Sequence record: NC_018859.1
Strand: one strand, 5' to 3'
Source of the DNA: Escherichia phage ECBP2
DNA length: 64,000 nt
Shown here piece by piece: positions 1-64,000 of this stretch. Numbering within the stretch: position 1 is the first letter of the stretch; the number at the start of each line of letters is the position of its first letter. The notes under the pieces were generated by a model. It had not been told where the DNA came from and did not search any database. It worked only from the letters and a program-made list of their open reading frames with translations. Position numbers and translations under genes: made by a program.

Positions 1-557
1 CGCACTGCGTGCAACGCTGAAAAAGAAAGAACATAAAGAAAGTATTAAAAGAATAATAATAACATCAATTATCAATACCAATCTAATTAATACATACATC
101 ATTAATCCACCCATAATCATTACATTCAGAATCATTTACATTCAAACCGGGCCAACCTGCAAGGCAGTTGGTCAGAACTATGGGGCGTTGCAATGGTTGC
201 TTACTGGTATTAATAGCTTCGATATAATCAAGCCTTTACTAGTTCGTCATCAGGGCTGGCCTTTCATCCCTTCTCAACATGAGTAAGAGAAATACGGGTA
301 GGAAATCACTGGTTAGATATACATGGGTAAATAATGCATGTCTAATATCAATGGGTAGGGTATTTATGGGTAGGCATGCCACTGATAGCAGGTAGGGCAA
401 GGCTTAGAGCTTAAAGGCTGATTGATTTCCTAAAGACGATCACCAGCAGAATAACCCTTTTTTATTTGAGGACTCCCCCTTTTTAACAATTCGCCGCAGA
501 GCGCCTAGCCCCACTCGGTCAAATCAGAATTTTAAACAGATATATATAAGGTTGAAT

Positions 558-719
558 ATGAATCTAATTAAAGTATTTAGACGGATGAAGTGTAAGCACA
601 ATTACTATCCTCTTCGTAAAGCTTACGGGGATGAAAGAATACATGGTCTCTACCTATCAACATGGAAGTGTAAGGAATGTGGTAAGTTGAGATTCAGTAC
701 ATGGATGGATAGACCTTAA
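558..719 (+). CDS. small hypothetical protein (53 aa) with Cys/His pairs suggesting a zinc ribbon
   Basis: ATG at 558 preceded by AAGG; translation MNLIKVFRRMKCKHNYY...WKCKECGKLRFSTWMDRP; below the ORF-track length cutoff; stop overlaps the next tiny ORF (TAATG). Confidence 0.3.
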   Translation: MNLIKVFRRMKCKHNYYPLRKAYGDERIHGLYLSTWKCKECGKLRFSTWMDRP

Positions 720-946
720 TGGAAATAATCTTTTGGTTAGTAATAGTCTTCTGTTTATTCATCTGCTTCTCTATAGCAAGATGTATCAAGTATGACTAAT
801 GACATGGCCTTAACATGAGGGTGCCTTTATGACATGCCCTTTACTTGAACGTAGTGAACTACTTCAGCGTACACGGGTTTATACATGGGTGGGCCTTTAG
901 ATGAATACGCCTTTATGGGTTGACCCTTACTCAGAGGAGAACAAAT

Positions 947-1201
947 ATGTTTCTAGACTTTTTATCAGAGTTGATTCCTTACTTTCGCACTGAGACATGT
1001 GCATTCAAAGTTGAAGAAGATGGGGACTTTGAAGTAATAACTTGTTTGGGTAGATTGGTAGACCTAGACGACGATGAAGATTTTGATGTGACAATAGATT
1101 TGAGTTCATTGGGTTGGTTGTACATGAGATTTTGCATAACCTACAAACCCGAGACTTATAAAGATTATCGTTATACCACTGAAGGAGAGAATGATGAATA
1201 A
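947..1201 (+). CDS. hypothetical acidic protein
   Basis: ORF-track frame 920..1201 begins at a TTG; the internal ATG at 947 follows GGAGA; acidic composition. Confidence 0.5.
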   Translation: MFLDFLSELIPYFRTETCAFKVEEDGDFEVITCLGRLVDLDDDEDFDVTIDLSSLGWLYMRFCITYKPETYKDYRYTTEGENDE

Positions 1202-1850
1202 CAATATGACAGGAACTAATACACTGAATGCAATCTATGAGAACATGGGATGTAAAGGCGAGGTTGTTTACAATGGTAATCTCCGTCCTTTATCAGAGGA
1301 CACTCTCTATCTGAATCGTGTTCATGAAACCACTGGAGGTAAATCCCGAGTTGAGATGGTAAAACAATTGGCTCATGATTCTGTGTATGGGTATGCTCCT
1401 TCAACCCGTGAATTATGGGAAGGTTTGATTCCTCGTACAGAAGCTAAAGATGTGAAAGATTATTTCACTGTAGCAAAGGAAGTTAAACGTAAGCTTCCTT
1501 CCAATCTAGAAGTTGTTCCGTATGTATCTGACAAACATGCACACCTGCCGGATTATGCCCGTGAGATGATTGAGATGATTGAAGAAGCCGAGTATGAAGC
1601 TCTGAATAATTATCTCAATTCAAAAGACCAATGGTCTCGTAATGTAGTAATTGATGAAGAAGGTAATGAAGTAGTTACGTGGGTGCATGTTAGTGAACAA
1701 GCTCTGGACCCCGAGCTTGAAGAATACAAAAAATTTTTGGCGTCCTCTTCTTTTGATGTAGAGAATGACAAGTCCGTTCCAGTTACTTGGAAAGGTGAAA
1801 CGGTAGCTCTCCAGACTTTGTTCAACCTACACGTAGGTGATGTAGACTAA
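1191..1850 (+). CDS. hypothetical protein
   Basis: 219-aa ORF, GAAGGAGAG immediately upstream, overlaps the previous stop. Confidence 0.6.
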   Translation: MMNNNMTGTNTLNAIYENMGCKGEVVYNGNLRPLSEDTLYLNRVHETTGGKSRVEMVKQLAHDSVYGYAPSTRELWEGLIPRTEAKDVKDYFTVAKEVKRKLPSNLEVVPYVSDKHAHLPDYAREMIEMIEEAEYEALNNYLNSKDQWSRNVVIDEEGNEVVTWVHVSEQALDPELEEYKKFLASSSFDVENDKSVPVTWKGETVALQTLFNLHVGDVD

Positions 1851-1860
1851 TAAAGGTGTT

Positions 1861-1885
1861 GCCTCCTTCAGTGGGAGGCTTTTTG
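1861..1885 (+). terminator. rho-independent terminator candidate
   Basis: GCCTCC-ttcagt-GGGAGGC stem-loop followed by TTTTTG. Confidence 0.5.
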
Positions 1886-1914
1886 TTATAACGATAATGT
1901 AGAAGGAGTATACA

Positions 1915-2382
1915 ATGTTTGGAGAAAAAGGAGAACTCACGCCTACACAGGTAGCTGAGGTTACAGGAAGATTACCCGGTGTAACTGATGAATTGGAAAG
2001 CCGTGGTATGGAGCCAAGCACAGGGAAGTTCCAAAAGGGAAATAAGTTCGGACGACCCAAAGGTAGTAGAGGTAAGTTGACACAGCTCATGTTGGACCGA
2101 GTTGCTGCAAGTCATCTGTCCCCTGATGAAGTGCTGATTCAAATTTATGAAGACCCAAATATTCCACCTGATCTTAGATTCAAAGCTGCAAGTAAAGTTG
2201 CAGATCTGGTATATCCGAAGGCAGCTTCTGTTGAGATTAAGATTGAGGATGAGAATGTAATTAACGAGGATTCGTTGAACGCACAAATCAAGGACTTCTT
2301 GGCTGGAGCATTAGGTACAGATGTGCTACCTCCAGAGGACTCTGAGGACGCTGAAAAGGAGGAGGAAGCGGACGAGAGTTAA
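1915..2382 (+). CDS. putative terminase small subunit / DNA-binding protein
   Basis: Directly upstream of the large terminase gene; basic GNKFGRPKGSRGK segment and acidic C-terminus; RBS GAAGGAG. Confidence 0.4.
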   Translation: MFGEKGELTPTQVAEVTGRLPGVTDELESRGMEPSTGKFQKGNKFGRPKGSRGKLTQLMLDRVAASHLSPDEVLIQIYEDPNIPPDLRFKAASKVADLVYPKAASVEIKIEDENVINEDSLNAQIKDFLAGALGTDVLPPEDSEDAEKEEEADES

Positions 2383-2499
2383 TTAAAGGAAAGGGTTCCC
2401 CTTCTAGTAAAGCGCTAGGAGATTTGTTACCCTGTATGAAGAGGGGAGGGTTCTTTTCGCGAGGGATCTCTCCCTTTTTTATTTTCAATTGGAGGAAAC

Positions 2500-4041
2500 A
2501 TGTCATTAGATAAAGAAATATATGAAGCACTAACTGGAGACAAGCTTACGACAGAGGAGAAAAAGGCTCTGCTTGAAATGCTGAAGGATAGAGATCAATG
2601 GAGAAAGTATAATAGGATTCTAGCTTTCAAAGCATACCAGTTTCAGAAAGAGTTTTATGCAGCAGGATTGAAGCATCGCTTTAGATTCTTGTGTGCAGCG
2701 AACCGTGTTGGTAAATCTTACAGCGAGGCATACGAGTTTGCTTGTCATGTCACAGGTCGCTATCCAACGTGGTGGACAGGATATAGATTTAATCGACCCA
2801 TATTGGCTTGGGCAGTAGGGATTACAGGGGACTCTACAAGAAAGGTATTGCAAAAGGAATTGTTTGGTACACCAATCGGAAAGGACACCAACCTAATAGG
2901 AACAGGAGTTATTCCTCGTGATGCAATTGTCATAGACACAATTGAACGAGATGGTAATAAATTACAAATCGTACAAATCAAGCACCAAAACGCTAGAGGT
3001 GAATTCGATGGGCTGAGTACGTTAGAATTCCGTTCTACCCAACAGGGTGAACACACATTAATGGGTGCTACAGTGGACTATATTTGGCTGGACGAAGAAG
3101 ATCCTTACGAAAGTATGGCAATTTTCTCTCAGTGCGTTACACGTACACTTACTACTAAAGGTTTAGTTACTATTACAGCAACACCAGAGAACGGTTTAAC
3201 AGAGCTGGTGGACAAGTTTATGAAAGGTGAAGGGGACGAGAACACAGGTTCTCTGTATTTCCAGAACGCTTCTTGGTGGGATGCACATGTCGATATAGGT
3301 GGACACATCTCTGAACAAGATATTAAAGATATGACTGAAGGTATTCCAGCGTGGCAATTAGAAATGCGCTCTAAAGGTATGCCTCTGTTGGGTTCAGGTT
3401 TGATTTACGATGTATCTGATGATTCAATTAAGTGTGACCCGTTTGAAATTCCTGAGACATGGAAACGCGTATGTGCCATTGATATTGGTATTGATCACCC
3501 GACGGCAGCTGTATGGTCAGCATACGATGCGAACACCGATACAATCTACGTTTATGACTGCTATAAAGAAAGCGGCTTCACTCCAGTGTATCATGCTCCT
3601 GCAATTAACGGACGTGGACAGTGGATTCCAGTGATACTACCTCATGATGCGGACAATACCGAGAAGGGTAGTGGTGCTTCTGTAGCTCAATTCTATAAAA
3701 ATGCAGGTGTTAACGTACAAAGTGAGACCTTCCATAACAAGATCGGAATGGATGGTAAGAAGAACTTCTTTGTGGAGCCGGGAATTACTGATATTCGTGA
3801 ACGTATGATGTCAGGTCGATTCAAAATCTTTAATACTACCGCATGTGCTAAGCTCTTTGAAGAGAAAGCACGTTACCATCGAAAAGTTGGTAAGATTATT
3901 AAAGAACATGATGACCTTATGGATGCAATGCGATATTCAGCGTGTTCTGTTACACACAGAGGTCGGTCTAAGCATGACGCTAGCTATGGTAGCTCGTCGC
4001 TTTATCAAGAAAATATTAACAGATGGAATTCGAGTTACTAA
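2500..4041 (+). CDS. terminase large subunit
   Basis: 513 aa; Walker-A-like CAANRVGKS near the N-terminus, acidic motif WLDEEDP, C-terminal nuclease-like region; RBS GGAGG. Confidence 0.85.
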   Translation: MSLDKEIYEALTGDKLTTEEKKALLEMLKDRDQWRKYNRILAFKAYQFQKEFYAAGLKHRFRFLCAANRVGKSYSEAYEFACHVTGRYPTWWTGYRFNRPILAWAVGITGDSTRKVLQKELFGTPIGKDTNLIGTGVIPRDAIVIDTIERDGNKLQIVQIKHQNARGEFDGLSTLEFRSTQQGEHTLMGATVDYIWLDEEDPYESMAIFSQCVTRTLTTKGLVTITATPENGLTELVDKFMKGEGDENTGSLYFQNASWWDAHVDIGGHISEQDIKDMTEGIPAWQLEMRSKGMPLLGSGLIYDVSDDSIKCDPFEIPETWKRVCAIDIGIDHPTAAVWSAYDANTDTIYVYDCYKESGFTPVYHAPAINGRGQWIPVILPHDADNTEKGSGASVAQFYKNAGVNVQSETFHNKIGMDGKKNFFVEPGITDIRERMMSGRFKIFNTTACAKLFEEKARYHRKVGKIIKEHDDLMDAMRYSACSVTHRGRSKHDASYGSSSLYQENINRWNSSY

Positions 4042-4182
4042 ATACAAGTGTTTCTAGTGAGGGTTAAGTCAGTTATTGCCCTCATTAGCTTATGGTATCA
4101 GCATACTGACATGCTGACGTGAGGGGAGTGCAACGGCCCCTCTTAGTAACTCATTCCAAGCTATCACCGAGGGAGAGATTAG

Positions 4183-6426
4183 ATGGCTAAGAATAAATTT
4201 AGTGAAGATATTTTGGATGAACTGCGCGTTGACCTTCAACGTCGATTCTATTATGCTCAAGGTTATGTAGACATTGCTGTAAAAGGCTATGCTCGTGAAG
4301 CTTGGGAATACTTCTATGGTAACTTACCTGCTCCAGTTACAGATGGTAGCTCTAGTTGGGTAGACCGTACAGTATGGGAATCAGTAAACGGTACATTGCA
4401 AGATATCATTAACGTATTCTGTTCAGGCGATGAAGCGGTGACGTTTGTTGCGGACAACCAAGCAGATTCTGATGCAGCTGATGTAGCAACTAAGCTTGTC
4501 AACCAAATCATGCTTCGTGATAATCCGGGATATAACATCATTTCCTCAGCGGCTCAGGAATGTCTGGTTACACGTAACTCTTTTATCAAATACTATTGGG
4601 ATGAACAAACCTCAACTCAAACTGAAGAGGCAGAGGGCGTTCCACCGGAAGCTCTTGCTGCATATGTTCAAGGTATGGAAGCAGGTGGTTTACAAGATTT
4701 AGAAATCTTTACCACTGAAAATGAAGATGGTACGGTTGACGTCAAGGTCACGTACAAACAAACTGTTAAACGTGTTAAAGTTGAATATGTTCCTTCAGAG
4801 CAAATCTTTGTTGATGAACATGCAACCTCTTTTGCAGATGCTCAGTATTTCTGCCATCGCACACGTAAGTCTAAAGATGAATTACTTGCTCTTGGTTTCC
4901 CTAAAGACGAAATCGAAGCATTCAACGATTGGACTGACACAATGGATACCACTCAATCAACTGTTGCTTGGTCACGTACTGACTGGAGACAGGACATTGA
5001 TGCAGATATTGGTGTAGATACTGAAGATGTATCTTCTATGGTGTGGGTCTATGAACACTATATTCGTACTGGTGTACTAGATAAGAATAAAGAATCTAAA
5101 TTGTACCAAGTAATCCAAGCAGGCGAGCACATCCTTTCCTGTGAAGAAGTTACCAGTATTCCTTTTGTTACTTTCTGTCCTTATCCGATTCCGGGTTCCT
5201 TCTATGGTCAATCCGTGTATGACATTACTAAGGATATTCAAGACCTCCGTACAGCTTTAGTACGTGGTTATATTGATAACGTTAACAATGCCAACTATGG
5301 TCGCTATAAGGCGATAGCAGGCACGTACGACCGTCGTTCTTTGCTAGACAACCGTCCGGGTGGTGTAGTAGAAATGGAGCGTCAGGATGCGATTGATCTC
5401 TTCCCATACCACAATCTACCTCAGGGTATTGATGGTCTGTTGGGTATGTCTGATGAATTGAAAGAAACTCGTACAGGTGTTACTAAACTTGGCATGGGTA
5501 TTAACCCTGATGTATTTAAGAATGATAATGCGTATGCAACTGTTGGCTTAATGATGAATGCTGCACAGAACCGTCTCCGTATGGTGTGTCGTAACATTGC
5601 ACATAACGGTATGGTTGAGTTAATGCGTGGTATTTATAACCTTATCAGAGAAAATGGTGAAGTCCCTTTACAGGTACAGACCCCTCGTGGTATGGTAGAA
5701 GTTAATCCTAAACAATTACCAGCTCGTCACAATCTACAAGTTGTTGTAGCTATCTCTCCTAATGAGAAAGCAGAACGTGCACAGAAACTGATTAGTCTGA
5801 AGCAATTGATTGCTGCTGATGCTCAACTTGCACCTCTCTTTACTCTGGAACAAGACCGTTATATGACTGCTCAGATCTTTGAACTGATGGGAATTAAAGA
5901 TACTCATAAATACCTTATGCCTCTGGAACTGTATCAACCGCCTCAGCCTTCTCCGATGGAAATCCTCCAGCTCGAGATGACTAAAGCTCAGGTTGAGAAC
6001 GTACAGGCTTCTTCTCAGAAGATGATTGCTGATGCATTCGACCAGCGTGAACGTACTACATTCGAACAGCAGAAAGCTGCGGATGACTTTAGTTTACGTC
6101 AGGAAGAACTGCAATTCAAGCAAGAAAATGCAGCAGACCATATGACTCTTGAGAACCGTAAGGAAGACAACTCAGCTACTCTTGAACAAGCTAAGCATAA
6201 GTTAGCTCTGCTCCAGCAACAGGTTCGTCAGTACGAATCAGTATTGAAAGAACTACAGTTGACCATGAGTCATCAAGTTGATTTGGAGAAGATTGACCAG
6301 CAAGCTCACATTCAGGATAAAACTTTGGAACTCCAAAAGAAAGAAGCAAATGAAACTAAGAAAGAACAACAAAGTTCTCTCAAAGATTCACGTATTCCTA
6401 ATAGAAAGCTTGGTAGTAGAAAATAA
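4183..6426 (+). CDS. portal protein (putative)
   Basis: 747 aa immediately after the terminase; size, position and coiled-coil C-terminal extension fit a portal. Confidence 0.65.
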   Translation: MAKNKFSEDILDELRVDLQRRFYYAQGYVDIAVKGYAREAWEYFYGNLPAPVTDGSSSWVDRTVWESVNGTLQDIINVFCSGDEAVTFVADNQADSDAADVATKLVNQIMLRDNPGYNIISSAAQECLVTRNSFIKYYWDEQTSTQTEEAEGVPPEALAAYVQGMEAGGLQDLEIFTTENEDGTVDVKVTYKQTVKRVKVEYVPSEQIFVDEHATSFADAQYFCHRTRKSKDELLALGFPKDEIEAFNDWTDTMDTTQSTVAWSRTDWRQDIDADIGVDTEDVSSMVWVYEHYIRTGVLDKNKESKLYQVIQAGEHILSCEEVTSIPFVTFCPYPIPGSFYGQSVYDITKDIQDLRTALVRGYIDNVNNANYGRYKAIAGTYDRRSLLDNRPGGVVEMERQDAIDLFPYHNLPQGIDGLLGMSDELKETRTGVTKLGMGINPDVFKNDNAYATVGLMMNAAQNRLRMVCRNIAHNGMVELMRGIYNLIRENGEVPLQVQTPRGMVEVNPKQLPARHNLQVVVAISPNEKAERAQKLISLKQLIAADAQLAPLFTLEQDRYMTAQIFELMGIKDTHKYLMPLELYQPPQPSPMEILQLEMTKAQVENVQASSQKMIADAFDQRERTTFEQQKAADDFSLRQEELQFKQENAADHMTLENRKEDNSATLEQAKHKLALLQQQVRQYESVLKELQLTMSHQVDLEKIDQQAHIQDKTLELQKKEANETKKEQQSSLKDSRIPNRKLGSRK

Positions 6427-6435
6427 GGACACGGA

Positions 6436-6666
6436 ATGAATACTAGACATAAATTTAACGAAGAGCATGCCGCCGCTTTGGCGGCTCTCAATCATAACGG
6501 CATTCTTGACGCAGCATTAGAGGCATTAAAAGAAACACTTATGAGAGATATCGTACTTACCGACGTTCATGAGTCCAAGAAACGCGAAGAGTGTTATCAA
6601 AAGTATAAAATGGTTGGTAGCTTAAAAGAGGTCATAAAAGCTGCTATCAATAGTGCAGGAGAATAA
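6436..6666 (+). CDS. hypothetical protein
   Basis: 76-aa ORF with RBS AAGGA between portal and scaffold genes. Confidence 0.45.
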   Translation: MNTRHKFNEEHAAALAALNHNGILDAALEALKETLMRDIVLTDVHESKKREECYQKYKMVGSLKEVIKAAINSAGE

Positions 6667-6671
6667 TCCTA

Positions 6672-7751
6672 ATGGCAAATGAATTTATTGACCCAAACGA
6701 TTTCAAATCATTCCTTCAGTTAGATGACTTAAAAGGTTCCTTCAAAGAAGACCTTAGTCGATTAGAATCTGAACAAGAACCAGAAGTGGACATTGACGAT
6801 GAATTCCCGGAAGATGCCGGTGACCAGTTCGACATTGATTCTGACATTCTGGGCAAAGGCGATAGCCTAGCGTTCGAAGATGAAGACGGATGGGATGATT
6901 CGGAAGAGGAAGGTGAAGAAGACGAAGGTGATTCTGACAGCGACGCTGATGAAGTGGATGTGGAAGATGAGCCAAGTGATGCAGATCACGATGATGCTGC
7001 TGACAGTGACTACGAAGATGGCGATGCTTTCGATGTAGATTATGAAACTGTTATCACCCTTCCTGATGGTCGTGAGATGACTATTGAAGAGTTATCAAAT
7101 GGCTATGTTACTGGCTCTGATATGACTGAACGGGAATCTGTTCTTCAGCGTCATGTTGAAGCTTTTGAAGAGCGTGTAGGTGGTTTAGCGGATGTATTAG
7201 AATTAGCATCCTTAGAAGCAGACCGAGTGATTGAAGATTACAACGGTTTTGATTGGGACAAGCTAGCAGTTGAAGATCCACAAGCCTATGTTGAAAACAA
7301 ACGCTTTTTAGAGAAATACACTGCTCGTCGTCAACAGCTTGAACAGGCTCAGGTCAAAATTAAGCAAGATGCACAAGCAAAGGAACAACAAGCCTTCCAA
7401 GCCAAATGTACTGAGTGTGTTAATGTATTGAAACGTGAGATTCCTAATTGGGATGACAGCGTTTATCAGAATCTGATGCAATATGCAATTGATCTCGGTG
7501 CTACTGAAGAAGAAGTCTTGAAAGAGAACCGTCCGTCAATCTTCCTTGCTCTGCACAAAGCATACCAATTTGATAAAGGTAAGCAGCAGGTGATGGCTAA
7601 GATTAAACGTCCCGGTGCTCCACGTAAGGTTGTGAAGTCCGATGCTTCTAAGTCTCGTTCTTCCAATACGCCAGACAACGCTAAGGTTGCCAAGGCATTT
7701 TCAGAGGGTCGTATTCGTCACGAAGATGCATTTAAGTATCTCGTAGATTAA
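6672..7751 (+). CDS. scaffolding protein (putative)
   Basis: Highly acidic Asp/Glu tract plus coiled-coil region; sits between portal and capsid genes. Confidence 0.55.
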   Translation: MANEFIDPNDFKSFLQLDDLKGSFKEDLSRLESEQEPEVDIDDEFPEDAGDQFDIDSDILGKGDSLAFEDEDGWDDSEEEGEEDEGDSDSDADEVDVEDEPSDADHDDAADSDYEDGDAFDVDYETVITLPDGREMTIEELSNGYVTGSDMTERESVLQRHVEAFEERVGGLADVLELASLEADRVIEDYNGFDWDKLAVEDPQAYVENKRFLEKYTARRQQLEQAQVKIKQDAQAKEQQAFQAKCTECVNVLKREIPNWDDSVYQNLMQYAIDLGATEEEVLKENRPSIFLALHKAYQFDKGKQQVMAKIKRPGAPRKVVKSDASKSRSSNTPDNAKVAKAFSEGRIRHEDAFKYLVD

Positions 7752-7791
7752 TCGACAAATTATTTTTTAATAGTATAGGAGCTAACATAAC

Positions 7792-8850
7792 ATGGCAAAT
7801 CCAACTTTATTTGTATCTTACGACCAGAATGGTAAAAAACTTTCTTTTGCTAACTGGATTTCTGTTCTGTCCCCGCAGGATACCCCGTTTGTGTCTATGA
7901 CTGGTAAAGAGTCTATCAACCAGACTATTTTCAGCTGGCAGACCGATGCACTGGCAAGTGTTGATGCTAACAACGCACACGTTGAAGGCTCTCGCGCTGA
8001 AGACGGTGAAATGAAACCGACCGTTATCAAATCTAACGTTACTCAGATTCTGCGTAAAGTAGTTCGTGTATCTGATACCGCTAACACCACCGCTAACTAC
8101 GGTCGTGGTCGTGAACTGATGTATCAGCTGGAGAAGAAAGGTAAAGAGATTAAACGTGACCTCGAGAAAATCTTGCTGTCCGGTCAGGCTCGTACCGACG
8201 TTCTGGCTGACCAGTATCTGACTAACTCAGCAGCTGATCCTGCTCAGGGTGGCCTGAATGACACTCATGCAGCTCGTAAGACTGGTGCTTTCCAGTTCCT
8301 GTGTGCTCACGGCGGTCTGACTGGTACGAACGTTAACAAAACTGTTGATGGCCCGGCTGACCCGGATACTGGTGCAGTAACTGTTAAAGTTGCTAAGAAC
8401 GCATCTAACCCGGTTGCTAACATCGGCTTTGATGAAGCAGATATCTTTGATATGACCCTTCAGCTATATACCGCAGGTTCTGAAGCAGACATCATCATGA
8501 TTAACCCTGCTCATGCAGCAATCTTTGCTAAGCTGCAAGAAAACTCCGTTGGCTCTCGTCAGCGTATCTTCGAAAACACCAAGCAGTTCATCTACGAAGT
8601 AAATAGCATCACTGACCCGCTGGGCCAGAGCTATAAGATCGTAGTTAACCGTTGGATGCCTGCTGATGCAGTTTACTTCTTCCGCAGCTCTGACTGGACT
8701 CAGATGGTCCTTCGTGCTCCGAAGCGTACTGAACTGGCTAAAGATGGTTCTTACGAGAAGTGGATGATCGAGATGGAAGTTGGTCTGCGTCACCGCAACC
8801 CGTATGCTTCTGGCGTACTGTTCACCGCTGCGGGAAAGGCGGGAGCGTAA
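7792..8850 (+). CDS. major capsid protein
   Basis: 352 aa, strongly biased codon usage, RBS AGGAG, located after the scaffold gene. Confidence 0.75.
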   Translation: MANPTLFVSYDQNGKKLSFANWISVLSPQDTPFVSMTGKESINQTIFSWQTDALASVDANNAHVEGSRAEDGEMKPTVIKSNVTQILRKVVRVSDTANTTANYGRGRELMYQLEKKGKEIKRDLEKILLSGQARTDVLADQYLTNSAADPAQGGLNDTHAARKTGAFQFLCAHGGLTGTNVNKTVDGPADPDTGAVTVKVAKNASNPVANIGFDEADIFDMTLQLYTAGSEADIIMINPAHAAIFAKLQENSVGSRQRIFENTKQFIYEVNSITDPLGQSYKIVVNRWMPADAVYFFRSSDWTQMVLRAPKRTELAKDGSYEKWMIEMEVGLRHRNPYASGVLFTAAGKAGA

Positions 8851-9377
8851 CAGTTGACAGTGTAACTGTTAGTCCTGCGTCTGTTGCTAGTCTTCAGACG
8901 GGGGCTACTCGGCAGTTCACTGCAAGCGCGGAGAAAAGTGATGGTTCTACCGAAACAACTGGCTTTACTTGGTCAGTGACAGGAGGTGGTTCTATCACTC
9001 AGTCTGGTTTGTATACTGCTCCGAGTGCGGCTCAATCCACTGATGTGTCCATTACTGCAACATTAGAAGATGTTTCTGGTACAGCAACCATTTCTGAAAT
9101 TGTTGCTCCTGCCCCTACCATCGTATCTCGTGGTCCAATCGCAGATAAGGTAGGCGGTTCTACTACAGCTTTCACTACAATGTTTACCGTTACCAATTCA
9201 GCTGCTTCTAACTATACTTTCGTAGTAACTCCTCCGGGAGCTGGTTCTGTAAGTGCTGCCGGTCTTCTGACCTTGGCTGATGCTGCTTCTGGTGCTGTAA
9301 GTGTTAAAGCCACCCACTCTACGGTTTCGAGTGTTACGGCTACTTGTGAATTTACAGGTGTAACTCCAAAAGAGTAA
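8832..9377 (+). CDS. capsid C-terminal extension reached by -1 frameshift; Ig-like (Big_2-type) decoration domain
   Basis: Slippery heptamer G_GGA_AAG at 8832..8838, four codons before the capsid stop; the -1 frame reads GKGGSVTVDSVTVSPASVASLQTGATRQF... to a stop at 9377 and has no own start or RBS. Confidence 0.6.
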   Translation, partial: GKGGSVTVDSVTVSPASVASLQTGATRQFTASAEKSDGSTETTGFTWSVTGGGSITQSGLYTAPSAAQSTDVSITATLEDVSGTATISEIVAPAPTIVSRGPIADKVGGSTTAFTTMFTVTNSAASNYTFVVTPPGAGSVSAAGLLTLADAASGAVSVKATHSTVSSVTATCEFTGVTPKE

Positions 9378-9386
9378 AACTATAAA

Positions 9387-9417
9387 GGCTGCCTTCGGGT
9401 GGCCTTTTCTTGTTTTA
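9387..9417 (+). terminator. rho-independent terminator candidate
   Basis: GGCTGCC-TTCG-GGTGGCC hairpin followed by TTTTCTTGTTTT. Confidence 0.5.
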
Positions 9418-9438
9418 AGACCTATACAAGCCAGTGTG

Positions 9439-9447
9439 TAATGTATA
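9439..9447 (+). promoter_or_regulatory. TAATGTATA promoter-like motif
   Basis: Exact TAATGTATA about 34 nt upstream of the 9481 start; the same 9-mer recurs upstream of genes on both strands. Confidence 0.35.
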
Positions 9448-9480
9448 TTCTTTGTCTACATACAACTAGGAGGACAATCT

Positions 9481-10227
9481 ATGGCGATGCCAGACGTTCA
9501 AAACCCAATTAATACCTACGGATGGCTTAAGAAGGCTGTGTCCCTCTGGGCTGACCGTGATGACCCTGAATTTGTTAATCAAATTCCAAACTTTATTAAC
9601 TTTGCAGAAAAGGAAATCTATCGTAACTTACGTATTCCTTCTCTGGAAAAAGAAGTATATTTAGATATTAAAGATGGTGTGGCTTTTATCCCACCAGACT
9701 TCTTAGAAGCACAATGGATTATGAGAGCTTCGAATGGGATGATGTTCCGAGCAACCTCTCCTGAAGAACTTGATTGGATGAAAAGAAATAACTCTATTAA
9801 CCCATCCAACTGGAATCAAGGTGATGTGATGTTTGCTCGTTTAGGTAGTCGCTTTATGTTCTACCCACTCATTGATGCAGACACTCCTATTTATCCTGAT
9901 GATGGAGCACCTGAGATTCCTGCTGATAATGCTGTGGTTTTGAGTTATTATGCTGACCCTCCAGAATTCCATGAAGACGAAGATACAAGTGCTATTCTGA
10001 CTATTGCTCCTGAATTACTTCTCTATTTTACTCTACGTCATGCTTCTTTGTTTGTTCAAGATGATAATGGAGTGCAGAAGTGGTCTGCTCTTGGTAAAGC
10101 AATTCTAGATGAAATTGTTGAGCAGAGTAAGAAAGCAGAATACTCAGGGTCACCTCTTGTAATCCCTCGAACCATTAGCCGTCTTAATAGCTCTCGTGAA
10201 GTGTACGGCATTCGTAGAAACAGATAA
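9481..10227 (+). CDS. virion structural protein (possible head-tail adaptor or tail tube component)
   Basis: 248 aa, RBS AGGAGG, placed between capsid and tail fiber genes. Confidence 0.45.
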   Translation: MAMPDVQNPINTYGWLKKAVSLWADRDDPEFVNQIPNFINFAEKEIYRNLRIPSLEKEVYLDIKDGVAFIPPDFLEAQWIMRASNGMMFRATSPEELDWMKRNNSINPSNWNQGDVMFARLGSRFMFYPLIDADTPIYPDDGAPEIPADNAVVLSYYADPPEFHEDEDTSAILTIAPELLLYFTLRHASLFVQDDNGVQKWSALGKAILDEIVEQSKKAEYSGSPLVIPRTISRLNSSREVYGIRRNR

Positions 10228-10236
10228 GGAGAACCT

Positions 10237-12795
10237 ATGATCGTTTATAACAACCAAGAACCTAACGCAGTAAATAACGTAGGTCAATTTGGTGCAACAG
10301 AAGGCTCTATTGGAGCTTACAAACAAGCAGCTGAGTATGCTGCTGATGCTAAGTATTGGGCGCTCTTAGCTGAATCTAAATTTGGTACAGTTGATGACCT
10401 TATCGCTGAAGTAGAGAGGCTCTACAAGCAAGGTATCCTGTTACAGCAAGACATTGAAGACTTGAAGCAAGACTTTAAAGATCAAGATGCTCGACTGATG
10501 CAACTGATTGCACAGACTAACGCAGCAGTAGCTAACGCTAACAACTCCATTGCTTTGATTAACCAGAAACTGATTGAAGTTGATCAGCAGCTTGACATTC
10601 TGTTGGCTATGAAAGTTACAGTGACTACACTTCCTCCGGGTTCTGAAGCTACTGGCTCTTTCAACAACCAGACTGGCGAAATCAAGCTTGGGATTCCTGA
10701 AGGTGAGCCGGGTCGTGATGGCTCCGTTACTGATTTAAATACAGCACCATCTGGAACTCCTGTTCTTGGTGATATCGGTTTCTATGTAGATGCGGATGAC
10801 AATAAAGTTTACAAAACTACTCTTAGTGATATTGCTAACCTGATCCCTTCTGTCCGTTCTATCAAAGTTAATGATGGTCCAGAACAAACTGGAGATGTAG
10901 CTCTCACTCTTAATAAAAACACGGTTGGCTTAGGTAATGTTTTGAACGTTGCTCAATATAGTCGCCAAGAGATTAATGATAAGTTTGATAAAACAACTAA
11001 AACATACCAATCGAAAGCTGAAGCTGATTTAGATGCCCAATACCGACAGGTAGGAGAAAAGGTTTTGGTGTGGGACTCAACGAAGTATGAATTCTATACT
11101 GTTGCGGCTGATAAGACCCTTACTCCAGTTAAAACAGAAGGCCGTATCCTAACTGTTAACTCTCGTGCTCCTGATTCAACTGGTAACATTGACATTACCA
11201 TTCCAACAGGAAACCCTTCTCTATATCTTGGTGAGATGGTGATGTTCCCTTATGACCCAACGAAGAATGTCTCATATCCGGGAGTTCTTCCTGCTGATGG
11301 TCGTCTGGTATCAAAAGAGTCTGCTTCAGATTTAGGTCCATCCCTTGTCAGCGGACAACTCCCTGTTGTTTCTGAAACAGAGTGGCAATCTGGTTCTCGT
11401 CAATACTTCTCTTGGGGTAAATTGGCAGATGGTATAACTGATGCAGATTCCACTAACTTTATTAATATTCGTCTGCCAGATTGGACAGGAGGAGAAGCAA
11501 TACGTTCTCCAGATTCTGTAAAAGATAGTGCATATAAAGGTAATGTTCAAAGTCAGGTCCCTTATGTAGTCACTATAAATAACCAAGCTCCTGACGAAAT
11601 CACAGGTAACGTCAACCTCTCCAGATCTATCTTAGGTGCTGCTGCTTCTGGTGCAAACTCTGATATAACATCTCTCGCAGGGCTTACAACAGCGCTTTCT
11701 GTCACTCAGGGTGGAACAGGTGCAAAGAATCCCAATGATGCTAAGGTAAATTTAGATTTAGACAGAATAGAGCAAGGTTCTGGGGAGACTAAGATCTTAT
11801 CTCCAAATAAAGAAACCTACATGTTTGTTGATAATAACGGATGGGGTTGTTACCGTACCACGGCTGGGTTGGTCGGTACTGTAGCTTTGTCAGTTGAGAG
11901 AGGGGGCACTGGAGCAACAGATGTTGCTAGTGCAAGAGATAATCTAGGACTTAAATCTCTTTCTACATTAGATATTGTTCCAGTAGCAAAAGGCGGGACA
12001 GGTGCTAGTGATGCTGCGGAGGCTAGGTCTAACTTGGGTTTAGGTTCTGTTGCTACTCTTAGTAATGTACCAATCTCCAGTGGTGGTACAGGTGCTGGTG
12101 ATGCTGCTGGTGCCCGAAGCAACATTGGGGCGCTGAGTAACACTCCAGCAAACACAGGTACGGGCGGTACTGGTGCGCGAGTCCAACATGCCGCCGGAAG
12201 TGGTCTGTTTACTTTAGACATGTTTAACTGTTACTGGTATATGCAGCCAGAGGATACTAACTTCTGGGTTGCCCACGGTGTGTCATATGCAGGAGCTGGT
12301 GGAGAAGCCTCAGATTACGGTCGTGTATCTTACGCAATAAAGGTTGCAGATGGAACAACAAAATATGTCCATTGTCTTACAAACAAAAATACCATTATTG
12401 ATACAGGTGGATTTATCAAAGCGGCATCTCCGGTAGTTAATATTTATACCGATGGTCGATATGAAACGAATGATGAATCTGATGGGGTTAGTGTCATCCG
12501 GAAGGGTATTGGTGAATATCTGATTACTGGTTGCCTCGGTCTTAACTCTGATGCAAGATGGGGTGGGGTTGATGGGGGGTTTGAAATCCCAACAGATCGC
12601 AATAAGCAGCCTAGGATTTGGCTGGATTATGAGGTTAAAGAAGATGGTTCTATTTTAGTTAAAGCCTATCACAGAACCCATCCAACCTCTCCGGTTTTTG
12701 CTAGAAATGAGATAGAAGGGTTTTCTGATGGAGATCCTATTGACATACCTAAAGATGCATTCATCTCTGTTCGTGTTGAAATGCCGTCTAAGTAA
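10237..12795 (+). CDS. tail fiber protein with tandem GGTGA-x-ARxNLGL fiber repeats
   Basis: 852 aa; N-terminal coiled coil; four repeats of the GGTGA...A(E/S)ARxNLGL type. Confidence 0.7.
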   Translation: MIVYNNQEPNAVNNVGQFGATEGSIGAYKQAAEYAADAKYWALLAESKFGTVDDLIAEVERLYKQGILLQQDIEDLKQDFKDQDARLMQLIAQTNAAVANANNSIALINQKLIEVDQQLDILLAMKVTVTTLPPGSEATGSFNNQTGEIKLGIPEGEPGRDGSVTDLNTAPSGTPVLGDIGFYVDADDNKVYKTTLSDIANLIPSVRSIKVNDGPEQTGDVALTLNKNTVGLGNVLNVAQYSRQEINDKFDKTTKTYQSKAEADLDAQYRQVGEKVLVWDSTKYEFYTVAADKTLTPVKTEGRILTVNSRAPDSTGNIDITIPTGNPSLYLGEMVMFPYDPTKNVSYPGVLPADGRLVSKESASDLGPSLVSGQLPVVSETEWQSGSRQYFSWGKLADGITDADSTNFINIRLPDWTGGEAIRSPDSVKDSAYKGNVQSQVPYVVTINNQAPDEITGNVNLSRSILGAAASGANSDITSLAGLTTALSVTQGGTGAKNPNDAKVNLDLDRIEQGSGETKILSPNKETYMFVDNNGWGCYRTTAGLVGTVALSVERGGTGATDVASARDNLGLKSLSTLDIVPVAKGGTGASDAAEARSNLGLGSVATLSNVPISSGGTGAGDAAGARSNIGALSNTPANTGTGGTGARVQHAAGSGLFTLDMFNCYWYMQPEDTNFWVAHGVSYAGAGGEASDYGRVSYAIKVADGTTKYVHCLTNKNTIIDTGGFIKAASPVVNIYTDGRYETNDESDGVSVIRKGIGEYLITGCLGLNSDARWGGVDGGFEIPTDRNKQPRIWLDYEVKEDGSILVKAYHRTHPTSPVFARNEIEGFSDGDPIDIPKDAFISVRVEMPSK
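11700..12185 (+). repeat. in-frame tandem coding repeats within the tail fiber gene
   Basis: Repeated nucleotide blocks encoding (Q/R)GGTGA(K/T/S)...NLGL units; these also generate a spurious antisense ORF at 11850..12221. Confidence 0.6.
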
Positions 12796-12804
12796 ATTTA
12801 AGAA

Positions 12805-12826
12805 TGCCCTCTTCGGAGGGCTTTAT
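12805..12826 (+). terminator. terminator-like hairpin (UUCG loop)
   Basis: GCCCTC-TTCG-GAGGGC followed by TTTATGG; the T-tract is weak. Confidence 0.35.
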
Positions 12827-12838
12827 GGAGGATTATAA

Positions 12839-15031
12839 ATGTCTAGAGAATTAATGCCCAAATCTGGGATAATGATGCCTCATGTTGTTATTAACCGAGA
12901 TGCTGCTGTTGTAGGTGTTTCAACTGTTGATGGTGTAGTTGGTGCTGTCAACCTAACGAATAAGTATTTGCAGAAGACGGATGCTGAAAACACCTACATG
13001 ACTAAAGCTGATGGAGCTACTAAAGTTTATGTTGCAGATTCTATTGCTCCTATTATGGAAGGTGCTCTATTTAAAGCTGACCCATTCGTAGCTAATGATG
13101 TACCTTTCCGTGCTGCTGGTTCTAATGGTGTAGAATCTGTTGACATGATTAAAGTAACACCAGAGAATACTATCAAGATTGGCAGTTATGCTTCTTCTGT
13201 TCAAGGTGTAGAGGTCCACACTGCTGGTCGTCTTCAAGTTGTAGATTTGAATGATGGTGGTGTAGAAACTAAATACCCTATCTACTCTAAACGATATCGT
13301 CCTGAGATTGATGAACTTCCCTTTGCAGCGATTGGTTCTTATGTCAAGGACTCTAAGGGTCGCACCATTGGTGTAAATCGTACTGGTATCAACTCTGATA
13401 TCAAACAGCTCACTCAGAAAGTAACCTTTACACAACCTGTAACTGTTCCTGATGCAGTTGGAGATTATGATGCAGTAACTTTGAGACAGCTTCGTAATAG
13501 TGGTGGTGGTTCTGGTGGTCCTACCATGAGCGGTATCTCCAACTTTGGTATTGGTGATTTCCATCTTCGTGACAGTCGTGCTTTCATTCCTGCATTTGAA
13601 GTTGTGTCTGATGGGCAGCTTTTAAACCGCGCTGACTATCCAGATCTGTGGGCTTATGCACAATTATTGTCACCAATCGAGGACTCTTTGTGGCTTTCTG
13701 ACAAGTTCAAGCGTGGGAGATATAGTAAAGGGGATGGTTCTACTACCTTCCGTGTTCCTGATAGGAATGGCGTTCAGGCTGGTTCTATTCGTGCTTTATA
13801 TGCTCGCGGTGATGGTGGTTCTTCTTCTGCTAACGGAGATATTTTTGAATCAGCAGCACCAAACATTACAGCTGATGTGACCTCGTATTCTTCAACCTCA
13901 TACTCACAGGTATTTGGGATAACTCATGGTGCTATGTATGTAGACAACAGCACTTTCCCAACTGGTGATGGTGATGCTATCCCTTCAACTGGAAACATTG
14001 CCATCAAAGGTCGATTCAATACCTTACACCTAGACGCATCGCGATCAAACTCAATTTATGGTGCATCATCTGATGAAATCATGGGTCGTAACTTTGTTGG
14101 TGTTTGGACTATTCGTGCTCATGGTGGTTTTACTGCTGCTAATACTTCTTGGTCTGTTATTAACAGCGACTCGACAGAGCCTCCTAGCGGTACACCGATT
14201 ACTGGTGGTTTAGTTTCTTCTAAATACTTAGTTGGAGGTGTTGATAAGTATCGGTCTTCTTTCCAATTGCAAGGGTCTAATGAAGTTGATTTATCAACTA
14301 GAATTACCACCATAAATGATAAATATTCCATCGGAGCTGCAACTTGGGATTTTAAATTAGATGGTAAACTTCTTTTCAACAAGAGTCTAACTCCTAATGG
14401 AACAGGAAACGCTCCTGGAAATACCTACTTAACTCTAGCTAATACTTGGATGAGTTCTTCATACTCTGGATATGTAGGGTTTGTTGGTGGTGGGGCTGGG
14501 GTTTCTAATGGGGGTTGGAGAAACTTTATTTCTTTAGGGGCTCTAATCTTCCCAGACTCTAACCATCCATCCGCTGTTATTTCTCAAGTTTATGACTATG
14601 ACCTTCCTACAGGAAATCAACCTAATGGAGACATTGTCAGAAATACCTATTTCAGTGCTGAGAGCTACGACATTACCTTCGGGAACAACAGTGGGACTAC
14701 TAATTACATCTTCAGTAAATCTCCAGTCTCTGACGAACGACTCAAGCATAGCATTAAGGAAGAAGGGACAGCCACAGCTCTTTCTAACTTAAACAAGATG
14801 GAGTATAAAACCTTTATCTATAATTATGATGAGAAAGCAACTGTAAGGCGTGGGTTTATTGCCCAGCAACTTGAAGCTATTGACCCTCAATATGTTAGGA
14901 AGTATAAAACTTTCAAAGGGACTGATACCCTAGCTTTAGATGAGAATGTGTTGCTTTTAGATGCAATTGCTGCAATCCAAGAACTTACCAAAAAGGTTGA
15001 AGTTCTAGAAGCGAAGTTAGCAGAGAAGTAA
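12839..15031 (+). CDS. tail fiber / tailspike with C-terminal intramolecular chaperone (S74-type) domain
   Basis: 730 aa; the C-terminus SDERLKHSIKE...GFIAQQLEAIDPQYV...LEAKLAEK matches the self-cleaving chaperone domain of phage fibers. Confidence 0.75.
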   Translation: MSRELMPKSGIMMPHVVINRDAAVVGVSTVDGVVGAVNLTNKYLQKTDAENTYMTKADGATKVYVADSIAPIMEGALFKADPFVANDVPFRAAGSNGVESVDMIKVTPENTIKIGSYASSVQGVEVHTAGRLQVVDLNDGGVETKYPIYSKRYRPEIDELPFAAIGSYVKDSKGRTIGVNRTGINSDIKQLTQKVTFTQPVTVPDAVGDYDAVTLRQLRNSGGGSGGPTMSGISNFGIGDFHLRDSRAFIPAFEVVSDGQLLNRADYPDLWAYAQLLSPIEDSLWLSDKFKRGRYSKGDGSTTFRVPDRNGVQAGSIRALYARGDGGSSSANGDIFESAAPNITADVTSYSSTSYSQVFGITHGAMYVDNSTFPTGDGDAIPSTGNIAIKGRFNTLHLDASRSNSIYGASSDEIMGRNFVGVWTIRAHGGFTAANTSWSVINSDSTEPPSGTPITGGLVSSKYLVGGVDKYRSSFQLQGSNEVDLSTRITTINDKYSIGAATWDFKLDGKLLFNKSLTPNGTGNAPGNTYLTLANTWMSSSYSGYVGFVGGGAGVSNGGWRNFISLGALIFPDSNHPSAVISQVYDYDLPTGNQPNGDIVRNTYFSAESYDITFGNNSGTTNYIFSKSPVSDERLKHSIKEEGTATALSNLNKMEYKTFIYNYDEKATVRRGFIAQQLEAIDPQYVRKYKTFKGTDTLALDENVLLLDAIAAIQELTKKVEVLEAKLAEK

Positions 15032-15040
15032 TCTAATAGC

Positions 15041-15058
15041 CCCTTCGGGGGCTTTAGT
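15041..15058 (+). terminator. terminator-like hairpin (UUCG loop)
   Basis: AGCCCC-TTCG-GGGGCT followed by TT. Confidence 0.4.
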
Positions 15059-15125
15059 AGTAAGTCTGTTCAAGAAGTAATGAAACTACTATATCACAAA
15101 AGGAATACACATAGGAGATACGAAG

Positions 15126-15344
15126 ATGAAAATGATGAAACAAATCAGTTATGGGTTAGCTTGTGTTGCTACCGGTTTTGCTGTGTCAGTGGCTGTTCCT
15201 GTTAACGCAGTGCATCCTCTGGTAACACAACCTGCACCAGTTGAGAAATTGAGTGCATCATGTAAGCAGCGTACAATTCAGAATAATCTTGTGGTTATTT
15301 GTCCGGACTCTGATTCTAGTGCTCTGAGAAATATGCTTCAGTAA
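15126..15344 (+). CDS. small protein with a signal-peptide-like N-terminus
   Basis: 72 aa with a hydrophobic N-terminal stretch; RBS GGAGA; immediately upstream of the endolysin, so a lysis role is possible. Confidence 0.4.
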   Translation: MKMMKQISYGLACVATGFAVSVAVPVNAVHPLVTQPAPVEKLSASCKQRTIQNNLVVICPDSDSSALRNMLQ

Positions 15345-15374
15345 TTTAGGGCTGACTGGAAAAGGAGGTGAAAA

Positions 15375-15866
15375 ATGGATAATGTCGCATTGCCACCGAT
15401 ACAACTGAGCTTAAGCCCAGAAGGGATGGAATTCATCATGAAGCATGAAGGTATGAGAACTCGTGCTTACCAAGATTCCGCAGGTATCTGGACGATATGT
15501 GTTGGGGCTACGCGCGATATGAATGGGTATCCAGTTAGACAGGGATTAACGTATTCTATAGAGGATTGTCTAGCTCTGCTAGATAGAGACACACAAGACT
15601 CTGTTCGTGCCACTCAGAAAAATATTAGGGTTCCTTTGCTAACCCACGAGTTTGATGCTCTCACCTCTTTCAATTTTAATGTAGGAGGAACAGCTCTATC
15701 AACTTCTAAGCTAAGGAAAGTGATCAACGGAGATGCTAAGGGTGATGTTTACTCAGAGTTCTTACGTTGGGATAAGATAACAGTCAGAGGTGTAAAACAA
15801 CAGAGTCCGGGACTTCACAACCGAAGAGTTGCAGAAGCAGACCTATACACCATAGGTAAATATTAA
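15375..15866 (+). CDS. endolysin, GH24 (T4/lambda-type) lysozyme
   Basis: MEFIMKHEGMRTRAYQDSAGIWTICVGAT matches the lysozyme E...D...T signature; RBS AAAGGAGGTG. Confidence 0.8.
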   Translation: MDNVALPPIQLSLSPEGMEFIMKHEGMRTRAYQDSAGIWTICVGATRDMNGYPVRQGLTYSIEDCLALLDRDTQDSVRATQKNIRVPLLTHEFDALTSFNFNVGGTALSTSKLRKVINGDAKGDVYSEFLRWDKITVRGVKQQSPGLHNRRVAEADLYTIGKY

Positions 15867-15878
15867 TGGAGGTGCCTT

Positions 15879-16682
15879 TTGGCTATTGAAACTACAGCGG
15901 TAGTAACTACCGATTTAAATCCCCTGTACCCTCGTGACAGGGACTACATCTACGAAGGGGCGGCTCAACTCCGCCTCATTAAACAAGTGTTGATTAATAC
16001 ATTCCCTAATATCACTGAACCAGTGAACCTGTCCTCTGAATCCTTTAAGGCTTTGTCAGAGAAGATCACATTTACTGGCGATGCAATGGATGTTGGTAAT
16101 CTGATGATTAAGAACCTAACTCCGGGTACAGGTGATAAAGATGCTGTAACCAAAGGTCAGATGGAAGCTTTCATGTTGAATTGGATGCAGAATAAACTTT
16201 ATCGTATTGGTGCTTACTATATCACTGAAGAAGATATCAACCCCGGTGATTCTAGCTCTCTCGGCTTTGGCTCTTGGGCTAAAGTTACTGGTGTTGTTAT
16301 GGGTACTGGTGTTGTCAACCCCGATGGATCTGTTCCTAACGCCCAGCGTGTTGAGTTCCAAGCAGGCGGTACAGGTGGTCGTGTGTTCAATACAGTTCGT
16401 GCTGATAACATGCCTCTGACGACAATCAACGGTTCTAGTTTCCAAGTAAGTTCTTACTCTCACGCACACGGTATTACGATGGGTCGTGGTGATGCTAGTG
16501 GTCACAATAGCAACCCTAACTGGTATAGTCCGGGTGGTGGTTATACTCAGACAACTGATACAAATACTCACTCACACTCAATCTCTGGTTCTGTTAGTTT
16601 TGGTTATGATGATATCTCTCGTCAGCCTATTAACACTTTACCACCGTTCCGAGCAGCACACATTTGGAGACGTATTAGCTAA
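15879..16682 (+). CDS. virion/tail protein (hypothetical)
   Basis: 267 aa; apparent TTG start 5 nt after GGAGGTG; Gly/Ser/Thr-rich C-terminal half. Confidence 0.45.
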   Translation: MAIETTAVVTTDLNPLYPRDRDYIYEGAAQLRLIKQVLINTFPNITEPVNLSSESFKALSEKITFTGDAMDVGNLMIKNLTPGTGDKDAVTKGQMEAFMLNWMQNKLYRIGAYYITEEDINPGDSSSLGFGSWAKVTGVVMGTGVVNPDGSVPNAQRVEFQAGGTGGRVFNTVRADNMPLTTINGSSFQVSSYSHAHGITMGRGDASGHNSNPNWYSPGGGYTQTTDTNTHSHSISGSVSFGYDDISRQPINTLPPFRAAHIWRRIS

Positions 16683-16691
16683 GGAGGTAGC

Positions 16692-19600
16692 ATGGCTCTC
16701 TATCCGATTAAATCATTAGGCGCAGTTGGGGTTATCGCTGACCAAGCACCTACTGACTTAGCACCAAATGCTTTCACTAACGCTATTAATGCTCGGTTTG
16801 TTGAGCAGAGAGTCTTTAAGACGGGGGGTAATGCCCCTCTTTCTTATGTAGACGAAGATAAAGATCTGACTCCTCTCTCGTTCCTTTCAATGCCTTTCGA
16901 TTATTATAGCGCAGGTACTAGCTTCCTTGTGGTAGGTACAGATAAGAAACTGTATAAACTTACCGATGAAAGTTTAACTGATATCAGCCGTAAGGTTGCT
17001 ACAGCTACGAAGAAAGCATCAGCGACAATTAAGATTTATCCAGTGGTCTCTAGTATTTCCCCTAAAGAGACTTCTGTATCCATGAACTTTAACCAGACCA
17101 AGATTCTTGAAGTTGAAGTTAAACCAGTAGATGCACAGAATGCTAACCTAGTTTGGGAAGTGAGTAACTCTTCTTATGGTAGTATCGAGGTTGACCCTAC
17201 TGATTCTAAGAAAGCTACACTGACTTCTAAATCAGTTGAAGGTAATCTAGTTGTTACGGTCAGTACAGCTGACGATTCTATCTCAGCTCAGATTGCAGTT
17301 AACATCATCGATGGTGATTCTGGTATTTATCTGAGTCAAGATACACTGACTATGCGTAAAGGTGGTACTTCTACTCTTACAGCTATCACAGGTAAACCTT
17401 CTGTAACTTGGACTTCTTCTAACCCATCTTTGATTTCGGTTTCTCCTAATGCTAACACTAAGACGGTTGTTCTTACAGCTCTTGGAGAAGGACAGGCAAC
17501 TATCACCGCTGACAATGGGACAAAGACTGCATCTTGTGTAGTAACAGCGATTCCTCAGATTGATAGTATCTCATTAAGCCAGACAGATGTTCAAATGAGT
17601 CGTGGTACTCAGTATATCTTGACAGCAACTGTTAGCCCAGCTAATGCTCCTAACCAAGCAATCACTTGGACTTCTTCTAATACCAATATTGCTACAGTAA
17701 GTGGTACAGGTACAGAAGCTACCATCACTGGTTTGCTTGCAGGTTATACGGAGATTACAGCAGTGACAGCAGAGGGAAGTCGTTCAGCAGTTTGTACTGT
17801 TCGAGTTGACCTATCCTCTCGTTTGGCAAGTAGGGCTATGTCAGCAATGGCTATCACTACAGAAGCTCCTGTAGAAGAACCGGTTGTTGAGTCAGAAGAA
17901 GTTACTTATTTTGACACTGATACAATTGGTATTGATACGTCAGGGATGTCAGAAGGGAATAACTTCTACGACTACTCCAACGTTATGGACTTGGAAGGAT
18001 TTGGTAGAGCAGCAATGCTTGCTAATGATCCTCCTCTCACTGGAGTTACTCTTGATGTTATTGATGCTTCTCTTGATGTAGGTGAAGAAATTGTTATCAC
18101 AGCTACAGCATCTCCTACTGGAAGTTACACTTACAAGTGGACGGTTGATAAGAGTGGTTATGTTTCTACTACCTCTACAACTAACCCTACTTTGAAACTT
18201 ACTGCTATTCGTAAGGGTGAGATTAAGGTGACTTGTACTGTAAGCCAGATGGTCCAGAAAGACTATGATGCGTTTGAAGATTATCCTTGGTATCATGCGA
18301 TCATCTCTAACTGTGCAGTAGCAACTACTCACTACGAAACTCCTCAGGTTAAGGAATTCGATTCTGAATACTTCACTGATCTTCCGGGATGGGGTGAACA
18401 GACAGTTGTTGATGCAGATGGCAACCCTTCTGTTAAGAAGTATAACTGGAAGTGTGAACGAGTAAGGGCTTTTAATAATAGGTTGTTTGCTCTGAATATG
18501 AGAGAGTCTAACGCTTCTGGTGTTACTACTCATTATCCTCTTCGTTTACGTTGGTCTAACTTTGCAGAGGAAAACAAGGCTCCTGAGCTTTGGGATGATT
18601 ATGCATACGACCGAGCAGTAACTTCTGACCTAGCAGCTAACATCGTAGGACAGACAGAAGCTCTTGAGAATGGTTACGCAGGGTATATTGACTTGGCTGA
18701 CTCTAACGGTAGTTTGTTAGATGTTCTTCCTCTGAAAGATTACCTGTTCGTGTATACTGAGTTTGAAACCTACATTGGTTCTCCTACTAACAACACCTAT
18801 CAGCCTTTGATGTTTAAGAAGCTGTTTAACGATTCAGGTATCCTTGCTCCTGAATGTGTGGTGGAAGTTGAGGGTGGTCACTTTGTAGTAACTCAGAACG
18901 ACGTCATTCTACATAATGGTGCTTCTAAGAAATCTATTGCTTCTAACCGAGTGAAGAACATGCTCATTAATGAGATTTGTCTGGTGAACCCAATTGCTAC
19001 ACGAGTTCATCTTCATCAGGATAAGAAAGAAGTGTGGGTTCTTTATGTAGGTCCGGGTGAACCTAAAGAAAGTTTTGCTTGTACTAAGGCAGCTGTATGG
19101 AACTACGAGTTTGATACTTGGTCTTTCCGTACGATTCCTTACTCTTACTGTATCGGTCTGGTTGATCCTCCTGTTCTGGAACGTGGTCCTATCTGGGCTG
19201 ATTTCCAAGAGATCACTTGGGATGACCCTTCGATTGACAAACTGGTGTGGAGAAAAGATGCAACTAACTTCCGTCAGCGAGTTACAATCATAGGTTCTTT
19301 CTTGAAAGGATTTTACCAAGTTGATATAGGAGCTTTGGATTATATCTATGACAGAACAAATGATGTGGTTATAGAGAAGCCTCTGGAAATGAGACTAGAG
19401 AGAACGGGGATTGATTTTGATAACGTCACTAATGAATGGAATCAGAAACACATTAACCGATTTAGACCTCAAGTAACAGGAACAGGGACTTATACTTTTG
19501 AAGCAGGTGGTAGTCAATTCTCTAATGAGTATGGACACAACCACTCTACTAAAGAGTTTAGGGTTGGTGTAGATCGTCACGTAGCAGTCAGACTGAACCA

Positions 19601-19697
19601 TCCATACCTATTCTATAATGTTATAGATAATGATGTTAACAGTAATGCGTCTATGAATGGTTTAACCATAGAGTTTGCTGTTGGCGGTCGAAGATAA
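16692..19697 (+). CDS. large tail protein with tandem Ig-like (Big_2) domains
   Basis: 1001 aa; three to four Big_2-like repeats between residues about 100 and 370; RBS AAGGAGG. Confidence 0.6.
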   Translation: MALYPIKSLGAVGVIADQAPTDLAPNAFTNAINARFVEQRVFKTGGNAPLSYVDEDKDLTPLSFLSMPFDYYSAGTSFLVVGTDKKLYKLTDESLTDISRKVATATKKASATIKIYPVVSSISPKETSVSMNFNQTKILEVEVKPVDAQNANLVWEVSNSSYGSIEVDPTDSKKATLTSKSVEGNLVVTVSTADDSISAQIAVNIIDGDSGIYLSQDTLTMRKGGTSTLTAITGKPSVTWTSSNPSLISVSPNANTKTVVLTALGEGQATITADNGTKTASCVVTAIPQIDSISLSQTDVQMSRGTQYILTATVSPANAPNQAITWTSSNTNIATVSGTGTEATITGLLAGYTEITAVTAEGSRSAVCTVRVDLSSRLASRAMSAMAITTEAPVEEPVVESEEVTYFDTDTIGIDTSGMSEGNNFYDYSNVMDLEGFGRAAMLANDPPLTGVTLDVIDASLDVGEEIVITATASPTGSYTYKWTVDKSGYVSTTSTTNPTLKLTAIRKGEIKVTCTVSQMVQKDYDAFEDYPWYHAIISNCAVATTHYETPQVKEFDSEYFTDLPGWGEQTVVDADGNPSVKKYNWKCERVRAFNNRLFALNMRESNASGVTTHYPLRLRWSNFAEENKAPELWDDYAYDRAVTSDLAANIVGQTEALENGYAGYIDLADSNGSLLDVLPLKDYLFVYTEFETYIGSPTNNTYQPLMFKKLFNDSGILAPECVVEVEGGHFVVTQNDVILHNGASKKSIASNRVKNMLINEICLVNPIATRVHLHQDKKEVWVLYVGPGEPKESFACTKAAVWNYEFDTWSFRTIPYSYCIGLVDPPVLERGPIWADFQEITWDDPSIDKLVWRKDATNFRQRVTIIGSFLKGFYQVDIGALDYIYDRTNDVVIEKPLEMRLERTGIDFDNVTNEWNQKHINRFRPQVTGTGTYTFEAGGSQFSNEYGHNHSTKEFRVGVDRHVAVRLNHPYLFYNVIDNDVNSNASMNGLTIEFAVGGRR

Positions 19698-19706
19698 CAA
19701 CTAGGG

Positions 19707-19735
19707 AGCTTCGGCTCCCTTTTATTGTTTATAAT
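19707..19735 (+). terminator. rho-independent terminator
   Basis: GGGAGC-TTCG-GCTCCC followed by TTTTATTGTTT. Confidence 0.6.
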
Positions 19736-19746
19736 TGGAGGTATTT

Positions 19747-20757
19747 ATGGGTGCTGGAGGTTTTCGTAAGAATACTGGAAGAAACAACACCACACTTCCC
19801 TACAACGTTGGGTTTCTAAACAATGTAGAGGATACGGATAAATATAACGTTGCAGTTTATGATGAATTACAGAAAGTCAGTACAGCAACCAATCAAATGT
19901 TCCAAGCAATCGACGAGATTCATGATGAGATAGATGTTCGTATTAAAGCTCTTCATGCAATGAATCTACAGTTCGATGAACTTGAGAACCGAATTACTAC
20001 AGAGATTGAAACAGCAATTGCTGATATCCAAACACAGATGGGTAATCTATCCACTGAAGATATTTGGGATAGAAGCACTAATCCTCCTACTAAATTGGAT
20101 GGTACAGTTGCAGGTTTCAAAACTTCTATTGAAGGTAATGACTTAAAGATTCAGACAGTACAAGGGATTGTGAACGAACAGGGAGAGGAGATTGCTTTAG
20201 TTCAAACAGAACTTACTGCTCAGGGTACTCAGATTGCTGAAGTGGATGGTAAGGTTACTACCGTACAGAACTCTCTTTCTCAATACATGAGATTAGACAG
20301 CTATGAAGCTACATGGGGTGTCAACTCTTCTGTTAACGGTCAGTATGCTGGAGTTAAACTTACTAACAACGGTACGAATAGTCAATTCCAAGTAACAGCT
20401 AACAAGTTTATTGTCGGTGATGGTAACTCAGGTAACACACCTTTCGTATTTGAAGGCGGTAGGGCTAGGATGGAGTTCGCTGATATTAAGAACGTCAACA
20501 TTACCACAGCTCAGATTGCTAATGCTCGTATTCAGTTTGCTCAGATTGATAACGTGTGGATTACTGACGGTCAGATTGCTAACCTTACTGCTAACAAGAT
20601 TACTGCTGGTTCTATGAGTGGTTCTAATTGGAGACTTACAGTTGGTGGAGATTTTGTTATGGGTGGTACAGGTGGGGCACAGCTGTGGATGAATGGTAAC
20701 AGGATTGATTTCTACGATGGTGGTGGTGCTTTGAGAATTAGAATAGGGAGTTGGTAA
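19747..20757 (+). CDS. tail fiber-like protein (N-terminal coiled coil)
   Basis: ORF-track start at 19735 is a TTG; the ATG at 19747 sits 6 nt after GGAGG. Confidence 0.5.
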   Translation: MGAGGFRKNTGRNNTTLPYNVGFLNNVEDTDKYNVAVYDELQKVSTATNQMFQAIDEIHDEIDVRIKALHAMNLQFDELENRITTEIETAIADIQTQMGNLSTEDIWDRSTNPPTKLDGTVAGFKTSIEGNDLKIQTVQGIVNEQGEEIALVQTELTAQGTQIAEVDGKVTTVQNSLSQYMRLDSYEATWGVNSSVNGQYAGVKLTNNGTNSQFQVTANKFIVGDGNSGNTPFVFEGGRARMEFADIKNVNITTAQIANARIQFAQIDNVWITDGQIANLTANKITAGSMSGSNWRLTVGGDFVMGGTGGAQLWMNGNRIDFYDGGGALRIRIGSW

Positions 20758-20758
20758 T

Positions 20759-21778
20759 ATGGCGTATGGAATATGGTGTCAACCAGTGGGGCCGGGTCCA
20801 GCTACTCCGGCTGCTTTGTTTATAGATAGTAATTTAACATTTCCACAATATCTAGGGGCTTTTAGTATATCCCCTTCTTGGAGTGCAAGGAATGCCTCTT
20901 TTACTGTCGGTTCCTTTGACGGACAAGGTGAGTTGCTTATTGTTCCTACTAGTCGGTTGATTCAAGATTATTATGTTGGTACAGACCTGATGCCAAGCTT
21001 CAGCACTGTCACTGGCATAGGAACCTCTGGTCAGACTGTTAATATAAATATAGACCCAGCTGGTGCGAGTGGTAACAACAACCGTAACTTCCCCATGAGC
21101 TTTCAAGCCTATAAACTCTGGCCTAGAGGTAATAGGAGTTATGGTATCACTTTCTCTAACTCAGCTGACTTCTTCTCTATCTCTGATAGTGGAGTTGTTG
21201 GTCAATGCACTTGGGCATACAGAGGTGGTGTTGGTGACGGCTTCACTGTTCCTAATGCTGGACCTAATGCTCTGGTTTTTGCCAATTGGAGTCAGGGAGG
21301 TGTGTGTGTTGGTTATAATCCAAGTAATAGTCAAATGATTATTACTCACAATAGATCTAATCAATCTGGTAATAACAGAGGGGCTTCTGTTGGAGACATG
21401 CGAATAGCAGTATTTGCCAGTGGTGTAGGAGTTCCTGAGCACAATGGTGGCCTAAACATCTATTCACCGGGGACTACTTCTTGTGTCTTTTCTACCTACA
21501 GAACTCCTTTTGCCATAAACAGATTCTTCCCTTCTAGTGGAGGAGGTACTGGATTAGGTATTCCTATGATGTGCCTTAATACTACTAATGGAGCTATAAC
21601 TGGTCAAGGTGGGGGTTGGATGTGGGTTCATGAAAGAACACATACAATGGAGAATGGTACTGTTGGTACAGGTTTTGGACCTCTGGTTGCTAACTGGACA
21701 GATCAATATCCAATCAATGTAAATATAAATTTGAACTTCACATACCCAATGCTAGAAGGTTCTTTAATATACGCTTAA
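20759..21778 (+). CDS. tail/receptor-binding protein (hypothetical)
   Basis: 339 aa, Gly/Asn/Ser/Thr-rich beta-type composition; ATG adjacent to the previous stop. Confidence 0.45.
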   Translation: MAYGIWCQPVGPGPATPAALFIDSNLTFPQYLGAFSISPSWSARNASFTVGSFDGQGELLIVPTSRLIQDYYVGTDLMPSFSTVTGIGTSGQTVNINIDPAGASGNNNRNFPMSFQAYKLWPRGNRSYGITFSNSADFFSISDSGVVGQCTWAYRGGVGDGFTVPNAGPNALVFANWSQGGVCVGYNPSNSQMIITHNRSNQSGNNRGASVGDMRIAVFASGVGVPEHNGGLNIYSPGTTSCVFSTYRTPFAINRFFPSSGGGTGLGIPMMCLNTTNGAITGQGGGWMWVHERTHTMENGTVGTGFGPLVANWTDQYPINVNINLNFTYPMLEGSLIYA

Positions 21779-21787
21779 GGAGGATTT

Positions 21788-22582
21788 ATGACAATACGCA
21801 TGGGAGTGTCCGAGCTAGACCCTATGGTCCAGCAAGCTTCTAAAAAGTACGGCATTCCTGCTGCTCTTATCCATGCAGTTATTCAGAGGGAGTCTAGTGG
21901 TAGACCTTCTGTTGCATCAGGTACAGGGCCGGTAGGTTTAATGCAAATAAGTAAAGGGCTGGCTAAGGATTATGGCTACAAACTAGAAGATCGTCTAGAC
22001 CCTGCTAAGAATATTGATATGGGTGCTAGGTATATCAGAGACAACTTAAAAGCTTTTGATGGTGATGTGAAGAAAGCTATGGTGGGATATTCTGAAGGGA
22101 CTGGTGGAGCAAAACAAATGTTCGCTGGTAAGAAAGGATTCACACCTCAGGCTTTGGATTCTATGAACAATAAGAACTTTCTTCCTTTCTATACAGCTAA
22201 TGATGCTGCTGGTCAGGTTGCTAACCCGATGGGTGCTTTACAGTCAGTACAGCCAGTGAATCAGTTCTCTCCTGAATTGGTTACTAGAGAAGGTGCTGCT
22301 AATGCTCCTACTCAGGCTGAGATTGCTGCTGCTAAGACAGGTGCTCTTGGTGGCTCCCCTACTGAGTTCTATTCTGATGATGTAGAGGAAGCTGGAGAAG
22401 ATCAGAAGCCACAACAGAACTTTGGTAATGCTGCACTAGCTGCTGCTGCAATGTTAGCGGGTAAGGCTCCTAAGTCTCAAACAGTTCAGAGAGCACATGC
22501 ACCAACTCAAGCAGGTTCTCAATACAGCCCACATACACAAGCCGTTCTTAGACGTTTGGCAAGTGTTGGTGTTATTAAATAA
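21788..22582 (+). CDS. virion-associated lytic transglycosylase (SLT domain)
   Basis: ESSGRPSVASGTGPVGLMQIS resembles the SLT catalytic-Glu motif; RBS AAGGAGG. Confidence 0.7.
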   Translation: MTIRMGVSELDPMVQQASKKYGIPAALIHAVIQRESSGRPSVASGTGPVGLMQISKGLAKDYGYKLEDRLDPAKNIDMGARYIRDNLKAFDGDVKKAMVGYSEGTGGAKQMFAGKKGFTPQALDSMNNKNFLPFYTANDAAGQVANPMGALQSVQPVNQFSPELVTREGAANAPTQAEIAAAKTGALGGSPTEFYSDDVEEAGEDQKPQQNFGNAALAAAAMLAGKAPKSQTVQRAHAPTQAGSQYSPHTQAVLRRLASVGVIK

Positions 22583-22594
22583 TAAGGAGGACGT

Positions 22595-23644
22595 ATGTCT
22601 TTATTCGGGTCTGCTTCTAAGACTAAAACTACAGTGGCTCCATCTTCTCAGGTTGATGCTCTGTTAAAACAGATTGTAGCTAATGCTCAGAATATGAATA
22701 GCAATGATGCAGGTTTCATCTCTCAGCAATTGGCTGGTCTCAATCCTAATCAACAAGCTGCTCTTTCTAACCTAGCTAACTCCTCTACCCTGAACCAGTT
22801 GAGTGGTATGTATACTCCTCGTACACAGCAGGGCTTAGATCAGATGAATACTCTGGCTCAGAAGTATTCTGCTCTAGGTAACAACTCTATTGGTGCTGGT
22901 GATGTTAATAACTTCAGTTCTGGACTTAATAACTCAGCTCTTGCTCAGTCAACTGGTAAAGCAGCTTCTAATGTATCTCTCGGTAATGGCTCTGACTCAG
23001 GTTCTCTCCGTCGTGCTTCTGCTCAAGGTGCTGCTTTGAACTCTGCTAATACTAATCTGTCTCGTAGCATCTCTGGCAAGAATTTGGGTGTTAATGCGCT
23101 CCAGTCTAATAACTCTTTCCAACAAGGATTGCTTAATGCTCAGACTGGATTAGCTGGACAGAATTTGAATCTTGGTGCTCAAGGTACACAAGCTGCTCAA
23201 CAGGCTATTCAGAACCAACTTACTGCTGGTAATCTACAGCAACAGCAAGATCAAGCACAAGCTGACCTTAATTGGCAGAACGCTATTGGTAGTCAACAAT
23301 ATGGGTGGAATCAACTCAACAACCAACTGAATGTATTAAACTCAGTAAGTCCTATGGCTGGTTACACAATTACTAACAAAGGAGCCGCTCCTAATACAAC
23401 TCAACAGCTTCTTGGAGCTGGTGTCACTGGTCTAGGTATTGCAGGTCGGTTAGGTGCATTCACTCCTAGTCAACAAACTACGAATGCTTGGAACTCCTAC
23501 AATGCTTCTGGTGGTCAATCTGGTATGGCTGGTCCTATGATTGGTGGGTCTAACCTTTCCAACTCTTCTGGTCAGAGTAACTGGTTGTCTACAGCTGGGA
23601 GTAATATTTTAGGTGGTGTTCTCGGAGCCTTCGGGGCGAACTAA
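22595..23644 (+). CDS. low-complexity Q/N/S/G/A-rich virion protein
   Basis: 349 aa dominated by Gln/Asn/Ser/Gly/Ala/Leu; RBS AAGGAGG. Confidence 0.5.
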   Translation: MSLFGSASKTKTTVAPSSQVDALLKQIVANAQNMNSNDAGFISQQLAGLNPNQQAALSNLANSSTLNQLSGMYTPRTQQGLDQMNTLAQKYSALGNNSIGAGDVNNFSSGLNNSALAQSTGKAASNVSLGNGSDSGSLRRASAQGAALNSANTNLSRSISGKNLGVNALQSNNSFQQGLLNAQTGLAGQNLNLGAQGTQAAQQAIQNQLTAGNLQQQQDQAQADLNWQNAIGSQQYGWNQLNNQLNVLNSVSPMAGYTITNKGAAPNTTQQLLGAGVTGLGIAGRLGAFTPSQQTTNAWNSYNASGGQSGMAGPMIGGSNLSNSSGQSNWLSTAGSNILGGVLGAFGAN

Positions 23645-23653
23645 GGAGGAGTT

Positions 23654-24622
23654 ATGGGTTTATTTGGTGGAGGGGGTAGCACGTCTACTTCCAAAATGAC
23701 AAGACCTGAATATATTCAAAATTATATTGACCAACTAGTCAATCAGGTGAATAACACAAGTTCAGGCGATTATGTTTATAAAGACAATGTAGGTTTTAAT
23801 CAGAACCAAACTGAGGCTCTGAATAACCTTTCTCAATCAGGGGCACTAGGTGCTCTCTCTTCTCAGTACATGGGTGCTGCTCAATCTGGTCTAGGTTATC
23901 TTGACCAAGCTAATACTGGTTACAACAATCTGACTAATTCAGGTCAAATCACTGGAGAACAGATTGGTGCTTTGGCTGGTCAACTCTATGATGATGACGC
24001 TGTTCAGGCTGCTATTACAGCTAATAACGAACAGACCCAGCAAGACTTGGCTCGTAATGCTCTTCCTCAATTGGCTCAACAGTATGCTGGTCAGCAAGGT
24101 TCAGGTGCACGTATGGCTAAATCTTTTGCTCAGGGTGATGCTCTGAATCAGATGCAGAATACAGCAACCAATATTACTAACAGTGCTTATGACTCTGCTG
24201 TCAATCAGGCTCAGAGTATCCTGTCTGGTAATAGACAATCTCAGGCTTCCGCTCTAAGTGGTCTCTCTGGTATCGGTAACACTATGTCTAACCTTGGTAC
24301 TCAGGCAGGTCAACTTTCTCAACAGCAGATGCAGAATCAATGGGCAGCAGGTTTGCAACAGCAACAACAGCAACAGTCTGAATTGGACAATGCTTATACT
24401 AATGCTCAGAATGCAGCCAATTGGGGCTATCAAGACATTAATAACCAACTCGGTGCAGCAGGCGTACTCAATGGTGCTTTAGGGACAACGACTACTAATA
24501 AAGTTTCAGGTGGTGGAAGTGGTTTCTTAGGTGGTGCTATGAGTGGCGCAGCAGCAGGCTCTTCCTTTGGACCTTGGGGTGCGTTAGCAGGTGGGGTCAT
24601 TGGTGGGTTGGCTAGTTCTTAA
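23654..24622 (+). CDS. low-complexity Q/N/S/G/A-rich virion protein (paralog-like)
   Basis: 322 aa with composition similar to the preceding gene; RBS AAGGAGG. Confidence 0.5.
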   Translation: MGLFGGGGSTSTSKMTRPEYIQNYIDQLVNQVNNTSSGDYVYKDNVGFNQNQTEALNNLSQSGALGALSSQYMGAAQSGLGYLDQANTGYNNLTNSGQITGEQIGALAGQLYDDDAVQAAITANNEQTQQDLARNALPQLAQQYAGQQGSGARMAKSFAQGDALNQMQNTATNITNSAYDSAVNQAQSILSGNRQSQASALSGLSGIGNTMSNLGTQAGQLSQQQMQNQWAAGLQQQQQQQSELDNAYTNAQNAANWGYQDINNQLGAAGVLNGALGTTTTNKVSGGGSGFLGGAMSGAAAGSSFGPWGALAGGVIGGLASS

Positions 24623-24636
24623 TTAGGAGATTAATT

Positions 24637-26268
24637 ATGCAACAAACATCTTACGCGTATCTTCGTAGTCAAGACCCGCGCAATCAGATTTATGGTGATC
24701 GTCAGAGAGGGGTTACGGCCTCTCCTTACATGTCTAGACCTGCTGGTCCAGCTGCTGACCTTTCTATGTATCAGCGTCCTGCTGTACCTGCTGGTTTGGA
24801 TGAACAAGTACAACAAGCTCAGGCTGATCAACAGGCAATGGTCAATCCGGGATTCAAGCAACGTTTGTATGAACAGCAAGGCATTTCTGTCCCTACCAGT
24901 TTGGCTGGTATTGACGCTGGTATTAATCCGGGTGAAGAAGGCTCTATGATACCTCCTGATGTAGCTCCTGCTTCTAGTCCTCTTCCGGTTACTGCTCCTG
25001 CTAAACCAATTGAAGAGTCAGATAAAGAATTTGCCCCTGAACAAGTACAACAGGCACAAGGTGTGATGAATACTATCGCTTCTGGAGTTCCTCAGGGTGA
25101 AGGTATGAGCGGTGCTACTCGTGCTGCTGACCAAGAACGTGTTAACCAAGATATCCTTAAAGTTGCACAATCTAAGAACCCAGCAGAAGCTTGGAAGACT
25201 ATGCAGAAACAACCTTTCTATCAGAACTCTAGTTTCTATACTGGTTTGATGGGTGTAGGTCTTTCTATTATGTCTGGTAAGTCTCCGATTGAAGCATTCC
25301 AGATTGGTTCTGGTATGGCATCTCAGGATGAAGCTAAACAACAGTTGGAGTTGAACCGTGATAACCTGATTGAACAAGGTTACTCTCAAGATTCTGTAGC
25401 TGCTGCTATAGCTTCTGGTGATCCTTCGATGTTGAAGATGCGTCAGATTAGTCCTCAGGAGAAGATGGCTCTTGCTGCTCAGGATGAAGCTCGTGCTAAT
25501 CAAGAGTGGGATAGACGTCAACAGATTCAAGACCAGTCGGTTCGTGAACGTGCTGCTGAAACTCGTCGTGCTGCTGAAGAACGTGCCGATGCACAGTTTG
25601 CTAAACAGAAAGAGCTTATTGGCTATCGTGATCAGGTTAAAGCAGACCGTGCAGAACAAGCTGCTCAGAGCTTCAACTTCAGTACGAAAGAGCTTCGTAA
25701 CGTTCAGAATACTGCTGAAGGCTCTGTTGCTAAACAGTGGGCAGAAAAAGCAGCTCTGTTTAAACAGTCTCACAAAGACTTGGATTTGGCAGACAAAGCC
25801 ATTAAAGATGGTGATTATCAATCTGCTCGTACCGCTTACATGCAGGCTATCATGAACTCCGCAAGGGCTGAAATTGGTGCTAACCGCTCTCTGCAAGCAG
25901 ATGACTTATCCCACTTTGCAGAAGACCCGTCAATCTTTGTTAAGACTGGTAACACTTGGTCTCTCAAAGCTGGTTATCGTCCTTCTGATGCAGCTCTGTC
26001 TTATGCTCGTAAGCAGGCAACAGTTGGTGCTTCTTCCGCTGATAAGGGTGTTCTGGAATCTAAGAAAGCTACAATTGATGCTTATATTGGTTCTGGCATG
26101 GATAAGAAGCGTGCAACTGCTGTGGTTAACCGTGGTATCCCTTCTGGTGGTTTCTATGACCCATACAAGACTTTTGATGCAGAAGCTGATGAAGCTGTTG
26201 GTGGTGCAGCAACTAATCCCAAACTTAATGGTGCTCTGTCTTCTAATGTTGATTGGATGATTCAGTAA
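24637..26268 (+). CDS. internal virion protein (hypothetical)
   Basis: 543 aa, RBS AGGAG, lies in the run of probable ejection/internal proteins. Confidence 0.5.
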   Translation: MQQTSYAYLRSQDPRNQIYGDRQRGVTASPYMSRPAGPAADLSMYQRPAVPAGLDEQVQQAQADQQAMVNPGFKQRLYEQQGISVPTSLAGIDAGINPGEEGSMIPPDVAPASSPLPVTAPAKPIEESDKEFAPEQVQQAQGVMNTIASGVPQGEGMSGATRAADQERVNQDILKVAQSKNPAEAWKTMQKQPFYQNSSFYTGLMGVGLSIMSGKSPIEAFQIGSGMASQDEAKQQLELNRDNLIEQGYSQDSVAAAIASGDPSMLKMRQISPQEKMALAAQDEARANQEWDRRQQIQDQSVRERAAETRRAAEERADAQFAKQKELIGYRDQVKADRAEQAAQSFNFSTKELRNVQNTAEGSVAKQWAEKAALFKQSHKDLDLADKAIKDGDYQSARTAYMQAIMNSARAEIGANRSLQADDLSHFAEDPSIFVKTGNTWSLKAGYRPSDAALSYARKQATVGASSADKGVLESKKATIDAYIGSGMDKKRATAVVNRGIPSGGFYDPYKTFDAEADEAVGGAATNPKLNGALSSNVDWMIQ

Positions 26269-26288
26269 GACCTAAGTCCTATCTCTTA

Positions 26289-26297
26289 TAATGTATA
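26289..26297 (+). promoter_or_regulatory. TAATGTATA promoter-like motif
   Basis: Exact TAATGTATA about 37 nt upstream of the 26334 start. Confidence 0.35.
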
Positions 26298-26333
26298 TAG
26301 GAGGTAGGACATTTTTATTTATAAGGAGAAATT

Positions 26334-29300
26334 ATGGCTAACTTAAAACCGTGGGAAGAAGCTTCTAAAAGCCCTGCGTATTTGAACGCCTCCCCTGAGC
26401 AACAGTCTCAGATGCGAGAACAATATAAAGCAGCAGGTGGAACAATTCCTGAGGCGGCTCCAGCTCCGAAACAAGAAGAACAACCGGGATTAATTGGTGA
26501 CTTTGCTCAAGGTGTGTCCAATGCTATTCAATCAGGTGGTGCTAATATTGCAGCTAGTGCTGCTAGAGGTATTGGTGGATTAGTTGAGATTGGAGAGAAT
26601 CTAACTGGTTCACAGACAAGCTATGGTAAGCGTATTCAAGAGAACTCTAAGAATTTATTAGAAGAACGTCTCTCTAAGATTGAAGATGGTATTGGGAAGT
26701 CAGCTGGTCAGTATGCTGGTGTCGCTGCTGATATCGGTTTGACAGTTGCTAACCCTGCTATAGCTGCTGCTGTTATTGCAGCTCGTGAGACAGGCCGTGC
26801 TTATGCAGACCAAACTCCAGAAGAGGGTGAAGAGAAGTCTGTTCTTGATGCTGGTTTAGTTGGTGGTGCTAACTTTGCAGCTCAGAAGATTCTTCCGGGG
26901 ATGACAGGCACTGCTTCTACTACTCTAGGTCGTGTTGGTCAGAGTGTAGCATCTAATGCAGTGGCTGGTGCTAAAGGTGGTGCTCTTGTAGGTGCTGCTG
27001 AAGCACAGAACAAATATGGTGATGACACTACTCTTGCTAATATTATTGAAGGTGCTGTAGAAGAAGGTGCGATGGGCGCTGCTTATGGTGGGGCTATTGG
27101 TGGGGTTCATGGATTGATCAGTCGTCCTAGTCCTCAAGTATTTGACCGTACTCCAGAGCATGTTAAAACTGATATTGCCGCTGAAGATGAAGCGATACGT
27201 AGTGCTACTAATGCTGATGAATTACGTGAAGCGTATTCTAAAGCTGACAATGCTAACACTGCTTCTGCCCTTAACCTTCTGGACGAGAATGGTTTCCGTG
27301 TTACTGATGCTGTGGCTATGGATTCTCCTGCTGCTCAGCGTATCCTGAACACTGACCAAAGTCGTGCTGAGAAGGCTGCTACCATTCTGGAAGATCGTTC
27401 TAACGTTCCGGGTTTGAACCCTCTTGCTGCTCCTAACAAGCGTCAAGGTAAAGCGAACGCTGATAACGAACACAACCAGAAACAAGCCGTAGCAATGAAA
27501 GATGCGATGGCTGACTATACGAAAGACAACACTAAGTCTCTATCTGACGTACTGGACAATCTTGACCGTGAATTAACATCTGCTCGTGCTAGTGGTGACT
27601 TTACTGGTAGTGCTATGGATATTAAGAATCGTACTCAAGCTGACCGTGACTTCATTGATGCTTACAAAACTTTCTATAACGAAGCTAACCGATTCAAAGC
27701 TCGTGATGGTGAAGACTTCAACAACTTCATCGAGAAAGCAACTGAACTACAGAAGCTAGCTGATAATGTTTCTCCAGAGATGAAGACTGCTATTGGTGGT
27801 TTGAAGAAACTCAAAGGTATGCCTGAAGGTTTCAACCCAATCCAAGATGCTTTCACTCTGAATAACACAGCTAAGTTAATGAGTAACCAAGACCGTGGTT
27901 GGACCTCTCTAACTGCTGACGGTTTCAAAGAAGCTGCTCCTCCGGTTCTGATTAAGAATCCACTTGGTGCTGCTAAACATGTTCTCAACCGTTTCCGTTC
28001 TGACCGTGCTCGCTCTCAACGTGAAGGCCAACAGGCGGCTAACAGCGAAGCTATTCGTTCTCTTGCTCGTAGTGATATGGAAGTAACTCGTGCTCGTGCT
28101 CAGGCTGATGAAGCTCGTGCTGCGATGGAGAAAGAACCTGAAGTTGATGACATTAAATTTAGAACTCAAAATGACCCGGAAATCGAACCGGTTCGGGAGC
28201 CTTCTGCTACTACTGTGACGGAAGAAATTTCCTCTCCTCAAACCTCTCCTTTAACTGCTCGTGATTTGGTCGCACAAAGACGTGCTTTGAAGGAAGCTCA
28301 AGCTAGACGTCAGGAAGCCGAAGCTAGTAAGATTCAGGAAGAGCCAACTCCCGAGCCAGAGCCACAAGAACCAGTTACTACAGCGAGAGATTTAGTTGCT
28401 CAACGTCGTGCTGTTTCAGAAGCTCGTAAACGTCAAGAAGCAGAAGAGGCCAGCAAGGCTGCTGAGAGCGCCCCCGAGGAACCAACTGTTCAAGCAGAGC
28501 CATTGCCTACCCGTGCTCCTAAAGCTCCTGAGGTTGAGGCTGAGCCTGTTAAACCGGCTACTGGAATCGAACGTCTGGCTGCTATGTCAAGTGCTGCTCG
28601 TCAAGCTACTAAAGACCGTGCAGATCGCTTTGCTCGTTCTCTGTATACGGCAGGTGCGAAGGCTAAAGCTACAGCTGAAAACTTCCTTTCTTATAAAGGT
28701 GACCCGAAAGAGTTGATGCGTCGTATTCGTCAGGAAGACCAAGCGAACAACTCCGAACGTCATGCTGAGATGGCTCGTAACCAACTTGCTTCTCAACAGG
28801 GTATTGCTGCTGCTAAGTCACAACGTGTTCGTTCTTCGTTTGCTGATTGGGTTAAGGAACGTGGTCTGCCTTCTGATATTGCTACCAAGGCATTACGTGC
28901 TGAGGAGAAAGGTATTGGTGGGAACGTGACTAGTTTGGATTCACTGAAGCGTAGGTCTGAACGTCTGTATCAGAAACAACGTGATGATGAATTTAACAAA
29001 CTATATGAGGAAGCTCTTGCAGAGAATAAGAAGATTGACAAAGCTGATGCCCCTAAACTGGTTGACCAGAAGAAAGAGTTACACAGTGAAATCAATACAC
29101 TTCTTGATGCAGAGCCATTACGTCCAGCTCAGAAAGATGCTATGCGTAAGATGATGGAAGATTTTGTAGATGGGAAGTTTAAAGCTTCAGAGAGGGCTGG
29201 AAGGGAAGATGCTTTGGAAGTGGGACAGATGAAGGATATATGGGATGGCTTTATCAACACCTATAACCGTGAAGTTAACATGTTCAACAAAGCTAATAAG

Positions 29301-30752
29301 AACTCTCAGTACGAAGCAGCAGCTAAACACCTGCAAGCACGTCAGGAACGTCTTGATACGCTCCGTAACAGGGCTAAGGCTCGTAGTGATGCCAAGGCAG
29401 CGGTAGAGACAGAAAGGCAGTCTCTCGAAGCTATAGCGGCTCAGAAATCGGAGATGGAGAAACTGATGAAAGATCTGCCAGAGTCAGTACGTGAAGCTCA
29501 GGAAGGTCGTACGCTGAAACAGTTAGCAGCTCACCATGAGAAGAACTCTCCTGTACCACCAGAGCGTTTCCGTAGTATCATTGAACGTATCCACAACGCA
29601 GAGAGTGATTACATCGACCGTAAACGTCGACTCACTGAAGCGGAAGAAGATGCTCGTGAAGCTAAGTGGAATAAGATGTATGAGCAAGCGGAAGAGATGA
29701 ACCGTAAGTTCGATATTGACTCTCGTGTACAGCGTGATAAGAAGCTCAAAGAAGCTCAGGAAGCAGAGAATGACCGTATGGCAGTACAACGTCAACGTGA
29801 TGACATTCACAAGCGCCTGATGCGTTCTATGGAGGATAAGGGTATTCCTAAGGAAGATGCAGAAATCTTTGCAGGTTCTTATATGGATAACCGTTACTCT
29901 CTTCTGGAGAAACCTATGACTCCTACTGAGCACCAGAATGCTCGCTCTCGTATTGAATCTGATATCTCTAAGTTTGCTAAGGATTTTGAGAAGATGACAC
30001 CAATCGAGAAAGATATTGCTAAGGCAACTGGTGATATGGATGGGAAGGTAGAGGTGGATGCAGACACTTCGAAAGCTATCGAAGATGCGAAGAAGGTAGA
30101 TTCTGAGTTGAAGAAACTTCAGGATGAAGAGTTGGAAATGGAGAAAGTTCGTTCGGCGTTGCCGGAAGATGAAAGATCTCAAGCCTCCTCTGATATACTG
30201 GAAAGTATTAAGAAGCAGGAAGATGACTTTGCTAACAAAGCAGAGAAAGCTTTTATCGAAGGGAAAGACTTGCAGGAGCTGGCTAGTGTAGCGGAGGTTC
30301 TAGATAGGGTTCATGGTGCTGACAAAGCTGGTAATAACCGTCGCTTTGTGCGTGCTTTACAAACGGCTGCGGAGAACAAGAAACAATATGGAGATAATCC
30401 AGTGGCTTGGTTTAGTGCTGATGATTACTCTGCTATTGCGAAACTTGGTGCTGCTTCAGCGGGTGGTAACAAATCTAGAGCACTGGAGAAAATCTTTGGT
30501 TCTACTGCTGAACAAGCTAAAGGGAAACTTTTAGGGCGGGATGATGTAGCGAAGATTAGACATGTGATTGAAGAGAATCCTGATGTTAAGATTCCTTCTT
30601 ACAAGACAACTACTCGACAAGAGTATTTACAGTTCTTGGAGAAGTATAATGACGAGGGAGAGTTGAAAGTCAAACGTGGTTCTCTGTCTGACAAGTTGGA
30701 GAGAGGTAAGCGTCAAGCTAAACTCCGTGTTAGAGTTCGAGCTAAGGAGTAA
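26334..30752 (+). CDS. large internal virion / ejection protein (coiled-coil rich)
   Basis: 1472 aa; Ala/Glu/Lys/Arg-rich helical composition; internal tandem repeat TARDLVAQRRA(L/V)...EAEASK at about 28250..28480. Confidence 0.6.
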   Translation: MANLKPWEEASKSPAYLNASPEQQSQMREQYKAAGGTIPEAAPAPKQEEQPGLIGDFAQGVSNAIQSGGANIAASAARGIGGLVEIGENLTGSQTSYGKRIQENSKNLLEERLSKIEDGIGKSAGQYAGVAADIGLTVANPAIAAAVIAARETGRAYADQTPEEGEEKSVLDAGLVGGANFAAQKILPGMTGTASTTLGRVGQSVASNAVAGAKGGALVGAAEAQNKYGDDTTLANIIEGAVEEGAMGAAYGGAIGGVHGLISRPSPQVFDRTPEHVKTDIAAEDEAIRSATNADELREAYSKADNANTASALNLLDENGFRVTDAVAMDSPAAQRILNTDQSRAEKAATILEDRSNVPGLNPLAAPNKRQGKANADNEHNQKQAVAMKDAMADYTKDNTKSLSDVLDNLDRELTSARASGDFTGSAMDIKNRTQADRDFIDAYKTFYNEANRFKARDGEDFNNFIEKATELQKLADNVSPEMKTAIGGLKKLKGMPEGFNPIQDAFTLNNTAKLMSNQDRGWTSLTADGFKEAAPPVLIKNPLGAAKHVLNRFRSDRARSQREGQQAANSEAIRSLARSDMEVTRARAQADEARAAMEKEPEVDDIKFRTQNDPEIEPVREPSATTVTEEISSPQTSPLTARDLVAQRRALKEAQARRQEAEASKIQEEPTPEPEPQEPVTTARDLVAQRRAVSEARKRQEAEEASKAAESAPEEPTVQAEPLPTRAPKAPEVEAEPVKPATGIERLAAMSSAARQATKDRADRFARSLYTAGAKAKATAENFLSYKGDPKELMRRIRQEDQANNSERHAEMARNQLASQQGIAAAKSQRVRSSFADWVKERGLPSDIATKALRAEEKGIGGNVTSLDSLKRRSERLYQKQRDDEFNKLYEEALAENKKIDKADAPKLVDQKKELHSEINTLLDAEPLRPAQKDAMRKMMEDFVDGKFKASERAGREDALEVGQMKDIWDGFINTYNREVNMFNKANKNSQYEAAAKHLQARQERLDTLRNRAKARSDAKAAVETERQSLEAIAAQKSEMEKLMKDLPESVREAQEGRTLKQLAAHHEKNSPVPPERFRSIIERIHNAESDYIDRKRRLTEAEEDAREAKWNKMYEQAEEMNRKFDIDSRVQRDKKLKEAQEAENDRMAVQRQRDDIHKRLMRSMEDKGIPKEDAEIFAGSYMDNRYSLLEKPMTPTEHQNARSRIESDISKFAKDFEKMTPIEKDIAKATGDMDGKVEVDADTSKAIEDAKKVDSELKKLQDEELEMEKVRSALPEDERSQASSDILESIKKQEDDFANKAEKAFIEGKDLQELASVAEVLDRVHGADKAGNNRRFVRALQTAAENKKQYGDNPVAWFSADDYSAIAKLGAASAGGNKSRALEKIFGSTAEQAKGKLLGRDDVAKIRHVIEENPDVKIPSYKTTTRQEYLQFLEKYNDEGELKVKRGSLSDKLERGKRQAKLRVRVRAKE

Positions 30753-30762
30753 ACAAGAAAAG

Positions 30763-30800
30763 CCCCCAACCTGTAAAAAGGAAGGGGGCTTCTTTATTTC
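30763..30800 (+). terminator. terminator-like hairpin at the end of the + strand module
   Basis: AGCCCCC-(16 nt loop)-GGGGGCT followed by TCTTTATTTC. Confidence 0.4.
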
Positions 30801-30987
30801 TAGATATAGATTCGACATTTTGATATCAAACCTTTATCACTTCTCTTGCCATATCTACTATACAGTAGGGGTGTGTCCTTGCTCTTAATAGAAACCATTA
30901 GAACAAAGAGAAAACCCAAGGCTATTAGAATCCATCGAATTCATCATACATCCCAATTTTCTTCTTCGAAGTCAATCATAAGACCTC

Positions 30988-31290
30988 CTAGATTAGATCA
31001 TAATACTTAATAATATCAGAGAGCTTAAACTCTCGAATGTCATTCTTGTCATTGTCCCAAGCGGTCATTATCCAACAAGGTTTGCCCCCATTATGATAAC
31101 GGGAAGAAGCAACTGAGGTTCGTATAGGAACAACGGAGCGGTCTGCAATTTCACCTCTCCAATTACGATAGCTAAAGCGAAGAGTTTGTGTCGTAGATAC
31201 TTGATCATTTGTATTTTCCTTGTTCATAGATTCAAAGACTTCCTTCTCTTCAGGAGTCTCTAGATTTTTTAAATTCGCGTCTTGCATCAT
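30988..31290 (-). CDS. hypothetical protein (last gene of the - strand module)
   Basis: ORF 30988..31347; the internal ATG-ATG at 31290 is preceded by AAGGAAG, which limits overlap with the upstream HNH gene. Confidence 0.45.
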   Translation of the reverse strand: MMQDANLKNLETPEEKEVFESMNKENTNDQVSTTQTLRFSYRNWRGEIADRSVVPIRTSVASSRYHNGGKPCWIMTAWDNDKNDIREFKLSDIIKYYDLI

Positions 31291-31654
31291 TCTCTTCCTT
31301 AGTTTTAATCTTATGGCAAGGTTCTTTACACAAGACTTGAAAGCCATCTACCTCAACCAAAGCTCTCTCAATGATTTCATCCCAAGATGCTTCATGGTCC
31401 ACTGGAACAATAGGATTAATGTGGTCAACAGCTACTTCCTTAAGAGGAGAGTCATTACCACACATGGCACACTTGTAGTGCATTGCCAGCTTGCCAGTCT
31501 TAGGGTTGATCTTACGTTCTGTCTGAGCTTCTTTGAGAGCATCAAACATAGGCTTCCACTTTCTAGTCAGAGAACGAATCCCTGACTTGATGAAGGAATT
31601 ATAACGTGCTTCAGTCCACTGGTTTGAACATCTTGTTTTCTCAGCCTTCGCCAT
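31250..31654 (-). CDS. HNH endonuclease
   Basis: 134 aa with CAMCG...AVDHINPI...LCKEPCH, the HNH zinc-finger pattern. Confidence 0.6.
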   Translation of the reverse strand: MAKAEKTRCSNQWTEARYNSFIKSGIRSLTRKWKPMFDALKEAQTERKINPKTGKLAMHYKCAMCGNDSPLKEVAVDHINPIVPVDHEASWDEIIERALVEVDGFQVLCKEPCHKIKTKEENDARREFKKSRDS

Positions 31655-31832
31655 AACCTACATCCATATCAGCGTCTTCCCAAATACGTTTGTTAATACG
31701 ATGTGATTCTTTTTCAGCACGAGGGATACGTCCAGTACGACGATCAAATGCTTGATGTTTAATCTTCTGGTCTTTACGAGACTCACGATTAGAGGAATTT
31801 TCATCATACGAACGATAGTCAAATTTACCCAT
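31641..31832 (-). CDS. hypothetical basic protein
   Basis: 63-aa ORF rich in Arg/Lys/Asp. Confidence 0.3.
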   Translation of the reverse strand: MGKFDYRSYDENSSNRESRKDQKIKHQAFDRRTGRIPRAEKESHRINKRIWEDADMDVGYGEG

Positions 31833-31845
31833 TATAATATCCTTA

Positions 31846-32664
31846 TTACCAAGTTTTATCTAACCATGACCATTCAAAGAGGTCACCTTCAGCTTGTCCG
31901 ACGAAGAGCAATCGAGCATTTTCTAGCATCTTAGCTTCTGCTTCTTCCTCGAACCTCTTATAGTATTCCATTCGTATAATGTGATAAAGAGTACACTTAT
32001 CGAATACCTTCTCAATAAGTTTGATTGCAGCCTTGCTACCAATACCTTTACGACGCATAACTAGGTTGCCACCCCACATCATTTCAACTTTCTCACCACA
32101 TCCGGGGATGTTGTCTGTACTGTCCCCAATCAACATCTGATAGAAGAAGTTCTGCCATGCTACTTCCTCTGATACATAATGAGGAGGTACTTCTTTCTGT
32201 CGTTCACCACAAGCCCAGCGATAATGCCATCCGGGAGTGATTAACAAATCCTTATCACGAGTACAGATGATAGTGTTCTTCTCAATACGTTGTCGTTCAG
32301 CGAGTGCATCATCTGCTTCTCTACCAAACACCTCAACGTACTGATAATGTTCTTTGATGTAATCACTAACGTTCTGCCAATGATGTGGCCTTTCTCCCGG
32401 AGGTCGGTTAGCTTTGTAACCTTGTTGCTGAGCAATATCAAATCGGAAGTTACCACCTTCACTAAAATAGAAGACAGTTCTTTCACAACCAGCTCTTGAG
32501 ATGATTACATCAATCTTATGTTGGAGACGTTCAATCAAGAATCCATAATCAACTGGAACACGACCTGTGTCTAGAAAAGGATGCTCTTGTGTAAGAGCAC
32601 CAACCTCATACCGTAGAACATCTCCGTCCACAATCGCTACTTCTGGATAAGATATATCACTCAT
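31846..32664 (-). CDS. 5'-3' exonuclease / flap endonuclease (FEN, PIN-like)
   Basis: VAIVDGD, EADD, DKD and GDSTDNIPG motifs; ATG at 32664 follows GGAGGAA (ORF-track start at 32715 is further upstream). Confidence 0.8.
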   Translation of the reverse strand: MSDISYPEVAIVDGDVLRYEVGALTQEHPFLDTGRVPVDYGFLIERLQHKIDVIISRAGCERTVFYFSEGGNFRFDIAQQQGYKANRPPGERPHHWQNVSDYIKEHYQYVEVFGREADDALAERQRIEKNTIICTRDKDLLITPGWHYRWACGERQKEVPPHYVSEEVAWQNFFYQMLIGDSTDNIPGCGEKVEMMWGGNLVMRRKGIGSKAAIKLIEKVFDKCTLYHIIRMEYYKRFEEEAEAKMLENARLLFVGQAEGDLFEWSWLDKTW

Positions 32665-33100
32665 GATTTCCTCCATGGTGTCGGATAAGGTGACAATTAG
32701 CACAGAGCATGACATATTTATCTAACTCTGCCTTAAGTTTAGGCCAGTACCGATAGTATGAAGGGTTTTCGTCTTTTGTTTGTTCATCCAGATGATGGAA
32801 CTGCATAACACAAGGTGGGTATTCTTTTTTACAATCTAAGCAAACACCTCCCATGTATTCTATTGCTTTTATCTTAAGATCTCTATTTGCCTTATTAGCA
32901 ACCTCTTGCCGTCTTTTTCTATTGGCAGCATACCAAGCTCTTTTCTTTTCTGCGGTACAAATCTTACAAGTTCCAGTCACACCCTTAGTGCACACCTTAT
33001 TGGGGTGATATTCTGTTAGGGCTTTTTCAACCCCACAAACGTTACACACCTTAGTATCTGCATCCACAATTGCTACTTCAGGATAGATTACATCAGGCAT
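32657..33100 (-). CDS. HNH endonuclease (zinc-finger type) carrying a copy of the FEN N-terminus
   Basis: CNVCG...CKIC...FHHL...LCANCH; ATG at 33100 follows GGAGAG (ORF-track start at 33124 is TTG); first 15 codons mirror the FEN start. Confidence 0.6.
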   Translation of the reverse strand: MPDVIYPEVAIVDADTKVCNVCGVEKALTEYHPNKVCTKGVTGTCKICTAEKKRAWYAANRKRRQEVANKANRDLKIKAIEYMGGVCLDCKKEYPPCVMQFHHLDEQTKDENPSYYRYWPKLKAELDKYVMLCANCHLIRHHGGNHE

Positions 33101-33692
33101 AGAGATCTCTCCGTGTCTGTGCAATACTGTACTCTAAATACTCCACTGCCTCTTCTACAGAACCATCATTAAAGAGAAGATAGGTTGAAAGGTTCGTGCC
33201 TTCAATATAGGAACGAGAGTCTCCTTCAAAAGTACATCCATCCCGATAAATCTGAATTACTCGAACATCGAAATGCTTTTCCAGTTCTTCAACTTCTGCT
33301 TTGAATCCACCATCAGAGAAAACGATAACATCGTTCTGTCCTAGCAGTTGTTGTTGTTGAATGCTGCTAACAGCAAGTTTACCCATGCAGGTATCCCCAA
33401 ACATTGGCTTCAGATAGTTCTCACTAGTTGAAATCATCAAATCTCGAACTGACTTACCGCCCCATTCAGGACGGTTATGTTCTTTCCACTCACGGTCGTT
33501 GTACAGCTCCATGAACTCATGAAGAGGGAGACCTAATGCAGCAGCAGCCACTCGATACATAGGCTCCTTAAAAGCCTTTACATGAGGTCTAAACTCATCG
33601 TTACCGAGTGTCTTCTCTAACCAAGAATTAGCGATTGTATCTTTACCACAACCCGGTGGTCCATTCAGAATTACTACTAATGGTTTACTCAT
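33093..33692 (-). CDS. P-loop kinase (putative deoxynucleoside monophosphate kinase)
   Basis: Walker A GPPGCGKDT at residues 11-19; start overlaps the upstream stop (TAATGA). Confidence 0.5.
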   Translation of the reverse strand: MSKPLVVILNGPPGCGKDTIANSWLEKTLGNDEFRPHVKAFKEPMYRVAAAALGLPLHEFMELYNDREWKEHNRPEWGGKSVRDLMISTSENYLKPMFGDTCMGKLAVSSIQQQQLLGQNDVIVFSDGGFKAEVEELEKHFDVRVIQIYRDGCTFEGDSRSYIEGTNLSTYLLFNDGSVEEAVEYLEYSIAQTRRDLYA

Positions 33693-34342
33693 TATTGAAT
33701 CATCCCTTGAAGATCTTCTTTATCAAAGTGCTTCTCTACTACCGCTTCATACAGATCACGATTCTCTGCATAACGGCGATAGAAAGTTCCGTGTGAAATT
33801 CCCAGCTCCTGCTGGATGTGATCATGAGGTATTCCAAGGAAGAGCATAGAGAACATGCTTGCCATTTTCTTGGTATCCATAATATCACTTAAGTCTTGGA
33901 AGAAGAAAAAGATTCTAGATTCCAAGAATGGGTCTCCAGTAGAGTCATGCTTATCCATCGCAATCTCTAAAGGACTTTCCCACGAGTTCATCTCAGGAGG
34001 TCTAAACATATCAGCCTCTGGAATAGAGTAGATACGTCGGTCTCCAACTGTCTGACGGTTAGAACGAATTGACCAGATGATATTCTTAACACGATAAGTC
34101 ATGTGCTCAATATCTTTTTCATCAGTGAGCAGAAGTTCTTCTTGCTTTGCAAACACAAAACGCCAAGCGTTCAGTAACACTTCCTGAGCAACATCCTCTG
34201 CTTCGTGATAATCTTTAATGTCATACATAAAATACTTATGCACAACTTTCCAGTTCTCCCGATAGAATTCATCGAAGGTTGGATAATACTTAATAGGAAT
34301 GCCATGAATACGATAGCGTGTAGGTGTTGTCTTTTTCTTCAT
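33692..34342 (-). CDS. sigma-70 family (ECF-like) sigma factor
   Basis: Region-2-like [14 protein letters not shown] and region-4 HTH-like [23 protein letters not shown]; RBS AAGGACGA. Confidence 0.6.
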
Positions 34343-34366
34343 AAGTCGTCCTTAACTTACTTTACA

Positions 34367-34591
34367 TTAAACTACGCAGAATAAATACATAGCCGTTTCA
34401 GGGCAAGGGATGGCTGTCTGAATGCCACTCACTTTAATCCACATATCCTCTTCAGAGTCATAATAGGCCCAATAGGATTGATCTCCATCTACAAAGAACT
34501 TAAAGGTTCGTCCCCAAATCTGGTTGTTATACTCCCATACTGCATGAAATTGAGTAACACCTTCTGGTATTGTAAGTTCCGCTCTGATCAT
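34367..34591 (-). CDS. hypothetical protein
   Basis: 74-aa ORF. Confidence 0.4.
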   Translation of the reverse strand: MIRAELTIPEGVTQFHAVWEYNNQIWGRTFKFFVDGDQSYWAYYDSEEDMWIKVSGIQTAIPCPETAMYLFCVV

Positions 34592-34848
34592 TGTATCCCT
34601 CTCTTCTTGAGAGCTTTCAGTAAACCATTATGGTTAGCAGCACAGGTTGTGTAGTTGTCCTGATACCACTCTAATGTTGTTGCAAATGCCACTCCCTGTG
34701 CACTCTGAAGCAAAGGGAGATCAACATCACATTCAGCTTTTAGGTTTGTTGGTAAGGGCACTAGCTGCCTGCTGTTGTCGCTCGTTGAACAAGCTGACAA
34801 ATTCATCGCTAGCACACACATTGTAAAAAACTGGCTTAGTCTTTTCAT
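34588..34848 (-). CDS. o-spanin (outer-membrane lipoprotein, Rz1-like)
   Basis: Signal peptide ending in lipobox LSAC; begins inside the 3' end of the i-spanin gene in another frame. Confidence 0.55.
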   Translation of the reverse strand: MKRLSQFFTMCVLAMNLSACSTSDNSRQLVPLPTNLKAECDVDLPLLQSAQGVAFATTLEWYQDNYTTCAANHNGLLKALKKRGIQ

Positions 34849-35080
34849 AATGCATCTCTTTGTAAATAGTTTCTGTGTTCTTCTTCCAGTTTGATAAACC
34901 AGTTAGAACTTTCTGAGCTACTTCATCAGCAGCCTTAGCTCTCTCTATCTCTATCTCTTGCTGTTTCTTCTCTTGGTCAAGAGCATTACTATCATTTCGA
35001 TATTGCTCAAACTTCATACCACCAAAGAAAACCAGAGCTGTAAAGATTAAGAAGCCGATATTATTTTGAAGCTTTTCCAT
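34733..35080 (-). CDS. i-spanin (Rz-like)
   Basis: N-terminal TM helix IGFLIFTALVFFGG followed by a coiled-coil region; ATG at 35080 follows GGAG (ORF-track GTG start at 35104 lies inside a terminator hairpin). Confidence 0.55.
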   Translation of the reverse strand: MEKLQNNIGFLIFTALVFFGGMKFEQYRNDSNALDQEKKQQEIEIERAKAADEVAQKVLTGLSNWKKNTETIYKEMHYEKTKPVFYNVCASDEFVSLFNERQQQAASALTNKPKS

Positions 35081-35093
35081 TTTAACTCCAACG

Positions 35094-35115
35094 AAAAAAG
35101 CCACCCGAAGGTGGC
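35094..35115 (-). terminator. rho-independent terminator (UUCG loop)
   Basis: On the - strand: GCCACC-TTCG-GGTGGC followed by TTTTTT. Confidence 0.55.
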
Positions 35116-35139
35116 TAAGCTATTACAAGGAGAGATTCA

Positions 35140-35880
35140 TTAGAAAGGGCTGTCATCTTCTTCAAAGGTAGATTGCGGCTCTTCATTAATAGTAGGGATA
35201 CTTGGAGTCGCGTCTTTCTGTTCAGTGTCAGAAGCGCGAGTAACTTCACGACCGGCCAGAGGAATGTTTTTAGCATCGTTAGCTTGAGTCAGAAGGTTAC
35301 GTTGGAATGGAAACATAGCTTGATAAGCAGCCAAGTTGGCGTCAGTTTCAGCGTACGGTTCGAAGAAGATAAGGTCGCTACGAGGAGCACCTACTGCATC
35401 ACGATACTTGGTCGGGATTGGAGTGATGCTCTTGATGGAGTTTTTCTTCTCACCAGCTTTGTTGGTGTAAGAGTTAACTAGAATGTTGACAGGCTGACCA
35501 AGCAGCATATCTTTGAACCAACCCAAATCACCTTTCAGTGCTTGAACACTTGGGTCGATCATTTTAATTAGGTTCAGAATACCAGAGTTCTTAGCTCGTG
35601 GGTTTACATCGAAGGATTTAAACTGACAAGCAGGACGTGGGTCCAATGCCTTACCATCACTATCTGTACCAGTTGCGTCAACACCAATCAGTTCAAATGC
35701 CAAGTCCATACGGAAAGCTGGGTTCTTAGGAGTAACTGCTTTGGTCTTAGGGTCAATCCAAGGGTCACGATTGTGAACACCTAAACCTACTACACGAACA
35801 ATTCGTGCTTCGTACTCGCCATCAGGGATTACATCGTAGTTGGATTTACGGGATACAGACAGTTCAGGGATCATAGACAT
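35140..35880 (-). CDS. single-stranded DNA-binding protein (T7 gp2.5-like, putative)
   Basis: 246 aa ending in the acidic tail STFEEDDSPF with C-terminal Phe; RBS AAGGAA. Confidence 0.45.
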   Translation of the reverse strand: MSMIPELSVSRKSNYDVIPDGEYEARIVRVVGLGVHNRDPWIDPKTKAVTPKNPAFRMDLAFELIGVDATGTDSDGKALDPRPACQFKSFDVNPRAKNSGILNLIKMIDPSVQALKGDLGWFKDMLLGQPVNILVNSYTNKAGEKKNSIKSITPIPTKYRDAVGAPRSDLIFFEPYAETDANLAAYQAMFPFQRNLLTQANDAKNIPLAGREVTRASDTEQKDATPSIPTINEEPQSTFEEDDSPF

Positions 35881-35939
35881 ATTAATATTTCCTTATATAA
35901 ATTTAAGATTGTTGCTCTCTTTGAGCGGTTGGTATACTA

Positions 35940-35948
35940 TATACATTA
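35940..35948 (-). promoter_or_regulatory. TAATGTATA promoter-like motif
   Basis: Exact motif on the - strand about 60 nt upstream of the SSB start, inside a 350-nt ORF-free region. Confidence 0.35.
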
Positions 35949-36010
35949 CACCTATACAGATAAGGTTCTATTATACTATAACCTTTTTGGTAGTAGATAA
36001 CAGTAAGTAG

Positions 36011-36019
36011 TAATGTATA
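36011..36019 (+). promoter_or_regulatory. orphan TAATGTATA motif on the + strand (possible ncRNA or antisense promoter)
   Basis: Exact motif with no + strand ORF downstream before 36229. Confidence 0.25.
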
Positions 36020-36228
36020 TATGGTATAGTTAGTAAAACTATTGCACGGGACCGACGACTATAAGGCGCGGACAACCACCTCTCATAAGTTTGTTAGAAA
36101 TTGAGAGACTACCGGAAGGGCAGGAGACACCTGCGAGATAAAAATAGAGAATTAAGGAAATCCTTGATTTAGGTTGAGGACTCCTAGGACTTTGATTCTC
36201 TATTAAAATCAAAAGAAAACTAATTAAC

Positions 36229-36825
36229 TTACCATTCAATAAACTGATTTAGATTAGTATACTTAACTTCTCTCTGAAACTGAAGATTAGATTCTCTCTG
36301 TTTAGTAAGAAGATTAAGTTCATCTTCCTTTCTTTTATCAAACTCTTTTCTAATCTCTTGCAGAGACACAGCTCTGTAATCAATTTGTTCCATAGAAGTA
36401 CAAAAGTATCTCCAATCTTTGATAGTAGAGTTATGAGTATGAGCATAGATATTATACTTTCCTCTCATTTCATCAGAGTGAATAGGAATATGAGTTACCC
36501 AAAACTCTTTGTACTTATAATCACCACTGATGTGTCTAAAGACTTTCATCATATCAGGGAGAAGTTCTAATCTGTCATGATTTCCTAAGACAAGATGTTT
36601 CTCTCCTTTTACTTCAGCGATGATATCAAGGGCATACTTTTCAAACACCCAATCACCGGTAAAGAAAGTTTTATCACGTTTAGTAACATGGTCAAACGCT
36701 GCTAAGATAGCTTTGTCGTGTTCTTCAATACTACTAAACCTCTTCCTAAAGCTACAGATGTTACGATGGCCTAGGTGACCATCACCTGCAAAATAAACTT
36801 CAGCCATTCTCGTATGTGTCCTCAT
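36229..36825 (-). CDS. calcineurin-like metallophosphoesterase
   Basis: GDGHLGH, GNHD and HTH motifs; start uncertain (MRTHTR at 36825 or MAEVYF at 36807). Confidence 0.65.
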   Translation of the reverse strand: MRTHTRMAEVYFAGDGHLGHRNICSFRKRFSSIEEHDKAILAAFDHVTKRDKTFFTGDWVFEKYALDIIAEVKGEKHLVLGNHDRLELLPDMMKVFRHISGDYKYKEFWVTHIPIHSDEMRGKYNIYAHTHNSTIKDWRYFCTSMEQIDYRAVSLQEIRKEFDKRKEDELNLLTKQRESNLQFQREVKYTNLNQFIEW

Positions 36826-37057
36826 AATATGAGTAGTTGAAGGATTCAGCTTTCGTTTCAGCCTCCTCCATATCGTCTGTTTCCAGAATCACTCTCCAGC
36901 CAGAACCGTTAGGATATTCAGCTCCCTCATCTAGCCAGACTTTGTATCGTTTAGATTGTGCAACCATCGCAGATGTAATCTCCACTAAGAGACTCTTGTA
37001 GGAGTCGAGATTGCTCATCGGCATACAGAGCATCAATTTCTTCCTTGAGCTTTGCAA
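36800..37057 (-). CDS. small hypothetical protein, paralog of 37535..37735
   Basis: Shares KYxVW..E...GW..IL.TDD.EEAE...NYS.YYE with 37535..37735; true start probably internal. Confidence 0.4.
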   Translation of the reverse strand: MQSSRKKLMLCMPMSNLDSYKSLLVEITSAMVAQSKRYKVWLDEGAEYPNGSGWRVILETDDMEEAETKAESFNYSYYEDTYENG

Positions 37058-37154
37058 GTTCTACGAAGTTTATCAATTGACCATAATCCGTCGCATCAGT
37101 GACGAATTGAAACAAACCTTTACCTTCAGCTTTAACAATATACTCTTTAGACAT
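36951..37154 (-). CDS. hypothetical protein
   Basis: 67-aa ORF. Confidence 0.35.
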   Translation of the reverse strand: MSKEYIVKAEGKGLFQFVTDATDYGQLINFVELAKLKEEIDALYADEQSRLLQESLSGDYICDGCTI

Positions 37155-37378
37155 TATAAGATCTCCCTTTGTTTGCTGTTAATGACCGTCATCGCTGTGA
37201 CTGGATTGTTTGTTCCAAGATATTCCAGAACAGGGACACCCTTAGTCGGTTTATCAGCCTCTGTGTAATTCTTAACCTTGCCACCAAGAACCGCTAGAGA
37301 AGCCTGAGCTTCCGCTTCATCATAGTGAATTCGGTCAACTGTTTTCTTTCCAATCCTATAAGTGTGAACGTAAATCAT
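37154..37378 (-). CDS. hypothetical protein
   Basis: 74-aa ORF. Confidence 0.4.
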   Translation of the reverse strand: MIYVHTYRIGKKTVDRIHYDEAEAQASLAVLGGKVKNYTEADKPTKGVPVLEYLGTNNPVTAMTVINSKQREIL

Positions 37379-37581
37379 TTAACTTCCTCAATATCAACTA
37401 ATTCAAAACTTCCTATTTCTTCAAGCTTAATAATCTCTTTAACCTTCTCAACAGCTTTAATAGGGTTTTCTTCTTCTACAACTTTACACCCTGATACTTC
37501 AAGACTGCCTGTTCCACGAAGGTATAAATTCAACTTATAAACTACTTTGTAGTATTTCATCGTGCTCCCAATTTCTTTCAT
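37375..37581 (-). CDS. hypothetical protein
   Basis: 68-aa ORF; start uncertain. Confidence 0.35.
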   Translation of the reverse strand: MKEIGSTMKYYKVVYKLNLYLRGTGSLEVSGCKVVEEENPIKAVEKVKEIIKLEEIGSFELVDIEEVK

Positions 37582-37735
37582 AATATCCAGAGTTGTAGTT
37601 TAGGGCGCATTTCTCGGCCTCTTCTATGTCATCTGTGTTTAGGATATTAACCCAACCACCAACTTCATCAAAACCCTCTTCTTCTTCATTAAACCATACG
37701 CTGTATTTCTTCATCTTGATAAGACTCTCCCCCAA
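37535..37735 (-). CDS. small hypothetical protein, paralog of 36800..37057
   Basis: 66 aa; shared motif with 36800..37057. Confidence 0.4.
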   Translation of the reverse strand: MGESLIKMKKYSVWFNEEEEGFDEVGGWVNILNTDDIEEAEKCALNYNSGYYERNWEHDEILQSSL

Positions 37736-37886
37736 TCCTTGATGTAACAGCGACCGTCAACCCACTTTGTATCTGACTTAAATTCTTGAGACAGTCTCAC
37801 TTCACAATCTTCTCTACTGGCATCCCCTCCGATATCAATCAGATACAGGAATAGGGCTATACCTAAAGCCCAAAGAATTAACTTCT

Positions 37887-38279
37887 TCATCGTATCACCA
37901 GAGGCTCTTCAGAGTATACAGGAGAGGCTATTTCTACCGGAGGTGCTGCTCTAAGGTCATTAAGCCTTACGCCCTTCAGCATACCATCTAGGTGGTCCAT
38001 TTTAGGGATACCTACAGGGAAGTCATCAATCCAAACATCCACAAAGAAACCCAAGCTCTGGGTGACGGAATCCTTCTGAACACCGTTGCAAAAGATAACA
38101 GGAATATCTAGACTTGCTGCATCTGCTAGAAGCTCCTCATTTGAATACCCATTGGGTTGAGCAAAACGATAGGTGACAATACGTACATCATGTCCACGAG
38201 ATTTCATAAGACCTACAATGTGGGTCCACATCTCTTTGTCCACTGTAAAAGTATCATCATAATCTAAACCAATATTCAT
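37887..38279 (-). CDS. HAD-like phosphatase/nucleotidase (putative)
   Basis: N-terminal IGLDYDDT resembles the HAD motif I DxDxT. Confidence 0.4.
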   Translation of the reverse strand: MNIGLDYDDTFTVDKEMWTHIVGLMKSRGHDVRIVTYRFAQPNGYSNEELLADAASLDIPVIFCNGVQKDSVTQSLGFFVDVWIDDFPVGIPKMDHLDGMLKGVRLNDLRAAPPVEIASPVYSEEPLVIR

Positions 38280-38300
38280 ATTAGCCTCTTAGACAAGAAA

Positions 38301-38317
38301 AGCCACCCGAAGGTAGC
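38301..38317 (-). terminator. terminator-like hairpin (UUCG loop)
   Basis: On the - strand: AGCTACC-TTCG-GGTGGCT followed by TTTCTTGTCT. Confidence 0.4.
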
Positions 38318-38560
38318 TTATTTATTTTGTGTTTCCAGCTCGATAATACGAACCTTCAATCCATTGATTTCTGCATCAGCAGCTTCTAACTTAATCAAAC
38401 TTTCTTCAGCGTTAGCTTCAATCTGGATAACAGCAGTAGTCAGTTCATACAAAGCTTGACGTAAGGTATCCTTACCCATAGAGTGAATCTGTGCAAGGAG
38501 GTGTTGTTTACCTTCAGATGTTTCCAGAGTTTCTTTTAATTCTTTAGAGGTTAGAGTCAC
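38318..38560 (-). CDS. hypothetical coiled-coil protein
   Basis: 80-aa ORF. Confidence 0.45.
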   Translation of the reverse strand: MTLTSKELKETLETSEGKQHLLAQIHSMGKDTLRQALYELTTAVIQIEANAEESLIKLEAADAEINGLKVRIIELETQNK

Positions 38561-38562
38561 TA

Positions 38563-38757
38563 TTAATTCCTTTCGTAGATTTTGAGAACTGTACCACCAT
38601 CTTCTTCAATCTGAGCAACGACTTCATCGCGTTCTTCATCAGAATAAACTAGTTGGTTATGAAATTTACCAGTGGAGTCTTGATAATAGATATTCCACTT
38701 TGGAGCAGGTTTACGAATCAGGTCCATCATTTGGCTTTCTCCTCTCGTTCTACCCAT
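38563..38757 (-). CDS. hypothetical protein
   Basis: 64-aa ORF. Confidence 0.4.
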   Translation of the reverse strand: MGRTRGESQMMDLIRKPAPKWNIYYQDSTGKFHNQLVYSDEERDEVVAQIEEDGGTVLKIYERN

Positions 38758-38942
38758 GTTTGAAATAATTCACCGTAATCTTTGGCGTCTTCAAAACGCC
38801 CTTCATCCTGTGCGAGCTTCTGTTGATTCAAGCACCATTCAGAACTTTTTACTTCTTCCACTTCCTTGTCTCCTTAAAAAGAACTAATCAATAAGACTAG
38901 TTCATTTCGTAATACCATTCAACTCTTCCACTGAACTAATCA

Positions 38943-39254
38943 CTACTTCTCCACCACAAAGAGGTTAACTTCAATGAAAGTTTCGTATTGTGTTGACTCC
39001 TGCTTACGGGTGTAGTAGAAATGACGACCTTCTAATGCACCTCCGTACTGAGTGGCACATCTTTTAACCATCTCTTTTATCACATCTATAACTGATACGC
39101 CTTTCCACGGACGTAACCCATGAGTAGGAATTTCTGCTGTGCAGGTTACTTGTGTATAACCTACATCTTGTAGAGGTGTCTCAAGAATCAGCTTTGCCCA
39201 AGCATCAAAATTAAGCTTGGGGTTATATTTAACTTCAGTTTTGATATCAATCAT
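38943..39254 (-). CDS. hypothetical protein
   Basis: 103 aa; start overlaps the polymerase exon-2 stop (TAATG). Confidence 0.45.
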   Translation of the reverse strand: MIDIKTEVKYNPKLNFDAWAKLILETPLQDVGYTQVTCTAEIPTHGLRPWKGVSVIDVIKEMVKRCATQYGGALEGRHFYYTRKQESTQYETFIEVNLFVVEK

Positions 39255-39408
39255 TAGTGAGTATGATTCCAGTTTAATCCAATCTTACAATCAGATGCAA
39301 GAGGACATTCCATCTTGAGATATTCCCCTGCTTTACGGACACACTCTTCAGTGAGAGTGCGCAGAATATTAACATCATCACGATGTACAGTGAACTGGCC
39401 TTCATCCA
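39254..39408 (-). CDS. DNA polymerase (family A, T7-like) C-terminal segment (exon 2)
   Basis: Translation DEGQFTVHRDDVNIL...KIGLNWNHTH carries the motif-C Asp-Glu and the G.NW..H terminus; not part of any ORF-track entry. Confidence 0.6.
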
Positions 39409-40013
39409 TTCAGTTATTCCCAAATTACTTCGGGTGTCGGACTATATCATAACAGCATAGCTAATTTGCTGTTGTTGGCGCTTCGAGGGTTTCCCTGTTA
39501 ACCCCCTACTCCCTTAGGATAGTCTCTACACTTTCCACTTCCGAATCCATCTACAACCGATTCCGAAGCTCACACCAAACTTCTCTGCAAGATGTACACC
39601 AGAGCATTCTGTTTCTAGCCAATAGAGCCTTGCAGCCTCTTGCCTATCTCCATTTCTTCCAGTGTTTGATTCTATTGCATGTTCTGAACCTTCAAGCATT
39701 TCTAAGTGCTCAAGATTGGAACAAGCTCTATTCTTGCATTTGTGATTTATTTCATAACCGTCAGGAATAGAACCAAAAGATTCTTCCCAAACATGCCTGT
39801 GATACATGACCCATTTGCCATCTATTACTTTTCTGAAATAACCATTTTTATTAAGTTTGTGTGAGATAGGGATGATACACCCTGTTTCGGTTGTTTCCAA
39901 AACAAGAGTTTTCTTAGCCATATCATCTCCTAATAGCTTAGCTCGGTATTGCCCTCAACTTAATGGTAGGGTTTCACCGAGTTCACCAACTTTTACATGC
40001 ACAATGAAAGTTT
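39409..40013 (-). mobile_element. putative group I intron (about 605 nt) carrying an HNH homing endonuclease ORF, inserted at polymerase motif C
   Basis: Joining the His codon ending at 40014 to GAT at 39408 gives VIDMH|DEGQF (motif C). Exon 1 ends in U and the insert ends in G, as group I splice sites require. Confidence 0.45.
39526..39921 (-). CDS. HNH homing endonuclease (intron-encoded)
   Basis: 131 aa; KWVMYHRHVWEESFG...EINHKCKNRACSNLEHLE (HNH_3-type); RBS GGAG. Confidence 0.7.
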   Translation of the reverse strand: MAKKTLVLETTETGCIIPISHKLNKNGYFRKVIDGKWVMYHRHVWEESFGSIPDGYEINHKCKNRACSNLEHLEMLEGSEHAIESNTGRNGDRQEAARLYWLETECSGVHLAEKFGVSFGIGCRWIRKWKV

Positions 40014-41705
40014 ATGCATGTCGATAACCTTCGCACAACGAACACCATCACGCTCAATCCATTTATTGAGGAATAGCATTGCATACTTCATAACAATCGC
40101 CCCAGCGCTCTGTAAGAGCGTATTTAAGGCTTTATGGACCATAACCTTTCCAGTTGCATCTCTTCTCATTGTAATACGACGTCCATCCACACCGTAGATG
40201 TATCCACTTTGTGCTTTCTCGGTCATACGTTCAATAAGGATTGCAATACAAGGATTCTCTGCTAAGAATCTTGCTCTCATAATAGCCCCTTCGTCAGAGC
40301 CACCACCTACGATACTTCCTAGTTTAGCGTCACCTGCCCCATAGTTAAAGGCATATATAAACGTCTTAGCGTTATCGCGAGTAGGAAGACCAGCAAGTTT
40401 TTGGTTATGTGAGTGAATATCTCCTTCTAAAAGAATATCTCTGTACATAACAGCAGAAGCTAGACCACGTTCAGCTTCTCGTTTCTTAGCTGGGTTGTTT
40501 TCTCGCTCTGCTTCAGCGAGCATCTCACGACATTCTTTAATAAGGTAGTGAGCTAGCATCCTCAGCTCAAGACCAGAGCCATCGTAACCTAAGAAGATTT
40601 CACGACCAGCAGGTACATAGAACTTATAGGCACCTACAGGTTTGTCTTTCTTGCCCGGTTTTCCCACTTCGTAGATAATGTTAGTACCTTTTCGTACGTA
40701 ACACCCATCAGGGATATGGTTGGTAATGATGAAAGGATAGTTATGACTATCGTCTGAGGAATAGTCAGATTGAAAAAGACTGCGGCACTCGTGACCAAAC
40801 AAACCGCGAGAAGGAATATTAACAACAATACGGTGTTTAAAACGAAATGTCGGAGTAGCGCAGCTATTAGCTTCGGCGGACAACTTACCATCTTCTCGTT
40901 CCTTGTCTATAAGACCATTAATCAAGCCAAGCCTGTGAGCCGCTACAACACGTCTCTTAAGCAAACCTCCCACACCCCCTAGCTCACCCCCAAGACCTTC
41001 TTCAAGCGTCTCCTCGAGGTTTGTAGGAGCTGTAGGCCACTTGTTTGACATGGCTAAAGCTTTCTTAATTTCATCAAAGGTTACAGGCTTCTTCCTGTTC
41101 GGATTCAAGCCTAAACCACTGACGTAGGCTTTCATGTAGTTGACAGTGTGATAACGGAAGTGTTTATCCAAGAACCGACGAATGTCAGCATCAATCATCT
41201 CAGCTGTCTGTTTTTCTTTAGCGTTTCCTCGCATCCAAGCAGAATACCAAGCAGCATATGTGCCATACTTCTTCATCGCTTTACGGATTTCGTAAGTATT
41301 CCAAGGTTTCTTGGATGTGTTCCACTCTGGAGGAATGAAGCCTTCATCCATCAAGGCTTCTTTGATACGTGCATCTTTCGATGGGTCGAAGTCTACATAC
41401 TCAACGCAAGTAAACGCCCCACCGATATCTTCTCTTTTAAGACCAACTCTGTCACAATAAAGCTGAGGCCACTTCTGTAAAGCACCTGACTTCTTAAAAG
41501 GTTTCGAATAAGTTGAACCATCCACCCGCATTTTGGGGAGGAGAGGAATCAGTTCTTTATCAATATTGACAATAATCTCTTTGAGAAGGTGAACAAACCA
41601 CCGAGCGTTTCTTCTGTGGAAGTTGACGCCATGCTTCGCCTGCTTTGAGATTATATCAGCGACTGTCATCTCCGTTATGAAAGGTAACTTATCAGGGTTA
41701 TCCAT
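40014..41705 (-). CDS. DNA polymerase (family A, T7-like) polymerase domain, exon 1
   Basis: DGSGLELRMLAHY (motif A), LPTRDNAKTFIYAFNYGAGDAKLG (motif B), HKALNTLLQSAGAIVMKY; ATG at 41705 follows AAGGAG; the uninterrupted ORF instead ends KLSLCM at 39993, losing motif C. Confidence 0.8.
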
Positions 41706-41721
41706 CACCCACTCCTTATAG

Positions 41722-42075
41722 TTATTGATATATTAAATCAGTGAACGCTTGGTTATCCTCAACGATATCTAACTGTTCGTAGGATTCCGTTAGTTCATCC
41801 ACATAAAAGACTGCTGGAATATCTTCTGCTCGCTGTCTACGAGCTTCTCTTCGTTCGTTACTGTTCCTCTGAACCTGTGCAAGTTTCATACCCCACACCT
41901 GCTCATACAACTCAGGATACTTATCACTAACCACTACAAAGTTTCGAGCTGGTTGGTTTCGGTTAATCTTCGCTGTTAATTCAATAAACTGACGAAACTC
42001 TTGAATGGAGAGGTTGTCATGAATATTGTCCCATTTGAGAACGCAGTGACGTTCTAGGCGTTGAGGTACTGGCAT
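41722..42075 (-). CDS. hypothetical protein
   Basis: 117-aa ORF. Confidence 0.45.
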   Translation of the reverse strand: MPVPQRLERHCVLKWDNIHDNLSIQEFRQFIELTAKINRNQPARNFVVVSDKYPELYEQVWGMKLAQVQRNSNERREARRQRAEDIPAVFYVDELTESYEQLDIVEDNQAFTDLIYQ

Positions 42076-42078
42076 AAC

Positions 42079-42348
42079 TTACTCCACTGTCGGGAAAGGT
42101 TTCAGATTGTTCATAGCTGTACGAACATCATCACAGATTTCAGGGTCACGATAAGAGAGGAATTTACCATCCTTACCACGAATCATTACATTCGTCCGTG
42201 CTGTTTTATTAGGCAATAAAGAAATCCCTCCAATAAGATGGTTGGTAGGGTGTTGTCCTTGATTAACCTTGTAGTCATGAGTCTGAGCGTCACCATTAAA
42301 GAGATGATCACGAATTTGGATTAAGCTAATCTTCATATTATGCACCAA
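42079..42348 (-). CDS. small hypothetical protein, tandem paralog
   Basis: Shares RTNV..RG.DGKF.S.RD...LKPFP with the adjacent 42338..42589 ORF. Confidence 0.5.
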   Translation of the reverse strand: MVHNMKISLIQIRDHLFNGDAQTHDYKVNQGQHPTNHLIGGISLLPNKTARTNVMIRGKDGKFLSYRDPEICDDVRTAMNNLKPFPTVE

Positions 42349-42589
42349 AGTTAGGGAAAGGTTTCAGATTTTCAATAGACTCAGCAATACGCTTAGGAAC
42401 AGCCTTATCACGGAAGGAGATGAACTTGCCATCAGGACCACGAAGGGCTACATTAGTACGAGCTGTTGTTTTGTTAAACTGAATCATCTCAACAGAGCTT
42501 GTAACATTTTCTACAGGAAAAGTATAGCTCTCAGTTGTGTTCAGAGAAGGGAGGAAATCAGTTACAGTGATGTAAGTTACTTTAGACAT
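42338..42589 (-). CDS. small hypothetical protein, tandem paralog
   Basis: Paralog of 42079..42348. Confidence 0.5.
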   Translation of the reverse strand: MSKVTYITVTDFLPSLNTTESYTFPVENVTSSVEMIQFNKTTARTNVALRGPDGKFISFRDKAVPKRIAESIENLKPFPNFGA

Positions 42590-42615
42590 ATTTATTACCT
42601 TAGGTTACATAAAAG

Positions 42616-42640
42616 AAAAGGCCACCCGAAATGGGTAGCC
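42616..42640 (-). terminator. terminator-like hairpin
   Basis: On the - strand: GGCTACCC-ATTTC-GGGTGGCC followed by TTTTCTTTT. Confidence 0.4.
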
Positions 42641-42645
42641 TTATA

Positions 42646-42972
42646 TTAACTTGAGCTTAAAGCTCCTTTTCTAGACTTGACTCCGCCTGCTGATTTTCCA
42701 GCACGATCTCCACTTTTGCCGCCGTTCGAGCGATTTCCAGAGATTGATTCAACACGTAAGTTACTTGACGCATTAGAACCTCCCGACTTGATTGATCGTT
42801 TATGTCCAACGTCTTTACCTCGGACAGCAGCTTTTCCATCGCGCTTTTCAACGATGCGACGTGCACGGTGGCGCTGAGCATCTCCGCTCTTGCTACCAAC
42901 ACCTGTCTCCCCACGTTTGATTGCAGTTCTTCGTTCTTGTGCATAATCACGTTTCGCCTTATCGGTCATCAT
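42646..42972 (-). CDS. basic Lys/Arg/Gly/Ser-rich protein (possible nucleic-acid binding)
   Basis: AAGGAG then ATGATG at 42972; preferred over the overlapping frame 42657..42950, which lacks an RBS. Confidence 0.5.
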   Translation of the reverse strand: MMTDKAKRDYAQERRTAIKRGETGVGSKSGDAQRHRARRIVEKRDGKAAVRGKDVGHKRSIKSGGSNASSNLRVESISGNRSNGGKSGDRAGKSAGGVKSRKGALSSS

Positions 42973-43004
42973 AACTCCTTAATATATCAGTGTACACTAA
43001 GGAG

Positions 43005-43013
43005 TATACATTA
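43005..43013 (-). promoter_or_regulatory. TAATGTATA promoter-like motif
   Basis: aTAATGTATAct on the - strand about 33 nt upstream of the 42972 start. Confidence 0.3.
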
Positions 43014-43016
43014 TGT

Positions 43017-43754
43017 TTATGATTTTTCAGATTCCATTGCTTTAACAATAGCTTTACAGAAACCTGAACGAACAATATCATCCGATTCGCCATCTACTAG
43101 AGCGGCAAATTCAAATAACTGGTGACGGTAGATGAAATCAGTAGCCCAATCAAGACCACTCTCACCACGCATGTCGTGCTGGTTAGTGTCCCCCATGCAG
43201 AACATCTGAGAGGTTTCACCAAGACGTGTCATGATTGAATATGCTTCATCAGGAGTAGTGTTCTGGAACTCATCAACAATCACGATAGCATCGTTGAACG
43301 AGCGACCACGTAGATATTCCAGAGGTACGAACTCAATATTACCATTACCTACTTGACATTCGTAGAAACCTTTACCGTAGCGCTGAGTAATAACATCAAC
43401 GATTGGCATTAGGTATGGTTCAAACTTCTCACGAAGCCCACCGGGAAGTAATCCAAGACTATTACCCATACCAACAGCAGGTCGGCTTAGGATAATCTTC
43501 TCAATCTTCCCACTCTTCAGAGCATCAATCACTGTAGAAGTGATTACGAAGGTCTTACCACAACCAGCAGGAGCATCTGTGAATACAACCTGTTTGGTTT
43601 TAATTGCATCAAGCAGCTCACTCTGGAATTGGTTCTGAGGTACTACCGGCTTAGCAAGAACTACTTCTTCAAATTCCCGCTTTCCTTTCTTGGTGACGAG
43701 AGCTTCACGACGTAATTCTCTCCGTGACGCTTTCCGAGATTCTCTACGACTCAT
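43017..43754 (-). CDS. phoH: PhoH-like ATPase
   Basis: Walker A APAGCGKTF and overall PhoH-like architecture. Confidence 0.75.
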   Translation of the reverse strand: MSRRESRKASRRELRREALVTKKGKREFEEVVLAKPVVPQNQFQSELLDAIKTKQVVFTDAPAGCGKTFVITSTVIDALKSGKIEKIILSRPAVGMGNSLGLLPGGLREKFEPYLMPIVDVITQRYGKGFYECQVGNGNIEFVPLEYLRGRSFNDAIVIVDEFQNTTPDEAYSIMTRLGETSQMFCMGDTNQHDMRGESGLDWATDFIYRHQLFEFAALVDGESDDIVRSGFCKAIVKAMESEKS

Positions 43755-43932
43755 TTCCTACCTCCGTGTTCTTCATATAAGAAGCTACAGGATTTACACT
43801 CTGAGCAATGGATACCTATAACCTTAATTTCGACAAACTTCTTATTCTTCCCTTTAGTCGGGGAGCCTTTGGCAAGCTCCCGTATTACTTTCGAGTTCAA
43901 ATGGAGAAGAGTTGATTCACATTTAAAACATT

Positions 43933-44253
43933 TCAGATTGATTTGTCCTTATGTAAACGGTATACTTCAGTAGCCATACAAGCAATACGCTCGTCATGTG
44001 GGAGATGCATACCAGTAGAGCCGTTCCATCCTTCGAACTCTGAATCAAAGAATCCAACAGGCTCGGGATACATCTCTTGCAAAGTGGTTAAGTCATCAGC
44101 CACTTGTTGCCATTTGTCATCAGACCAGATTGGGTCATCCAACCAATAATACAGATAGGAATGGATAAGCATCTGCGTTCTGTGTCGTTTAATCACTTCA
44201 GCAGGACTAATCTCGTTTCCGTTAACAGTCCTAAATGTATTATCATTAATCAT
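43933..44253 (-). CDS. small protein resembling the N-terminal domain Ia of NAD-dependent DNA ligase
   Basis: LIHSYLYYWLDDPIWSDDKWQQVADDLTTLQEMYPE parallels the LigA H.YLYY.LD.P.ISD.EYD.L...L..LE..YPE signature. Confidence 0.35.
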   Translation of the reverse strand: MINDNTFRTVNGNEISPAEVIKRHRTQMLIHSYLYYWLDDPIWSDDKWQQVADDLTTLQEMYPEPVGFFDSEFEGWNGSTGMHLPHDERIACMATEVYRLHKDKSI

Positions 44254-44729
44254 TCCAAAACCCTTTCTTCTAAATCGTAAAAGATTTGATTTGTCCCATT
44301 ATTCTCAACAAGCACTGTTCCATTATCTAACAGGGTAGCAACTTGGGAATAAGGAATGTTCTTTAACATCAGAGCATTAATGGTCGGCTTATTTTTGAAG
44401 TAAGCGACAGGCTCAACATAGAAGGAAATCCCACGACTTCCTTTAATTGGAGTGCTAGAAGATAGAACCCAAATTGTTTCTGGCTTGTCTATTTCCTTTT
44501 CAACACCAACCTCAACAAGTGAGTCAGCAGCGAAACCTACAGGACGACTAGAAGAGCCAAGTGCCCGAATAAATCCTGGCAATTTTGACATGTTAGACCA
44601 ACTACCAGTGTTTTCATTAAACACAGGTCTTACGTCTCCATATGCCCAAACCAGATTATCATAGTCACGGGCTATGTATTTAACCCAATCAGGAACATCA
44701 TACTCCCTTCCTTCAAAAATAACTTTCAT
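44250..44729 (-). CDS. hypothetical protein
   Basis: 159-aa ORF. Confidence 0.45.
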   Translation of the reverse strand: MKVIFEGREYDVPDWVKYIARDYDNLVWAYGDVRPVFNENTGSWSNMSKLPGFIRALGSSSRPVGFAADSLVEVGVEKEIDKPETIWVLSSSTPIKGSRGISFYVEPVAYFKNKPTINALMLKNIPYSQVATLLDNGTVLVENNGTNQIFYDLEERVLE

Positions 44730-44999
44730 TTAGATAACCTTGTGCTTATAGATGTTAGGGTTGAAGTAGTGCAACCAGTTTATATATTGTTTCTGTTCGA
44801 GGTAGTGCCTGCAATCATGACAAAAAGCATGACCCAAACCTGTTTCCTCATTCAGTTTGAAATTGATAAGAAGCTTCTGCTTTCGACAGAAGCTACATGC
44901 TTTAGTGGGCTTCACGTAATGCATCCCAAGAGATTGGATATATTTTACGAAGCTCTTCATCAATTGTTGATGCGAACACTCGTACTTCGTACTGAGCAT
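44730..44999 (-). CDS. small Cys-rich (zinc-finger-like) protein; start uncertain
   Basis: CSFC...CHDCRH pairs; the 5' end overlaps the ThyX gene, so the true start is probably internal. Confidence 0.35.
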   Translation of the reverse strand: MLSTKYECSHQQLMKSFVKYIQSLGMHYVKPTKACSFCRKQKLLINFKLNEETGLGHAFCHDCRHYLEQKQYINWLHYFNPNIYKHKVI

Positions 45000-45552
45000 G
45001 GTCTGACAGTCGCTGACGACACAACTCTGACCAACCGTATAGAGAACCAGTCCATACCCACTCAGTGATCATACCCTGAGGTAATACGAATCGAGCTTGT
45101 TCTGGAGCAATGAACTTAATCAATTCATCGTACGACTCAAGAGCTGTTTCATATGCTCGGTTAATCAGAACTAGTGCAGAGTTTTGTGCTCCTGTGGTGA
45201 GGAGATTCCCTGCACCTGCATGGAGGTCCGAAGGTCTTTCAAAAATCTCTTTAGGGATGAAGAGTTCAACTGCTCCATCTTTATACCGCCGGGACATTTC
45301 GTTCCACGAGAATCCAACTTGGTGTTTATTGAGTTGTCTAGCAATTGCAATGGGAGCCTTACACCGAAAGGTGATTTGAGGGTGTCGAAAAGGAGTCACA
45401 TGACGTTCCCGAGCTAAGAATTTAATCAACCGCTCGTCACGTTCGTTCAGATCACCATCTCGTGTCACACCAAAGGAAACCCTTGCTGCATTGACCACAG
45501 ATTTGTCGGAACCCATGTGCTCTACCAGTGTTGCTTTTAAAAAATCAGACAT
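44902..45552 (-). CDS. thyX: FAD-dependent thymidylate synthase
   Basis: Region HQVGFSWNEMSRRY resembles the ThyX RHR...S...S.RY signature. Confidence 0.75.
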   Translation of the reverse strand: MSDFLKATLVEHMGSDKSVVNAARVSFGVTRDGDLNERDERLIKFLARERHVTPFRHPQITFRCKAPIAIARQLNKHQVGFSWNEMSRRYKDGAVELFIPKEIFERPSDLHAGAGNLLTTGAQNSALVLINRAYETALESYDELIKFIAPEQARFVLPQGMITEWVWTGSLYGWSELCRQRLSDHAQYEVRVFASTIDEELRKIYPISWDALREAH

Positions 45553-46012
45553 ACTTCAACTTCTCCTTGTTGTAAATTTCTTCTGCCTCTTCGCAAGAAG
45601 CAAAAGTTCCTAAATGTATATTCTTACCTTTGACGCCGATAATGGCTCGATATTTATCACCAGAAGCTGTCTTACGAAGATACACACCTCTAGGAAGATT
45701 TCCTATCTTGTTATCAACATCGTACTGCCTTCTGTTATGACAGTTAGTAGATGGATTCACATCTCTTAGGTTATCAATTGAGTCATTAAGTTTGTTCTGG
45801 TCAATGTGGTCAATTTCAAACTCAGGGAATTTTCCATGAACAAAGAACCAAGCAAGACGGCAAGCTCTGTAGCTTTTCCCTTCATGCTCAATGTAACGAT
45901 AACCTAGAGAAGATACATACCCAGCTTGATTTCCTTTAACCCTTCGACCTTTTGTGTTCTTCCAGAAGAAGTCTCCAGTCTTAGGGTTGTATTCCAAGTC
46001 GTCTTGTATCAT
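45545..46012 (-). CDS. HNH homing endonuclease with AP2-like DNA-binding domain
   Basis: EIDHIDQNKLNDSIDNLRDV (HNH) plus YRAIIGVKGKNIHLGTFASCEEAEEIY (AP2-like). Confidence 0.7.
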   Translation of the reverse strand: MIQDDLEYNPKTGDFFWKNTKGRRVKGNQAGYVSSLGYRYIEHEGKSYRACRLAWFFVHGKFPEFEIDHIDQNKLNDSIDNLRDVNPSTNCHNRRQYDVDNKIGNLPRGVYLRKTASGDKYRAIIGVKGKNIHLGTFASCEEAEEIYNKEKLKYV

Positions 46013-46019
46013 TTCTTAC

Positions 46020-46235
46020 TTAATAGTGAATCTTTTTATAAATCAGGTTGCTTCCACTTTCTGTTTCAATCCCTTTCTGGATTGTAACTTTAGAAGCACC
46101 GGTATTAGCAATTTTTAAAGCTCGCTTAAACCGGCGAGCCTCTTTCCGTGTGGAGTATGTTGAGAAGCTAGGGATTGTGCTATCAAAATTAAACCACTTA
46201 ACTACCCAAAAAGTAATCCAAGGTTTCTTTTCCAT
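46020..46235 (-). CDS. small protein, member of a three-copy paralog family
   Basis: Shares W...F.TR.EAR..K......KV.I......SG...I..K.HY with 48100..48315 and 48315..48527. Confidence 0.45.
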   Translation of the reverse strand: MEKKPWITFWVVKWFNFDSTIPSFSTYSTRKEARRFKRALKIANTGASKVTIQKGIETESGSNLIYKKIHY

Positions 46236-46236
46236 A

Positions 46237-46512
46237 TTAAATACCTTTCAGAGCCGTGTCTAAAAATGCACGGAGATTAGATTCAGTTTGCATACCTGAT
46301 AAACTATAATGAGCACCACTATTCTTATCAGGGACGACAAAGGCTGGGATACTGCGAACACCGTATTCAATGGCTCGCTCTCGACCATTACCTTCAGAGA
46401 TATTTACTTCTTCAACTTCTACACTGTAGTCAGCCACAACCTTCTTAAACACAGGAGCCATAGCTGCACATGGAGCACATGAATTACTATAAAACTTAAT
46501 TACTTTACTCAT
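46237..46512 (-). CDS. thioredoxin/glutaredoxin-like protein
   Basis: CAPC active-site motif in a thioredoxin-fold context; ATG at 46512 follows AAGGAA. Confidence 0.6.
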   Translation of the reverse strand: MSKVIKFYSNSCAPCAAMAPVFKKVVADYSVEVEEVNISEGNGRERAIEYGVRSIPAFVVPDKNSGAHYSLSGMQTESNLRAFLDTALKGI

Positions 46513-46702
46513 TCTATTCCTTGTTAATAAACAGGTTGATATGACGCTGGGTAGCAGGAACAACAATAAAAGATTTATACTGACCTTTTGCTAAGTCATG
46601 AGCAATCTTCTTTGTCTGACCAAGACCCATCACACAGCCACTAACGATAATGGCATGTGCTTGTAATTCTTCAGGTAGGTTTAGTTTCACTCTTTAGATT
46701 CC

Positions 46703-46888
46703 TTATAGCATACAAAGAATAATAACAAGAGGTAGTGTTATAGCAAAATGTACCAGAACAACACTACCTAGCTTGATAGCTTTAACATCCTCTTCTGCTG
46801 GGTTTTCTTTAATTGCTAAATTTCGAGCTTTATATATAACAGTACCAACTATTAACGACCACACGGCCCACACAATCAGTGAAATCAT
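46703..46888 (-). CDS. small two-TM membrane protein (paralog pair)
   Basis: 61 aa with two hydrophobic segments; similar to 46898..47119. Confidence 0.45.
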   Translation of the reverse strand: MISLIVWAVWSLIVGTVIYKARNLAIKENPAEEDVKAIKLGSVVLVHFAITLPLVIILCML

Positions 46889-46897
46889 ATCAAACCC

Positions 46898-47119
46898 TTA
46901 TGCAGTCAACAGGTGGAGAAGGAAAGGAATGACAACAGAGAAAATTACCAGAGCAATGCTGCCATGTTTAATGGGTTTAGCATCATTCGGATTTTCTTTA
47001 AGCATCTGTTTCTGAGCCAGATAAACGATACCACCAACAAGAATTGCCCACACAGACCATACGATTGCTGAAAACATATTCACATCCTTATAAAGAAGTT
47101 CGCCCCACCTCTTAAACAA
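46898..47119 (-). CDS. small two-TM membrane protein (paralog pair)
   Basis: 73 aa; IVWSVWAILVGGIVY...KENP...K.GS.ALV.F shared with the neighbour. Confidence 0.45.
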   Translation of the reverse strand: MFKRWGELLYKDVNMFSAIVWSVWAILVGGIVYLAQKQMLKENPNDAKPIKHGSIALVIFSVVIPFLLHLLTA

Positions 47120-47140
47120 AGAGACAGGGCGGAGGTTTGA

Positions 47141-47707
47141 TTAGTAAGACACGTCACCACTAGAGTGGGACATGTTGCTCTTGACGAAGTAACAGAACTT
47201 GCCAAGACCTTCATTAATTTCTTGAAGCATACTCTGGTCTACTGGATAGGTGCACAAGTCTGAATCAAACTCGTCCATCTTTTCAATGATACACATCAGA
47301 GTCATGCACATGTCGGAAAGCATACCGTCCATGTCGAGATCAGCACTACCTTCTCTGAACCAAGCACAACTAAGATAGCTACTAGCTGTTGCATCCACTT
47401 TGATACAGTGATAACGCATTCGCTCAGCTACTCGGTCTCCTGTTTCACGAGCATAGTCTTCTAATTCATCGAACATACCATGAACACCTTGGAAACCAGC
47501 TCCAGAGACGTTCCAGTGGTAATTCTTTGCTTTGATGTGTAGAAGCTCAAGGTTAGCCTGCACACCGCATAGGATGTGCTCTAGACTGTTACCGCTGATC
47601 AGTTTATTCATTCCCTCAAGACGAGAGATAGAGGAGTCAGTTGTAGAGAATGGGTTACTAGAACCCACTCGTGTTAGTTCAGGTAAGTCGAAGACATTAT
47701 TATGCAT
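47141..47707 (-). CDS. Dps/ferritin-like protein (putative)
   Basis: HWNVSGAGFQGVHGMFDELEDYARETGDRVAERM parallels the Dps ferroxidase-site motif; RBS GGAGAG. Confidence 0.5.
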   Translation of the reverse strand: MHNNVFDLPELTRVGSSNPFSTTDSSISRLEGMNKLISGNSLEHILCGVQANLELLHIKAKNYHWNVSGAGFQGVHGMFDELEDYARETGDRVAERMRYHCIKVDATASSYLSCAWFREGSADLDMDGMLSDMCMTLMCIIEKMDEFDSDLCTYPVDQSMLQEINEGLGKFCYFVKSNMSHSSGDVSY

Positions 47708-48047
47708 TAGGAGTCTCTCCTTCTAAGTTGGTTGAATTGGCTACGTTACGAGCAATGTTGTCCATGACCTGCTGGGTAATAACAATGCAATTCTGTGGGT
47801 CTACAGACTTAGAACGCCCCATTTCAGGGTCATAAACCTTAACACGTTTGGCTGTTGAGCCAGTAACTTGCAACACTTTGAGAAGATAACCTTGATTTCC
47901 AATAGACCATGCAACAACATCACGATTCTTGATATAACGACCAAGCATATCACGATGATAGAACTGCTGCATAACTTTAGCTTTGCTAATCTCTTCAGAT
48001 GGCGGGGCCACTTTACTCAAATCTAACATAACTCTCTCCTGTTTCAT
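47700..48047 (-). CDS. hypothetical protein
   Basis: 115-aa ORF. Confidence 0.45.
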   Translation of the reverse strand: MKQERVMLDLSKVAPPSEEISKAKVMQQFYHRDMLGRYIKNRDVVAWSIGNQGYLLKVLQVTGSTAKRVKVYDPEMGRSKSVDPQNCIVITQQVMDNIARNVANSTNLEGETPNA

Positions 48048-48066
48048 ACAATATTCTTATACTGTA

Positions 48067-48075
48067 TATACATTT
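48067..48075 (-). promoter_or_regulatory. AAATGTATA promoter-like motif
   Basis: 8/9 match to TAATGTATA on the - strand just upstream of the 48047 start. Confidence 0.25.
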
Positions 48076-48099
48076 GAGAGTTATCATATCTACTACCAA

Positions 48100-48315
48100 C
48101 TAGTAATAAACCTTGCTGGATATGAATCCAGCACTGTTCTGGATATTTTCAATCCAACGATGAATCTCCACCTTTTCAGCGATTCCTAAAGCTTTTGTAG
48201 CTTTTATAGTTTTCTTAGCAAGACGAGCCTCTTGTCTTGTGTTGAATAATTGAATACAATCACCACCAAGAGCTTTGTTAGCCCATTTAGTACGAACTGC
48301 CCATAATTTATCCAT
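48100..48315 (-). CDS. small protein, paralog family member
   Basis: 71 aa; see 46020..46235. Confidence 0.45.
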   Translation of the reverse strand: MDKLWAVRTKWANKALGGDCIQLFNTRQEARLAKKTIKATKALGIAEKVEIHRWIENIQNSAGFISSKVYY

Positions 48316-48527
48316 TAGTAATGTACCTTTCCGCTGATATAGAAACGACCTGATTTAAAGTCTTGAGCTTTGTGGATAGTGATCTTATTAATTGTGCTTT
48401 CACAACTTAACAAGAACTTCTTATGAGCGCGAGCTTCTTGACGGGTATTCCTAATACCCATTGACTCTGTACCACTGCTCCAGTGAATACGAACTACCCA
48501 ACGTCTTTTCATTGTTCCAAACTCCAT
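48315..48527 (-). CDS. small protein, paralog family member
   Basis: 70 aa; see 46020..46235. Confidence 0.45.
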   Translation of the reverse strand: MEFGTMKRRWVVRIHWSSGTESMGIRNTRQEARAHKKFLLSCESTINKITIHKAQDFKSGRFYISGKVHY

Positions 48528-48718
48528 TATCTGTCAACCGATTTAGGGACAAACTGCATTACACAGACCTGATTACGAGGGAGATTTATTTCACAAGCGG
48601 CTCTTCTCGTCTCAATCTTAACGCTAGAATCTGGACCAACGTTAGATATAAATACTCCCATAGCAAATGCCCCAACTACAAAACCAATAGCTAAGTAAGT
48701 AGCTTTTTCTTCTTTCAT
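48527..48718 (-). CDS. small membrane protein
   Basis: 63 aa with one hydrophobic helix. Confidence 0.35.
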   Translation of the reverse strand: MKEEKATYLAIGFVVGAFAMGVFISNVGPDSSVKIETRRAACEINLPRNQVCVMQFVPKSVDR

Positions 48719-48723
48719 CTTGG

Positions 48724-49257
48724 TTATACACCTTTAGATGCAACTACACCTTCAGAGTTATTATAACGACCCTTCACTGCATAGGAGTGTTCCCCTGCAT
48801 GAGAGTGCTCAAACATCACCATCTGACCAACACGCATACCAGCACGAACTCGTAAGCTGTGGTTGTGAGTAACGTTATGGAATTCAAAGGTTAGCTTACT
48901 GCTATTAAACCCTGCATCAGCCCAACCAGCATGAAGGTGGTTCAAACCACAACGAGCCATTGAGGAGCGGAGTACAAACAGGCTTGAGATATTATCTGGA
49001 AGGTTAAACTCTTCCATCGAGTGAGCTAAGAAGAACTGTCCCGGAGTGATAACGATACCATCTTCAGGGATTTTTACTTCTTTCCACTTGAGGTTTTCTT
49101 TAGCATCAATGTCAACAATGCCGTCAGCCTGTTCTTCAACAAGGATAGTATCACCAATACGGATATCCACGCTAGCAGCGTTAACATATTTATGCTCCGC
49201 ATCTAAAAAGCCATTATCAATAACGCTGTGTAATTCTTGAGAACCTAAAAGACTCAT
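48724..49257 (-). CDS. dcd: dCTP deaminase / dUTPase-family protein
   Basis: SVDIRIG and RSSMARCG segments typical of the dCTP deaminase family. Confidence 0.75.
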   Translation of the reverse strand: MSLLGSQELHSVIDNGFLDAEHKYVNAASVDIRIGDTILVEEQADGIVDIDAKENLKWKEVKIPEDGIVITPGQFFLAHSMEEFNLPDNISSLFVLRSSMARCGLNHLHAGWADAGFNSSKLTFEFHNVTHNHSLRVRAGMRVGQMVMFEHSHAGEHSYAVKGRYNNSEGVVASKGV

Positions 49258-50702
49258 GAGTTTCTATTTCCTTGTACAGATGATGCCAAATTGTTAATCA
49301 TGTTGCGAGCTGTTTCACGAGATAGTGTAACACCTGCTAAGTTGTTATGAAGCTCACCAGATAGTTCACGAGCAGCAGCTCGAAGTTCTGCACCAAGTGC
49401 AGTGTCAGAGTGAGCCAGACCGTTACGACGACCGACAGGTCGAGGAGTATTGTTAGCATCATTAGCTAAAGATGGAAAATCAATACGAGCAGCTTCACGA
49501 GCCGCTATCGCTGCTACTCGATCTTCCGTAGGGGTTGGCAAATCACCAACTTCTACACGTTCTATATCACCAGCACATAGACCCTGAACAACTGAGCTTA
49601 CTGTTTCCCATGAACGATGAGAACGCTGTAAATCACCCATTGACGGAGAAGGAATAGGACGAGCAGTTCCCCCTTGAACATGCCATGTACGGTTGTGGGT
49701 GTCCGTCCCAGAAGAACGTGCACTACCAAAACTACCATTAAAAGTATTACGAGGGTCCATTGTAGAAGGGGCTGCGAATCTTGGGACTTCCTGTTGCCAA
49801 GAGTCACGTCTGTTGGTTCCCGGAGTCCAAGGTTGTGTGATTGCTTCAGCACCGATAGTGGTTAATCCACTAGACCATTCTGTCTGTAGGTTAACTTCCT
49901 CGTCCAGATAACTACGACCCCTTTCCTGAGGAATGTTTAATATAGTTTCCATCATCTTCAGGGTATAATGACGACGCTGATTCTGATATAAATTTACACC
50001 AGCCATAGGTCCAACTAAATCACTAATCAGGTGAACTTCTGGCTCACCGAAAGCTCCCATTGCAAGGTGCATATATTCGGTAGAACTGCTATAAACTGCA
50101 ACAGTTGCTTCAGGCCACTTCTTGTGAACGTACTTCATTTCACGACTAGATACCACAGGAATGTCACGAGTGTATGACATTGCAAACAAACCTTCGTTTG
50201 ACACATACAGATTACCAAGAGTCATAAACCCTTGACAGATCATAGGGAAGCGACGGCTTAAAGTATCCATATCCAAAGGTAGATTAATCATCATCTGGAT
50301 TTTAACTTGATCAATCTCAATTTCCAGAATCTCTTGGAAAGTGAAAAGCGCTTCAGCATAGGTTGTCCCGTTAACAGGCTGAATTAGTCGAGATGTAACT
50401 TGAAGCCCCTTACTCTCTGTCCAAGACAAGAAGTTGTCAAGGAACAGTGCAGCATTACTTACGTTAGCAGGGCTGTTTTCCTGACGAGTGTTCCAACGGA
50501 ATCCCCCTTGAACTAGGAAGATATCAACATCATTCGGAGTTCGATTTTGGAAGAACGTATCACGGATAGCACCACCTGCAATGACAGGATAGATACCATC
50601 AGGGACTACGTTATCTCTGATCAAATTACGAATTAGGTCAAGCCCTACACTGAGGGCTTCTCCTTCTTGAAGGTTCAATTCAGACAATGGAATCTTAATC
50701 AT
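49254..50702 (-). CDS. nucleotidyltransferase with CCA-adding/poly(A)-polymerase-type head motif and disordered C-terminal half
   Basis: GGAIRDTFFQNRTPNDVDIFL matches the GGxVRD...D.D head motif; the C-terminal ~200 aa are Ser/Arg/Gly/Thr/Ala-rich. Confidence 0.5.
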   Translation of the reverse strand: MIKIPLSELNLQEGEALSVGLDLIRNLIRDNVVPDGIYPVIAGGAIRDTFFQNRTPNDVDIFLVQGGFRWNTRQENSPANVSNAALFLDNFLSWTESKGLQVTSRLIQPVNGTTYAEALFTFQEILEIEIDQVKIQMMINLPLDMDTLSRRFPMICQGFMTLGNLYVSNEGLFAMSYTRDIPVVSSREMKYVHKKWPEATVAVYSSSTEYMHLAMGAFGEPEVHLISDLVGPMAGVNLYQNQRRHYTLKMMETILNIPQERGRSYLDEEVNLQTEWSSGLTTIGAEAITQPWTPGTNRRDSWQQEVPRFAAPSTMDPRNTFNGSFGSARSSGTDTHNRTWHVQGGTARPIPSPSMGDLQRSHRSWETVSSVVQGLCAGDIERVEVGDLPTPTEDRVAAIAAREAARIDFPSLANDANNTPRPVGRRNGLAHSDTALGAELRAAARELSGELHNNLAGVTLSRETARNMINNLASSVQGNRNS

Positions 50703-50704
50703 TT

Positions 50705-51253
50705 CTACATTTTCCAGTTGAGAGATGGGGGATTCTTATAATCAAATCCTGCCATTTGGCAAAGACACATATAAACCTTAACTGTTAAGTTAACGTCTTG
50801 CTCACAATATGTGAACATGTCTTCAGTGAATGCATCCCATGCTTCTTCCTGCTCACCATAATCACCCTTCAGCTCACCCAGAAATTCGCCCCATTGCTTG
50901 AGGCCGTGACCACGAGGGCCATGTCTTGGGTCGCCTTTGGGATATTCTGGATTGTCTCCAATACGGTCAGGCTTGAGATAACGACTCAGGCAAAGTGTAT
51001 CGAAAACATTGAAGTGGAAAGGTATTACATGAGAGTAGAATTTAAAGAGAGCTGGAAGGTCGAAGTCGATAATGTTATGACCTACAACTACATCAGCTTC
51101 TTTCAGTTTGTGAAGAGCTTCTTCAATTTGGTGAGGGCGATACCCCCACCGTTCACCTGTAAGAGCATCAAATATCCAGATACACCAGACATTTTGGATG
51201 CCCTCATAGAGATTATCACCCTCGATATCGAAGGCGAATATTTTCTTTACCAA
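50705..51253 (-). CDS. 3'-5' proofreading exonuclease (T7 DNA polymerase exo-domain-like), separate gene
   Basis: [10 protein letters not shown] (Exo I), [12 protein letters not shown] (Exo II), YCEQD (Exo III); TTG start 7 nt after GGGGAGG, overlapping the helicase stop. Confidence 0.7.
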
Positions 51254-53037
51254 GGTCGTGCCTCCCCGTCTTGTGTGAGCAGAGAAGCTGCATCCTCACC
51301 ATTGGTCAAGACAAACGGATTAGCTTCATCAACTTCATGATCTTCTCGTTCTACAAGTCGACCTGTTTCATTGATGTACTTGGTGTAGCAAACACCTGTC
51401 TGACCATAGTTACGCTCTTTGAGGAGTCGTATGATTGACAAGTTCTTGCCTAACCCATCAGCTTGCTTATCTCGTTCAAAACCAATGATGCACTGACACC
51501 AACGCATTAGTGAACGTGAACCAGTGAACTGAACCTCTTTCACCTGTCCACCTTCTTCGTGAGGAGCACCACCTGCCGGAGCATTCAAGTGAGATAATAC
51601 AAAAGCAGTGAAGTCTAATTCCTTACACATACCAGCAAGCTCTGAGGCAATCTTACTGATTTCTGTATTCACTTCAGATGGGGTTAGGTGAGAGACTAGC
51701 GCAGTGATGTTATCAAGAATGATAAACTTACACTGATTCTCGACTACCCAGAAGCGAATACACTGCTTAATATCATCCCACTCATTCTGACCGAAGTTAT
51801 CATACAAGAAGAATTTATCAGCATAACGAAGTGCTTCATCACGTAGCTGAGATTCCTCATATTCAACATCAGGTCGGTGGAAAGGTACAGATGCTGACTT
51901 ACCTGCAATGTTTTTAACAGACATGCCTACCTTCTCTTCCAAGAAGAAGCCACCACCATTAAACCCATGTTCAAGGCAAAGCCATGCTACCAGTTCGTGT
52001 GCGATCAGGGTTTTACCTGAACCAACACCACCACCGATTGCAACCATCTCTCCCCAACGAATACCGAAGGTCATTTCATTCAGAGTTTTCCACGGATAAG
52101 GAATACCCCACTCCGCTTTCTTCAGAGCATCTTCTAAACAATCAAAGACAGTAACAGCACCAGCAGGTGATTCCCGCTTCGCTGAATATTTCAGATTGTT
52201 GAATAACTCTTGACCTCGACCAGCGAGTAACATGTCATTTGCATCTTTGATTTCCTTCTCTTGACCATTGTAAGTGAAGGTTCCTTTCGGAATACGAGCA
52301 AATTTAACATGGGGGTATAATGCACGACCTTTAGTTAATGCAATCTCACCTGCATCATCATTGTCCATGCAGAGCACAATCTCCTCAAAACCATTCAAGA
52401 AGTCACGGTTACGTGAGAGAACGGAAGAGATTGAACCTGCACCAAACGGTAGAGATACACACGCAGGTTTGATGTTTGTAGCGTTCGTAAACGCAGTGAG
52501 CACATGGAAGCCAGACATACAAGAGAGTGGGTCTTCAAAGATGAAGAGCTTCTTGTTGTACACGTCACCACGTTGTGCTTGAGCCATACCGAATAGGTCA
52601 GCTTCTTTAACACTGCCGATGTAATAGAATTTCTTGCTGTCCAGAAGCTTAACTTCATAACCAACAATGTTTCCATCACGTTCACGAGGGAAGAAATAAC
52701 TATCAGGAGTTTGCCCATCCGTCTGACTTAAACCGATACGACATTCATATCGTTCAGAGACAGCTTTAGGAATCAAACGACGAGTAAGCTCGCCCTGAGG
52801 TAGCTCTAAGCAATCGTCTAAGATCTCTCGGAGTTCTTCAGGGGATAGTTCTTTCTTCTCATTCGGTGTAGGAGTTGTTCCCTTTTCGAAAACTTCATAA
52901 CTGCCACAACGATTACAACTGCCCCACTCTTCACCGGACTCTTCGTTTCGGAAGAGAATCATGTGATTGTGGGTCTTATCACGACCATGAGAGATACATT
53001 CCTTACAACCTGTATCTCCTAGGATGATCTTTGACAT
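51247..53037 (-). CDS. primase-helicase (T7 gp4-like)
   Basis: N-terminal zinc ribbon CKEC...CNRC, central TOPRIM-like region, Walker [10 protein letters not shown]; RBS AGGAGG. Confidence 0.85.
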
Positions 53038-53073
53038 GCTCTATCCTCCTTGGAATTCCTTGAGCAGACTTCT

Positions 53074-53379
53074 TCAATAAAACGAACGTATTTCTTCCCA
53101 CACATCATCTTGAAGACTTTTAAAACCCTGTAAAGCTGATTGGGTTCTCATGATAAAATCTTCAGAATGTTTATTGCGGTCAAGCATACTGACAAACTTA
53201 TCATAACGGTTAATCTTCCACCGTAACTTTAAGTAATCAGACTCAAGCTTTCTCAGCTTCTGTCGCTCAATTACTGTCATCCTGTTCACCTGCCAGATAC
53301 GCTGTCCAATCACCAGATTCAACCAGAACATCTTGTTCTTCGTCGATATGATAAATCCACGCTTCCACAGTTTCACCAC
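53074..53379 (-). CDS. hypothetical protein; start probably internal
   Basis: 101-aa ORF whose 5' end overlaps the upstream gene. Confidence 0.35.
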   Translation of the reverse strand: MVKLWKRGFIISTKNKMFWLNLVIGQRIWQVNRMTVIERQKLRKLESDYLKLRWKINRYDKFVSMLDRNKHSEDFIMRTQSALQGFKSLQDDVWEEIRSFY

Positions 53380-53698
53380 TATCCAGCACTACTGGAATTA
53401 GTGTACGATTATAGAAGGTATATGGGTTGTCTTTACCACGATAACCTTCCAGACCGTCATATGGACCTTCCAGACCAGCTTGAGTTGTTTCAAACACTTC
53501 CACACGAACAGGCTTACCATTACTGTCATGTTCCAGAGATACACTTGGGAAGTATGCTGTGCAATACTGATACAGGTTACAGTTGTTTACTGTCCACCCT
53601 TCACCAATAGACACACCACCTGCACGAGCGTTGATAGCGTGGTTGTGTTGACCTTTACGAAGAGAACCATACGTTGCAACTAATACTTTATCAGACAT
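53267..53698 (-). CDS. gamma-glutamyl cyclotransferase-like (AIG2/GGCT fold) protein
   Basis: N-terminal VATYGSLRKG (YGSL motif) and downstream LEGYRG; RBS AAAGGT. Confidence 0.5.
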   Translation of the reverse strand: MSDKVLVATYGSLRKGQHNHAINARAGGVSIGEGWTVNNCNLYQYCTAYFPSVSLEHDSNGKPVRVEVFETTQAGLEGPYDGLEGYRGKDNPYTFYNRTLIPVVLDSGETVEAWIYHIDEEQDVLVESGDWTAYLAGEQDDSN

Positions 53699-53702
53699 TA
53701 CA

Positions 53703-53900
53703 TTACCTTTTGTTTAGAATTTCTTTTGTACAAGAAGTCCCGTTACACACGAGAATTGTTTGAGTTACAGAATCGACAACCGTTACATGGCTGCCACATT
53801 GAGTTATAATTTGACCTCTCCCTGAATCTTTAGAGATGCATTCATCAGCGGCGATTGCTGATACGCTGAATAAGGAGAGGAGGAGTAAAATCTTTTTCAT
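53703..53900 (-). CDS. small secreted Cys-rich protein
   Basis: Signal peptide MKKILLLLSLFSVSAIA followed by six Cys in 45 aa. Confidence 0.4.
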   Translation of the reverse strand: MKKILLLLSLFSVSAIAADECISKDSGRGQIITQCGSHVTVVDSVTQTILVCNGTSCTKEILNKR

Positions 53901-53906
53901 GACTGT

Positions 53907-54323
53907 TTACCAATCGTATAGGAAACCAGAATATCCGGAGAAAATGATTGATCGAACATCTTTTTCAGAGATTAGTTCAAAACTCTTCTTAACAGCTTCC
54001 ACAAGATCACTGTTCGACAATTCTTTTTCCTTGAACCAATACTCTTCAAAAATATCAGAGAAGGTGTAGGTTCGATATCTCTCCAAGTCATAATAATGGT
54101 CTACTGCATAGTTAATAACTCTGCTGATAGAGCTAGAAGCCACAGGGAAAAGGGAGCTGTGCTCCATAAACAGGCACCAGCGATTAAAGAGTGGTATGTC
54201 TTCATCTTTCAGAAGACTCTCTAGCTCTTCCTTTGCCTCTTTCTTATGCTTCTCAAAGAGGTTTTTGGAATACTCTACGTCTAAGATACGACTTTTAAAC
54301 ATATCCAGTTTATTATCAACCAT
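53907..54323 (-). CDS. hypothetical protein
   Basis: 138-aa ORF. Confidence 0.45.
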   Translation of the reverse strand: MVDNKLDMFKSRILDVEYSKNLFEKHKKEAKEELESLLKDEDIPLFNRWCLFMEHSSLFPVASSSISRVINYAVDHYYDLERYRTYTFSDIFEEYWFKEKELSNSDLVEAVKKSFELISEKDVRSIIFSGYSGFLYDW

Positions 54324-54379
54324 TTACAACCTCCAGTTAAATTCGAACTAGCCTCCTCTTTCGAAGAGGCTAAAGCAAA

Positions 54380-54565
54380 TTATTCTACTTCGAAGTGTTT
54401 GATCACACCAGTCAACACATCAGATTGGAATGTACCTACCAACTCCACTCCTCGGAAGAAGTTAACACTTGTTCCAAGCGATTCAAAACGCTCTGCTTGA
54501 ATATCTAGAGATTGAATATTACCTTCTGAGTTTACTGTACGAAACATGATTGTGTATTTATTCAC
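54380..54565 (-). CDS. hypothetical protein
   Basis: 61-aa ORF. Confidence 0.35.
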   Translation of the reverse strand: MNKYTIMFRTVNSEGNIQSLDIQAERFESLGTSVNFFRGVELVGTFQSDVLTGVIKHFEVE

Positions 54566-54804
54566 AGAGTTGTTACTCCCTTATCTTCTTGTGCAATTGC
54601 GATGATACGCTCAACACATTCCATTGAATATTTATCACCTCGTTTAAGGAAGGTGACAATTGCAGAGAACTGATTACCAATCATTCTCTTGTTTGTGATT
54701 CCAAACTCTTCACAGAGTTGGTTAATAGCTTTACGAGAACCAACAATCAGAGGTTCTTTTTGTTCGGTCATTCCACGACTGATCAAATCTTCGATAGACA
54801 ACAT
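54562..54804 (-). CDS. hypothetical protein
   Basis: 80-aa ORF. Confidence 0.35.
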   Translation of the reverse strand: MLSIEDLISRGMTEQKEPLIVGSRKAINQLCEEFGITNKRMIGNQFSAIVTFLKRGDKYSMECVERIIAIAQEDKGVTTL

Positions 54805-54829
54805 TACAAATTCCTTTTGTTTTTTTTAA

Positions 54830-56077
54830 TTACAGAGTTACTGCTACTTCACTACCTTCAACAGTTACAGACTCTAACTTACGAGGGTTATTAATCTGTG
54901 CTGGATGGACTGGAACGTTCCAACCACTGCGGTAGAAGTTACGACCATCGCAGAACAGAATGACATTGGCAGACATTGCATTAGGTTGCAGGTTGTTGTA
55001 AACATGACGAATATTTGCAATCCAGTAACCACGAGACAAAGTATAACCAGTAGGTGCATTACGAATAGTTTGAGTATTCATCTGACCTTCCAGTTGCATT
55101 TCTTCAGGAACCACATCAACTGAATCAACCGGTTGTGCTACTTGGCCTTCCAGTGCAAAGTTTTCATCGTCAGCACTTTCACTGTCAGCAACCAACTCAC
55201 CGTCTCCGTCTTCGATTGGAGCTTCAACAGGAGTCTGGTAAACTACTTTATACTGAGGAGTATAGAGAGGGTTTTGAGCTTTAACAAACTCAAGGATGTT
55301 GTGACGGTAGATATCCAGAGTTGTGCCAGTTAGGCCCGGTGCTGTATTAACTTCCAGTACCCATGCTTCTTGACCTTTGGTGATGATATCAACTGCACCG
55401 AAATCTAGACCCATTGATTCAACAGCTTTCACTGCGTTGATCAGAGAGGCATCGTTCGGAACGTCTGTGAAGGAACTTGAGTAAACCCAACCAGTGTGAT
55501 GGTTACGAACATCTTCACGATAGTTAGGGTCTTCACGATAACCGTTACGACGAATCTTTTTCTGAACATAGGTGATAGCACCTTTGAACACATGGACACG
55601 CCATTCACGACGTGGGCCTTGAATGCCTTTAGTGTACAGTTCAGCTCGACCAAGACCATCACCCGGTTCTACAACAACAATGCCCGAACCAGAGTGACCA
55701 GTCAGCTCATGGCGCTCATACACAATATTACCAGTGTTTGACCACTCTTGAGCAGTCTCTTGAACATCTGTGTATTCCACAGTTTTAACACCTGCTTGGC
55801 CCATCACGCTGAAAGCACGACGTTTGTTCGCTGCCATATGTAAGGCTGCGGTACGGTTAAGGACGGTTGCAGAACCAAAGAATGATTCAGGATAGCGACG
55901 GTTCCCGTAGTTAACAACCACATCACCTTCACGAGAACGCCAGCGGCTATTCTCTGAAAGAAGACCCATCACGTTAGCATTGATGCGTTCATCACGGATA
56001 GTATCACTGATAGCAGATACCAGAGCGTTAACAGAATCAGACGGGCCATACGGAAGAACACGGATACGAGTAGTCAT
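54830..56077 (-). CDS. ATP-grasp ligase (RimK/GshB-like)
   Basis: GHSGSGIVVVEPGDG and WVLEVNTAPGL segments typical of ATP-grasp enzymes; RBS AGGTA. Confidence 0.65.
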   Translation of the reverse strand: MTTRIRVLPYGPSDSVNALVSAISDTIRDERINANVMGLLSENSRWRSREGDVVVNYGNRRYPESFFGSATVLNRTAALHMAANKRRAFSVMGQAGVKTVEYTDVQETAQEWSNTGNIVYERHELTGHSGSGIVVVEPGDGLGRAELYTKGIQGPRREWRVHVFKGAITYVQKKIRRNGYREDPNYREDVRNHHTGWVYSSSFTDVPNDASLINAVKAVESMGLDFGAVDIITKGQEAWVLEVNTAPGLTGTTLDIYRHNILEFVKAQNPLYTPQYKVVYQTPVEAPIEDGDGELVADSESADDENFALEGQVAQPVDSVDVVPEEMQLEGQMNTQTIRNAPTGYTLSRGYWIANIRHVYNNLQPNAMSANVILFCDGRNFYRSGWNVPVHPAQINNPRKLESVTVEGSEVAVTL

Positions 56078-56078
56078 T

Positions 56079-56309
56079 TTAGATACCTTTTAGTTTAAGA
56101 ATTTCGTTACGACAGGATTGAATTTTAACTTCGATTGCCCAATACTCGGCGAACATTTCGTCTTCTTGGTCATCGTTTGGTGAATCAATTAGGTTGAAAG
56201 CAAACGGATACAGCTTTCGCTGCTCCGTCACCATTTGTTGAAGTCGGAGCTGTTGATACTCCAGCATTGTCAGGTGAGGCTTAGCTCCCTTGCTTGACAT
56301 GAGGCTCAA
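56079..56309 (-). CDS. hypothetical protein
   Basis: 76-aa ORF. Confidence 0.35.
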   Translation of the reverse strand: MSLMSSKGAKPHLTMLEYQQLRLQQMVTEQRKLYPFAFNLIDSPNDDQEDEMFAEYWAIEVKIQSCRNEILKLKGI

Positions 56310-56514
56310 CTTTAATCCCCTTCATTTTCACGTAGTCAGCCAACACGTTGTTAATAACGGTTGGAAAAGGGATTTCAACTGGAGAGTCAACCAGCTTCCC
56401 AATACCTTCTTGCATCCACTTCTGAATGGCTCGAAGGTTATCACATCCTGTGCTTGTCATTGGGATACGTCGAGTAGTTACAACGTTATCCAACATCAAT
56501 TTACGAACTTCCAT
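56281..56514 (-). CDS. hypothetical protein
   Basis: 77-aa ORF. Confidence 0.35.
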   Translation of the reverse strand: MEVRKLMLDNVVTTRRIPMTSTGCDNLRAIQKWMQEGIGKLVDSPVEIPFPTVINNVLADYVKMKGIKVEPHVKQGS

Positions 56515-56525
56515 AACTTCACCTC

Positions 56526-58559
56526 TTAATGTTTACCTTTACAGTAATCTGAATTACAGATCACCCTGTTTTCTTTGTTTAGTGAGCAAATTTCTGCATC
56601 ACGCCACGGAATTTGTTTATAACAGACTGCACAAAACCCAATTGAAGTCCAGAGGGCTTTTGTGAACTCAGCTGTTCGTTGTCCGTCGTAACTGACAACT
56701 GTTTTTCGGAGAGTTGTTTGCTTTTCTGGAAATGTCTCCGCTTTCTCAGCGGGCACCTCCTTTGGGGCATTCTTTGGACCATAAACAGAGATGGCATAGG
56801 TATCGCCACCACGTTTTTCCAAATAAGAGTTTGGAACATCAGACAATTCAATGTCACCAGAACGTTTAGCTGAGCTGACCATTACAATCATCCGGCTAAG
56901 CATACGCTGATCAACACGAACTGCTACTTCAGGGCGGCGTGGGTTAGTTGTGTCAACTGCTTTAGTCCAAATGTAACCTTCAGACAATGTAGTGTTAGTC
57001 ACTTTGTCTTTGATTTCTTTGGCACAGACATAACAAATGTCTTCACCACGCAGTTTACTCATTTCATTATCAAACTCGAAATCAGTTTTAACATTACCAC
57101 ACACAGCACAGACACCCAAAGGAATGTCTTCATCTTCTTCAGATGGTTTGGAGAGTGCTTCGAAACAGGCCGGATGCCAATATGCTTGGTAAGCGAACAC
57201 AGCTTTCTTAGCATCTTTCCAATCAATGTGCTTATCACAACCACCACAATCACCGTGAGAATGTGATTCCCAGAACTTACGAGTGACTTCTACACCATTC
57301 TTAGTGATGAAGGAGTCTTCTAAGTCAAAAGGGATATCATCATCAAAATCAGCGGTGGTGCTTTGAGGCTCCTTATCGGTAGCGTCAACAAACAGCCCTG
57401 AAGTTAGTACGAGGCGAATCATACTGTCCACTTCGGAGATACAAGCAACTGTCCCGCGATACACTACCTTTGGGTTTTCGAGAGCCTTCAAGTACTCACT
57501 CTTGGCTACATTATGAACATCACCCTCAACATATTCTTGAGCAGCATCATCATAAATATAACCAACCATCTTACCACGGTCAGTGTTGTTGTAAGCATGG
57601 AACTCGTGAGGGATGATATCCACACGACCATCACGACGATATGGAAGACCACGATCGGCAGCCAGTTTATTCTGATCTTCAATCGCTTTACGACGGCGAA
57701 TGTCTCCGCTTGTCACGCCGGGCTTGTCGTCTTTGTTTCCGTAAATGTCGCTTGTGCTGCTGCTTGATTTGTTTGTCTGTTGGCTCTGATATAGTGAGGA
57801 GTTCGAGTAATAGCCGCCCCAGCGACTCGTTACCGTAAAAACCGGAAGCTTGTGCTCCACCTCTTGAGTCAGAGTCATACGGTTGCCAGACAAATCAAAG
57901 ATGTATTCAGTTCCCACTTTACACTCAAAGTGATCATTGATACGGTTCTTGTGTGACTTGGAACGATTAAGAATCCACATCAACATATCTTCTTCAGAAG
58001 CACCAAACCAATCCAGACCACAACGGGCCAGATGGAAAGGACGTTCATCGTTACGAATGATATGCAGAGTATTGTCTTTGGCGTCATGCCAGATTAAAGT
58101 GAACGCACCATCCAACTTCTGGATAGTCTCTGCTGCACCAATGGTGTTGATTGAATGACAGATGTTTTCGCTATCAACTTCGAAGTTCTTATGGTCAGGT
58201 AACAGCTCTTGGTCCATCAATGTACCATTGTGAACCAGAGTAATGTCACCATGAGAGAACGGGTGAGCATTTCGAGCATTGACAGCGCCACGAGTGGCAT
58301 GTCGGCTATGACCAACAATCCACGCTGGAGGAACTACATAGTTCGTAAGCCCCTTAGTAATATTCGTGTACTCTGTCTGAAGCATGAAAGCATAAGAAGG
58401 AAGTGCTTCTTTATAAGAAAACACTCTTGCATCACTTTTACGCTGACCGAACACACCAGTTGAGTGCTGACCACGGAAGACTCCGGCATACAGAAGCTGG
58501 TTGAATACGTCTAAGTCTGTGGAGGTCATGTTGCCCCCAGCTAATACGATACCACAAAT
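56526..58559 (-). CDS. class II (Ntn-type) glutamine amidotransferase with Cys-rich zinc-ribbon C-terminal region; probable non-ATG (ATT) start
   Basis: FRGQHSTGVF, GHSRHATRGAVNARNAHPF and VHNGTL match class II motifs. The frame upstream of the first ATG (58529) reads K-I-C-G-I-V-L-A-G-G-N after a TAG, giving the canonical CGIV N-terminus with AGGTGG 8 nt upstream of ATT. Confidence 0.65.
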   Translation of the reverse strand: MCGIVLAGGNMTSTDLDVFNQLLYAGVFRGQHSTGVFGQRKSDARVFSYKEALPSYAFMLQTEYTNITKGLTNYVVPPAWIVGHSRHATRGAVNARNAHPFSHGDITLVHNGTLMDQELLPDHKNFEVDSENICHSINTIGAAETIQKLDGAFTLIWHDAKDNTLHIIRNDERPFHLARCGLDWFGASEEDMLMWILNRSKSHKNRINDHFECKVGTEYIFDLSGNRMTLTQEVEHKLPVFTVTSRWGGYYSNSSLYQSQQTNKSSSSTSDIYGNKDDKPGVTSGDIRRRKAIEDQNKLAADRGLPYRRDGRVDIIPHEFHAYNNTDRGKMVGYIYDDAAQEYVEGDVHNVAKSEYLKALENPKVVYRGTVACISEVDSMIRLVLTSGLFVDATDKEPQSTTADFDDDIPFDLEDSFITKNGVEVTRKFWESHSHGDCGGCDKHIDWKDAKKAVFAYQAYWHPACFEALSKPSEEDEDIPLGVCAVCGNVKTDFEFDNEMSKLRGEDICYVCAKEIKDKVTNTTLSEGYIWTKAVDTTNPRRPEVAVRVDQRMLSRMIVMVSSAKRSGDIELSDVPNSYLEKRGGDTYAISVYGPKNAPKEVPAEKAETFPEKQTTLRKTVVSYDGQRTAEFTKALWTSIGFCAVCYKQIPWRDAEICSLNKENRVICNSDYCKGKH

Positions 58560-58636
58560 TTTCTAATCCACCTGAAGGGTAAACCCTTTCATCTAATTAA
58601 CCTTTAAATGCGCCCTTTATCAGAGCGCCCATTGTA

Positions 58637-59737
58637 TTACAGCAGTCGTTCTAATTGCATTTCCAGATGGTCTGGAATATAACCAGTGACGTTATCATCA
58701 CTGCTACCCGATTCACGCATCAATGCAAACATGTGACGAATTTCACGAACCGTTGCGATTCGAGTGCTTTCAATCTGAGGGGTGTAATAGGTCATGATCT
58801 CTTCATAGACAGCGTTGGCATTACCACGAACATATCCCAAGAAACCATAGAAGTCACCCATATCACGCAAGTTGATAAGGACTTCACCATCAGGGCCAGT
58901 CTGTTGTACACGAACACGACCAACCAGAGTAACAGAATGTTCACGACAGAACAGAATATCACGAGCCAAACGATAACCACCAGTCAGGTCATCATCATTA
59001 GGTGTGTAGTCCAGAGGCAGATACTGAATCATAGGAGCGAAGCGTAGCTCATTCAGTTTCTCAACATATGCTTCATTGTCCAAATCTGCATACTCAACAG
59101 CCAGTTTCTTAAGAACCAAGAAGCGGTTGACCAGATTAAGGAGTTGGCTTTTCTTCCACTTTGGCTCTGAGATACGAAATTCAACAGAACCAAACTGAGC
59201 CAGAGGTAATAGGTTAAGGGAGGTGTACTTGTCCCAGCTATTAACAAGAGTATTGAAGAAGGCTTCACCATCTCGGTTGAACGCTGAGGAAGCATTCATT
59301 ACCTGTGCTTGAACAACAGCAAAGGCAGGACAGAAGTTGCTACGATAACGATGATATCCAGAACATTTGAACATCATCTTTTCATAGAACGTCCATCCAA
59401 GAATTACTTTCTTCAGGATATTACTATCAGCGTCACGCATATCCATATGAACGTGAGTAGAGCAGCGCCAAGTCCCTTCAGCTTCAGAGTCTTGTACTGC
59501 TTCACTCAGATTGTTAATAGCACTAAGCAATTCTACACCGTTGTAAGGCCGTGCACAAACCATCTCACAGCCATCACGAAGTGAACCATCTTCAGTACAG
59601 ACCCAAAGATCTGCATCAATTTCAGAGGTTCCTTCAACTTCCAGCTCGATGCCAATACCACACTGAAAAGCGATGCTTGGGTGCGGCTCAGCCAGACGAG
59701 CATTACGGTATCCAAAAACTTGTGCTACGGTTGTCAT
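58637..59737 (-). CDS. carboxylate-amine ligase (glutamine-synthetase-like, Amidoligase_2-type)
   Basis: CGIGIELEVEG, TEDGSL and CSTHVHMDMRD resemble the Glu/His ligand pattern of putative amidoligases. Confidence 0.55.
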   Translation of the reverse strand: MTTVAQVFGYRNARLAEPHPSIAFQCGIGIELEVEGTSEIDADLWVCTEDGSLRDGCEMVCARPYNGVELLSAINNLSEAVQDSEAEGTWRCSTHVHMDMRDADSNILKKVILGWTFYEKMMFKCSGYHRYRSNFCPAFAVVQAQVMNASSAFNRDGEAFFNTLVNSWDKYTSLNLLPLAQFGSVEFRISEPKWKKSQLLNLVNRFLVLKKLAVEYADLDNEAYVEKLNELRFAPMIQYLPLDYTPNDDDLTGGYRLARDILFCREHSVTLVGRVRVQQTGPDGEVLINLRDMGDFYGFLGYVRGNANAVYEEIMTYYTPQIESTRIATVREIRHMFALMRESGSSDDNVTGYIPDHLEMQLERLL

Positions 59738-60360
59738 AACGTTTCCACCAACTCTACATTATATGATGACAGATCTGAAGAAATATGCTTGAACTTCTCC
59801 AGAAGGTTTAAAGATTGACGACCATTGTCGCCGTTACCAGCAGAAAGATCAACTTGACCTACAAAAGCCCCTTTGTAGTAAACTTTACCATCAACAGGGT
59901 TAATATAGATGAAGCGAGTAACCAGACCTTCAAAGTCAGGGTTGAACAGGTTATACACCAGCTCTCCTGGAATCGAACGTCCCATTGAAGGAGGTGCACC
60001 ACGCAGCTTGTTCCCCATCAGACCCTTAGCTCGCTGACGAACAGGGTTGATATGAGTCCAGCTTACCATGTTGTTACCATGTTGCAGATAGCCCACATCT
60101 GGAGATTCCAGAATCAGGCTCTGATCAAACACAGGAATACCCTGAACAACCTGTCGCTCAAACTGCCCTTCGGAGTTCTTAGACCAGCGTTCAACTTCAA
60201 AGGTTAAGGCCATTTCGGCTTCGTGAGAGAAGTCGTCTTCCCCAAAGCGGTTTGGTTGGGTTACGTTAAGCACATACAGAGGGAGATTAATCCCTCGTTC
60301 TGCGCGTTGGGCAATCCATGTTCCGCAATAATAATGCTGAAAATCTCTTAACAGGCTCAC
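59734..60360 (-). CDS. hypothetical protein
   Basis: 208 aa; apparent GTG start after AGGTG. Confidence 0.4.
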   Translation of the reverse strand: MSLLRDFQHYYCGTWIAQRAERGINLPLYVLNVTQPNRFGEDDFSHEAEMALTFEVERWSKNSEGQFERQVVQGIPVFDQSLILESPDVGYLQHGNNMVSWTHINPVRQRAKGLMGNKLRGAPPSMGRSIPGELVYNLFNPDFEGLVTRFIYINPVDGKVYYKGAFVGQVDLSAGNGDNGRQSLNLLEKFKHISSDLSSYNVELVETL

Positions 60361-60369
60361 GATAACACC

Positions 60370-61176
60370 TTAGATAATCTGAAGTTGAGAGGAGAACTTA
60401 TCCGCTTCTTTAACATCATTGCTGTTAATGATGTTGTGAAGCTTTTCGATAGGCAAACGGGAGTGCAGAGACATGAGGATTTCCATGTCACAGCCCTGAA
60501 TAACCTTATCAACTTGATCGTAAACAAACTTACGAGTGGACTGTTCACCAATCCAGAAGTTCGACAGAGAACGATATTCAATACCGTAATCTTTATAACG
60601 AATCGCCGATGCCTTACCGTAAAGTTCTTTACGACGAGTGTCCTTGTCCATCACAACCGCTGGAAGTGACAGGAAGTAATCGCACAGCACACCCAGCATC
60701 ATCTGAGTCTGACGACTAATTTCCAGTGTACCAGTAACACCGAGGTGAACGTGACCTCCAGCGGTACGCAGACCTTTGTCTGTCGCTACCGGAGATGGGT
60801 TTTTCTGACCAGTGAAGGCGTTGAAATCAGGAGTACAGCCAAATACGAAGGCTGACGGGTGGAATGATTCCAGCTCTTCAGCAGTATACACATGAGAGCT
60901 AATCCCAAGCGCAGCTTCCATACCACGTTCATGGAGAACTTTGTTGGTCAGATCAATACCACGCTGGATGTTATCATCAAACGCTTCAAACCCTTTCTGT
61001 GGGTTAATATCAAATTCAGCCAGAACGTTGTCTTCTTGAAGACGAACATCAGGGGCCAGATCGATTTTGTTATCTTTAGAACAGCCCAGCTTACCAGCCA
61101 CAGAGGTGATAACACCAGAAGCAGTACGAACAAACATTTCAGGGTCAGAACCAATAAGGAAAGCACGCTTAGTCAT
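60370..61176 (-). CDS. second carboxylate-amine ligase-like protein (COOH-NH2 ligase-type, putative)
   Basis: FLIGSDPEMFV and AGGHVHLG echo the G.E.E ... H.H pattern of the neighbouring ligase; ATG at 61176 overlaps the upstream stop (ORF-track start at 61221 is a GTG). Confidence 0.45.
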   Translation of the reverse strand: MTKRAFLIGSDPEMFVRTASGVITSVAGKLGCSKDNKIDLAPDVRLQEDNVLAEFDINPQKGFEAFDDNIQRGIDLTNKVLHERGMEAALGISSHVYTAEELESFHPSAFVFGCTPDFNAFTGQKNPSPVATDKGLRTAGGHVHLGVTGTLEISRQTQMMLGVLCDYFLSLPAVVMDKDTRRKELYGKASAIRYKDYGIEYRSLSNFWIGEQSTRKFVYDQVDKVIQGCDMEILMSLHSRLPIEKLHNIINSNDVKEADKFSSQLQII

Positions 61177-62119
61177 TGTAATACTCCACAAGTTCATCAA
61201 AAAGGGAAACAACACGGGCACCAGCTTCTTCTGGTGTCATTGAGGAAGGTACTGCTTGCATCAAGCGTTCAATAAAACTGCGAACAGTAATTCTGTCCAT
61301 ACGCTGATCTAATACTTCACGTTTATGGCCTGCACACATTGACCAGAGACGTAACCACTCACTCATACTTTCATAATAGTCAGGGTCTTGGTCACGACGA
61401 CGGGCCATACTACGAAGAACTCCGTCATTATGGTTTCGTACATAACCATCTCTGTTAGCGTCAATACCAAATATATTCTGAACCCATACGTTTTCAGAAA
61501 ATTCATCAGTTGAACAGACCAGTGGCAAAAATGCGATTGCACTCATTTCACCGGTAAAATAGGTCGCTGCTGATTCATCATCAGTATCCACATCATGTGA
61601 ATAATCCCAACGACCAAAGAAGTTACGACTTAAACCAGCTAAGCGTAAAGCTAAGCCGATTCGTTGTCGCTTGAGTAACTCTTCCTTGTCTTGAACGCCT
61701 TCCTGAAGGAACTCCATTCCCATAAAATCCCCATCCAGATAACTCCGGAGGGTCATTAATCCAGTAAACACCTTGTCTGCTGGATGGTCTCGAAGGTTCA
61801 CGGCAACTGAGTTCACCGAAGTGACAGAGAACATGTTTTTATAACAAGACATTGAGTTAAAAATGTCTGTTGCTTCAACTAAAGCTCTTTCGATATCTTT
61901 AGCTGGTGTGCTATAAAAGTTGTGAGGCCAGAAGTTAATAACTCCAATTTCTGAAGTTCTATCACGAAGGCTTGAGAGATTGATACTGTCGCCATTAATG
62001 TCTGTAACAGAATACATATGCTGACAGTTGAAAGTACCAAAACAAGCTCGCCCTCTGAACACTGACTCACCAAAGTCCTCTGATGGTGTTACCGGAGCAG
62101 TCGATGCGGAGATTGACAT
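61169..62119 (-). CDS. hypothetical protein
   Basis: 316 aa; RBS GAGG. Confidence 0.45.
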   Translation of the reverse strand: MSISASTAPVTPSEDFGESVFRGRACFGTFNCQHMYSVTDINGDSINLSSLRDRTSEIGVINFWPHNFYSTPAKDIERALVEATDIFNSMSCYKNMFSVTSVNSVAVNLRDHPADKVFTGLMTLRSYLDGDFMGMEFLQEGVQDKEELLKRQRIGLALRLAGLSRNFFGRWDYSHDVDTDDESAATYFTGEMSAIAFLPLVCSTDEFSENVWVQNIFGIDANRDGYVRNHNDGVLRSMARRRDQDPDYYESMSEWLRLWSMCAGHKREVLDQRMDRITVRSFIERLMQAVPSSMTPEEAGARVVSLFDELVEYYND

Positions 62120-62127
62120 ATTCGCCT

Positions 62128-63348
62128 CTATTTATTGAAGAATAATTTTTCCAAAATGTTTTCCCACTCTTCTGAGGGACGTACTGTATAATTACTACCT
62201 GTCAGTCCATTGGACATACTACTGATAATGTTATACATGTTGTAGCTTCGAGCTGAAGCTGTTTCATTGTTCCAGTTATAACCGAACACAATTTTAGCAA
62301 AAGATGTTTCAGATTCAGCCACCTCTCGGATAAATTCAACCAAGAGTGACTTTTCTGTGATGATTGGGCGGGTATCTTCCGACAGATGGCAATATTGAGG
62401 CAAAAGGATTGGCAAGAACATCGAGTTGTTCACTCGACAATCACGAACACCTTCACTGCGATAGATCAGACTGGAGAAGTCTTCATCACGCAGGTGGCCT
62501 TCACCTTCAGTGTATTCACACTGTCGCCATTTGGTCTGGCGAGGCTCAATCATCGTACTACCAACACCCACTGTATACAGAGATGCTTGGAAGATACAGG
62601 AATCGTAATCATTCCCTGTTAAAGCAACACGTTCGTTACCGAATACATTCACTGAAGAGTTGATCAGTCGGCTGAATGCAAGAGAGGCTAAAGGAGACCA
62701 GCCCTTCTTATACATCTTGTTCAACATTTCATACACAGCAGATTTTTCATCATCTGTATAGAATGTGCGATTCAACATCAGATAGAACAGAGCACGATCA
62801 GCGGGACAGCCATCAGTGCAAACACCCATGAACCCCACTTCATGCCACACCAGACATGAGTCAGAGTCTTTGTCCATAAATGCTGCAAAGGTTTCCATAA
62901 CAACACGATCAGTGATGTCAGGACGGTTGTTTTCTTCTGCCCATGTTTCCACATGAGAAGGAGGACGAGGGTCTTCATTTTCTAACCCTTCACGGAAATA
63001 CTGAGTAGCGATATATTCAGTATCACCATAACGTCTTACACCGTGAGCTGGAAGATGTGTTCCGGAGTTCCAGATATACTTGATTTCAGACATAGGCAAC
63101 ATATTCTCAAGAACGTTCTCTTCAGCAGTGCCTTGACGAACCATCATATTTTTACTCCACACCTTGATGCGGATATTCCAGCCGTAGTTGCTGTCATACG
63201 TGTTGTAGTAGTCAGGATCATCGTCTTCATCATCTTCATCATAATCACCACCCTGATAGTAACCTGCTTTAAGGAAACCATAACAAGGAGGCCAGACGGT
63301 TACAACATCTTCTGATTCTTTCCAGCTTTGAAGTGTTACAGGGAACAT
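62128..63348 (-). CDS. hypothetical protein
   Basis: 406 aa; RBS AAGAGGT. Confidence 0.45.
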   Translation of the reverse strand: MFPVTLQSWKESEDVVTVWPPCYGFLKAGYYQGGDYDEDDEDDDPDYYNTYDSNYGWNIRIKVWSKNMMVRQGTAEENVLENMLPMSEIKYIWNSGTHLPAHGVRRYGDTEYIATQYFREGLENEDPRPPSHVETWAEENNRPDITDRVVMETFAAFMDKDSDSCLVWHEVGFMGVCTDGCPADRALFYLMLNRTFYTDDEKSAVYEMLNKMYKKGWSPLASLAFSRLINSSVNVFGNERVALTGNDYDSCIFQASLYTVGVGSTMIEPRQTKWRQCEYTEGEGHLRDEDFSSLIYRSEGVRDCRVNNSMFLPILLPQYCHLSEDTRPIITEKSLLVEFIREVAESETSFAKIVFGYNWNNETASARSYNMYNIISSMSNGLTGSNYTVRPSEEWENILEKLFFNK

Positions 63349-63359
63349 CTTTTACCTCT

Positions 63360-63722
63360 TTACTCTGCTACCAGAAGGCCCAGAGATTTGCGAATGTAGG
63401 CAATGCTACGGAAGTTTCGGTAGTTTTCTTGGAAGCGCATTTTTTCGAATTCTGCTTCCTGAAGTTCTACCTCTGCTGCATTGTATCCTGCCACAGCCAA
63501 ACTCACCACATCCTGAGGTAAGGTATTACGACGACGAATAAGATATTTATTCGCCTTTAACTTGCTTTGTGCACGAGCCATTTTGGCCTTTGCCGCCTTG
63601 ATGCCATGAGCAATCCAGAGCAATTGCTGCTCCAAATCATTCTCGTCCATGCCACCCAAATCATTTGCTACTTTATGCAGCGTAGACAGGTTCACATGGC
63701 CTTTGATGGGGCGTAGGTTCAT
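63360..63722 (-). CDS. hypothetical protein
   Basis: 120 aa; RBS AGGAG. Confidence 0.45.
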   Translation of the reverse strand: MNLRPIKGHVNLSTLHKVANDLGGMDENDLEQQLLWIAHGIKAAKAKMARAQSKLKANKYLIRRRNTLPQDVVSLAVAGYNAAEVELQEAEFEKMRFQENYRNFRSIAYIRKSLGLLVAE

Positions 63723-63886
63723 AACTTCTCCTGTTTATCACATTGATTGGTAAGCCAGTTATAAGACCCTCTGTTGTTCTTGCTTAATTCACAAGATACA
63801 AAGGAAGTCACACGGGCAAACCCCACGGTGGCTAAGCAAATAAAGATTGCTGCCAATAAGAACTTAACTTTCAACTTATTATCCAT
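63719..63886 (-). CDS. small membrane/secreted protein (55 aa)
   Basis: ATG at 63886 follows GAAGAGG; hydrophobic KFLLAAIFICLATVGFA; stop overlaps the next start (TTATGA); below the ORF-track cutoff. Confidence 0.3.
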   Translation of the reverse strand: MDNKLKVKFLLAAIFICLATVGFARVTSFVSCELSKNNRGSYNWLTNQCDKQEKL

Positions 63887-63905
63887 ACAACCTCTTCTTT
63901 GAACT

Positions 63906-63930
63906 TAAAAAAGGACTCTCCTAAGAGAGC
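63906..63930 (-). terminator. terminator-like hairpin for - strand transcripts entering from the right
   Basis: On the - strand: imperfect hairpin GGCTCTC-TTAGG-AGAGTCC followed by TTTTTT. Confidence 0.3.
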
Positions 63931-64000
63931 CAAGCTTTAAGGCCAATTAAATAGATATCACCCAATATCTGTGGATAACCTGCTCTTAAAATATTCTATC

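Follow-up and report, generated by a model that had tools for sequence, protein, structure and literature searches.

The DNA around positions 33692–34342 encodes a putative phage sigma factor, and a nine-base motif, TAATGTATA, recurs ahead of genes on both strands. The question raised by this locus is whether these elements form a dedicated transcription system, in which the motif marks promoters that are read by the phage's own sigma factor. The window analyzed here (the whole stretch of 64,000 nucleotides) covers most of the genome of a phiEco32-like coliphage, a podophage of the Gordonclarkvirinae (SU7/Bas88-like), and a phiEco32-type gp36/gp79 switch very probably explains both its sigma gene and its promoters.

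Relationship to phiEco32 and other phages

Relatives for comparison were drawn from the GenBank phage collection. The nearest deposited relatives are ~90–95% identical to the window, and the structural module shares only ~90% DNA identity with the nearest deposited genome. phiEco32 and the window are colinear in gene order and their proteins are ~80% identical, but the window phage belongs to a different species or genus-level group (SU7/Bas88-like), has no orthologue of the macro-domain gene 37 beside the sigma gene, and differs in the genes neighboring it. A scan of IMG/VR using the sigma protein as a single query found no relatives, and a scan using a two-sequence alignment found only four phiEco32-type contigs. 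The phiEco32 system of gp36, gp79 and the tAATGTAtA element is described in Savalia 2008, Pavlova 2012, and Xu et al., NAR 2025 (PDB 9M7Y), and a 3.4 Å cryo-EM structure of the RNAP-gp36-gp79-P68 open complex is available together with mutagenesis (PMC12276001).

The sigma factor and its partner protein

Two genes encode the predicted regulators:

33692..34342, minus strand: phage sigma factor, phiEco32 gp36 orthologue (216 aa, ATG start)
54562..54804, minus strand: gp79 orthologue (BLASTP and PDB matches)

The 216-aa open reading frame reported in the first-pass annotation is confirmed, with an ATG start and on the minus strand, and by sequence comparison its product is an orthologue of gp36, a very divergent member of the sigma-70 family. 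It is 81.4% identical to phiEco32 gp36 across 215 of 216 residues by tblastn (81–82% overall), matches PDB 9M7Y chain F over residues 1–215 (E = 2.2e-119), and matches PHROG 1740, 'RNA polymerase sigma factor' (8.8e-45). Sequence profiles alone barely detect its identity as a sigma factor: the Pfam Sigma70_r2 match is below threshold (E = 0.0011; 19.2 bits with a cut-off of 24) and is confined to residues 26–61, the Sigma70_r4 and r4_2 Pfam profiles have no match in the open reading frame, and there is a weak helix-turn-helix profile match at residues 176–201 (TetR_N, E = 0.12). The region-2-like and region-4-like segments proposed from the sequence are nonetheless backed by the cryo-EM structure of gp36, which has a sigma-2-like N-terminal domain and a sigma-4-like C-terminal domain (PMC12276001); the sigma-4-like C-terminal fold is assigned to the window protein from a solved structure with 82% sequence identity.

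The residues listed as contacts in PMC12276001 are conserved by pairwise alignment with gp36. Those that read the −10 element (E79, H80, Y83, R84, W90, S91, S94 and N95) are unchanged, as are those contacting the clamp helix (D44, E47, E49, D50 and E54). The −35-contacting residues Y186 and R187 of gp36 correspond to Y188 and R189 of the window protein, which lie in an identical 11-residue stretch; the window protein differs from gp36 in carrying a two-residue insertion in the inter-domain linker. Binding to core RNA polymerase and initiation at cognate promoters have been demonstrated for phiEco32 gp36 (PMC8948821, PMC12276001), and the window protein probably works likewise as a two-domain sigma factor, though its sequence does not qualify it as an ECF family member.

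The gp79 orthologue is 80% identical to phi32_79 over 80 aa (BLASTP, E = 6e-49) and matches 9m7y_G, 'gp79', in the PDB (1.3e-38). In phiEco32, gp79 is both an inhibitor of sigma-70 and a co-activator of gp36 (PMC8948821, PMC12276001).

Six predicted promoters orthologous to those of phiEco32

The gp36 promoters of phiEco32 have the consensus tAATGTAtA with transcription starting 6–8 bp downstream (PMC8948821, PMC4331800, PMC4281155). Six have been mapped experimentally (P6, P13, P26, P40, P58 and P68; PMC8948821, PMC4331800), and two of these are published as variants, TAATGTAgA at P6 and aAATGTATA at P68 (PMC8948821 supplementary table). The element is present in the window at all six orthologous positions, including both variants, and the link to phiEco32-type promoters suggested in the first-pass annotation is right:

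1895..1903, plus strand: late promoter P6 orthologue, TAATGTAGA (same variant and context as phiEco32 1677+)
9439..9447, plus strand: late promoter P13 orthologue, TAATGTATA (with TAAGACCTA at −38 to −30, 9416–9424)
26289..26297, plus strand: late promoter P26 orthologue, TAATGTATA (with TAAGACCTA at 26266–26274)
35940..35948, minus strand: middle promoter P40 orthologue, TAATGTATA (exact motif and position)
43005..43013, minus strand: middle promoter P58 orthologue, TAATGTATA (exact motif and position)
48067..48098, minus strand: middle promoter P68 orthologue, AAATGTATA (48067–48075) and TGGTAGTAGATA (48087–48098) with an 11-nt spacer

The genes downstream of the six promoters have 78–90% amino acid identity to their phiEco32 orthologues. 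Counting from the last base of the motif up to the next same-strand start codon, the late promoters lie 12 nt ahead of the gene 6 orthologue (1915..2382; 90% aa identity), 34 nt ahead of the gene 13 orthologue (9481..10227) and 37 nt ahead of the gene 26 orthologue (26334..30752), and the middle promoters lie 60 nt ahead of the gene 40 orthologue (35140..35880; 86% aa identity), 33 nt ahead of the gene 58 orthologue (42646..42972) and 20 nt ahead of the gene 68 orthologue (47700..48047; 88% aa identity). The range of 12–60 nt is close to the 20–60 nt noted at first, the promoter at 1895 (+) being nearer to its gene. A terminator hairpin is located upstream of the P13 orthologue (at 9393), a strong terminator hairpin follows the gene 40 orthologue (35116..35099, minus strand), and a terminator-type hairpin follows the gene 58 orthologue (42621, minus strand). 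The P40 motif is found in 14 of 16 genomes scanned, the pattern being unmatched in ES17 and in one metagenomic contig.

Upstream of the nine-base element, gp36 contacts −37G and −34A in the P68 cryo-EM complex (PMC12276001), and in the numbering used here both bases fall within TGGTAGTAGATA. Counted by hand on the printed sequences, an A is present at −34 in all seven conserved sites (the six above and a further copy at 36011 on the plus strand, described below). A G is present at −37 in four of the seven (P6, P58, P68 and the further copy), and at this position P13 and P26 have A and P40 has T; P13 and P26, both late promoters, have TAAGACCTA in common instead. The requirement for −37G and −34A has been tested experimentally on P68 only (PMC12276001). 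Six of the seven conserved sites are oriented in the sense direction; the one at 36011+ runs antisense to the gene cluster.

Two further copies of the motif were considered and rejected. The variant at ~59750 on the minus strand had been counted as a member of the class, but it lies inside the upstream open reading frame (59753, TAATGTAGA) and phiEco32 reads TAATATTAC there; it is unconserved coding sequence and probably a chance match. A copy at 34361 on the minus strand, TAATGTAAA, is located 19 nt before the sigma start codon and was a candidate autoregulatory promoter; the upstream open reading frame uses its TAA as a stop codon, its −34 base is G rather than A, the closest relative, Bas88, has lost the critical G, and neither EK010 nor phiEco32 has the sequence.

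A candidate seventh promoter and a conserved non-coding block

The motif copy at 36011 on the plus strand was first listed as an orphan. The copy is indeed present; it is conserved across relatives and is not a stray one. Two predicted features are located here:

35988..36019, plus strand: orphan gp36-type promoter, TGGTAGTAGATA-N11-TAATGTATA (motif at 36011; bipartite)
36026..36205, plus strand: candidate non-coding transcript (from alignments and a consensus fold)

The orphan promoter is situated back to back with P40 and is directed away from all annotated genes, into ~180 nt of non-coding DNA. The 12-mer TGGTAGTAGATA occurs exactly twice in the window, at the orphan site and at P68, with 11-nt spacing to the nine-base element in both. 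An orthologue is present in phiEco32 at 36704+, both elements are invariant and the spacer variable in 14 of 16 genomes scanned, a variant form is found in ES17, and more metagenomic copies exist. The bipartite pattern also occurs at two unrelated metagenomic loci (L029 and L036), apparently by chance. The orphan site is not among the six published phiEco32 promoters (PMC4331800, PMC8948821), and targeted searches of the literature on phiEco32 or Kuravirus non-coding RNA or RNA-seq found nothing relevant. The predicted seventh promoter most likely fires too.

The candidate transcript would begin with a 5′ hairpin at the predicted start, continue through a variable cassette, and finish with a nearly invariant block of ~110 nt (~36103–36205), at the end of which lies a 15-bp hairpin. 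This 3′ domain is almost invariant across phiEco32-like phages while the flanking genes differ by 15–25%, and indels of 1 nt and of 2+1 nt in the alignment argue against a coding function. The consensus fold is −32.0 kcal/mol for the plus strand and −23.7 kcal/mol for the minus strand, with folding z-scores of −3.0 and −2.0, respectively. The 5′ hairpin has two compensatory pairs and seven G-U substitutions that pair only on the plus strand; four of the five predicted helices give no covariation evidence because the block is almost invariant. No Rfam match was found over the whole window at gathering thresholds, and permissive Rfam scanning of the orphan region returned only snoRNA matches attributable to chance. 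E. coli genomes yielded no match to the conserved block, and no second copy of it was found within the window. The conserved block may represent a phage RNA not described before, or it may function as DNA.

Transcription program and alternative explanations

Promoter use, start sites and timing in the window phage are carried over by orthology from phiEco32 experiments. Early genes would be transcribed by the host sigma-70 holoenzyme, after which the phage sigma and the small protein gp79 would appear. gp79 is expected to displace region 4 of the host sigma-70, shutting off host and early transcription. It would also bind the phage sigma at its C-terminal domain and stabilize that domain on the E. 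coli core RNA polymerase. Within the phage sigma, the N-terminal domain, which is sigma-2-like, would read the AATG of tAATGTAtA (−15 to −7) with DNA melting from −11, the sigma-4-like C-terminal domain would contact the −35 region (−37G and −34A in P68), and transcription would start ~7 nt past the element. The element is thus predicted to drive late plus-strand units at 1895 (P6), 9439 (P13) and 26289 (P26) and middle minus-strand units at 35940 (P40), 43005 (P58) and 48067 (P68); the seventh copy at 36011 (+), we infer, could produce a structured non-coding transcript of ~180 nt.

That the motif copies arise by chance in an AT-rich genome, without any shared function, is extremely improbable as a general account, and chance is refuted for the seven conserved sites. 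The exact motif occurs five times in the window (9439+, 26289+, 35940−, 36011+ and 43005−) with 0.69 expected (7-fold), and five or more copies were found in none of 100 dinucleotide-preserving shuffles. All five are intergenic, with an intergenic fraction of ~7.8% of the window by a crude gene map, and TAATGTATA is the commonest intergenic 9-mer (0.046 intergenic copies expected). The same seven positions are kept in phiEco32, in which ~20% of protein residues differ, and the element is kept in other relatives too while the flanking spacers vary. The remaining 13 one-mismatch sites are still best explained by chance. The first-pass annotation had grouped one-mismatch variants with the exact motif, and enrichment holds for the exact 9-mer but not for these variants as a class (20 in the whole window versus 18.3 expected); the core AATGTANA is likewise at the chance rate (15 versus 12.4), several variants fall in coding sequence or antisense to genes, and those at 59753 (−) and 34361 (−) are unconserved. 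With the one-mismatch variants at chance frequency, a 9-mer by itself is not enough to mark a promoter. The only meaningful variants are those at 1895+ (TAATGTAGA) and 48067− (AAATGTATA), since each is the orthologue of a mapped phiEco32 promoter. The conserved elements could also be host sigma-70 promoters, or sites for another regulator, that the phage sigma does not read. The SU10 genome paper suggests that sigma-70 holoenzyme might also use the middle promoters (PMC4281155), TGTATA is somewhat like a −10 hexamer preceded by TG, and a sigma-70-like scan gives weak matches in the region; none of the sigma-70-type matches, however, falls on a motif with proper −35/−10 spacing. This explanation is very unlikely given that the gp36 holoenzyme transcribes the orthologous phiEco32 sites in vitro and that gp79 inhibits the sigma-70 holoenzyme (PMC8948821, PMC12276001). 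Moreover, gp36 makes hydrogen bonds to A-14, A-13, T-12 and G-11 in the cryo-EM structure and mutations lower activity (PMC12276001), and those DNA-reading residues are all conserved in the window sigma. The initial proposal, that the phage sigma reads a promoter class of its own, is supported by the gp36 orthology and the six orthologous promoter positions.

At the seventh site, we tentatively consider it possible that a gp36-dependent promoter missed by the six-promoter maps drives a structured non-coding RNA of ~160–200 nt (36026–~36205, plus strand). The site could instead be silent, and the block could act as DNA or on the minus strand. Such a role for the block (36100–36205), either as a DNA element, e.g. 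a replication origin activated by back-to-back phage promoters in the manner of the T7 primary origin, or as a minus-strand terminator or processing site closing the upstream operon before P40, is rather unlikely. The minus strand does contain a 10-bp stem (AATAGAGAAT/ATTCTCTATT) followed by TTTTTAT, and on the plus strand the block is followed by an AT-rich stretch; two copies of the short direct repeat TAGGGACT and a palindrome, AAGGAATCCTT, also occur. No plus-strand terminator was found after the block and the seventh site has no downstream gene, and near-invariance deprives four of the five helices of covariation evidence. Against these points, a complete and conserved gp36-type promoter is directed into the block, the 5′ hairpin covaries at the predicted start with G-U variants that pair on the plus strand only, and the plus strand folds better than the minus strand by both energy and z-score. 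A simple terminator does not need 110 invariant bases, and GC skew tracks the direction of transcription, with a switch near 31 kb and no origin signal near 36 kb.

Comparison with other phage transcription systems

The sigma factor, gp79, and the promoter consensus and positions are already published for phiEco32 and its relatives, and the window matches phiEco32 in having orthologous sigma (81–82%) and gp79 (80%) proteins with the DNA- and core-contact residues kept, six promoter positions, two variant forms, and the P68 −35-region sequence. Only the candidate seventh promoter, together with the invariant block that follows it, goes further than the published set of six.

Salmonella phage 7-11, a related long-headed (C3-morphotype) podophage, likewise encodes a sigma-70-family factor (SaPh711_gp47), and its promoters likewise precede homologous late genes (PMC8948821). 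However, the 7-11 sigma is only ~15% identical to gp36-type sigmas, its late promoters have the different bipartite form GTAAtg-N16-aCTA, and the phage lacks both a gp79 homologue and a middle class (PMC8948821); the window is clearly of the gp36/phiEco32 type and not of the 7-11 type. Several database records label the sigma protein 'ECF sigma factor', and ECF (group 4) sigmas likewise have sigma-2-like and sigma-4-like domains with a linker through the active-site cleft (PMC12276001). The window sigma has only marginal sequence similarity to them (Sigma70_r2 below threshold and Sigma70_r4 undetected), gp36 differs in reading its −10 element, tAATGTAtA, with an unusual rotated first helix, and it has a C-terminal domain more compact than sigma-4 and needs gp79 for full activity (PMC12276001). 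The ECF relationship of gp36-type sigmas is visible at the structural level only (PMC12276001).

In the AsiA/MotA system of T4, region 4 of the host sigma-70 is likewise removed or remodeled by a small phage protein, which turns off host and early promoters and redirects the polymerase; this comparison with T4 sigma appropriation is drawn by the NAR 2025 authors themselves (PMC12276001). T4, though, keeps the host sigma-70 and adds an activator, whereas phiEco32-type phages bring their own sigma, which is stabilized by gp79.

The primary replication origin of T7 consists of phage promoters followed by an AT-rich region. By analogy, the orphan region may resemble it in having phage-specific promoters in a non-coding gap followed by AT-rich DNA, but there is no sequence relationship and the conserved structured block is without a T7 counterpart. 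No origin mapping for phiEco32-like phages was found in the literature.

For the window phage, the analysis adds annotation of six transcription units, three late and three middle, and of two regulators, with no new biology. If transcribed, the seventh site would contribute a non-coding RNA to a system that serves as a model of how phages take over the host RNA polymerase, and would provide a second natural promoter with the −35-region element of P68 for structure-function work. The product would be a conserved phage-sigma-dependent RNA with a regulatory or priming function, for which roles antisense to the upstream operon, in replication priming, or in protein binding are possible.

Sigma factor and partner protein

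In the GenBank phage collection the surroundings of the sigma factor ORF match 97 records, without exception phiEco32-group podophages of Escherichia or Shigella (Gordonclarkvirinae: Kuravirus, Suseptimavirus). TH34, TH42 and Bas88 are the top matches in this region (~95%), and the structural module reaches a top identity of only ~90%, indicating that the phage is a relative in its own right rather than a deposited one isolated again. Phage phiEco32 (NC_010324) is colinear with the window in gene order and strand layout. Two genes correspond to its sigma factor (gp36) and the partner of that factor (gp79):

33692..34342 (-), phage sigma factor, gp36 orthologue, 216 aa, ATG start
54562-54804 (-), gp79 orthologue, 80 aa, 80% identical to gp79

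The first-pass annotation proposed the 216-aa ORF as a sigma factor with region-2-like and region-4-like segments, and both the ORF and its ATG start are borne out. The Pfam Sigma70_r2 match is below threshold (E=0.0011, 19.2 bits; cut-off 24) and region 4 has no Pfam match; the protein falls in phrog_1740 'RNA polymerase sigma factor' (PHROGs, 8.8e-45). Its tblastn identity is 81.4% with phiEco32 gene 36, 92% with EK010 and E20-1, 97.7% with SU7, and at least 98% with the closest SU7-group orthologues listed. It matches PDB 9M7Y chain F (named 'RNA polymerase ECF sigma factor' in the deposition; E=2e-119), and the gp79 orthologue matches chain G (9m7y_G, 1.3e-38); this entry shows the open complex of E. 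coli RNAP with gp36, gp79 and P68 (PMC12276001).

In that complex the clamp helices carry the sigma-2-like N-terminal domain of gp36 (residues 1-103) and the flap-tip helix its sigma-4-like C-terminal domain (residues 138-214), with a linker threading the cleft (PMC12276001). The region 4 assignment is thus right at the level of gp36 structure, not of a sequence profile. The clamp-helix contacts are D44, E47, E49, D50 and E54; at the fork junction W90 and Y83 stack and R84 touches phosphate; N95, S91 and S94 read A-14, A-13 and T-12, with E79 and H80 reading G-11; and Y186 and R187 touch -34 and -37 (PMC12276001). Every published DNA- and core-contact residue is identical in the aligned window protein, where Y186 and R187 are Y188 and R189 owing to a two-residue linker insertion. 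The phiEco32 gp79 protein inhibits the sigma-70 holoenzyme and activates the gp36 holoenzyme (PMC8948821, PMC12276001).

Six orthologous promoters

The mapped gp36 promoters of phiEco32, numbered by downstream gene, comprise a late set (genes 6, 13 and 26) and a middle set (genes 40, 58 and 68) with a single consensus, tAATGTAtA, from which transcription starts 6-8 bp downstream; all phiEco32-subgroup phages carry the element at the expected positions (PMC8948821, PMC4331800, PMC4281155). The published supplementary table gives TAATGTAgA for P6, TAATGTATA for P13, P26, P40 and P58, and aAATGTATA for P68 (PMC8948821). When the window and phiEco32 are scanned in parallel, the same set appears at orthologous positions, which bears out the phiEco32 link made in the first-pass annotation.

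Orthologues of the gp36 promoters, with phiEco32 positions and distances to the same-strand start codon
1895 (+), P6 orthologue, TAATGTAGA; phiEco32 1677 (+); late side, 12 nt
9439 (+), P13 orthologue, TAATGTATA; phiEco32 9101 (+); late side, 34 nt
26289 (+), P26 orthologue, TAATGTATA; phiEco32 26014 (+); late side, 37 nt
35940 (-), P40 orthologue, TAATGTATA; phiEco32 36632 (-); middle side, 60 nt
43005 (-), P58 orthologue, TAATGTATA; phiEco32 42937 (-); middle side, 33 nt
48067 (-), P68 orthologue, AAATGTATA; phiEco32 46862 (-); middle side, 20 nt

The genes that these sites precede are phiEco32 orthologues (78-90% amino-acid identity), supporting the proposed promoter class read by the phage sigma factor. 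Exact TAATGTATA occurs five times in the window (9439+, 26289+, 35940-, 36011+ and 43005-; 0.69 expected), a number reached in 0 of 100 dinucleotide-preserving shuffles. All five copies lie within the ~7.8% left non-coding by a crude strand-aware gene map (0.046 intergenic copies expected), and an unbiased count returns TAATGTATA as the commonest intergenic 9-mer. The exact element is enriched, but one-mismatch variants occur at chance rate (20 sites with up to one mismatch in the window; 18.3 expected) and the core AATGTANA is not enriched (15 in the window; 12.4 expected), so the signal lies in the exact element and its placement.

The sigma factor and promoters belong to the gp36/gp79 transcription switch of phiEco32, which is already published in mechanistic detail and is met here in one more relative.

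A putative seventh promoter and the -35 region

The copy at 36011 (+), initially regarded as an orphan, is not a stray: phiEco32 has a counterpart at 36704 (+).

35988-36019 (+), putative seventh gp36-type promoter, TGGTAGTAGATA-N11-TAATGTATA, back to back with P40 and kept in relatives

The site faces away from all annotated genes, into a 350-bp gap between the gene 40 and gene 41 orthologues, and is not among the six gp36 promoters of the published lists (PMC4331800, PMC8948821 and its supplementary table, PMC4281155). In 14 of 16 genomes scanned the P40 element is followed after ~60 nt by TGGTAGTAGATA-N11-TAATGTATA, with both motifs invariant and the 11-nt spacer freely variable; ES17 carries a version altered by an insertion, and metagenomic contigs have the same arrangement as the 14 genomes.

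With the 9-mer numbered -15 to -7 (from 'AATGTA centred at -11.5' and the published gp36 contacts), the -37G and -34A contacts of the P68 structure fall within TTGGTAGTAGATA, 11 nt upstream of the P68 element. There are exactly two copies of the 12-mer TGGTAGTAGATA in the window, at P68 (48087-48098, -) and at the seventh site (35988-35999, +), with an identical 11-nt spacer to the 9-mer. Counted by hand in the window and phiEco32 scan sequences, -34 is A in all seven sites and -37 is G in four. Late promoters P13 (9416-9424, +) and P26 (26266-26274, +) instead share TAAGACCTA at -38 to -30, identically spaced from TAATGTATA in the window and phiEco32 alike; these copies may represent an upstream element of the late class that differs from the TGGTAG-type one at P68 and the seventh site. 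A third exact TAAGACCTA, at 38207 (+), is not beside any promoter element.

Other motif copies and repeated elements

The TAATGTAGA at 59753 (-), previously listed as a variant, does not belong to the class; it lies inside the upstream ORF and phiEco32 reads TAATATTAC there. An autoregulatory role was rejected for TAATGTAAA at 34361-34369 (-), which precedes the sigma start codon by 19 nt and probably does not act as a promoter: its TAA serves the preceding ORF as stop codon, -34 is not A, the essential G is gone in the closest relative Bas88 (although SU7 has the site), and it is absent from EK010 and phiEco32. The one-mismatch TAATGAATA at phiEco32 46 and 77407 (L001 46-54 and L002 27407-27415, both in the phiEco32 record) is not a promoter pair, its identical flanks at both record ends reflecting direct terminal repeats.

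A hairpin core, GCCACC-TTCG-GGTGGC, is present five times (0.34 expected):

9393-9403 (+), just before P13
35100-35110 (-), after the gene-40 orthologue, scoring as an intrinsic terminator
38302-38312 (-)
39428-39438 (+), one mismatch
42621-42631 (-), directly following the gene-58 orthologue

P40 and P58 each appear to drive one gene followed by a terminator, which for P40 raises the question of how the downstream sigma gene is transcribed. The 9-mer CCCATGTAT occurs three times (319-327-, 881-889- and 32850-32858+; 0.44 expected, and three in no shuffle), each time in sequence that is non-coding by the crude gene map. One further ORF stands out:

32657-33124 (-), 155-aa cysteine-rich ORF between exonuclease and dNMP-kinase orthologues, with an HNH-like CANCH motif at its end

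Insertion of a mobile homing endonuclease is the likely explanation; some relatives have an HNH or homing endonuclease annotated at this position, and part of the region is missing from the best relatives, whose alignments come in pieces starting at query position 57 or later.

Sequence downstream of the seventh site

Eighteen distinct versions of the region downstream of the putative promoter were aligned.

up to 36205 (+), candidate non-coding stretch, ~180 nt, with a 5′ hairpin, a cassette and a ~110-nt block
36045-36102 (+), cassette in two unrelated forms, separating the 5′ hairpin from the invariant block

The 5′ hairpin starts at the predicted transcription start (~36026, +) and contains two base pairs with compensatory substitutions, as well as one G-C to G-U change in seven sequences that keeps pairing only on the plus strand. 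Tested against column shuffles and slid controls, the covariation is significant and comes from this hairpin only; the remaining helices never vary and show none. The cassette has a long form (~70 nt; the window, MN05, ES17 and metagenomic or IMG/VR contigs L004 and L022) and a short form (~45 nt; phiEco32, SU7 and TH42); by locus, L010, L014, L004 and L022 are long and L001, L007 and L008 short. These forms cut across relatedness, the window being long and its closest relatives TH42 and E20-1 short, which suggests cassette exchange by recombination.

The ~110-nt block, which holds a 5-bp and a 15-bp hairpin, varies in very few columns, against differences of 15-25% in the flanking genes. Its indels (1 nt and 2+1 nt) argue against coding. 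No Rfam family matches the downstream region and no E. coli genome matches the block, which in IMG/VR is found only in four phiEco32-type contigs. The consensus fold is better on the plus strand (-32.0 kcal/mol; minus -23.7), and single-sequence folding z-scores point the same way, at -3.0 (plus) and -2.0 (minus), with -2.4 for the phiEco32 plus strand. TTTTTAT follows the large hairpin on the minus strand, making a terminator for the operon upstream of P40 a live alternative to a plus-strand RNA, as is a role for the block as DNA, perhaps origin-like. The putative seventh promoter and the invariant block downstream of it are the sole lead here that merits bench work.

Follow-up and report, generated by a model that had tools for sequence, protein, structure and literature searches.

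The 348-nt gap upstream of the gene 40 homologue in Escherichia phage ECBP2 appears to be a divergent promoter region combined with an unannotated small RNA gene that would end at a shared two-way terminator, a reading to which we give somewhat better than an even chance. That a separately transcribed small RNA is real seems likely from the comparison of related genomes. Here, the window is the whole stretch of DNA analyzed, 64,000 nt of ECBP2 (NC_018859.1), and all coordinates are window positions unless another genome is named (Table 1). Phage phiEco32, to whose group ECBP2 belongs, is a model for the redirection of host RNA polymerase by phage-encoded proteins, the sigma factor gp36 and the co-factor gp79, and phiEco32-like phages are a poorly studied yet therapeutically used group. 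If our reading is true, a seventh promoter, facing against the genes, adds non-coding output to the gp36 programme, and the locus would offer a handle on the start of replication, on the insulation of the gene 40–sigma operon, and on the use of RNA against host factors.

Table 1. Signals, predicted RNA domains and genes in and around the gap.
Feature	Position	Strand	Remarks
Gene 40 homologue	35140..35880	−	ORF of 246 aa, phi32_40 family; first gene served by P40
5′ UTR of gene 40	35881..35933	−	RBS TAAGGAAAT at 35887-35895; block CCGCTCAAAGAGAGCAACAATCTT invariant in 18 aligned phages
P40, published gp36-dependent middle promoter	35938..35949; core TAATGTATA at 35940-35948	−	Perfect motif; invariant in the alignment
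Inter-promoter inverted repeat, AAGGTT ... AACCTT, then T5	35962..35985		Encloses the − strand TATAAT
Upstream element TTGGTAGTAGATA (13 nt)	35987..35999	+	11 nt before P+; second copy before P68
P+, gp36-type promoter	36010..36021; core TAATGTATA at 36011-36019	+	Perfect motif; predicted start at 36025-36027
H1, predicted 5′-terminal hairpin, AUAGUU-AGUAA-AACUAU	36026..36042	+	Covariation in 23 sequences
Spurious 66-aa ORF	36039..36239	−	TTG start; frame not kept across relatives
H2, predicted exchangeable middle domain	36047..36114	+	Window has version A, Y-shaped, closed by CGG/CCG
H3, predicted hairpin, GCAGG-AGACA-CCUGC	36120..36134	+	Stem invariant; one loop base A or C
U-tract AUUUUUAUC	36136..36144	−	Directly after the H4 mirror hairpin
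H4, predicted branched 3′ domain, 62 nt	36143..36204	+	Closed by AAUAGAGAAU / AUUCUCUAUU
Calcineurin-like phosphoesterase gene	36229..36825	−	Pfam PF00149, E = 6e-5; PHROG 547, E = 3.5e-54

The locus and its relatives

The window phage is a phiEco32-like coliphage of the Gordonclarkvirinae. The 2.2 kb around the gap matched 97 phage records at 83–96% identity, all of them Escherichia/Shigella podophages of the same subfamily (Kuravirus, Suseptimavirus) and of the phiEco32 group. Genes are oriented along the + strand to about 30.7 kb and along the − strand thereafter, where the gene for the phage sigma factor also lies (33692–34342). The annotated genome of phiEco32 has 128 gaps with a median of 7.5 nt; the homologous gap, at 315 nt, ranks third among them by length and first beyond the early-gene region. 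The sequence-only reading of this DNA had described the gap as far longer than the other spacers; set against the phiEco32 median this holds broadly, but two of the 128 gaps are longer still.

The gap is bordered on one side by the gene 40 homologue, which is approximately 86% identical to phi32_40 and belongs to PHROG 6599, a family without assigned function. The earlier label of this gene as encoding a single-stranded DNA-binding protein (SSB) was left unconfirmed: the product had no Pfam match and no PDB match, and its AlphaFold model, computed from the single sequence, had a pLDDT of 38.6, which is too low for an SSB check. An SSB-like protein is possible, the hints being the C-terminal tail ...EEDDSPF and two GenBank labels on homologues. 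On the other side lies the phosphoesterase gene, which in the window phage is the last gene of a convergent upstream middle operon starting at P58. The 66-aa ORF that reaches into the gap had been dismissed as spurious, and rightly so, as its frame is broken by 1-nt and 2+1-nt indels among relatives; the same indels, together with the lack of a conserved start, exclude a coding role for the downstream region.

All 97 records with a close homologue of gene 40 contain the gap region, and thus the conservation on which the sequence-only reading had made its proposal depend was found throughout the related records. Between the window and phiEco32, the 3′ core of the predicted RNA is 92% identical, compared with 79% for the median 99-nt window, and ranks within the top 5.4%. 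The ordinary terminator that follows gene 40 equals the 3′ core in conservation. Because of this terminator, and because the core is only within the top 5.4%, conservation alone is no proof of RNA function; the argument for a putative RNA is instead carried by the promoter, strand asymmetry, and covariation.

Five more distant relatives lacked the region. Phages 7-11, Proteus J3S, GAP52, and Aeromonas LAh_8 have a homologous gene 40 and a syntenic sigma gene, with only 0–100 nt at the position of the gap, and PJNS034 has a 200-nt gap at that position; a covariance model of the core found no match in the syntenic loci of these five phages. Where it matched, the model found one copy per genome. 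Four phage genomes with the region were found in IMG/VR, all already known, and a metagenome scan added six further contigs, all of close relatives. Two 20-mer matches in contigs of bacterial genomes failed the core covariance model and were set aside as chance. The looser pattern ATAGAGAAT-N30-60-ATTCTCTAT hit 77 loci in viral contigs, including four contigs of known phages; the remaining loci were taken, from the pattern alone, as chance palindromes.

Two oppositely oriented gp36-type promoters

The motif TAATGTATA is the promoter element of the phiEco32 sigma factor gp36, a single element (tAATGTAtA) read by host RNA polymerase when it carries gp36, from which transcription starts 6–8 bp downstream (PMC8948821). 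Six gp36 promoters have been published, upstream of genes 6, 13, 26, 40, 58, and 68 (PMC4331800; PMC4281155; PMC8948821). The window contains five perfect copies of the motif versus 0.69 expected, a number reached in none of 100 shuffles; at the shuffle rate, about 0.002 chance copies would be expected on one strand of the 348-nt gap. Two of the five lie in the gap, one on each strand, and both are perfect and placed exactly where the sequence-only reading had put them. The − strand copy is the known promoter P40, since it stands directly before the phi32_40 homologue. The + strand copy, which we call P+, is the one without such a neighbor: the other four perfect copies of the window are each located 25–45 nt before an RBS and ATG. 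In phiEco32 there are likewise five perfect copies: four are P13, P26, P40, and P58, and the fifth lies on the + strand at 36704 (phiEco32 position), in the place homologous to P+. P6 and P68 of that phage are one-mismatch versions.

Compared with the published set (P6, P13, P26, P40, P58, and P68), P+ has a perfect tAATGTAtA, extended to GTAATGTATATA as in P40, and the two 12-nt sequences form a perfect inverted repeat (35938–35949 and 36010–36021) with 60 nt between them. The P+ motif was intact in 22 of 23 distinct sequences, which came from phage records, metagenomes, and IMG/VR; the exception, a metagenomic contig, reads TAATATATA instead. Ahead of P+ lies the element TTGGTAGTAGATA, which occurs twice in the window and likewise twice in phiEco32. 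The other copy (48087, − strand) precedes the validated promoter P68 at the same spacing. The element is kept in relatives except in those that carry an insertion, which read TGGTAGTATATC. Since two otherwise unrelated promoter regions have this extended architecture in common, there is good evidence that both are used.

No ORF of at least 30 aa follows P+ on the + strand, and P+ does not stand before a middle or late gene. After it, this strand has only two mini-ORFs with a TTG start, 20 and 23 aa long, which are not conserved, in agreement with the earlier statement that the motif has no + strand ORF downstream. The published gp36 promoters precede genes, whereas P+ faces against the gene cluster around it and has no gene downstream; its recognition by the gp36 holoenzyme is predicted. 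The published phiEco32 promoters were reportedly found with primers sited in genes, and P+ may have escaped earlier mapping because such primers would miss it. Judging from its motif and its retention in relatives, P+ is probably a conserved gp36-type promoter and apparently new to the literature: it is missing from the published six, although a prior record is possible in Savalia 2008 (J Mol Biol 377:774) and Pavlova 2012 (J Mol Biol 416:389).

The opposite side of the promoter region serves gene 40. The 5′ UTR of this gene has a predicted hairpin (GCUC-AAAGA-GAGC, 35914–35926) within the first 32 nt of the transcript, with z = −4.0 in the window and −3.0 in phiEco32. Between the two promoters, relatives keep the inter-promoter hairpin with other sequence (AAGAGTAC/GTATCTT in phiEco32, read by eye). 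The − strand TATAAT that had been pointed out at 35975..35970 is present, but it is confined to the subgroup of the window phage, and phiEco32, Paul, and others differ. No good −35 element was found for it by eye, and it is probably irrelevant.

The predicted RNA and its 3′ end

We aligned 18, and later 23, distinct sequences, read from the predicted start site onward. The predicted RNA would be approximately 180 nt long in the window and 155 nt in phiEco32, and can be divided into the four domains H1 to H4. H1, which begins within one base of the predicted 5′ end, provides the covariation. Among the 23 sequences, its pairs changed from UA to GC in three, from CG to UA in four or to AU in two, and were divided 13:10 between GC and GU at another pair, with 98.6% of cells paired. 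The covariation score was matched by none of 500 shuffles, and slid controls collapsed; this support consists of a few events among closely related phages. The G–U pairs fit the + strand only, because on the − strand each would be an A–C mismatch. A 5′-terminal hairpin of this kind stabilizes RNA (RNase E entry).

A conserved pentamer, TTGCA, separates H1 from the middle domain H2, which exists in two unrelated versions. Version A (approximately 68 nt) was found in 10 of the 97 records, namely in the window phage and the MN05/ES17/myPSH2311 group, and includes one compensatory U–A/C–G pair. Version B is shorter (approximately 43 nt) and was found in the remaining records, including phiEco32. 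Because aligned close relatives, TH43 and E20-1, carry version B, H2 has been exchanged by recombination.

Downstream of H2, the 3′ core (36112–36207), consisting of H3, an A-rich linker, and H4, is near-invariant, with only five or six variable positions. Within H4 lies the repeat AATAGAGAATTAA / TTGATTCTCTATT (36143–36155 and 36192–36204), which includes the pair GAGAAT/ATTCTC noted earlier; that pair is present at 36147–36152 and 36195–36200, one base off the positions first given. The AAGGA/TCCTT repeat was also found as described (36154–36158 and 36161–36165), and a direct repeat, AGGACT, occurs at 36177–36182 and 36186–36191. On the + strand only, three G–U pairs lengthen the H4 stem. 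Sequence comparison does not settle on one internal fold for H4, and neither H3 nor H4 varies, so that both are neutral as evidence of structure.

Both measures of folding favored the + strand. The z-score of the window sequence was −3.3 on the + strand versus −2.2 on the − strand. For 15 version-B sequences, the + strand consensus fold reached −40.75 kcal/mol with a structure conservation index (SCI) of 0.90, versus −30.17 kcal/mol with an SCI of 0.79 on the − strand. The two consensus folds differ because + strand G–U pairs become A–C mismatches on the − strand. Structure prediction and covariation across relatives, which had been proposed as a check, thus point to the + strand through a better consensus fold and a covarying H1. 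The suggestion that the + strand motif may drive a small RNA is accordingly strengthened by the 22 of 23 intact motifs, the element TTGGTAGTAGATA common to P68, the + strand fold, and the H1 covariation.

At its 3′ end, the predicted RNA meets the end of the convergent operon. The mirror hairpin of H4 on the − strand starts 24 nt past the stop codon of the phosphoesterase gene in the window, and approximately 15 nt past that of gene 41 in phiEco32. It has a 10-bp closing stem and a U5 tail (AUUCUCUAUUUUUAUC), with a dG of −15.4 to −16.8, and is branched and AU-rich. The dG of H4 is −21.4 kcal/mol on the + strand versus −15.4 on the − strand, but the tail that follows it on the + strand, UAUU(U)AAAA, makes a weak terminator. 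A simple consensus terminator scan called H4 on neither strand, a consequence of its length, branching, and AU-richness. From its position and U-tract, the H4 mirror is probably the terminator, or 3′ end, of the upstream middle operon, just before P40. The simplest reading is that the convergent operon and the small RNA share one two-way terminator. Bidirectional intrinsic terminators similarly have an A-tract, a hairpin, and a U-rich tail, lie between convergent units, and are near a stop codon; unlike them, H4 is a 62-nt branched AU-rich structure rather than a short GC-rich stem, with a poor U-tract on the + strand (UAUUU or UAUU). Between the predicted RNA (36026 to approximately 36208) and the predicted − strand 3′ end (approximately 36138), the overlap is about 70 nt.

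The predicted RNA resembled no known family. Rfam at its gathering threshold gave no match in the 64 kb (including 6S RNA, phi29 pRNA, self-cleaving ribozymes, riboswitches, and CsrB/RsmZ), and at a permissive threshold the window and phiEco32 gave chance matches only (snoRNA, miRNA, and IRES; E at least 0.1). A 6S-like or phi29 pRNA-like identity was rejected, with no model match and no pairing of the 5′ end with the 3′ end. ARAGORN detected neither tRNA nor tmRNA genes in the window or in 10 related loci. A blastn search with the RNA as query hit none of 5,426 E. coli genomes, and PLSDB plasmids gave one match, attributable to chance; since neither source had a match beyond chance, the RNA is not copied from a host sRNA. 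An RNA anti-CRISPR in the form of a solitary repeat unit was also considered and rejected, as its local alignments with the I-E and I-F CRISPR repeats of E. coli scored within the shuffle range.

Possible roles of the predicted RNA

We regard cis-antisense action combined with insulation as the likeliest mechanism, while giving it less than an even chance, because the tail of the RNA would be complementary to the 3′ end of the operon and the terminator would be shared just before P40. As gp36 appears in the middle phase, host RNA polymerase would start at approximately 36026 and stop at the shared two-way terminator near 36205–36210, yielding an RNA with both ends protected by hairpins. Its last 70 nt or so would match, as an exact complement, the 3′ end of the upstream operon mRNAs, on which it may act as a cis-antisense RNA in the manner of lambda OOP. 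Convergent transcription would in addition reinforce termination before P40, by which the gene 40–sigma operon would be insulated.

Lambda OOP-like cis-antisense RNAs have their own promoter, are convergent to a coding operon, short, and non-coding, overlap at the 3′ end, and carry a terminal hairpin. The corresponding arrangement is present here, with a promoter of its own at 36011, convergent orientation, and an overlap of approximately 70 nt between predicted ends. The lambda OOP RNA is 77 nt long, whereas the phage RNA predicted here would be approximately 155–185 nt and under a phage sigma factor. Moreover, the overlap covers a terminator and 3′ UTR rather than coding sequence (barring read-through), and most of the RNA (H1–H3) lies outside it, where antisense pairing does not explain the conservation. 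An antisense role thus leaves the invariance of H3 and the linkers, beyond the − strand U-tract, unexplained.

That invariance is what a structured RNA acting in trans would account for. In such a reading, which is unlikely in itself and almost as likely as the antisense mechanism, the core of H3, A-rich linker, and H4 would be a surface that binds a protein or RNP, as a decoy, sponge, or scaffold; the five GGA / Shine-Dalgarno-like motifs of H4 may contribute to binding, with H1 and H4 otherwise only stabilizing the ends. The invariance spans predicted loops and linkers besides stems, the middle domain has been replaced as a unit next to an unchanged core, and both of two AGGGACT repeats became AGGACT in one allele, all of which would suit a binding surface. 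However, non-coding regulatory DNA is well conserved in this phage group anyway, there is no candidate partner, and the RNA matches no RNA family. The five conserved GGA motifs within approximately 100 nt (our own count) would recall a CsrB-like sponge of CsrA, but in CsrB the motifs lie in hairpin loops, whereas here most fall in predicted stems or stem–loop junctions, and no Rfam match to CsrB/RsmZ was obtained. Extended pairing with phage mRNAs, by comparison, is disfavored by the absence of complementarity of at least 12 nt elsewhere in the window: the longest complementary match for an antisense target was 11 nt, which is at chance level. Among 146 translation-initiation regions scored with RNAduplex, none stood out convincingly, by a method that is unrealistic in ignoring accessibility. 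A broader version, also rather unlikely, would make the RNA the member of a new sRNA class dependent on a phage sigma factor, with the invariant core acting in trans in the middle and late phases, either as a primer or activator of the replication origin of phiEco32-like phages or as a decoy of a host RNA-binding factor, and with the exchangeable middle domain tuning specificity.

A transcription-primed replication origin would give P+ a use without a gene, and seems improbable. A purine-rich transcript would form a persistent RNA–DNA hybrid from which leading-strand synthesis could proceed into AT-rich DNA, and the invariance would then combine constraints on DNA and on RNA. Composition would allow this, as the + strand is purine-rich at 36050–36199 (AT skew to +0.39, GC skew +0.13 to +0.29) and the DNA at 36150–36300 has 25–28% GC; phiEco32 has an annotated T7-like replisome (primase/helicase, family A polymerase, and 5′–3′ exonuclease), and no gap beyond the early-gene region is longer than this one. 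The arrangement also resembles T7 phi1.1A/B, T4 oriF/oriG, and ColE1 RNA II in having a phage-specific promoter whose transcript needs no gene, a structured purine-rich RNA followed by AT-rich DNA, and replication genes (exonuclease, polymerase) nearby. Unlike these origins, the gap has no mapped initiation site or conserved unwinding element. Cumulative GC skew turns at the switch of gene orientation near 31 kb and follows gene orientation only, and the AT-rich DNA downstream differs in sequence between alleles. In addition, the element is missing from sister families with the same replication genes, and 7-11, J3S, GAP52, and LAh_8 share the gene 40 and sigma homologues, yet lack it.

Finally, the gap may contain no functional RNA at all, which we consider unlikely, though less so than an origin. 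It would then hold only DNA-level and − strand signals, namely P40 with an operator in its 5′ UTR and a terminator that ends the upstream operon; the + strand motif would persist as the palindromic partner of P40, for instance as a binding site or through supercoiling coupling, and any + strand transcript would be a by-product. The exact 12-nt palindrome formed by the two motifs fits this, as do the − strand H4 and U5 at the expected place of a terminator, the conservation of terminators to the level of the core, and the lack of covariation in H3 and H4. Against it, the upstream element common to P68 favors a working promoter, and no − strand RNA function is evident for the stretch with H1 to H3, which is situated between the − strand U-tract and P40. 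The + strand consensus fold is approximately 10 kcal/mol better, and H1 covaries, with G–U pairs in 10 of the 23 sequences that would be A–C mismatches on the − strand.

Upstream element of two gp36-type promoters and its variants

The additional gp36-type promoter that diverges from P40 on the + strand (the + promoter) shares an upstream element, TTGGTAGTAGATA, with P68. The element lies exactly 11 nt from the promoter element at both sites, and only two copies of it occur per genome, in the window and likewise in phiEco32. This pattern suggests that P68 and the + promoter belong to one subclass of gp36 promoters, in which there is an additional site for an upstream contact or an activator.

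The space between the two divergent promoters is enlarged by an insertion of ~130 nt in the myPSH2311/ES17 group and in several metagenomic contigs. Within the insertion lies an unannotated 47-aa ORF on the - strand, which begins MKFNHKYAATEKARAYV and has no clear RBS; in the insertion carriers the upstream element is changed to TGGTAGTATATC. The + promoter element itself was altered in one sequence only, the metagenome contig ERZ1034915.75 (L031), where it reads TAATATATA and the RNA region downstream is still intact.

Coordinates of the features (window positions unless another sequence is named)
Feature	Position	Strand	Description
Unrelated 74-aa ORF	34367-34591	-	PHROG 30479
Canonical terminator	35099-35116	-	AGCCACC-TTCG-GGTGGCT then T6; between gene 40 and spanin genes
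Gene 40 5' UTR	35881-35933	-	CCGCTCAAAGAGAGCAACAATCTT, near-invariant across subfamily
+ promoter region	35987-36019	+	TTGGTAGTAGATA + promoter element
H4 direct repeat	36177-36191		
P68 region	48067-48099	-	TTGGTAGTAGATA + promoter element
Inter-promoter insertion	L009 (myPSH2311) about 455-645; L031 8770-8913		
Altered + promoter element	L031 about 8934-8945		TAATATATA

Gene 40 leader and repeats in H4

The gene 40 5' UTR contains a small, significant hairpin (GCUC-AAAGA-GAGC). If gp40 is SSB-like, this leader could act as a translational operator, the role known from T4 gene 32. In the gene 40 mRNA the RBS region reads UAAGGAAAU (35887-35895), and this sequence recurs in the same sense inside H4, the branched 3' domain of the predicted RNA (36153-36161), and UAAGGAA is kept at both sites in phiEco32. 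The repeat, at 9 nt, is of a length expected by chance; a possible reading of the copy in H4 is as a decoy for a factor that recognises the gene 40 RBS.

H4 also holds a direct repeat. Most phages have it as AGGGACT(N3)AGGGACT; the window, Paul, TH43, XT32 and a further compared locus (L036) read AGGACT(N3)AGGACT. Since the two copies lost one G together, the sequences hint that a single factor reads both.

Neighbouring genes and base composition

The canonical terminator at 35099-35116 is conserved throughout the subfamily except for one loop base. The interval from the sigma gene to the spanins codes for an Appr-1-p processing (macrodomain) protein in phiEco32 (gene 37) and Paul; the corresponding place in the window is taken by the unrelated ORF, which belongs to a family without assigned function. 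No tRNA genes were found in the whole window, and the position of the phiEco32 tRNA-Arg (66354-66427 in phiEco32 coordinates) probably falls past its end. GC skew on the + strand is slightly positive (+0.05) at 35001-36000, the gene 40 region, and clearly negative in every neighbouring - strand gene (-0.09 to -0.26).

Follow-up and report, generated by a model that had tools for sequence, protein, structure and literature searches.

A predicted self-splicing IA2 group I intron with an HNH homing endonuclease gene in motif C of the DNA polymerase gene of the phiEco32-like phage ECBP2

Subgroup IA2 of the group I introns is marked by two extra helices, P7.1 and P7.2, which are located between P7 and the 3' strand of P3 and are linked by GUA (PMC3428280). 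Among its members, the introns of phages ΦI and W31 are described (PMC3428280, citing Bonocora and Shub, 2004) as self-splicing polymerase introns inserted at Pol I site 881, devoid of P2 and carrying their ORF in P6a. These introns are paired with I-TslI, an HNH nicking homing endonuclease (Bonocora and Shub, 2009, as related in PMC3428280, PMC8136825 and PMC8845596). IA2 polymerase introns with HNH nicking endonucleases are also described for SPO1, SP82 and Bastille (I-HmuI, I-HmuII and I-BasI), Pf-WMP3 (I-PfoP3I) and phiL7 (PMC3428280). Besides, the records of the T7-like phages 13a and K1F annotate the polymerase as a joined CDS, with an intron at the very site that is occupied in Escherichia phage ECBP2. 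Within the ECBP2 stretch analysed here (NC_018859.1; 64,000 nucleotides, hereafter the window), where all the features discussed below lie on the minus strand, it is highly probable that motif C of the family A polymerase gene is interrupted by a mobile IA2 group I intron that splices itself and bears an HNH homing endonuclease gene in P6a.

The boundaries of the insert were called by aligning the gene with its intron-less counterparts in phages IME267 and 4E8 (two aligned genomes), many further intron-less records being present among the BLAST matches. As these two relatives read CATGCAT directly followed by GATGAAGG, the ends of the insert are fixed to the base, i.e. 607 nt at 39407..40013, the exact gap relative to the intron-less alleles, with A 40013 as first base and the omega-G 39407 as last. 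The initial annotation had an insert of 605 nt with exon 2 starting from 39408, which the alignment shows to be 2 nt off: exon 2 opens with GAT at 39406..39404, and the ATG at 39409..39407 consists of the final three intron bases. Of the junction it proposed, the product VIDMH/DEGQF stands, but the join from 40014 to 39408 is out of frame, the correct one being from 40014 to 39406. Its remark that exon 1 ends in U and the insert in G agrees with T as last base of exon 1 (40014) and G as last base of the insert (39407). The comparison with intron-less homologous polymerase genes, which had been put forward as a check, gives exactly the junction of IME267 and 4E8, the predicted ligated junction ...GACAUGCAU/GAUGAAGG... 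(also given as ...GACAUGCAU/GAUGAAGGC...) being in frame and the same as in the intron-less alleles.

Exon 1 (40014..41705) starts with ATG at 41705, comprises 564 codons and ends with CAT (40016..40014), which encodes the motif C His, its start and junction being the same as in the CDSs of IME267 and 4E8. Without splicing, the polymerase ORF (41708..39993) terminates with ...KVIDMHKLSLCM and a stop codon; as already observed at the outset and seen in the ORF list, it ends at 39993, before the His-Asp-Glu of motif C is completed. Exon 2 (39254..39406), with 50 codons (DEGQF...GLNWNHTH) and a stop, provides the Asp-Glu of motif C and the family A C-terminus, and is covered by a 51-aa ORF (39409..39254) reading M-DEGQFTVHRDDV...GLNWNHTH. 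The location of the missing C-terminus beyond the HNH gene, as first proposed, is upheld by Pfam and by colinearity, with the corrected start at 39406. The Pfam profile DNA_pol_A matches exon 1 over positions 144-334 (51.7 bits; cut-off 34.3) and exon 2 over positions 335-380, so that exon 2 takes up the family model exactly where exon 1 leaves it, while the PHROG matches of exon 2 are DNA polymerase C-termini. In the catalytic HDE of polymerase motif C, the insert falls between the His and the Asp. Splicing in silico yields a family A polymerase of 614 aa that is colinear with, and 97.9% identical to, the alleles of IME267 and 4E8. In line with the match to T7 DNA polymerase initially noted, the spliced C-terminus aligns continuously over the junction with residues 531-702 of T7 DNA polymerase (gp5), MHDEGQ standing over VHDEIQ, and both this alignment and the Pfam profile restore the DNA_pol_A domain across the junction, motif C HDE included. 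The right gene model is that of a 614-aa polymerase made by predicted splicing.

Regarding the RNA structure, P1 (39995..40021) pairs the exon strand ACAUGCAU (40021..40014) with the internal guide GUGCAUGU (40002..39995), which places the U(40014)·G(40002) pair at the 5' splice site. Over 20 homologs, this U·G pair is invariant (20/20), and pair 5-32 of P1 changes from G-C to A-U, tracking the exon context. The P1 loop contains the P10 strand UUCAUU (40008..40003), complementary over 6 bp to GAUGAA, the first six bases of exon 2 (39401..39406), with 97.4% of P10 cells paired over the 20 homologs and one double change from U-A to C-G, in Vp_R1. If exon 1 is left unspliced, its reading frame closes with UAA at 39995..39993. 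The 5' half of the core (39935..39990) includes the P3 5' strand (39990..39984), P4 (39981..39976 / 39947..39942), P5 (39971..39968 / 39955..39952) and the 5' strands of P6 and P6a (39941..39935), the insert being without P2, and the P6 3' strand is formed by the stop codon UAG of the HNH gene (39528..39526). The 3' half (39407..39525) begins with the P7 5' strand GACUAU (39524..39519), P7.1 (39518..39511), the linker AGUA (39510..39507) and P7.2 (39506..39486), and continues with the P3 3' strand (39480..39474), P8 (39473..39451), the P7 3' strand AUAGUC (39445..39440) and P9 (39434..39419) up to the omega-G at 39407. The mark of subgroup IA2 is present at 39518..39486, with CCUAAGGG as P7.1, the GUA contained in the linker and a GGGGG...CCCU hairpin as P7.2.

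The pairing of this structure is conserved, with 95.7% of cells paired over the 20 homologs vs. 34-44% in slid controls and double-sided (compensatory) changes in 16 of 51 pairs vs. 0-6 for slid structures; the score was attained by none of 500 shuffles. Covarying pairs are found in P3 (6/7) and P9 (4/6), with P4, P5 and P6a also supported, whereas P7 and P7.1 are present but invariant, so that covariation is uninformative on both. Since P8 and P7.2 were out of register across lineages in the MAFFT alignment, they do not enter the count of pairs and were instead examined in each homolog separately, both forming a hairpin in every one of the 20 despite unrelated sequences. Besides, the minimum free energy fold (z=-4.0) recovers P1, P3, P4, P5, P7.2, P8 and P9. 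As for the Rfam covariance models, RF00028 gives a full-length match over 39418..40023, with 27.2 bits (gathering score 50; E=1.3e-4 local) and the 396-nt ORF scored as an insertion, and the GAUAUAGUC core of the ribozyme 3' half aligns to the RF00028 consensus. While the whole window has no Rfam match at the gathering threshold, RF00028 is its only one at E<=0.05 (E=0.0066), which, along with boundaries exact to the base, speaks against a match by chance. The low score is probably due to the ORF in P6a. Two natural ORF-less homologs occur at the same site, of which L035 (9330-9587) reaches 61.2 bits with RF00028, above the gathering score, while L022 likewise stays below it. The group I intron-like character first assigned to the insert is thereby sustained by a covariance model matched end to end, albeit below the gathering score, and by strong covariation support.

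The HNH ORF (39526..39921; 131 aa, I-TslI-like), located in P6a and preceded by an RBS AGGAG (39931..39927), corresponds to the endonuclease initially recognised inside the insert, as attested by Pfam HNH_3 (50.1 bits; cut-off 24.8) and PHROG 6254 (8.5e-43); a sequence search of the PDB with the protein returned no match at E<=0.01. With the ORFs of T7-like phage introns it shares 55-63% amino acid identity, and pN/pS ranges from 0.03 to 0.27 across comparisons. In Aeromonas phage MQM1, a homologous endonuclease is annotated within a putative polymerase intron. Between the window and phage SU7, the HNH gene differs by 8 synonymous and 2 non-synonymous changes, and the resulting pN/pS of 0.06 implies that purifying selection continues to act on it. 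The same insert is found in at least seven independently sequenced phiEco32-like isolates (nine records), in L027, a contig of metagenomic origin, and in numerous T7-like genomes, most phiEco32-like genomes being without it. In PAS59, intron similarity and exon similarity disagree. This sporadic occurrence among phiEco32-like phages, together with the discordance with the host-gene tree, indicates mobility. In the collections searched, the intron type of the window and SU7 (98% identical in the pair) was found only in SU7, and the exon-2 patch specific to the window (39370..39356) had no match when IMG/VR was scanned for its exact pattern.

It is conceivable, though rather unlikely, that the intron splices but is immobile, the endonuclease of the window and SU7 being inactive or altered in specificity through the substitution C68S, with vertical inheritance only. 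Such a loss would be in keeping with this restricted occurrence and with the motif RACSN, which is unique to the window and SU7, the second Cys being retained in all other homologs (RACCN). Nevertheless, an ORF kept at its full 131 codons under the purifying selection noted above and scoring well above the HNH_3 cut-off argues against such a loss, and the discordance between introns and exons in kuraviruses shows that the family has moved recently.

Considerably less probable is a split gene without splicing, where a free-standing HNH gene with the remnants of a dead ribozyme would have broken the polymerase gene and the 571-aa and 51-aa polypeptides would associate into an enzyme. The GenBank records of SU7, PAS59, PE006 and 1-6af do give two separate polymerase CDSs, the in-frame ATG at 39409 directly precedes exon 2, with an upstream RBS marked by the annotators of SU7, and the RF00028 score is below the gathering score. 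Against these points, compensatory changes keep every ribozyme helix intact, even P1 and P10 with their pairing specific to the exons of this phage, and the putative RBS sits within the P9 stem. The T7-like introns end with ...GAAAG and leave exon 2 without a start codon, their close relatives in ΦI and W31 are reported as self-splicing (PMC3428280), and two polypeptides would part the His from the Asp-Glu inside one catalytic motif. Another type of intervening element (an intein or a group II intron) or an assembly artefact, for which nothing speaks except the interruption of a conserved gene as such, has a negligible probability, considering that an intein does not fit with a stop 7 codons into the insert and an endonuclease read from its own RBS in a distinct ORF, that the sole Rfam match in the window is to a group I rather than a group II intron, and that the insert recurs in the independent isolates, contig and T7-like genomes listed above.

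Under the preferred reading of a mobile self-splicing intron, both the splicing chemistry and the homing activity in ECBP2 can be proposed from the sequence. The whole gene would be transcribed into a single pre-mRNA, in which the internal guide would form P1 over the final 8 nt of exon 1, placing the U·G where cleavage occurs, and P10 over the opening 6 nt of exon 2. An exogenous guanosine held at P7 would attack after U40014, and the 3'-OH of exon 1 thus freed would attack after the terminal G (39407), yielding a ligated mRNA for the full 614-aa polymerase. As the stop lies 7 codons into the intron, unspliced RNA would give a truncated protein without the catalytic Asp-Glu. The HNH protein, made from its own RBS, would nick polymerase alleles devoid of the intron, close to the insertion site, in relatives infecting the same cell, as suggested by its homology with I-TslI of phage ΦI, and the recombinational repair of the nicked allele would copy the intron in, i.e. 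homing. The element was probably transferred laterally into phiEco32-like phages, at a homologous target constrained by the active site, its guide sequence then adapting to the new exon.

On balance, it seems somewhat more plausible than otherwise that one intron-endonuclease unit crossed between the Autographiviridae, the phiEco32-like Gordonclarkvirinae and the Vibrio phage Vp_R1 (Grimontviridae), with its guide re-tuned at each jump. Along this reading, the unit would be able to cross families because its target of about 10 bp, TGCAT/GATGA, is fixed by the polymerase active site. If so, the element would be a natural broad-range homing device, and inheritance of the polymerase region could be biased in mixed infections of therapeutic coliphages. 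Where such phages are combined in cocktails, a homing element can distort recombination and the inheritance of markers. In the current records of SU7, PAS59, PE006, 1-6af, FH3 and others, the polymerase is listed as two CDSs and the intron is absent from the GenBank entries; the terms 'intron', 'homing' and 'DNA polymerase' do not occur in the genome papers of SU7 and PAS59, and a literature search for introns in Kuravirus or phiEco32-like phages retrieved nothing relevant. While the ECBP2 intron leaves the current understanding of group I introns unchanged, the same intron-endonuclease pair is met at a homologous codon of the active site in phage families with only 29% identity between their polymerases, and the visible retuning of the guide along with natural ORF-less copies makes it a neat case for the model of Bonocora and Shub on the origin and spread of mobile introns.

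Compared with known systems, the ECBP2 intron shares with those of SPO1, SP82, Bastille, Pf-WMP3 and phiL7 a family A polymerase host and a general life style, but the latter occupy other sites (Pol I 674 and 676, in the fingers subdomain), their endonucleases have another HNH architecture, and BLAST searches detected no nucleotide homology to the ECBP2 intron. The product of T3 gene 5.3 (F-TslI) is a homologous HNH protein, with 47% identity over residues 5-89, i.e. only the N-terminal two-thirds are common, and its gene is free-standing beside an intron-less polymerase gene whereas that of ECBP2 is intron-borne. In the 2009 work of Bonocora and Shub, F-TslI reportedly cuts the same polymerase target as I-TslI. 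The likeness is greatest with the T7-like copies, here those of 13a, K1F and other T7-like phages, ΦI and W31 being likened by their published description. In 13a, K1F, Sekstaphage-1, VSG32 and others, the insertion site is identical, after the His codon of the motif C HDE (Pol I site 881); likewise common to ECBP2 and the T7-like copies are the absence of P2, the GUA-joined P7.1 and P7.2, an ORF in P6a that ends just before P7 with its RBS also in P6a, its length of 131 codons and the exon target core. Nucleotide identity is about 66% (range 61-68%) over the whole intron (blastn E down to 1e-40) and amino acid identity about 63% for the HNH protein, in contrast to only 29% for the host polymerases. 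The ECBP2 copy differs by its guide, where A-U replaces G-C in an 8-bp P1 fitting the new exon, by a P5 longer by 9 nt, a shorter P7.2 (as in the kuravirus copies) and a longer P8, by the C68S substitution, and by its host, a phiEco32-like podophage of about 76 kb (Gordonclarkvirinae, Suseptimavirus-like). By its sequence, the ECBP2 element thus belongs to a family already described in T7-like phages, for which ECBP2 represents a new host lineage.

The polymerase ORF (41708..39993, minus strand) ends in ...KVIDMHKLSLCM followed by a stop codon, and is trailed on the same strand by a 131-aa ORF (39921..39526) assigned to the HNH_3 endonucleases in Pfam and by a 51-aa ORF (39409..39254) reading MDEGQFTVHRDDV...GLNWNHTH. 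Positions 144-334 of the Pfam DNA_pol_A profile fall in exon 1 and positions 335-380 in the small ORF, so that in the family model one piece directly follows the other and the missing C-terminus does lie beyond the HNH gene, as had been proposed in the initial annotation. The endonuclease assignment made there is likewise upheld, the middle ORF scoring 50.1 bits against HNH_3 (cut-off 24.8) and PHROGs matches agreeing with the Pfam assignments. By sequence, the phage is classed as a phiEco32-like coliphage, with 96.8% identity to vB_EcoP_SU7 (Gordonclarkvirinae, Suseptimavirus) over the polymerase-intron region; ARAGORN found no tRNA genes in 1..64000.

In the close relatives IME267 and 4E8, the comparison with intron-less homologs that had been suggested as a check, the polymerase gene is uninterrupted over 614 codons and, aligned with the window, reads ...GACATGCAT/GATGAAGG..., which sets the insert at 40013..39407 (607 nt). 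The last base of exon 1 is T40014 and the last base of the insert G39407, i.e. the terminal U and G anticipated for group I splicing, while the first codon of exon 2 is GAT (39406..39404). Joining 40014 to 39406 in silico gives a 614-aa protein free of stop codons, with the junction VIDMH/DEGQF; it is colinear with the IME267 and 4E8 proteins and shares 97.9% identity with either one. The in-frame junction VIDMHDEGQF was thus correctly foreseen, but through 39406 rather than 39408 and with an insert of 607 rather than 605 nt, a 2-nt slip without effect on the conclusion. Against residues 531-702 of T7 DNA polymerase the joined C-terminus aligns uninterrupted, MHDEGQ facing VHDEIQ, which places the intron between the His and Asp of motif C, where the interruption had been claimed.

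Regarding the ribozyme, scanning with a group I covariance model, as had been advised, returned a full-model match to Rfam RF00028 (group I intron) at 39418..40023 on the minus strand (E=1.3e-4), the sole Rfam match across the 64-kb window at E<=0.05; its 27.2 bits lie below the gathering score of 50, at which Rfam reports nothing. The 396-nt ORF is handled as a single long insertion in this alignment. Read against the model and homologs, the helices (all minus strand) comprise P1 (40021..40014/40002..39995, ACAUGCAU/GUGCAUGU, with U·G at the splice site), P10 (40008..40003/39406..39401, UUCAUU/GAUGAA), P3 (39990..39984/39480..39474), P4 (39981..39976/39947..39942), P5 (39971..39968/39955..39952), P6 and P6a (39941..39935/39532..39526, the P6a loop holding the ORF), P7 (39524..39519/39445..39440, GACUAU/AUAGUC), P7.1 and P7.2 with their linker (39518..39486, GUA lying inside the linker AGUA), P8 (39473..39451) and P9 (39434..39419), ahead of omega-G at 39407. 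P2 is absent, only AAAA separating P1 and P3, and the layout is that of subgroup IA2. The minimum free energy fold of the ribozyme devoid of its ORF recovers P1, P3, P4, P5, P7.2, P8 and P9 (z=-4.0).

With the intron as query, blastn matched 53 phage records, and a core-motif search of IMG/VR matched 25 contigs. Twenty distinct ribozymes, aligned with the ORF excised and scored against a hand-written structure, form standard pairs in 95.7% of cells, versus 34-44% in controls where the 3' partners were slid by 1-3 columns, and both-sided changes occur at 16/51 pairs versus 0-6; the covariation score was matched in none of 500 shuffles. Compensatory changes are located in P3 (6/7 pairs), P9 (4/6), P1 (2), P10 (2), P5 and P6a, while P7 and P7.1 are invariant among the 20 and hence give no covariation signal. 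P8 and P7.2, not alignable in register across homologs and so checked one sequence at a time, each form a hairpin in 20/20 despite unrelated sequence. At the P1 pair adjoining the conserved UGCAU core, T7-like hosts (exon GGGUGCAU) show G-C where phiEco32-like hosts (exon ACAUGCAU) show A-U, a switch tracking the host exon, which indicates that the guide sequence followed the exon. Two natural copies at the same polymerase site (contigs L022 and L035) lack the ORF; that of L035 reaches 61.2 bits on RF00028 and so exceeds the gathering score.

Among phiEco32-like phages, a spliced-junction search found the polymerase gene uninterrupted in about 90 records, including phiEco32, SU10 and NJ01, and the 607-nt insert in about nine (SU7, PAS59, FH3, 1-6af, 1-6bf, pEC-N1203-2Af.1, PE006). 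The exon flanks of PAS59 are 94% identical to the window and SU7 and 75% to PE006, while its intron shows the reverse, being closer to PE006 (92%) than to the window (84%), so that the intron has a history discordant with its host gene. The endonuclease ORF keeps 131 codons throughout and, with pN/pS of 0.03-0.27, is under purifying selection. Still, it is possible that the intron splices but no longer homes, since at codon 68 (39718..39720) the window and SU7 alone carry RACSN where all other homologs, kuravirus and T7-like, have RACCN, C68S replacing a conserved Cys adjoining the HNH core. Besides, exon 2 reads AATATTCTGCGCACT at 39356..39370 (minus) versus AACAAACTTCGTACC in SU7, IME267, 4E8 and PAS59, i.e. 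6/15 nt and one amino acid (K578I) differ. This patch lies 37-51 nt downstream of the insertion point; IMG/VR has no exact copy of its 21-mer, and co-conversion or recombination with an unsampled donor may account for it.

An unspliced split gene, with the two polymerase parts made separately, is implied by the existing GenBank annotation and permitted by an in-frame AUG at 39409, but it is contradicted by a ribozyme kept by selection, down to P1 and P10 helices that fit these particular exons, and by the lack of a start codon for exon 2 in T7-like copies. An intein, a group II intron and an artefact are ruled out for the insert. The group I intron at polymerase motif C is a correct finding.

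On the basis of known group I chemistry and of the ΦI system, we infer that the ribozyme would fold during pre-mRNA transcription, guanosine would attack at the P1 U·G, and the exons would be ligated after omega-G with exon 2 aligned by P10, restoring HDE and the full polymerase; an unspliced message would terminate 7 codons into the intron and so miss the catalytic Asp-Glu. With AGGAG (39931..39927) as its RBS and ATG 39921 as its start codon, the HNH protein would nick intron-less alleles in mixed infections, repair copying the intron in. Both splicing and homing are thus predicted for this intron.

In GenBank, the SU7, PAS59, PE006 and 1-6af records give the polymerase as two independent CDSs with no intron feature, some labelled 'hypothetical protein', and the SU7 homing endonuclease is called from an upstream start overlapping exon 1; the T7-like 13a and K1F records correctly join the two parts of gene 5 across the intron into one CDS.

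Beyond these phages, Vibrio phage Vp_R1 (112 kb, Grimontviridae) carries this intron at the identical position of its polymerase gene, with compensatory changes in P1 and P10. In Aeromonas phage vB_AsaP_MQM1 (63 kb), the record places a homologous HNH ORF (51.6% aa identity) within a putative polymerase-gene intron; were it the same element, the host range would exceed two phage families. The polymerase gene of L035, a T7-like metagenomic contig, holds two group I introns, at 8689-8917 (69 bits on RF00028) and 9330-9587 (61 bits), of which the latter is an ORF-less homolog of the window intron at the same His/Asp site; L022 has the same form around 2600-2830, and in L030 the ORF region is shortened (intron of 419 nt). 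Together these forms resemble steps in the gain or loss of the endonuclease. Closely related cores occur in other genes (L015, L021/L024/L026/L039, L031, L037), including a split ribonucleotide reductase gene of Rhizobium phage RHph_N3_13 (L015, 2501-2562). The extended P5 of the kuravirus copy is found in L037 and spanned by the Rhizobium intron match while absent from T7-like copies, which hints that the 5' half of the kuravirus intron may be mosaic.

The insertion point is identical in all polymerase-gene homologs (...TGCAT-intron-GAYGA...). Between the window and T7-like copies, nucleotide identity is 61-68% for the intron, versus about 48-52% for flanking exon DNA and 29% for the host polymerases, and the HNH protein is 62.6% identical to that of Sekstaphage-1 over all 131 residues and 47% to the T3 gene 5.3 region. 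The element is far better conserved than the host genes, an indication of lateral transfer into a target fixed by the active site, with the shared core TGCAT/GATGA. No description of an intron in phiEco32-like phages was found in the searched literature, most subscription journals lying outside its scope. The import is modest, a specialist being unlikely to be surprised by the intron; it helps in annotating phiEco32-like genomes and illustrates the passage of introns from one phage family to another. PMC3428280, which cites Bonocora & Shub (2004), reports the introns of ΦI and W31 at Pol I site 881, the His of HDE, and describes them as self-splicing, of subgroup IA2 and bearing an HNH ORF in P6a. 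I-TslI, the endonuclease of these introns, is a nicking enzyme whose core site spans 9 bp, according to PMC8136825 and PMC8845596. The lack of P2, the GUA-linked P7.1/P7.2 and the ORF start in P6a are common to the window intron and to those of ΦI/W31 and Pf-WMP3, as portrayed in PMC3428280. The element is a ΦI/W31-type IA2 intron with an I-TslI-like HNH endonuclease, new in its host lineage and well characterised in kind.

Follow-up and report, generated by a model that had tools for sequence, protein, structure and literature searches.

The 106-aa protein encoded at 43933..44253 of the window (the whole stretch of phage DNA that was analyzed, 64,000 nucleotides) is probably, taking this reading as a whole, a non-catalytic viral Nlig-Ia protein that most likely binds NAD+ or its NMN half and works as a ligand-sensing or ligand-presenting accessory of replication. 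We established its homology, fold, solo architecture, purifying selection, pocket conservation and replication-module context, and no ligase module was detected in the genes scanned. The stand-alone Nlig-Ia family was already known, being curated in Pfam and published in 2022, and the window adds a further ortholog. The solo protein was described in 81 phages with ECBP2_0056 as the exemplar, and its ligand-binding residues were reported to be conserved (Iyer, Burroughs, Anantharaman and Aravind 2022, Viruses 14:1977, PMC9503650). These authors proposed that the proteins were NAD+ sensors, or shields of NAD+ from NADase effectors. ECBP2 belongs to the genus Suseptimavirus. Literature searches found no experimental study of any family member. 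The present analysis made modest additions, namely the C-terminal loop and helix, pocket statistics, a helicase fusion, an adjacency to NAMPT, the rarity in cellular genomes and the mis-annotation.

The gene is an ORF on the minus strand with an ATG start, and its coordinates include the stop codon. The features were as follows.

43933..44253, minus strand: complete CDS of the stand-alone Nlig-Ia protein (106 aa + stop), from the ORF list, Pfam PF22745, PHROG 6466 and pN/pS against Bas87
44261..44269, minus strand: purine-rich Shine-Dalgarno-like AAGAAAGGG, read from the sequence, 7 nt upstream of the ATG and within the end of the upstream ORF; putative function
44071..44205, minus strand: two-helix hairpin (H17-36, H45-61), residues 17-61, homologous to LigA domain Ia
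44107..44151, minus strand: predicted nicotinamide-nucleotide pocket, residues 35-49 (Y35, Y36, D45, W48, Q49), from the hhalign/hmmsearch register
43999..44037, minus strand: family-specific conserved loop F-E-G-W-N-G-S-T-G-M-H-L-P, residues 73-85, outside all LigA alignments and common only to viral solo proteins in BFVD
43936..43998, minus strand: C-terminal helix (H88-105) completing the small helical domain, residues 86-106, from the AF2 secondary structure

The window was approximately 94% identical to the ~77-kb E. coli podophages Bas87, IME267 and EK010. IME267, its closest classified relative, belongs to the genus Suseptimavirus, subfamily Gordonclarkvirinae, and the window itself comes from an E. 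coli podophage of the Suseptimavirus type (phiEco32-like). The gene differed from the Bas87 ortholog at 24 nucleotides, of which 19 were third codon positions; 19 of the changes were synonymous and 5 non-synonymous, giving a pN/pS of 0.063 (Nei-Gojobori). The ORF is a genuine protein-coding gene under strong purifying selection. Orthologs in phages 4E8, Bas88 and UKE3 showed ~97% amino-acid identity. The phiEco32 ortholog gp62 was 77% identical and lay in the same PhoH-ThyX interval. With the viral stand-alone Nlig-Ia proteins as a family, the protein of the window shared the full-length HMM match, the length and the invariant motifs, and there was no substantive difference.

The start codon of the Nlig-Ia gene overlapped the stop codon of an upstream 159-aa ORF (44250-44729, minus strand) in the sequence ATGA at 44250-44253, which suggested from the arrangement of the codons that the two may be translationally coupled. 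Together with the upstream AAGAAAGGG, this overlap placed the gene in an operon of early and replication genes, all on the minus strand. The 159-aa ORF gave no Pfam hit, and its PHROG matches, of unknown function, were limited to the first ~45 residues. It was present upstream of the Nlig-Ia gene in the genus of the window and missing at the corresponding position in phiEco32, and thus is a genus-specific insertion rather than a partner.

Family identity and domain composition

The preliminary description had regarded the protein as a stand-alone homolog of LigA domain Ia, and the profile searches bore this out. In the hmmscan search, Pfam PF22745 ("Nlig-Ia, DNA ligase-like N-terminal NAD+-binding domain") matched with E = 6.2e-34 and 117 bits against a cut-off of 27 bits. 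The match was full-length, with protein residues 16-103 on model positions 1-91 of 92. PHROG 6466 matched with E = 1.6e-38. A family profile was built from 48 homologs and aligned by hhalign with residues 1-102 of E. coli LigA, the reference sequence of which was 100% identical to the annotated ligA. The probability was 95% with E = 2.8e-8, and query residues 17-66 aligned to LigA 4-52. The same profile also retrieved LigA chains from the PDB by hmmsearch. Profile and fold searches were needed because single-sequence phmmer against the PDB gave only marginal LigA matches (E ~0.2), which ranked below spurious STN1 matches. Identity between the solo domain and LigA Ia was ~27-32%.

Structure prediction agreed with the domain Ia fold that had also been claimed. 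The AlphaFold2 model from the homolog alignment (pLDDT 91, pTM 0.82) had three helices (17-36, 45-61 and 88-105), with residues 62-87 forming a long ordered loop. In the case of Foldseek against the PDB, the best 19 hits were all NAD-dependent ligases, and LigA was the only specific hit in the PDB fold searches. The same hairpin was found in domain Ia of the E. coli (2OWO), T. filiformis (1DGS/1V9P) and E. faecalis (1TAE) enzymes, where ~47 residues superposed at 0.7-0.8 A. Among the predicted viral structures of BFVD, whole-domain matches (TMq 0.74-0.89) were limited to short viral solo Nlig-Ia proteins and the N-terminus of ReqiPoco6 gp102, whereas the match to full-length phage NAD+ ligases was confined to the ~47-residue hairpin. 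Domain Ia proper is limited to residues 17-65, the first ~50. Residues 66-106 aligned to no part of LigA, and they are a family-specific conserved loop and helix without a LigA counterpart. The peptide LIHSYLYYWLDDPIWSDDKWQQVADDLTTLQEMYPE, quoted in the preliminary description, corresponded to residues 29-64.

The protein was also stated to be 106 aa long without an adenylation domain, and the Pfam scan confirmed this by finding Nlig-Ia alone. No NTase/adenylation domain (PF01653-type), OB fold, Zn finger, HhH or BRCT domain was found in the protein, which ends at residue 106. Of the parts of LigA, the N-terminal domain Ia was present, and the NTase domain with its catalytic KxDG lysine and the DNA-binding domains were absent. 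The name "DNA ligase" or "NAD-dependent DNA ligase" that many GenBank records give to this gene is a mis-annotation because the catalytic and DNA-binding domains of a ligase are absent.

Pfam was also used to look for a ligase encoded elsewhere. In the genes covered, which were the other minus-strand ORFs and the small plus-strand ORFs at the start of the window, outside the plus-strand structural genes (about 2500-30750), neither an NTase nor an OB domain of a ligase turned up. Among the products recognized in these ORFs were PolA, a separate 3'-5' exonuclease, a DnaB-type primase-helicase, a 5'-3' exonuclease, ThyX, PhoH, dCTP deaminase and thioredoxin. Of the complete Bas87 genome, ~13 kb lie beyond the window; this part held small early genes only, and no ligase was annotated in it. 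In addition, NAD-salvage enzyme domains (NAMPT, NMNAT, Adps/Namat, NadR, PnuC) were not found in the minus-strand early and replication genes of the window by Pfam.

Several other minus-strand genes were noted. The PolA polymerase (39993-41708) was encoded separately from its 3'-5' exonuclease (50705-51253). Two HNH_3 homing-endonuclease genes were present, one at 39526-39921 adjoining the DNA polymerase gene and one at 45545-46012 adjoining ThyX. At 47141-47707, a 188-aa protein carried a ferritin/Dps-like domain (PF00210, E = 1.9e-6), and its product was named a Dps-family DNA-binding protein in the phiEco32 and Bas87 records. At 49254-50702, a 482-aa protein without a Pfam hit was annotated as 'nucleotidyltransferase' in Bas87; its GGAIRD...DVDIF motif resembled that of pol-beta-type (CCA-adding-like) nucleotidyltransferases. 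A cluster of peptide/amide-bond enzymes at 53267-61221, also on the minus strand, looked like a phage-encoded system for the modification of small molecules or peptides. Its members were as follows.

53267-53698, minus strand: gamma-glutamyl cyclotransferase (PF06094)
54830-56077, minus strand: ATP-grasp-like 415-aa protein, annotated in Bas87 as ribosomal protein S6 glutaminyl transferase
56526-58529, minus strand: class II glutamine amidotransferase
58637-59737, minus strand: Amidoligase_2
60370-61221, minus strand: 'COOH.NH2 ligase'

Predicted ligand pocket and C-terminal loop

The residues that LigA uses to contact NMN were examined in the register in which the query residue equals the E. 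coli LigA residue + 13. Sriskanda and Shuman reportedly found in 2002 that five residues of E. coli LigA, Y22, H23, D32, Y35 and D36, were essential for the reaction with NAD+. Conservation at these positions was counted in 102 divergent relatives, which were 29-51% identical to the query.

LigA Y22 = query Y35: Y in 101/102
LigA H23 = query Y36: Y in 101/102
LigA D32 = query D45: D in 102/102
LigA Y35 = query W48: aromatic in 102/102 (W 87, F 11, Y 4)
LigA D36 = query Q49: Q in 63 and D in 24 of 102

R25, corresponding to LigA R12, was invariant in the 102 relatives. The phage protein had R, H, Y-Y, D and an aromatic residue at NMN-contact positions in common with LigA domain Ia. The LigA of Thermus filiformis naturally carries Tyr at the "H23" position, as does the query at Y36. 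Because of this, the pocket changes peculiar to the family were only two, Y35 to W/F and D36 to Q, and both were found in most solo family members.

Downstream of the hairpin, LigA has the 'DSPTQRVG' linker, whereas the solo family has a loop of consensus F-x2-W-x-G-S-T-G-x-H-L-P, which is absent from LigA, and an extra helix. In the same 102 relatives, F73 and G81 were found in 102/102 each, L84 in 99/102 and G78 in 88, while position 76 was W in 92 and F in 10, and position 80 was T in 79 and S in 23. Judged by these counts, the C-terminal loop was constrained to the same degree as the pocket. As a speculation, the glycine-rich G-S-T-G core of the loop could contact a phosphate.

Distribution and genomic context

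In an exhaustive profile search, the family comprised 989 clusters (clustering at 50% identity), and 548 of these reached E <= 1e-10. Lengths of 75-150 aa were found for nearly all of the 150 representatives listed, and the 90 nearest homologs were 73-167 aa long. By tblastn, the gene was found in 236 phage records (Escherichia 86, Arthrobacter 59, Clostridium 47, Erwinia 16, Rhodococcus 10, others). When ~185,000 species genomes of bacteria and archaea were scanned by a pattern, no more than five full-length copies came up. This rarity in cellular genomes agreed with the published view that the solo form is essentially viral (PMC9503650). Two cellular loci were inspected. The solo gene of Janthinobacterium sp. 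CG3 (locus L018, 4992-7482) lay directly upstream of ParA-/ParB-like genes and near a transposase, and that of a Paenibacillus sp. (locus L022) lay near an integrase. Both loci looked like plasmid-like or integrated mobile elements.

In the loci compared, the neighbors varied with the lineage but were consistently genes of replication or nucleotide metabolism. They were PhoH and ThyX in the window, Pol I in Cassia, NrdD and primase in CS38, and RNR, gp32 and gp59 in metagenomic contigs. No conserved partner gene was found when the 159-aa, 49-aa and 89-aa ORFs, PhoH and ThyX were searched by tblastn against seven distant loci. In Rhodococcus phage Weasels2 (locus L005, 1027-4288), genes for PRPP synthase, an HNH endonuclease, NAMPT and solo Nlig-Ia stood in a row, and the Nlig-Ia gene overlapped the end of the gene for NAMPT, an NMN-forming enzyme. 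These genes may form an NAD-salvage operon of which the binding domain is a part. The linkage to NAMPT was absent in Trina, which is related to Weasels2, and in Paella, ENFP1, Clostridium phage C2 and the Erwinia phages. It did not recur in the other phages checked and is therefore a single-lineage clue.

In the case of Rhodococcus phage ReqiPoco6 gp102 (locus L008, 3959-5584), a complete solo-type Nlig-Ia (E = 1e-32) was located N-terminal to a phage DNA helicase (phrog_62, E = 8e-66). This protein was annotated as 'DNA ligase' and was considered as a bridging true ligase, but it was rejected as such since it consists of Nlig-Ia and a helicase. The fusion was rare, and the relatives in Gordonia, Arthrobacter and Streptomyces phages were helicases without Nlig-Ia. 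Two metagenomic proteins, P0164 and P0183 (290 and 315 aa), had Nlig-Ia fused to a conserved ~200-aa C-terminal module, the sole match of which was PHROG 13900 ('minor head protein'). The C-terminal extensions of other long family members gave no matches. Arthrobacter phage Cassia encoded its own Pol I and primase-helicase, and its sole "ligase" was a 100-aa solo domain. Gene 4 of Cassia (locus L027, 3814-5826), in the head-morphogenesis region, encoded a large 'VIP-like ADP-ribosyltransferase', which is an NAD+-consuming enzyme.

Proposed function and alternative explanations

We propose that the domain-Ia hairpin and its conserved pocket would be closed off by the glycine-rich loop and the C-terminal helix. 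NAD+ or its NMN half would be bound in the predicted pocket, and the protein would in that state serve phage DNA replication as a small accessory that senses or presents the ligand, presumably expressed alongside the genes of replication and nucleotide metabolism. From the residues retained in the pocket, we infer that the ligand is a nicotinamide nucleotide, NAD+ or NMN. More tentatively, a partner, either the replisome or host LigA, may read the occupancy of the protein, rather than the protein simply sequestering NAD+. The functions that the preliminary description had suggested, NAD/NMN binding and modulation of host ligase, fit both the evidence and the published prediction (PMC9503650). 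The phage must depend on the NAD+-dependent LigA of its host because it has its own polymerase and primase-helicase and no ligase was detected. NAD+ is also a common target of host defenses. The sensing or presenting role was favored since bulk sequestration is implausible at millimolar NAD+, the helicase fusion of ReqiPoco6 is the usual layout of a sensor-effector protein, and the carriers, which replicate with a polymerase of their own, must borrow host LigA.

Several results counted against this explanation, namely that there was no conserved partner gene, that NAMPT adjacency occurred in one lineage and that the helicase fusion was rare. In LigA, domain Ia binds the NMN half only, and the NTase domain holds the AMP half; for this reason, the affinity of an isolated Ia for NAD+ is not guaranteed. 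Moreover, the changes from LigA at Y35 (to W/F) and D36 (to Q, 63%) mean that the protein could instead bind a nucleotide related to NAD+ or NMN. In a bolder version, which we consider rather doubtful, the free domain Ia acts in trans on a replication enzyme, either loading or activating host LigA or gating a helicase, and so couples lagging-strand sealing or fork progression to the NAD+ supply. The glycine-rich loop would then supply contacts normally made by the NTase domain of the ligase. If true, the protein would represent a previously undescribed type of phage subunit, a 'cofactor-presenting' one.

The main rival is a helper of host LigA, which we regard as possible, though unlikely. Here, the free Ia docks on the NTase domain of host LigA or tethers LigA to the phage replisome and sustains the sealing of Okazaki fragments on phage DNA, for example when NAD+ is scarce, or else it inhibits LigA on host DNA. 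The presence of PolA, 3'-5' exonuclease, primase-helicase and 5'-3' exonuclease with no ligase detected, and hence the need for host LigA, spoke for this explanation, as did the position of the gene within the replication modules of unrelated lineages and the ReqiPoco6 fusion, which ties the domain physically to replication proteins through a replicative-type helicase. Likewise, 80 of the 81 solo-domain phages were without any ligase (PMC9503650), although these 81 phages represent few clades, and the anti-correlation with ligase is not 81 independent events. Cassia was alike in this respect. However, at ~27-32% identity to LigA Ia, the solo domain had no host-specific similarity, and thus it is no mimic of the host Ia. 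A functional Ia is already present in host LigA, and we know of no report of trans-complementation by an isolated Ia. In addition, the same invariant motifs were found across phages of Proteobacteria, Actinobacteria and Firmicutes hosts, which is more in keeping with a small-molecule ligand than with a protein surface under co-evolution.

An NAD+ shield or sponge, which would withhold NAD+, or an immune signal derived from it, from host NADase effectors or signaling receptors, was judged improbable. Of the two roles put forward by Iyer et al. 2022 (PMC9503650), this is one. The conserved pocket was consistent with it, and so was the small single-domain form of the protein. Tad1, Tad2 and Acb2, the known phage nucleotide sponges, are likewise small single-domain proteins. 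However, cellular NAD+ in E. coli is millimolar, and for a 12-kDa protein to shield such a pool stoichiometrically is implausible on quantitative grounds. The known NAD-derived immune signals, the cyclic ADP-ribose isomers, also lack the nicotinamide that domain Ia recognizes. The protein showed no fold similarity to the solved Tad1/Tad2/Acb2-type sponges in the PDB searches, where the significant hits were all LigA, and there was no evidence of oligomerization. We considered it very improbable that the protein is a protein- or DNA-binding adaptor that retains the Ia fold and acts independently of a ligand. The invariant residues were the NMN-contact positions of LigA and the glycine-rich loop, not a hydrophobic surface patch, and this would be difficult to account for unless a small molecule were the ligand. 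A decayed and functionless remnant of a phage or host ligA, as the GenBank names 'DNA ligase' and 'NAD-dependent DNA ligase' might imply, was effectively refuted by the data on selection and distribution. The pN/pS was 0.06, the 989 clusters were of equal short length across many phage groups, the family had its own conserved C-terminal extension, and no ligase-derived sequence flanked the gene.

The favored sensing or presenting protein was also compared with known systems in which NAD+ is bound or rebuilt. NAD+ is a major battleground between phages and bacteria, where NADase defenses are opposed by phage pathways that rebuild NAD+. NARP1, NARP2 and NARP3 are phage responses to NAD+ depletion and belong to the same arena, in which one Nlig-Ia relative adjoins NAMPT and PRPP synthase. 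They are enzymes or transporters that rebuild NAD+, whereas the phage protein has no catalytic domain. A widespread non-catalytic NAD-type protein (about 1000 clusters), carried by phages that rely on the NAD+-dependent ligase of the host, would be a plausible player in this conflict. An engineered NAD+ biosensor built on the NAD+-binding region of bacterial LigA (PDB 8JYD) was among the Foldseek hits and provides a non-catalytic use of the module. Such engineered sensors retain the adenylation domain and a fluorescent reporter, whereas the phage protein consists of the Ia part only. Nlig-Ia could also serve as a compact natural scaffold for NAD+ or NMN binding. The mis-annotation as "DNA ligase" was found to be routine, including in Kuravirus and Suseptimavirus phages that are therapeutic candidates.
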